DNA from: Archangium sp.
GTDB taxonomy: Bacteria > Myxococcota > Myxococcia > Myxococcales > Myxococcaceae
NCBI GenBank assembly: GCA_031367385.1
Contig: JANLPS010000142.1
Location: 1-18,004, forward strand
Length of the DNA stretch: 18,004 nt
Direction of reading: 5' to 3'
Position 1 is the stretch's first letter. Every line of letters starts with the position of its first letter. Under the pieces are notes generated by a model. The model ran no database searches and was not told the DNA's origin. It was given only the letters and a program-made list of their open reading frames with translations. Positions 1 through 18,004 of this stretch are shown here, piece after piece. The position numbers and the translations under genes were made by a program.

Positions 1-56
1 TCGACCTTCTTCGAGCGCAACGCCTTCTTCAATCTCGCCTCTGTCTTGAGTCTCAT
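1..56 (-). CDS. Possible 5' end of a hypothetical protein running off the window (MRLKTEARLKKALRSKKV...)
   Basis: ATG at 56-54 preceded by GAGGG on the minus strand and open to the window edge. Too short to assign. Confidence 0.3.
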   Translation of the reverse strand, partial: MRLKTEARLKKALRSKKV

Positions 57-159
57 GTGTGCACCCTCTCGGCCTTGATCGGCCGCGGGCGCCTACTTCA
101 CTCTCAACGACTCAAGAAAACGGTAGTCGCTGAACGCTTACACCGATTCGGAGGCCGGT

Positions 160-724
160 TCATCGGGCAAGCATGCTGCCAGAAAAATCGAGCGCTTGAG
201 GCTGCGCGTTCCACGCCACGTGAAGAGTCATCGTTCGGGTCCGCGAATCCCAGTCGAGGTGAATGCCTTCGTAGTTGCCGCCCGTGGTCTCGATGTCACG
301 CAGCGTCGCGAAACCACCCGTGTCAGCGGGGTCGTGCGCGACCGGCACCACGGTCAGCGTCCAATCGTCGGAGGGCCCGCTCGGGCCTTGAACCAACGGC
401 AGCAACTTACCCTTGAAGGAGCCGAACGCCGCGTCGAGCTCAGGCACCCAGACCCACCCGCATTGCAGCATCGCCGCGGTGCCGTAATAGTCGGGGAAGT
501 TCGTGCTCTCGCCCCGAGCATCGATGAGCCTGCTGTAGCCAACGCGCGCGCCCGTCGCGGTCGACACCGAGATGACACTTCAAATCACCGGGTCGCCGGT
601 GTTGACCGGCCCCCGTTGATGTCGATCGCCAGCCCTCGCGCCGCGTCGACCATCATGCCTGACGAGCCAATGCCGTTGGTACAGGTCTCGTACGTCGCCC
701 CGTCGACCGAGCCGTCGTACGCCT
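160..724 (-). pseudogene. 3' part of a host gene interrupted by the RIT-like element
   Basis: Reads AYDGSVDGATYETCTNGIGSSGMMVDAARGLAIDING from 722. A frameshift near 605-615 and an in-frame TGA at 582-580 precede ORF 160..567. Joins ORF 9116..9646 in frame when 725-9126 is removed. Confidence 0.7.
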
Positions 725-756
725 GCTATTCGCAGCTGCGGACTATGCGGAGCATC
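725..756 (+). repeat. Left terminal inverted repeat
   Basis: GCTATTCGCAGCTGCGGACTATGCGGAGCATC matches the reverse complement of 9095-9126 at 30/32. The inner 23 bp (734-756 vs 9095-9117) are perfect. Confidence 0.95.
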
Positions 757-786
757 GTCCCTGTCCCGATTGTAATCGCGGGGGTG

Positions 787-799
787 TGCTCCGCATAGT
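787..799 (-). repeat. Left subterminal inverted copy of the putative recombinase-binding motif
   Basis: TGCTCCGCATAGT is the exact reverse complement of 742-754 (ACTATGCGGAGCA). Confidence 0.9.
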
Positions 800-858
800 T
801 CGACGCGATGATTGGTCGATTTTGCCGAGATCAGTAACCGCAGCAGTACTTCCGAGGG

Positions 859-2142
859 CTACTGCTGCCGGGAAGCGACCCGTCGCTCCCAGCGCGCTCG
901 CGCGACGCGCATGTCCCGCACGGCGAGGTCGACCCGACGTCCGGCGTCTTCGAGTCGCCGCAACGAGTTCGCCCGCACGACCGCATCCATTGTGCCCGCT
1001 CGAACGGCCTGCTCGAGGAGTCCGAAGTCGCGTTCGAGGATTGCTGCGCCGGGCGCGACAGCTTCGTGGGCGCCTGAAGCGGACCCATAGACGGACCACG
1101 CTTGCTCGAGCTCCGAGCGTACGTCGGCGCGAACCGTGGCGACACGTGCGGGCGCGGCGTACGAGAGCGACAACGCGCGTGCCCGCGGCTCGCGGTACCC
1201 GTCGAAGAACGGCATCGGCACGCTGAGCGTGAAGCCCATCTCCCACTCCGACCAAAGCGCGGACAGCCCCGTGGTTCCGGGCCCCTGAAACGCCCCAAGG
1301 GGGATGTCGCGCCGTCGCCAGCCGACGTCCACGCCGAGGGTCGGCGTCGGAATCATCAGCCGCTCGTACATCTCCAAGCCCAGGAAACGTGAGCGCGCCT
1401 CCGCTTCGGCTGCGAGCACGCGCGGGTCGCGGTCAACGACCCCGATGAGAACGGATTCAGAAGGCGCTGCCGCTGGCTCAGGAGGGTCTTCGACCGTGAG
1501 GTCGCCGGTCGAATCACGACCGATAAGCCGCCCGAGACGCGCGCGAGCCTGCGCGAGCACGCCGTGCGTCTGCGCGACAGACGCACGGGCGCCTTGCGCA
1601 TCGAGCACGGCGGCGTCGACATCGAGCTGGTTGCCCTGGCCGACGCGCAGGCGCTCCCGCTCCGCAGTGAGAGCAAGCTCCCACAGGGTGACGACGCGCT
1701 CCGCTCGTCGCGCAAGGCGCTGCGCAAGGGCAACATCGGCCAACGCGATGGCAACGGCTTCATCGAGCGCCCGCAAACCGTCGTCGCGTTCGTAGCCGGC
1801 TCGGTTGCGGTCCGCGCGCGCCGACGCCCCTCTGGGCGTCCACGAGCCAGAAATGTCGACTGGCATCCGCACGCCGACGGTAACCGCATGTTCGTCAGGT
1901 GACCCTGTGAGGGCCCCGGTTGAGTAGCTGCCCTCGATCCACGGGTCGCGTCGAAAGACACGTGCGGCATCACCGAGTACGGCATCGGCCCCTCGAAGCC
2001 GTGCCTCCAGCTCAGCGACCTCAGGTGCGTGCGACCGCGCCTCGGCCCTCGCATCGAGGAGCGAAAGGGCCTGAGCCGCAGCGCTCGCATTCGGGGCGAG
2101 GCACTGAAGGAGCGCGACGAGCAAAACCGCGAGCCGTCTCAC
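859..2142 (-). CDS. TolC/CzcC-family outer membrane efflux protein
   Basis: 427 aa with a signal peptide and two OEP-like repeats (RMPVD...; LSVPMPFFDG...; GQGNQLDV). GTGA overlap with the stop of the RND pump gene. Confidence 0.9.
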   Translation of the reverse strand: MRRLAVLLVALLQCLAPNASAAAQALSLLDARAEARSHAPEVAELEARLRGADAVLGDAARVFRRDPWIEGSYSTGALTGSPDEHAVTVGVRMPVDISGSWTPRGASARADRNRAGYERDDGLRALDEAVAIALADVALAQRLARRAERVVTLWELALTAERERLRVGQGNQLDVDAAVLDAQGARASVAQTHGVLAQARARLGRLIGRDSTGDLTVEDPPEPAAAPSESVLIGVVDRDPRVLAAEAEARSRFLGLEMYERLMIPTPTLGVDVGWRRRDIPLGAFQGPGTTGLSALWSEWEMGFTLSVPMPFFDGYREPRARALSLSYAAPARVATVRADVRSELEQAWSVYGSASGAHEAVAPGAAILERDFGLLEQAVRAGTMDAVVRANSLRRLEDAGRRVDLAVRDMRVARARWERRVASRQQ

Positions 2143-5100
2143 GAGGCACGCTCCGGTGAAGGCAGTGCGCGACGGCGCTCGAGCCAGACGTAGACGGTCG
2201 GCAGCACAATCATATTGAGAACCGTGGACGTGATGAGCCCCCCGCAGACGATGAGCGCCATTGGGGCCTCCAGCTCGCTGCCGGAAAACCCGAATGACAC
2301 CGCGAGCGGAAGGAGCGCGAGGCCTGCGGTCGCAGCGGTCATCAGGATGGGAAGGAGGCGCTCCTCGGCGGCGCGGAGGATGCGCGCGACGGCGTCTTCG
2401 TTCGGCGCTTCGAGGTCAAGCTGGCGCTTGTGTGCGACGAGCATGATGCCGTTGCGCGTGATGATGCCGAAGAGCGTGACGAAGCCGACGAAGCCGGAGA
2501 CCGACAACCCCTCGGGAGTCAGCGCTCCCGCGATGACACCGCCCACGAGGCCGAGCGGGATGTTGAGCAGCACGATGCTTGCGTCACGCAGCGAGCTGAA
2601 CGCCACGGAGAGGAGAACGAAGATGCTGAGAAGCACGAGCGCGCCGAGGACGACGAGCCGAGTGCCTGCCTGGGATCGGGCCACACCTTCGCCGGCGAGG
2701 TCGATGCGGTAACCGGCCAGCACATGCACGCGCTGATGGAGGCGGTCTTCGAGACGCGCTACGGCCGTCGAAAGGGAAGCGCCTGAGGCGCTTGCGCCGA
2801 TGCTGATGCGCCGCTCGCCGCCTTCGTGGTTGATGAGTGAGGGTGCGAGCACTTCGTCGAGGGTCGCGAGCGACGAGACCGTGACATCGCCCATGGCCCG
2901 TGTGGAGACGGGGATGTCTCCGAGCGCGCTCCGTTCTCGGAGCGCCGGGGGGCCTGAGAGCGCGACCTCGACGACCCGTCCGTTCGGCTCGATCAGCTGC
3001 GCCACCGAGCGCCCTTGCCGCCATTCGACGACTGCGTCGGCAAGCTCCGACGCCCGCACGCCCGCCCGAGAGAGAGCGGCGCGATCGGGGACCACGCGGA
3101 GCTGGGGCACGTCAATCTGAGGCTCGACGCGCACCAACCCAAGCCCAGGCGTCTCCTCCATGACGTGAGCGACCTCGCCTGCGAGGCGACGAAGCTCCGT
3201 GAGGTCGGGGCCAACCACCTTTACGACCACGGGGGCCGTCTCGCCGGACAGCACCTCATGAATGCGCTCCCCCAGGAAGCCCTCGACGGCGAACCCAAGT
3301 CCAGGGATTTGGCCGATGCACCGGGCCACATCCAGGACGAGCTCTTCCCATTCTCGCCCACCGCCGGGACGAAGGACGAAGTCCATCTCGATGCGGTGGA
3401 TAGGAGCTGCGTCTTCGTCGAGCTCAGCGCGTCCCGCGCGAGCGCTCACGTGCGAAGCGACCCCAGGCCGCGCCCCAGAGTCGATGCGCCCCGCGAGCCG
3501 CATCGACTCGTCGAGCGAAACTCCTGGTGCTGCGTGTACATGAGCGATGAGCGAGCCCTCGTGGAACTCGGGAAGGAACTGCCCGCCGAGGAACGGCAGC
3601 AGGATGAGCGCGCCAATTGCGAGCACCGCGGAGGAGCCGAGAACCGCTCGCGGCCTCGCAATGGCAGCGGCCAGGACGCGCCGATAGCGCGCGATGAGCC
3701 AGGTTGCGAGCCGCGTCGGACTCGCTTCTTTCGTGGCGAGTCGCGGAAGAAGCCAGGCGCACATCGCCGGTGTCACCGTCAACGCAACGAGGAGCGAAGC
3801 GACGATAGCGAAGATGTACGCCTGCGCGAGAGGTGCAAAGATGCGGCCGGCGATGCCGCCCAGCAGCAGTACCGGCAAGAGCATGAGGCATACGATGACG
3901 GTCGCGTAGACCACCGAGCCTCGCACCTCCCGCGAGGCGTCGTGCACCACGTCGAGCACCGGACGCGGCGAGGTGAGGCGTGCGTTCTCGCGCAGCCGTC
4001 GCCACACGTTCTCGACGTCGACGATGGCGTCGTCCACTACCTCGCCGACGGCTATGGCCAGGCCTCCGAGCGTCATCCCGTTGATGGACACGCCGCTCGC
4101 AACGAGGGCTGCGGCTGCCGCGAGAATCGAGAGCGGGATGGCGGTGAGGCTGATTGCTGCGAGTCTGCCGTGGCGCAGAAACGCGACGAGCACCAGCACG
4201 ACCAGCACCGCACCGAGCAGCATTGCGCGGCTTACGCTCCAGACCGACGCCCGAATGAAGTCCGCCTGGCGAAAGACCGGCGGCTCCACGCGCGCTCCCG
4301 GAGGCAGTCGAGGCGCAATCTCGGCGAGCGCGGCCTCGACACTGGCAGTCACGGAAAGCGTATCGGCCCAAGGGAGCTTGTTGATCTGCACGTAGATGGC
4401 GGGGCGCCCGTCGTACAGCGCGGCACCCACGCGCGGCTCGCCCGCATTCACCACGTCGGCGATGTCGCCCACGCGCACCGTCAGCCCATCCCGGACTACA
4501 ACAACCGCGTCCGAGAGCGCTGGGACCGAGTCGTCGAGCGTGAGGCGCGCGGCCGTCTGCACATCGAGACGCGTGGTCGTTGTCTCTGCGAACCCTGCTC
4601 CCGTGGGAGCTTGCGCGCCTTGGACGCCGGCCAGCAACTCATCCATCGAAATGCGACGGGCACGCATCCGGGAAGGGTCAGGTCGTACCTCGATGCGCTC
4701 GACCTCGCCCCCATGCACCGTGACCTGGGAGACGCCGGGAATTGCCAGAAGACGCGGACGCAGCGTCCAATCGCCGAAGGCGCGCAGCTCTCGTTGATGA
4801 GCGAGGGCCGTGCCTGGGTCAACCGTGATGCACAGCTTCAACAAGGCCCCAATCGGCGCGGAGATGGGAGCGAGTTGCGGCGCGCGCACGCCCTGCGGCA
4901 GGCGAGCCCGCGCCAGCTCGATGCGCTCGGCGACGAGCTGCCGCGCCCGATAGACATCGACGCTGTCCTCGAACAACAACGTGACGACCGAGAGCCCCTG
5001 CGAAGACGTGGAGCGCACCGTCGTCGTGCTCGGCGTTCCGAGGAGTACCCGCTCAATCGGGCGCGTGACGGTCTCCTCGACGTCGAGCGTGCCCATGCCG

Positions 5101-5270
5101 GGCGCCTCGGTCTGAACCACCACGCGCGGCGGCATGAAATCGGGCAGTACATCGAGAGACGCCCGTGACATCGTCGCGAGGCCCGCAACCATGAGACCTA
5201 GCGCGACGAGGAGAACGACGGCGCGGTGTCGGATGGACCAGGCAATCAGACCGTCGAAGAGCGCGCCCAT
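2139..5270 (-). CDS. CusA/CzcA-family (heavy-metal efflux type) RND permease
   Basis: 1043 aa. LDVLPDF..P.V.VQTEAPG N-terminus, GEVVDDAIVDVEN TM4 motif, FLPEFHEG, RNGIMLV, RLLPILMTA. Substrate cannot be read from the sequence. Confidence 0.95.
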   Translation of the reverse strand: MGALFDGLIAWSIRHRAVVLLVALGLMVAGLATMSRASLDVLPDFMPPRVVVQTEAPGMGTLDVEETVTRPIERVLLGTPSTTTVRSTSSQGLSVVTLLFEDSVDVYRARQLVAERIELARARLPQGVRAPQLAPISAPIGALLKLCITVDPGTALAHQRELRAFGDWTLRPRLLAIPGVSQVTVHGGEVERIEVRPDPSRMRARRISMDELLAGVQGAQAPTGAGFAETTTTRLDVQTAARLTLDDSVPALSDAVVVVRDGLTVRVGDIADVVNAGEPRVGAALYDGRPAIYVQINKLPWADTLSVTASVEAALAEIAPRLPPGARVEPPVFRQADFIRASVWSVSRAMLLGAVLVVLVLVAFLRHGRLAAISLTAIPLSILAAAAALVASGVSINGMTLGGLAIAVGEVVDDAIVDVENVWRRLRENARLTSPRPVLDVVHDASREVRGSVVYATVIVCLMLLPVLLLGGIAGRIFAPLAQAYIFAIVASLLVALTVTPAMCAWLLPRLATKEASPTRLATWLIARYRRVLAAAIARPRAVLGSSAVLAIGALILLPFLGGQFLPEFHEGSLIAHVHAAPGVSLDESMRLAGRIDSGARPGVASHVSARAGRAELDEDAAPIHRIEMDFVLRPGGGREWEELVLDVARCIGQIPGLGFAVEGFLGERIHEVLSGETAPVVVKVVGPDLTELRRLAGEVAHVMEETPGLGLVRVEPQIDVPQLRVVPDRAALSRAGVRASELADAVVEWRQGRSVAQLIEPNGRVVEVALSGPPALRERSALGDIPVSTRAMGDVTVSSLATLDEVLAPSLINHEGGERRISIGASASGASLSTAVARLEDRLHQRVHVLAGYRIDLAGEGVARSQAGTRLVVLGALVLLSIFVLLSVAFSSLRDASIVLLNIPLGLVGGVIAGALTPEGLSVSGFVGFVTLFGIITRNGIMLVAHKRQLDLEAPNEDAVARILRAAEERLLPILMTAATAGLALLPLAVSFGFSGSELEAPMALIVCGGLITSTVLNMIVLPTVYVWLERRRALPSPERAS

Positions 5271-5273
5271 GCA

Positions 5274-6428
5274 TCACTCCGTGTGGCGCAGCTCGGAGCG
5301 AAGACTCTCTCCTCGAAGAGACATCGCGCCCTGCGTGACGACGCGCGTCCCTGCTGCGAGCCCACTGGCGACTCGAGCCTGCCCGCCGAAGCGAGCGGCC
5401 ACGCGGACCGCATGCGGTGCGAAGAGGCCGGGAGCCGATTCCACGTAGACAACATCGGTGCCGACGCCCGGTACGAGCGCACTCTCGGGCACCAGGACGC
5501 CGCTCGACTCTCCAACGCCGACGCGCACTGAAATCGTCGCCCCGGGCAACAACGCAGCGGCCTGCGCAGCGTCAACCTCGAGGCGGTCCCGTCGCGTGCC
5601 CTCGGGACCGACAAAGCTTCCGCGCGCCACGAGTCGGGCGTGTATCCAGCCGCCGCTGACCTGAACTTCGTAACTCGCACCAATAGGGTCGTCGGGTGAA
5701 ACGGAGACGTCAATCCATCGCGAGCCGCCTCGCAACACGCGCGCGAGCACGTCGCCAGGGTGAACCACGGTACCCAGCGAGACGTCGAGCGAGACGAGGC
5801 GGCCGGCGATGGGCGCCCGAAGCGAGAGCTGGCTCGCGCCTCCAGAGAGCTGCATCGTGCGAGCGCGCCGCAGCGCTTCGACGCGCGCGCGTGTCGTTTC
5901 GACGGCGGTTTCGGCTTCTTCGCGCGCCTGTTTGCTGATGATGACGGAGGTCGCCAGCTCGCGCGCCCTGGCCGCCGTGGCCTCACGCAGGGCAAGCTCA
6001 CCTTCGGCGGCGCGAAGCTGTCCCTCGAGCTCGGCGGTCTGCACGTTCAACGACACCGTCTCGCCCGCGTTCAGCACCGGAGTGATCTCAACCAGCGTCG
6101 TTCCGCTCGTGACGTCGCTCCCGATCGCGATGGAAGCGACGGTCGTGATGCGCGCAGAGACCGGTGCTACGAGCAACGCCTCGTCACCGGGCCGTGCCGT
6201 CACACGCCCGAGCCGAACCCGAGCGTCAGGCAGCGTTCCTTGCGCAGCCTCTTCGACGCGCAGTTGCAGAGCCGTTTGATCGGCCTTTGAGAGACGGACG
6301 GTGCCGTCAGCCCCCAGACGCTGCGGTACTGCTGCGGCCATCGCCCGCTCTTCACGCTGGGCTTCACTCTCGGTGCACGCGACGAGCAAAAGCGCGGCGC
6401 ACAGCGACGCTCGTTTCAACGTGTCCAT
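5274..6428 (-). CDS. RND membrane fusion (periplasmic adaptor) lipoprotein, CzcB/CusB-like
   Basis: Start reassigned to ATG 6428 (MDTLKRASLCAALLLVAC, lipobox). LRAPIAG lipoyl-like motif, coiled hairpin, C-terminal SGLAAGTRVVTQGA. 384 aa. Confidence 0.9.
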   Translation of the reverse strand: MDTLKRASLCAALLLVACTESEAQREERAMAAAVPQRLGADGTVRLSKADQTALQLRVEEAAQGTLPDARVRLGRVTARPGDEALLVAPVSARITTVASIAIGSDVTSGTTLVEITPVLNAGETVSLNVQTAELEGQLRAAEGELALREATAARARELATSVIISKQAREEAETAVETTRARVEALRRARTMQLSGGASQLSLRAPIAGRLVSLDVSLGTVVHPGDVLARVLRGGSRWIDVSVSPDDPIGASYEVQVSGGWIHARLVARGSFVGPEGTRRDRLEVDAAQAAALLPGATISVRVGVGESSGVLVPESALVPGVGTDVVYVESAPGLFAPHAVRVAARFGGQARVASGLAAGTRVVTQGAMSLRGESLRSELRHTE

Positions 6429-7267
6429 CCGAGCACCTGCCCGACCAGCGCCTCGCCGAACCCGGCGCCCAAGAGCAGCGCGACGACGAGGGCTGCAAGG
6501 GCGAGGGAAACCCCAACGAGCCACGCCGAGCGGTTTCGTGAATCAGGCGGCATCGGCGCAAGCAGACGTTCCACTCGCAGGCGCATTGTGGTGCTCGCCG
6601 ACGCGATGCCAGCGAACGCGAACGGCGCAGGCTGCTCGATGCGAGCAGCGGCAAGGACGGCGGCAGCAAGGTCAGCGCCATCGACCATCGTTCGCGCTTC
6701 TTCGTCGCGCGCAAGCTCGAGGGCGAACAACCAATCTTTGAAGCGAGTCCGCGCTCCCGGCGAGGGCCACTGGAGGTCGGTCGCGATCTGCGCGAGCCAT
6801 ATTCGCAGGGGGTCGTGATGTCGCGCGTGCGCTTCTTCATGCGCGAGCGCAGCCTCGAAGGCGTGCTGGTCAACCTGCTGGTGGAAGTCGTGACCAACGA
6901 GGACTTGCGGACGGAGCAGTCCCACCGTCGCCGCGCTGGCGATCGGGCGTAGCTTAAGCGCGATGATGGCACGCGCTGCCGCACGCAGCCAGACGAACAG
7001 CACTGGCATGGCCACCAGAAATGCCAGCCAAGGTACGCGCTCGGCGTCATCAGGCTCGACCAGCGCCCAGCCGAACAGTGCAGCGAGCGCAAGCAACGCC
7101 GGGGTCAGCGGGATGAGAAGGCGAAGGCGGGCGTGTCTTTCGATTGCGCGACCGGATTGGGTACCTTCGTTCTTCCCGACGACCGCCGCTGCCGCGAGCG
7201 ACCCGACCGGCAGCGCTGCACCTACGAGCACAGCAGCGAGCACGAACAGAACGATCTCACGATCCAC
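6416..7267 (-). CDS. M56-family (BlaR1/MecR1-like) membrane metallopeptidase without a C-terminal sensor domain
   Basis: N-terminal hydrophobic helices, ATVGLLRPQVLV, HExxH motif AHEEAHARHHDP, ELARDEEA, RLRVERLL, then a final hydrophobic helix. Start placed at GTG 7267 (ORF track starts at 7285). Confidence 0.85.
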   Translation of the reverse strand: MDREIVLFVLAAVLVGAALPVGSLAAAAVVGKNEGTQSGRAIERHARLRLLIPLTPALLALAALFGWALVEPDDAERVPWLAFLVAMPVLFVWLRAAARAIIALKLRPIASAATVGLLRPQVLVGHDFHQQVDQHAFEAALAHEEAHARHHDPLRIWLAQIATDLQWPSPGARTRFKDWLFALELARDEEARTMVDGADLAAAVLAAARIEQPAPFAFAGIASASTTMRLRVERLLAPMPPDSRNRSAWLVGVSLALAALVVALLLGAGFGEALVGQVLGWTR

Positions 7268-7649
7268 GGCGGGTCCTCCGGGCATTGACGAGTCGCTCGA
7301 GCTCGTCGAGGAGCTTGGGGTCGACAGCCTCGACCGCGCTCACCAATGCAGCCATGGCAGGGCGCGGCGCGTCGCCCAGCATTCGCGAGACAGCCTCCGT
7401 GGCACGCGCCTGCTCAACGACGCCGCGCGCGACTTTGGCCTGGTACAGGAACGCCTTCCCCGTCTTCTTGCGCGACACGAGCCCCTTGTCGTGTAGGCGA
7501 TCAAGGACCTTCGCCGTCGTCGTATAGACCAACCCCTTCGGCTCGCCGACGCGCTCGTGAACCTCTCGCGCCGACGCAGCGCCGAGGTCCCACAGCGCGG
7601 CGAGCACGGCGTATTCGAGAGTTCCTCCGGGGAGCGCGGGCGGCTTCAT
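7257..7649 (-). CDS. BlaI/MecI/CopY-family transcriptional repressor
   Basis: 130 aa. LEYAVLAALWDLG..SAREV, LVYTTTAKVLDRLHDKGLVSR and GKAFLY winged-helix signature. Adjacent to the M56 peptidase. Confidence 0.93.
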   Translation of the reverse strand: MKPPALPGGTLEYAVLAALWDLGAASAREVHERVGEPKGLVYTTTAKVLDRLHDKGLVSRKKTGKAFLYQAKVARGVVEQARATEAVSRMLGDAPRPAMAALVSAVEAVDPKLLDELERLVNARRTRRGS

Positions 7650-7656
7650 TGACTTG

Positions 7657-7686
7657 ATTATCTACGACGTGCGTCGTAGGTGTCAA
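7657..7686 (-). promoter_or_regulatory. Sigma70-type promoter with a palindromic operator between -35 and -10
   Basis: Minus strand TTGACA (7686-7681), 18 nt, GATAAT (7662-7657), 7 nt, ATG. Palindrome CTACGACG-TG-CGTCGTAG at 7662-7679. Confidence 0.8.
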
Positions 7687-7744
7687 TGCGTGCACCCTTG
7701 GAACGACGATGAGCGGCCCGGCCGCTGAACCCGCGAACGTACGT

Positions 7745-8057
7745 CGCCGCCTTCCCTCCGCGGTCAGTCAGACATTCGTCAGACTCAGGCGTTGGCTGAG
7801 ATGGCCGGTAGATCGTTGGGGACGGCTGCCGCGCATTCACGATCTAAGGCACACATTCGCAACGCAGCGGCCTCCTTCTTTGGTCGGCCCATGGCGCAAA
7901 CATCGACAACAAGATCGCCGCGCTCGCGACCTACCTCGGTCACGTTCGGGTCACCGGCACCTACTGGTACATGACGGGTGTCCCCGAGTTGCTCGCCACC
8001 ACGGCGCGTCGGTTTGAGCGGTTCGCTGCGGTTGGTGGCGGGAGGCCACTCAAGTGA
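7745..8057 (+). pseudogene. Truncated, frameshifted RitB-like tyrosine recombinase (C-terminal third)
   Basis: PRIHDLRHTFATQR in one frame, then one extra base near 7871 and LLLWSAHGANIDNKIAALATYLGHVRVTGTYWYMTGVPELL to TGA 8055-8057, which overlaps the GTG of the next recombinase. The 5' boundary is approximate. Confidence 0.85.
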
Positions 8058-9031
8058 AGCTACCTCAGGAGTTCTTCTCCCAGCAGCTGCTCGCACAAAG
8101 GGCCGCCAGCCCGAGAACCATCGCCAGCTACCGCGACGCGATCCGACTCTTGTTGCAGTTCACCGAGAAGCGGCTTCGCAAGGCGCCAACCGACCTGGCG
8201 ATGGAGGATCTCGATTCGACGCTGGTCCTGGAGTTCCTCGATCACTTGGAGAAGGAGCGTGGAAACAGCGCCCGTAGCCGCAACCTCCGGTTGACGACAG
8301 TCAGGTCCTTCATGAAGTTTTCCGCGCTCCGCGATCCGAGTTCGCTGGCCGTTGCCCAGCGCGTACTCGCAATCCCAACGAAGCGCTTCGACCGTCGCAT
8401 GGTCGGCTTTCTCTCTCGAAGGGAGGTCGACTCGATCCTCGACGCGCCCGATGGCTCCACATGGAGCGGCCGGCGCGACCGGGTGCTGTTCGCCACGCTC
8501 TACAATACGGGCGCACGCGTCTCGGAGATCATCGGCGTCCGCCGACGAGATCTCATATTGGAAGGCGTCGCTTGCGTGCGTCTTCTCGGCAAGGGGCGGA
8601 AGGAGCGCGCGGTTCCTCTTCGGAGGACTACGGCGAGAGACCTACGGCGGTGGCTCGACCAGATCGAGGGCGGCGAGGAGCGGCCCGTGTTTCCCAATCG
8701 CGGAGGGCAAGCGCTGTCGCGGTCAGGCGTCGAGGATCGGCTCGACGCCGCCGTTCGACTCGCCGAGGCGACTTGCATCAGCCTCCGCGGTCGGCAGATC
8801 TCGCCCCACACGTTCCGCCACTCGACCGCGATGCATCTTCTGCAGGCGGGGGTCGACGTCACCGTGATTGCCTTGTGGCTCGGCCACGAGAACCCAGCGA
8901 CGACACACCTCTACGTCGAGGCAGACCTGGCGATGAAGGAGCGCGCGTTGGCAAAGGTTCAGCCCACGCGATCGGGCATCGGGCGTTTCCGGCCTGGAGA
9001 TGGGCTGCTCGCGTTTCTCGAAGCTCTTTGA
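8054..9031 (+). CDS. Tyrosine recombinase, RitC-like (third gene of RIT elements)
   Basis: 325 aa. SAM-like N-terminus (SPRTIASYRDAIRLLL) and a full catalytic set: TGARVSE (R), GKGRKER (K), HTFRH, LGH, THLY (Y). The C-terminal ADLAMKERAL..RFRPGDGLLAFL tail is what I recall as typical of RitC. Confidence 0.93.
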   Translation: MKLPQEFFSQQLLAQRAASPRTIASYRDAIRLLLQFTEKRLRKAPTDLAMEDLDSTLVLEFLDHLEKERGNSARSRNLRLTTVRSFMKFSALRDPSSLAVAQRVLAIPTKRFDRRMVGFLSRREVDSILDAPDGSTWSGRRDRVLFATLYNTGARVSEIIGVRRRDLILEGVACVRLLGKGRKERAVPLRRTTARDLRRWLDQIEGGEERPVFPNRGGQALSRSGVEDRLDAAVRLAEATCISLRGRQISPHTFRHSTAMHLLQAGVDVTVIALWLGHENPATTHLYVEADLAMKERALAKVQPTRSGIGRFRPGDGLLAFLEAL

Positions 9032-9041
9032 CTATGCGGAG
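9030..9041 (+). repeat. Right subterminal inverted copy of the binding motif, overlapping the recombinase stop codon
   Basis: GACTATGCGGAG is identical to 741-752 and is the reverse complement of 9099-9110. Confidence 0.9.
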
Positions 9042-9094
9042 ACCGGAGAGGGCTCGCCGCCTGCAGCGGCGGGCAGTTCGCGTTGCCCGAGGTT

Positions 9095-9126
9095 GATGCT
9101 CCGCATAGTCCGCAGCTACGCATAGC
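9095..9126 (-). repeat. Right terminal inverted repeat
   Basis: Reverse complement GCTATGCGTAGCTGCGGACTATGCGGAGCATC, 30/32 identical to 725-756. Confidence 0.95.
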
Positions 9127-9989
9127 GGTAGCTATGCATAGATCCGCATAGAGACTGAAACAGCATCTTCGCTTCGTAGCGCCCTGCTTCGGTCACGAAC
9201 CACCCGTGACCAACCCAATGCGACGACTCGCAGGAATAGAAGCCTCCGGTGGTCTTGCCGTTGTACGAATACGGTTCGACGTTCAACGGGCTCACCGCGC
9301 TGCCCGCCGGGCCGAAATTGCTCGTGTCGATCATTCGCGTGTAGTTCTTCTGCGGCCCGACGCCGGTGCCCGGGTTCACGAACCAAACCCACCGGGGCCC
9401 CTGCTCCCCGAAGGCTGGTTTGTACTGAACCGCGCCATACGTGTGACCGATGTAGAGCGACCCATCGGGGAAGCGCCCATACTCGTCGATCGCCGCGCTG
9501 CCGCCTTCGGCATACGCCATGGTTGGCACATGCGAGACGCTGTAGGTCTTGGTCGCGCGGTTGTAGTGAACGAGCCCCTGAAACTCGGTGCCGTGCCCGC
9601 TGTTCGCCATCACGATCTCGTCGCGATCATCGGCGGGGAGCGACACGATGCCGCCGTAAATATTGAACGCATCGCTGATCTTGCCGGAGGGGTAGATGGG
9701 CGGGTTGACGTCCGGCGGGAGATTTGACCGTGTGGATGTCTCGGAAATAGATCAGGCCTCCACCGAACCGAGCTGGTTGACCGGCGTCGGCCACACCGCT
9801 GTCTGCACGGCTGGAGTTGGACGCACCGGCATCAACGGCTCCCCCGTCGAAGTGGCCTGCGTCGAAACCTGAGTCAGCACTGAAAAAGACTCCAGCGTCA
9901 TTCGTGCCGCCGTCGGCGTCGGGCTGAAGCGCATTGAGAATCTGGGCGGAGCATTCGTGCTCCACAGTGTGGTGGCGAGTCGACACCAC
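9127..9989 (-). pseudogene. 5' part of the interrupted host gene (hypothetical, DAG/DGG linker then a beta-rich domain)
   Basis: ORF 9627..9989 carries a DAG/DGG/DSG linker. A frameshift around 9720-9780 leads into LPPDVNPPIYPSGKISDAFNIYGGIVSLPADD and ORF 9116..9646, whose stop lies inside the right TIR. No signal peptide at the present start. Confidence 0.65.
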
Positions 9990-9992
9990 TGA

Positions 9993-10814
9993 TCAGTGGG
10001 CGACGACCAGCGAGTAGTCGACGGCCGCTGTGCCTTCGAATGACTTGAAGGTGCCATGGCCAAGCGCAGCCATCTGGGTCAGACGCGCGAGGTCGGCTGC
10101 CAGGGCCCCTGCGGGGCACATCGAGGGAGGCGGGTCGATCTTGCAGGAGGTCTGTACGATGGGGTCGTTGCAGGCCGAAATCGCCTGTCTTGGAAAGAAG
10201 ACGCGCGCCGCGCTGAAACGCACGCTGTGCTTTGCATCATCGAGCCCGGGAAAACCGGCAACCGCCCTGCCGCAGAGCAACGCCTGATCTTCATTGGTCG
10301 TGCTGCCGTCACTGACCAGAATGATTTGGTAGTTGGCTGACCCGCCCCGAGCAATATCGGCGGCGACCACGCTCTGCAGCTGCGAGAGTACCGGGACGAA
10401 CTGTCGAGCCCCCTGCGGCGTGCCCTGCCTCAGAATCTCCTGCTGCAGAGAAAGCCGCATCGCGGCGGTGAAGGCCGAGAGGGGGCTCAACTCCGAAGCA
10501 CCTGTCGGCGTGAGGTAGGCGACGCTCGAACCCCAAAATTTGACGATCAGAATGGGCGTACTCGCCGGGAGCTGATCAAGAAACGAGGTGAGGCCCGGCC
10601 CCCGCCGCCCATCGGGGTCTGTCACCGTCAGAGACTGAGAATCTTCGAACGCGAAGATGAATTTGGTCTCTCGTGTGCCTGCGTCTCCGACGCTGGGGCC
10701 CGCATCGACCACTGGCGTGCCAGCATCAGCCACTGGCGTGCCAGAATCAGCGACGATGGGCCCGGTCGTGCCGCAGGCGGTGATCAGCAGAATGAGAAGA
10801 GACAGAGCTCGCAT
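9993..10814 (-). CDS. VWA-domain lipoprotein resembling the VWA domain of myxobacterial MtsD/CglB-type proteins
   Basis: Start reassigned to ATG 10814 (MRALSLLILLITAC, lipobox). DAG linker, FIFAFEDSQSLTVTDPDG, IILVSDG, RLTQMAALGHGTF. 273 aa. Confidence 0.7.
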   Translation of the reverse strand: MRALSLLILLITACGTTGPIVADSGTPVADAGTPVVDAGPSVGDAGTRETKFIFAFEDSQSLTVTDPDGRRGPGLTSFLDQLPASTPILIVKFWGSSVAYLTPTGASELSPLSAFTAAMRLSLQQEILRQGTPQGARQFVPVLSQLQSVVAADIARGGSANYQIILVSDGSTTNEDQALLCGRAVAGFPGLDDAKHSVRFSAARVFFPRQAISACNDPIVQTSCKIDPPPSMCPAGALAADLARLTQMAALGHGTFKSFEGTAAVDYSLVVAH

Positions 10815-10881
10815 CGCTCGTGACTCTGCACAAGGTACGCCAGACAGCTCTTCACCAAAGCGGCACGCCCAAAGCCGACGC

Positions 10882-13038
10882 TCACGGCTTGGGGGCTGGC
10901 GGTTTCGGCAACGCCAGCTCAATCACCGTCATCGAGTACGGCGGCAAGCGAACCGAGTGCCCGATGCTCGCGCCCTTCACCTGCTCCGCGAAGCCCTTGG
11001 GGTCTCCGGTATACGTGTAGACCTTCTGCGAATCAGGCCGCGGGCACCCGCGCAAATCGATGCTGGCGTCGAGCGCGCCCGTGGTCGAGAAGTTGAGCGC
11101 GACCAGGGTCACCGACAGCCCGTCAGCCGACCGCGAGGCAAACAGCGAACCCTCGGGAGGCCCTTCGGTCGGCATCGAGAGCTCGCGAAAATGCCCGCCT
11201 TTGCCGTCGTAGTTGCGAAACGCCCGAAACGCCCAGAACGCGGGTGAGCCTTCGCCGGGGTACGTCCAATAGTAGGCGGAGTAGAGGCCTTGTTGCCCGA
11301 AGCGGCCCAGCGCCTCGGCCAGCGCGAGCCCACCCGACATGTGCCGCTCAGCGCCGAAGTTGTATTCGCCGATCGACAGCTTGAGCCCGGGGTTGTTGCG
11401 CGCGACCCACTCCTTCATGCGAGGTATCAGGCGTATCGGCTCTTTGATGTACGACTCGTCGGTGTACCGCGCGTCCCACAGGCTGCGGGTCGAGCGAATT
11501 CGCAGCGCATTGGTGGCCGGGTCGGTCTGCCCATCGGTGCCGACGCCCAAGCCCTTCGCCTGAGGGTAGTAGTGCAGATCGAGCACATCGAGAATGCGCA
11601 CGCCGGTTTTTTTCTCGTGCTCGGCCAGGCGCTGCAGGTACCACTCGATCAGCGGTACATCGCCGTGCGCGCGGCGGTCAGGCTTCAGGTTGAAGCCAGC
11701 CTTCGCGTCGGCGGCGGAATACGAGAAGCCTGGCCATCCCCACTCCGCCGGGCCGGCGATCAGCGCCCCGGGCGCGGCCTTTCGAACCGCCGAGCCGTAC
11801 GCGATGGTGCGCTCGAGCAGCTCGTCATAGGTGACCGGGTTCGGGTGCAGGTCGCGGTGCGTGTCGTTCCACAGCGCGGGCTCGTTATCGAGAATGTACA
11901 TCTGCACGCTGGGGCCGCGCTGCTTCTCGAACTCGTTGATCTTCTCGACCCACTGCCCGATGAACTCCGGTGACGCGCGAATGCTGGTGATGGCCGGAGC
12001 GCCCGGCGTGACCGGTTTGCCGGTGGCCTTCGCCACGCCGTTGCCGGCCTTGCGGTTCTCGCCACAGGTGGCCTCTTGCGCACCGAAGTCGTCGGTCGAA
12101 AAGGCGACCGACTTCGTGTCTTTGGCAACCCAGCCGAGAATCGGCACGGTGATGGCGCTGCCTAACTTGCGGTCGCGGTTGACGCCCAAGAATGTCGACC
12201 ACACCGCTTCGTTCTTGTGGCCGTAGTCGGTGTTCATGAAGAAGTAGTCGCTGGCGGTGTTCCACGCGTTGCCGAGCTCCCAGTTGTAGCGGCTGGTCGG
12301 GTTGCCGCCCCAGCGCCGAGAGGTCGCCCCCACCTTGAATTGGGTGTCGGTGTCGAGCTCTCGCAGCGCTGAGTACGCGATGCCGTAGATCAGCGGGCTG
12401 ATCGGCGTGGTCGGGGCGGCGCAGTCGACCACGAACGAGGCGGGTTCTCCTGGAGCAGCGCGCAGGGCTTCGGCTTTCGCTGCCAAGACCGGGTCGACCT
12501 GGGTGAGGCCGATGTGGTCGAGCTCGACTTCTCCGGTGCCGGCGATGGGCTTGTACGCGCGAATGACCAGCCGGTTGAACGGCGAGAGGCTCGGGTTGAG
12601 CTCGGTCATCGAGACGAAGACCTCGCTCCAGCCGCCTTCGAGGTCGACGCGGTGCTGCGGCCCAATCACGACCCGGGGAAAGGTGTCGGCTTTGTCGGAG
12701 TCGACCCGCACCTGAAAGAAATCGCCCCAGGCTGGCGAGGCGCGAAAGCGAAAGACCACGCCCCCGAAGGCGCCGGTGAGCGCGGGCTTCGCAAGAATCC
12801 ACCCTCCGTAGTTGCCCAAAGGGAGCACCTCGGCCGTGCCCAGCTTCGGCTGATGGGTGACCCAGCCGTGGTCTTGCCAGCCACCTTTGAGCCCGTCGTC
12901 GTAGATGGTTTCGACGATTTCGGGCGTGGCGATGGTGCGGGTACCGGCGGGGCGAATCGAGGTGGCGGGCGCCGCGCCATGGCAGTTGAAGCCCAGGCAC
13001 AGCACCATGACGAGAGAAGTACGCACGGGCGCGACCAT
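10882..13038 (-). CDS. Glycoside hydrolase family 44 (endoglucanase/xyloglucanase type), myxobacterial EpsB-like
   Basis: ISPLIYG, RWGGN, YNWE.GNAWN, LDNEP (acid/base), DLHYYPQ, RIRSTRSLWD, GEYNFG (nucleophile). N-terminal carbohydrate-binding-like module. Start uncertain (13038, 13026 or 13008). Confidence 0.9.
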   Translation of the reverse strand: MVAPVRTSLVMVLCLGFNCHGAAPATSIRPAGTRTIATPEIVETIYDDGLKGGWQDHGWVTHQPKLGTAEVLPLGNYGGWILAKPALTGAFGGVVFRFRASPAWGDFFQVRVDSDKADTFPRVVIGPQHRVDLEGGWSEVFVSMTELNPSLSPFNRLVIRAYKPIAGTGEVELDHIGLTQVDPVLAAKAEALRAAPGEPASFVVDCAAPTTPISPLIYGIAYSALRELDTDTQFKVGATSRRWGGNPTSRYNWELGNAWNTASDYFFMNTDYGHKNEAVWSTFLGVNRDRKLGSAITVPILGWVAKDTKSVAFSTDDFGAQEATCGENRKAGNGVAKATGKPVTPGAPAITSIRASPEFIGQWVEKINEFEKQRGPSVQMYILDNEPALWNDTHRDLHPNPVTYDELLERTIAYGSAVRKAAPGALIAGPAEWGWPGFSYSAADAKAGFNLKPDRRAHGDVPLIEWYLQRLAEHEKKTGVRILDVLDLHYYPQAKGLGVGTDGQTDPATNALRIRSTRSLWDARYTDESYIKEPIRLIPRMKEWVARNNPGLKLSIGEYNFGAERHMSGGLALAEALGRFGQQGLYSAYYWTYPGEGSPAFWAFRAFRNYDGKGGHFRELSMPTEGPPEGSLFASRSADGLSVTLVALNFSTTGALDASIDLRGCPRPDSQKVYTYTGDPKGFAEQVKGASIGHSVRLPPYSMTVIELALPKPPAPKP

Positions 13039-13086
13039 ACCGGCAATCGCGGGTACGGTGCGCCCTTCACCACTGGAGGCCTCGTC

Positions 13087-14706
13087 GTGGACCCAATCAA
13101 GCGCCTGGTCGAGCTGCTCGATGACCAATCACCTCGCAAACGCATCGCCGCTGCGGTCGTCTTGGGTGAGCTGCGTGTCAAAGATGCGCAGGTCGTCGCT
13201 CGCCTCGTCGAGATGGCCAAAGACCCCCTCGACGCGTTCGCCGAGCCTGCCATTGAAGCGCTCGGGCAGTTGCATGCGCTCAAGGCCCTGCCGGTGCTGC
13301 TCGATTCGCTGGGCCGCTCGAGAGACGTTCAAGGCTTCGCCCGCACGGCCATCGCGGCGCTGGGAGAAGACGCGTTGCCCGAGCTGCGAGAGCGTCTGCA
13401 CGACGCCAAGCCCGAGGTGCGCGCGGTGCTCTCGCAGCTTCTCCCCGCGGTCGGTGGGAGCAAGTCATTCGAGCTCACCCTCGAGGGCATGCGCGACCAG
13501 CCGTGGGAGGCCATCAACAAGGTTGCCCTCTCGGTGCGACAAGAAGCCCGAACGATGAGCGAACCTCAGAAGCGGGTGATGAAGACGCAGGTCGACCGGT
13601 TTCTCGCCAAGAAGAAGACCCTCGAAGACGAGACGGCCTTGCGTGGAGCCTTGAAGGTGCTCGGTTTTCTCGAGCTGGTCGACACGCAAGACCTGCTGCT
13701 CGGGTACGTCGGTGCGAAGCAGGCGCCGCTGGTGCGGGTCGAGGCCGCCACCGCGCTCCGCTTCGCCTGCGGCAAAGGCCCGACCAAGAAGGCGCTGCGA
13801 AAGTTGATCGACCTGCTGCTCGACGCAGACCCTCTCGTCGCGCGGGCCGCCCGCGACTCGCTCACCGTGCTGAACATCGGCCCGGAGTTCGCCGACGAGC
13901 TCGCCGAGCTGTGCGCGAGCAAAGATGCCGAGGTCGCGCTGTGGGCGATACGCCACCTGGGAGCCCTCGCCGCCGGCCTCAAGGGCTCGCTCGCGGCGAA
14001 GACGCTGCTCCCGGTCGCGCGGGGTGGTGACCGTGCGCGCGCCGATGCGGCGGCCCGGGTGCTCGCGGAGTTGCCCAACGGAGCGACCTTGCTGGTGCAG
14101 GCGCTGGCCGACGCCGAAGACGAGGTGGGCGCGCAGGTGCTCTCTGACGTGCTGGGCCCCCTCGCGGCGAGCTTGCAGAAGAAAGACGTGAAGCTGCTCT
14201 TGGCCGCGGGCACCAAGAACCTGGGCTCGGCCCTCGCGATTGCCCGCCGGCAGCTCGAGCCAGTGCGAGCGACCGACGCCGAGGGCTGGGGCGAGGCGCT
14301 GCGCACCAAGGCGAAGGCCCTGCGCGCCAAAGACCCCGCGCGCGCCGAGCTGATTTCCCAGATGCTGGGCCGTTCGGGAGTCGCCACCACCGCCGACCGC
14401 TTCGAGATGGCGGTGCAGCAGCTGCTCCACCATTCGCTCGACCCGCACCCGAGGGCCCGGCAGCGTGACCCTGCGCTCTCAGAGCTCGAGCGGTTGCACG
14501 CCGAGGGCTTCGCGGTGGCGCAGGCCGTCACCAAGCACAAGCAGCTGGGTGACGACGCGCGGTATTACGTGGGCGTTCACTTCGCCGAGAAGCCGCAGTT
14601 CGAGCTCAAGAACGTCGGCGCCGAGCTGCTCGAGGTCATCGCCGGCAAGGGCAAAGGCAAGCTCGCCAAGGCGGCGAAGAACAAGATGAAGTTGCTCGAG
14701 CTGTAG
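13087..14706 (+). CDS. HEAT-repeat helical protein
   Basis: GTG 13087 preceded by GGAGG. Repeated HEAT-like units (KRIAAAVVLGEL, AIEALGQL, VRVEAATAL, VARAARDSL). 539 aa. Confidence 0.85.
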   Translation: MDPIKRLVELLDDQSPRKRIAAAVVLGELRVKDAQVVARLVEMAKDPLDAFAEPAIEALGQLHALKALPVLLDSLGRSRDVQGFARTAIAALGEDALPELRERLHDAKPEVRAVLSQLLPAVGGSKSFELTLEGMRDQPWEAINKVALSVRQEARTMSEPQKRVMKTQVDRFLAKKKTLEDETALRGALKVLGFLELVDTQDLLLGYVGAKQAPLVRVEAATALRFACGKGPTKKALRKLIDLLLDADPLVARAARDSLTVLNIGPEFADELAELCASKDAEVALWAIRHLGALAAGLKGSLAAKTLLPVARGGDRARADAAARVLAELPNGATLLVQALADAEDEVGAQVLSDVLGPLAASLQKKDVKLLLAAGTKNLGSALAIARRQLEPVRATDAEGWGEALRTKAKALRAKDPARAELISQMLGRSGVATTADRFEMAVQQLLHHSLDPHPRARQRDPALSELERLHAEGFAVAQAVTKHKQLGDDARYYVGVHFAEKPQFELKNVGAELLEVIAGKGKGKLAKAAKNKMKLLEL

Positions 14707-14802
14707 GCGCGGCTGACGCGGCGAGCTCGTGAGGTCGCCCGGCGACCGGCGCCGCGGCCCTGCGCGAGCGCGCCGTGCAAGGCACCCGCCCCATACCGGT
14801 CT

Positions 14803-14928
14803 GGGGGTCCAACGCGTTGGAGGCCCCGCTGGTGCGCCCAGCCCGGGGGTCCTACGCGTTGGAGGCCCCGCTGGTGCGCCCAGCCCGGGGGTCCAACGCG
14901 GTGGAGGCCTCGCTGGTGCGCCCGGCCC
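14803..14928. repeat. Three tandem 42-bp palindrome-containing repeats
   Basis: Unit GGGGGTCCAACGCGTTGGAGGCCCCGCTGGTGCGCCCAGCCC at 14803, 14845 and 14887, with 1 to 3 substitutions and no spacers. Confidence 0.95.
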
Positions 14929-14936
14929 GGGCGTGG

Positions 14937-14988
14937 AGGCCTCGCTGGCGGCAGGCCTCGCTGGCGGCAGGCCTCACTGGCGGCAGGC
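14937..14988. repeat. Three tandem 16-bp repeats plus a partial copy
   Basis: AGGCCTCGCTGGCGGC at 14937 and 14953, AGGCCTCACTGGCGGC at 14969, AGGC at 14985. Confidence 0.95.
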
Positions 14989-15004
14989 AACGCGGCGGCG
15001 GGCG

Positions 15005-15910
15005 TCAGTTGCGCGGCGTCGCGCCCATCGCCTCGAGCAGCTCGATGAGGTCGTGAAACGTGGCCTCATGACGCGTCGAACAGAACTGGCACGTCACCGC
15101 GGTGCTGCCCTGCGTGTCGAGAATGTCTTGCACCTCGGCCCGGCCCAGCGACGCCAGCGTCGAGAGCACTTTTTCTTTCGAGCAGGTGCACCGCCACTGC
15201 AGCGGCCCCCGCATCACCACATTCGGCGCGAGCTCTGCGCAGACCGCCATGAGCACGGTCTCGGCCGTCACCGATGGCAGCGAGGTCAGCGCGGTTCGCA
15301 GCCGCTCGGGCAACGCAGCCCCCAGGCGCTCCAACGCCTTGGCGTCGCCGTCGGGCAACGCCTGAATCAAGACCCCCGCGACCAGCGTGAGCGGCTCATC
15401 AGGCGCCGAGATGACATCGAGCGCCAGCCGCGTCGCCACCTGCTCGGAGACCTCGAAGTACTTGTTCATGTCATCGGCGAGCGACATCGCGGTCAGCTCG
15501 ACCGAGGAGCGATAGAACTCACCCTCTCCCACGTCGCGCAGCACCGACAAGAACCCCTTGTTGCCCAACGCGCCACGCCAGCGAAACGCGCCTTCGGCCA
15601 GCTCGACATCGACGTACGGGTTCTTCACGTACCCCCGCACGTCGCCCGAGGCCGAGGCGTCGACGAGCAGGCCGCGCAGCGCCCCGTCACACTCGAGCTG
15701 CAGGTTGATGCGGCTGTTGTCTTTTTGAAGCGAGGCCATCAACGAGGCCCCGGTCATCGCCTGCCCCAGCAACGAGGCGGCGGCGGTTTGCAGCTGGTGC
15801 TTCGAGCGGGCCTCGCGCGCCGCAGAGCTGGCAACGACGACCGACACCTTCAGGTTGATGCGCGGCAACAAGGCCCGCGCCACCCCATCTGTCGAACGCT
15901 GCTCAGCCAT
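15005..15910 (-). CDS. hslO: Hsp33 redox-regulated chaperone
   Basis: 301 aa. GDVRGYV, YFEVSEQV, AGVLIQALP and the C-terminal zinc motif CTC...CQFC. Confidence 0.95.
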   Translation of the reverse strand: MAEQRSTDGVARALLPRINLKVSVVVASSAAREARSKHQLQTAAASLLGQAMTGASLMASLQKDNSRINLQLECDGALRGLLVDASASGDVRGYVKNPYVDVELAEGAFRWRGALGNKGFLSVLRDVGEGEFYRSSVELTAMSLADDMNKYFEVSEQVATRLALDVISAPDEPLTLVAGVLIQALPDGDAKALERLGAALPERLRTALTSLPSVTAETVLMAVCAELAPNVVMRGPLQWRCTCSKEKVLSTLASLGRAEVQDILDTQGSTAVTCQFCSTRHEATFHDLIELLEAMGATPRN

Positions 15911-15930
15911 GATGAACGGTGCGCTTTACG

Positions 15931-17130
15931 TTACTGGCAGAGCCCGGTTGCGGGAGCGCAAGTGCCGGTGCCGCAGACGTTGACCGGGTTGCCCCGGCAG
16001 TCGGGTACGCAGGTGCCGAAGGTCTGGGTGTTGAACTGGTCGCACACGTACCCGGTGCGGCAGCCGGGGTTCGGCGCGCCCGGCGTGCAGCGCTGGCCGC
16101 ACTGCCAGGTGATGTAGGGGCCGCGCTGATCTTGCCCACCCAGGTACGGCAGGCAGATGCCCGCATCGCCGCAGAACTCGTCATTGGTGTTGAGCGTGCA
16201 CTCGCCGTTGCACTGCCCACCAGGGAAGCCGGTCGCGCCGCCGTCGCTGCGGAGCTCGGGCACGCAGTAGAAGAACGGGGCGGGGCCACACTCAGCGTTG
16301 CCGGTGCACGCGCTGCCCGCGGTGGCCATGCTCGGCGGGCCTGCGTCGTAGACGTCGGGCAAGCCGCCGTCGCTCTGGAGCACCCAGCACCCATTCAGAG
16401 GCTGCGTGCTGGAGCCGAAGTTCACGCAGGCGTAGCCCGTGCGGCAGTCACCGTTGTTGTTGCAGCCGCGCATGCAGATGTTCTCGGCCTCGCCCGCGGC
16501 GCCCAAGAAGAACGGGCAAATGTTGTTGCTGGTGCCCGTCGAGACGCACTGGGTCGCGCCCAAGCAGCGCCGGGTGCAGTACCCGTCTTTGTACTCAACG
16601 TTGCCGGGAATGGTCTGCTTCTTACAGAAGGCCAGATACCCGCTCGCGAGGGTGATGCCCGTGCACTCCGAGTCGAGCTTGCAGGCGGTACCGAGGCTGC
16701 CCGCGACGATGCCGGCATCGGGAGGCGTACAGGCGCCGTTGGTGCAGTACTCGCCGACCGCGCACGCCTTGCAGACCGAGCCGTTGGCGCCGCAGTTGGT
16801 GGTGTCGGTGCGCTCGAGGCACAGCCCATTGTTCGTGGTGCACCCGCCGCAGGTCGAGCCGCCATCGCCCCCCCCGCCGCCCGTGCCGGTGACGCCGCAC
16901 TGGTAGGTGGTCTTGTTGCAGACCTGGTTCGTCTTCGAGCAGTCGACGCAGGTGTTGCCTTGCGTACCGCACGCCGAGTTGTCTGAGTTGGCCGGGTCAG
17001 CGACGCACTTGCCGTCAGCCGAGCAGCACCCTTTGCAATTCGCGACGCTGCACTTCGAAGCACCACACGACGGCACGACCGCGACCGCGAAGCCCAGCAA
17101 GGCTCCGAGTGCGAGAACTTTGAAATTCAT
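15931..17130 (-). CDS. Cysteine-rich myxobacterial lipoprotein with two related disulfide-rich domains
   Basis: ATG 17130 with AGGAG upstream, lipobox VPSC, roughly 45 Cys by eye, repeated CRTGYxC motif, DAG/DGG linkers. Confidence 0.85.
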   Translation of the reverse strand: MNFKVLALGALLGFAVAVVPSCGASKCSVANCKGCCSADGKCVADPANSDNSACGTQGNTCVDCSKTNQVCNKTTYQCGVTGTGGGGGDGGSTCGGCTTNNGLCLERTDTTNCGANGSVCKACAVGEYCTNGACTPPDAGIVAGSLGTACKLDSECTGITLASGYLAFCKKQTIPGNVEYKDGYCTRRCLGATQCVSTGTSNNICPFFLGAAGEAENICMRGCNNNGDCRTGYACVNFGSSTQPLNGCWVLQSDGGLPDVYDAGPPSMATAGSACTGNAECGPAPFFYCVPELRSDGGATGFPGGQCNGECTLNTNDEFCGDAGICLPYLGGQDQRGPYITWQCGQRCTPGAPNPGCRTGYVCDQFNTQTFGTCVPDCRGNPVNVCGTGTCAPATGLCQ

Positions 17131-17144
17131 TTCAGACAACTCCT

Positions 17145-17179
17145 AAAAGCGCCTCGCGAGCCCGGTCGGTCGCGAGGCG
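17145..17179 (-). terminator. GC-rich hairpin with a short U tract (terminator-like)
   Basis: 10-bp perfect stem CGCCTCGCGA/TCGCGAGGCG (17150-17159, 17170-17179) followed by CTTTT on the minus strand. Confidence 0.5.
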
Positions 17180-17299
17180 GAGGCCAGCTGTGTGGCCATG
17201 TGGTGAGAACGGCTCTCAATGAAGGTCACGCAAGAAACAGAAACGTGACCCGCACGTCAAGCCTCACCTACCAGGCCTGTAAGAAACGCGCTCGGCCGA

Positions 17300-17761
17300 T
17301 CAGAACGGAATGTCGTCGCCGCCGGCCGGAGGGGGGCCCATGTCTTCGCCCGCAGGAGGCCCGAAGTCGTTGCCACCCTTGCCACCACCGAAGCCGCCTT
17401 CAGCTCGGGGCCCACCAGCACCCGCCGCTCCACCGCCCAAGAACTGCACGGTGTTGGCGACGATTTCGGTGGTGTAATTCTTCTTGTTCTCCTTGTCCGT
17501 CCACTCCCGGGTCTGGAGACGGCCCTCGATGTACGCCTGGCGGCCCTTCTTCAAATACTCGCCGCACAGCTCGGCCAACTTGCCCCACACCACGATGCGA
17601 TGCCACTCGGTGCGCTCTTGTTTCTGCTGGTTCTTGTCGACCCACGACTCGTTGGTCGCGATGCGAAAATTGGCCACCGCCGCGCCCGCCGGAGTGAACC
17701 GAACCTCGGGGTCTGCGCCAAGATTACCGATGAGAATGACCTTATTGACTCCACCTGCCAT
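17300..17761 (-). CDS. ssb: Single-stranded DNA-binding protein
   Basis: [30 protein letters not shown], Gly-rich linker and C-terminal DDIPF. Start reassigned to ATG 17761. Confidence 0.98.
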
Positions 17762-17912
17762 GACGACCGTCCTTTTGCTTGCTGCGAAGCCGCTCCACCA
17801 CGGAGCGGTGACAGCCGCATAGCATGAGGGTCTGACATCTTCGCAACGGGGCCGCCGCGCATCGCAGGGCAATCGCATCATCCGTTTTCAGTCATCTCGG
17901 TAGTTTGGCGGC

Positions 17913-18004
17913 ATGCAAGCGAGAGAGACGTGCCTTCGGGTCGCTGTGAATTCATCGAGCGTGAAGTCGGTGGGCTACGACGCGGCGCTTTCGACGTTGG
18001 ACAT
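17913..18004 (+). CDS. 5' part of a KTSC-domain protein (runs off the window)
   Basis: Manual translation MQARETCLRVAVNSSSVKSVGYDAALSTLD fits the KTSC pattern V.SS....VGYD. Not in the ORF track. Confidence 0.7.
   Translation, partial: MQARETCLRVAVNSSSVKSVGYDAALSTLD

What the first reader, a model, noticed from the sequence alone, without database searches (positions are those of the whole stretch)
725..9126. Cargo-carrying RIT-type element with the recombinase trio largely replaced by an RND efflux operon
Seen: 32-bp terminal inverted repeats (30/32) enclose a complete five-gene regulator plus efflux operon, a ritB-like 3' remnant and an intact ritC-like gene. The tolC stop lies only 60 bp from the left inner repeat, so ritA and most of ritB are absent. 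Established, from memory: RIT elements are about 3.5 kb units of three overlapping tyrosine recombinases between inverted repeats and are generally described without passenger genes. Inference: this is a non-autonomous RIT derivative that captured a putative metal-efflux module and moved it as a unit, using recombinases in trans or RitC alone. An alternative is that an intact RIT inserted first and the cargo replaced its interior in place.
Basis: partly seen in the sequence, partly recalled or inferred. Interest (0 to 1): 0.85.

Follow-up and report, generated by a model that had tools for sequence, protein, structure and literature searches.

The report
Efflux-carrying RIT element missing two recombinases
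An 8.4-kb mobile element of the three-recombinase (RIT) type splits a host gene and carries an intact, likely metal-pumping efflux operon while lacking two of its three recombinases; a distantly related genome carries the same operon inside a complete RIT, so these supposedly cargo-free elements likely ferry such pumps.

Summary
Observation confirmed, boundary corrected. The 30/32 repeats are true RIT ends. The element runs 726-9151, not 725-9126: a 20-bp palindromic cap, found at one end of most related RITs, lies at 9132-9151. Removing the unit puts both flanks in one reading frame, so it sits inside a host gene. ritA is absent, the ritB remnant is frameshifted, ritC is open, and the five cargo genes are intact. 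Assembled contigs of three runs bridge all junctions at single-copy depth, with no empty site or circle. In another Myxococcota genome a homologous five-gene operon lies inside a complete RIT trio of a different RitC lineage, inserted in an IS66 gene whose empty copy is in that genome. So RITs likely carry this operon as cargo, probably captured twice. Not shown: that this trio-less form ever moved. It has no second copy, three lesions in the split host gene suggest long residence, and the genome's only intact trio has different ends. Best reading: a cargo RIT inserted whole and lost ritA/ritB in place (0.55). Movement in trans after the loss remains possible (0.25). New variant of a known kind.

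The parts
720..725 (.). 6-bp spacer at the cap-less junction, likely target-derived
   Evidence: by analogy with the empty site of L128
726..798 (+). Left RIT end: two 10-bp boxes 17 bp apart (726-735, 743-752), 36-bp spacer, inverted box 789-798
859..2142 (-). TolC/OEP-family outer-membrane channel (cargo)
   Evidence: PF02321
2139..5270 (-). RND permease, closest to the CusA/CzcA heavy-metal subfamily (617 bits, below the 701 cut-off)
5274..6419 (-). RND periplasmic adaptor (MFP)
   Evidence: TIGR01730 above cut-off
6416..7267 (-). BlaR1/M56-family peptidase, likely the sensor
   Evidence: PF05569
7257..7649 (-). BlaI/CopY-family repressor
   Evidence: PF03965
7662..7686 (-). 18-bp palindromic operator candidate (7662-7679) beside a -35-like hexamer; unique in the genome and conserved before homologous operons
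7757..8057 (+). 3' remnant of ritB (residues ~228-325), frameshifted near 7870; 4-bp overlap with ritC
8054..9031 (+). ritC tyrosine recombinase, open frame with catalytic motifs, N-terminus ~8 residues short
9032..9125 (-). Right RIT end: box directly after the ritC stop (9032-9041), 57-bp spacer, boxes 9099-9108 and 9116-9125
9126..9157 (.). 6-bp spacer (9126-9131), degenerate 20-bp palindromic cap (9132-9151, 7 of 10 pairs), outer 6-bp spacer (9152-9157)
9152..9751 (-). 5' part of the interrupted host gene (unknown function); a frameshift near 9755 is inferred
160..725 (-). 3' part of the interrupted host gene, with a frameshift near 605 and an in-frame stop near 580

Best explanation
This is a RIT element with an intact five-gene efflux operon inside its ends that likely inserted whole into a host gene and later lost ritA and most of ritB in place, leaving a probably immobile relic. 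Shown: RIT-type ends with a one-sided palindromic cap, a single-copy unit, flanks in one reading frame, intact cargo, and a complete RIT with a homologous operon in another genome inserted in IS66 with the empty copy beside it. Inferred mechanism: the recombinases bind the TATGC-type boxes and exchange strands across 6-bp spacers. The cap supplies two back-to-back crossover sites, so it ends up at either end. The 6 bp at the cap-less junction come from the target and need not match those of the element. Inferred cargo function: the M56 protein relieves BlaI repression at the palindromic operator and turns on a proton-driven pump, likely for metal cations. The cargo is likely kept by selection.
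For: Ends match the consensus of related RITs. A cap was auto-detected in 42 of 56 related elements (24 left, 17 right, 1 both; many are near-copies) and at the window's right end. The best codon-usage frames on both flanks are in register across the predicted junction. Homologue P0133 (388 aa) aligns to the right flank up to residue 199 and leaves 189 residues, against 186 codons in the left flank. L128 (G157) is cap-ritABC-blaI-M56-mfp-cusA-tolC-MFS-end, 11,603 bp, splitting IS66 tnpC (Pfam positions 1-183 and 177-283). An uninterrupted copy, 92-95% identical, is in the same genome. Long residence: three lesions in ~1.4 kb of host gene, one in the ritB remnant, none in 6.8 kb of cargo. No second copy. 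Flat depth, no empty-site joint and no circle joint in 4 runs.
Against: No intact parent of this element was found (best RitC 70%), so the order of events is not observed. In L128 the cargo follows ritC, whereas here it is upstream and divergent. The 36-bp left spacer is shorter than in well-parsed left ends (45-75) and resembles right ends (35-37), hinting at a further rearrangement. ritC has stayed open and shows no excess of changes at conserved sites (6 versus a median of 3; 27 of 119 homologues have as many). Homology of the left flank to P0133 is weak: 4 of 500 shuffles, against 19-23 of 500 and 10 of 200 in controls.
Confidence: 0.55

Rival explanations
1. Non-autonomous element: ritA and ritB were lost first, and the cargo unit then moved here using recombinases in trans or RitC alone.
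For: Both ends and the cap are complete with helically phased spacers. ritC is open. The genome has an intact trio on C337. Gene-less or ritB-less RIT derivatives exist (346-bp capped mini in G240, 331-bp mini in G290, ritB-deleted copy L168).
Against: Single copy; no empty site or circle. The C337 trio lies outside the window's RitC subclade (99% support) and its ends differ at 8-9 of 27 bases. The G240 mini is single-copy in its genome, and the G290 mini's other matches cover only flank sequence. [quoted passage not shown]
Confidence: 0.25
2. A cargo-free RIT inserted first; the operon arrived later and replaced ritA and 5' ritB in place by illegitimate recombination.
For: Cargo and deletion share one junction (under 70 bp unassigned between the promoter and the ritB remnant). 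None of the RitC-related loci with both ends located carried passenger genes; the four longer ones held IS-like or nested RIT inserts.
Against: No IS or att remnant at either cargo junction. L128 shows a homologous operon inside a complete RIT. A neat replacement would have to spare the promoter, the operator and the left end.
Confidence: 0.15
3. Misassembly or chance repeats.
For: The genome is a 562-contig assembly; three of the bridging runs may be its source.
Against: Contigs of X1, X3 and X5 (two studies) bridge the left, internal and right junctions at depth ~8-13 with no indels. The end architecture matches dozens of RITs.
Confidence: 0.03

Closest known systems
RIT (recombinase in trio) elements: Cupriavidus metallidurans CH34 ritABC (PMC2864759, passage seen; PMC3414803, RIT section read; PMC8138268, passages seen)
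   Same: RitB-RitC order with a 4-bp overlap, RitC clade, ~30-bp terminal inverted repeats with a neighbouring palindrome, insertion inside genes (IS66 transposase for L128, as reported for CH34).
   Different: 8.4 kb instead of ~3.5 kb; five passenger genes inside the ends; no ritA, broken ritB. Truncated trios are noted in PMC3414803, but passenger genes are not mentioned in the passages seen.
Tn554 and SE/GInt tyrosine-recombinase elements (PMC10214605, passages and Discussion read)
   Same: Several tyrosine recombinases, cargo carriage, a 6-bp junction footprint in which element and target spacers need not match.
   Different: Different recombinase families; no one-sided 20-bp cap described in what was read; RIT movement is untested.
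HME-RND metal efflux systems (CusCBA, CzcCBA, ZneA)
   Same: TolC-MFP-RND tripartite set; best solved match ZneA, E 4e-111.
   Different: Below the TIGR00914 cut-off; regulated by a BlaI/M56 pair rather than a two-component or sigma system; substrate unknown. The TM4 motif looks HME5-like (motif recalled, not checked; class list seen in PMC7060636 passages).

Membership tests
RIT element | Three adjacent tyrosine recombinase genes ritA-ritB-ritC | tested here: not met
   No RitA match on this contig; only a frameshifted ritB 3' remnant and ritC
RIT element | Recombinase belongs to the RitC family | tested here: met
   Inside the RitC clade, SH-aLRT 98, quick tree of 62 rows; 76 of 80 related loci also show a ritA-like or ritB-like neighbour, 72 a ritA-like one
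RIT element | 4-8 bp overlap between consecutive rit genes | tested here: met
   ritB stop overlaps the ritC start by 4 bp
RIT element | ~28-34 bp terminal inverted repeats with a neighbouring palindrome | tested here: met
RIT element | Length about 3.5 kb without passenger genes | tested here: not met
   8,426 bp with five cargo genes
RIT element | Mobility as a unit (identical copies, empty sites) | tested here: inconclusive
   No copy, empty site or circle for this unit; flanks in frame; empty site shown only for L128
Non-autonomous element | Moved by recombinases supplied in trans | not testable with these tools
   The only candidate helper (C337) is a different lineage
CusA/CzcA heavy-metal RND | TIGR00914 score above the curated cut-off | tested here: not met
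   616.6 versus 701.45, though the best of 11 models
CusA/CzcA heavy-metal RND | Metal efflux activity | not testable with these tools
   Inferred from similarity only

The most novel reading that the evidence does not exclude
RITs are an overlooked class of cargo transposons that have captured the same BlaI/M56-regulated RND pump at least twice, and the stripped form here moved as a non-autonomous unit, using only its capped ends plus RitC or a borrowed trio.
Probability: 0.25. Interest if true: 0.75.

Novelty: new variant of a known kind. Interest (0 to 1): 0.52.

Why it matters
RITs are widespread, described as three genes between repeats, and have not been moved in the laboratory (PMC10214605, 2023). 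A complete RIT carrying an efflux operon with its empty site, plus a second lineage carrying a homologous operon, make RITs candidate vehicles for resistance-type genes that annotation tools would miss. The exact junctions (cap, three 6-bp spacers) give ready substrates for testing which recombinase does what. The window's copy itself is most likely a decayed example.

Tried and rejected
A metagenome scan with a 20-nt end motif gave 4 matches, none with rit genes or other similarity, so chance. Two viral-collection scans found nothing. A plasmid tblastn with M56 found nothing. DNA search of 41 relatives: no copy of the unit or the empty site. Host-gene search: none in 150 genomes of the order or among longer proteins; the Atlas gave no usable hit; only one weak full-length homologue. 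An end-motif scan of 401 genomes found 40 with matches, several of them chance, and no pair enclosing passenger genes apart from this window and C337. The M56 search found other loci in 4 of 400 phylum genomes and 3 of 207 family genomes; a 350-genome repeat returned three already known loci; three smaller searches added none. Of the three full five-gene operons seen, two lie in RIT ends; the G200 one has no rit-like gene within about 20 kb. The closest cargo relatives (permease 92-94% on 7-66 kb contigs) could not be placed in context. The idea that the left end is a second copy of the right end was rejected: the spacers are unrelated. The cap keeping a fixed orientation to the rit genes is not universal: it holds in L090-L095, L169 and L170 but is reversed in L168, and L165/L166 show the gene block flipped between identical flanks, so circle and inversion models both remain. 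Ricker et al. 2013 was not held; nothing from it was seen.

Full report
Observation. The window is a whole 18,004-bp contig (C69) of a 562-contig genome, by inference a member of Myxococcota. The 32-bp inverted repeat is there. It is absent from 40 of 40 simulated sequences and present in 4 of 150 other contigs. Each end is two 10-bp boxes 17 bp apart plus an inverted third box; the 11-mer core occurs four times in the genome, all in these ends. Between the ends lie five open genes on the minus strand (BlaI, M56, MFP, RND permease, TolC), a palindromic operator candidate, the last ~98 codons of ritB with a frameshift near 7870 and an open ritC. No ritA-like sequence is on this contig.

RIT identity and true boundaries. 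Eighty loci encoding RitC relatives (48-64%) are mostly ritA-ritB-ritC trios (72 of 80 show a ritA-like match) with the same end boxes. In a quick tree the window protein lies in the RitC clade with 98% support. Of 56 related elements for which both ends had been located (the other 24 loci were not parsed), 42 had an automatically detected 20-bp palindrome outside one end (24 left, 17 right, 1 both), bracketed by 6-bp spacers. Fourteen had none detected, some through misparsing or contig ends, and many rows are near-copies. The window has a degenerate cap at 9132-9151, so the element is 726-9151, 8,426 bp. Its three 6-bp spacers differ from each other at 2, 3 and 3 positions, at the high end of the range. 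Spacer lengths (36 left, 57 right) fit the ~10.5-bp series of relatives, but 36 is otherwise seen at right ends.

Target. With the unit and one spacer removed, the best codon-usage frames of both flanks are in register. A 388-aa homologue aligns to the right flank up to the junction (30% identity, pairwise E 2e-11; library E 6e-5) and leaves 189 residues against 186 codons on the left. The left-side similarity is only suggestive. The split gene has an inferred frameshift on the right and a frameshift and a stop on the left, which fits long residence but could predate the insertion.

Reality and activity. Assembled contigs of runs X1, X3 and X5 bridge all junctions at depth ~8-13, equal to the flanks, with no indels. 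No joint skips the unit or closes it into a circle. These three runs may be the source of the assembly; X6 is patchy, and contigs drop rare variants. The genome has no second copy. Its only intact trio (C337) has RitC at 53%, lies outside the window's subclade and differs at 8-9 of 27 end positions.

The key comparison. A search of 401 genomes with the M56 protein found four other loci. One, L128 in G157 (another family), holds an open ritA-ritB-ritC followed directly by blaI-M56-mfp-permease-tolC and an MFS gene. It has a cap on the left, degenerate ends (10 of 27 mismatches) and spans 11,603 bp. It splits an IS66 tnpC, and an uninterrupted copy is in the same genome. The six bases at the cap-less junction equal the empty site, while those beside the cap match at 3 of 6. 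The window's operon is no closer to that of L128 (43-64%) than to a RIT-free operon in G200 (41-65%). The two RitCs share 48% and fall in different subclades, and the cargo positions differ. Two independent captures are the simplest reading; an old common origin with rearrangement is not excluded.

Mechanism. Shown: sequence anatomy and junction logic. Inferred: boxes are recombinase-binding arms, the 6-bp spacers are crossover regions, and the cap gives two alternative sites. Cap orientation supports a circular intermediate in most copies of one genome but not in all. For this copy I favour insertion as a complete cargo RIT and later loss of ritA and 5' ritB (0.55) over movement in trans (0.25) or late replacement by the cargo (0.15). 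The intact cargo amid decayed neighbours suggests selection; its codon usage fits the genome less well than most flanking genes (0.02-0.16 per codon versus 0.17-0.27 in five of six intact neighbours; one neighbour scored 0.03). Metal efflux is inferred from similarity only.

What is known. Five literature searches on RIT terms found no paper title or passage describing passenger genes in RITs. Seen: passages of PMC5737581, PMC2864759, PMC8138268 and PMC7060636; passages and the RIT section of PMC3414803; passages and the Discussion of PMC10214605. Their supplements were not read, and Ricker 2013 was not available; either may mention cargo. PMC3414803 gives ~3.5 kb, a 28-29 bp repeat with an overlapping palindrome, and truncated trios. 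Earlier unchecked notes of this scan already describe cargo-carrying complete RITs and the one-sided cap, and none was found for a ritA-less cargo form or this operon. Labels for the IS inserts in the longer relatives are recalled, not searched.

Verdict. A real, decayed RIT derivative with efflux cargo; it works like a RIT but fails the trio criterion. New variant of a known kind, interest 0.52. The strongest addition is the second, complete carrier with its empty site.

Noticed in passing
L175 (G000:C337) 346-7096: The genome's intact RIT trio lies between two inverted ends 5.5 kb apart. After ritC come an unknown 284-aa ORF and IS-like remnants (IS66-like by recall). Both flanks are inverted 662-bp homologues (86%) of the same gene start, and no cap is seen: likely a rearranged pair of insertions.
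   Followed up: partly
L128 (G157:C1418) 1813-13415: Complete 11.6-kb cargo RIT (ritABC + five-gene RND module + MFS) in IS66 tnpC, with the empty copy on G157:C1367.
   Followed up: yes
L107 1291-1636 and L106 876-1206: Miniature RITs of 346 bp (capped) and 331 bp without recombinase genes.
   Followed up: partly
L168, L169, L077: RIT copies with caps at both ends; L168 also lacks ritB and has its caps reversed relative to sister copies. L165 and L166 have identical flanks with the gene block flipped.
   Followed up: partly
L018-L095: A widespread ~3.1-kb RIT subgroup with a shorter RitA, up to about 12 copies in one genome (G404), often inserted in what look like IS ends.
   Followed up: no
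L102 18539 and L104 12618 (G269:C4): Two RIT-type ends 34 kb apart in the same orientation with near-identical outer flanks.
   Followed up: no
window 1-141: End of a multi-copy repeat, probably an IS, identical at four other contig ends; depth far above the flank.
   Followed up: partly
window 14796-14993: Three 42-bp tandem repeats and three 16-bp repeats between the HEAT-repeat gene and hsp33.
   Followed up: no
window 8758: All four runs read G where the window has A (third codon position of ritC).
   Followed up: no
window 10882-17881: Ordinary-looking host genes: GH44 glycoside hydrolase, HEAT-repeat protein, Hsp33, a Cys-rich secreted-looking protein, SSB.
   Followed up: no
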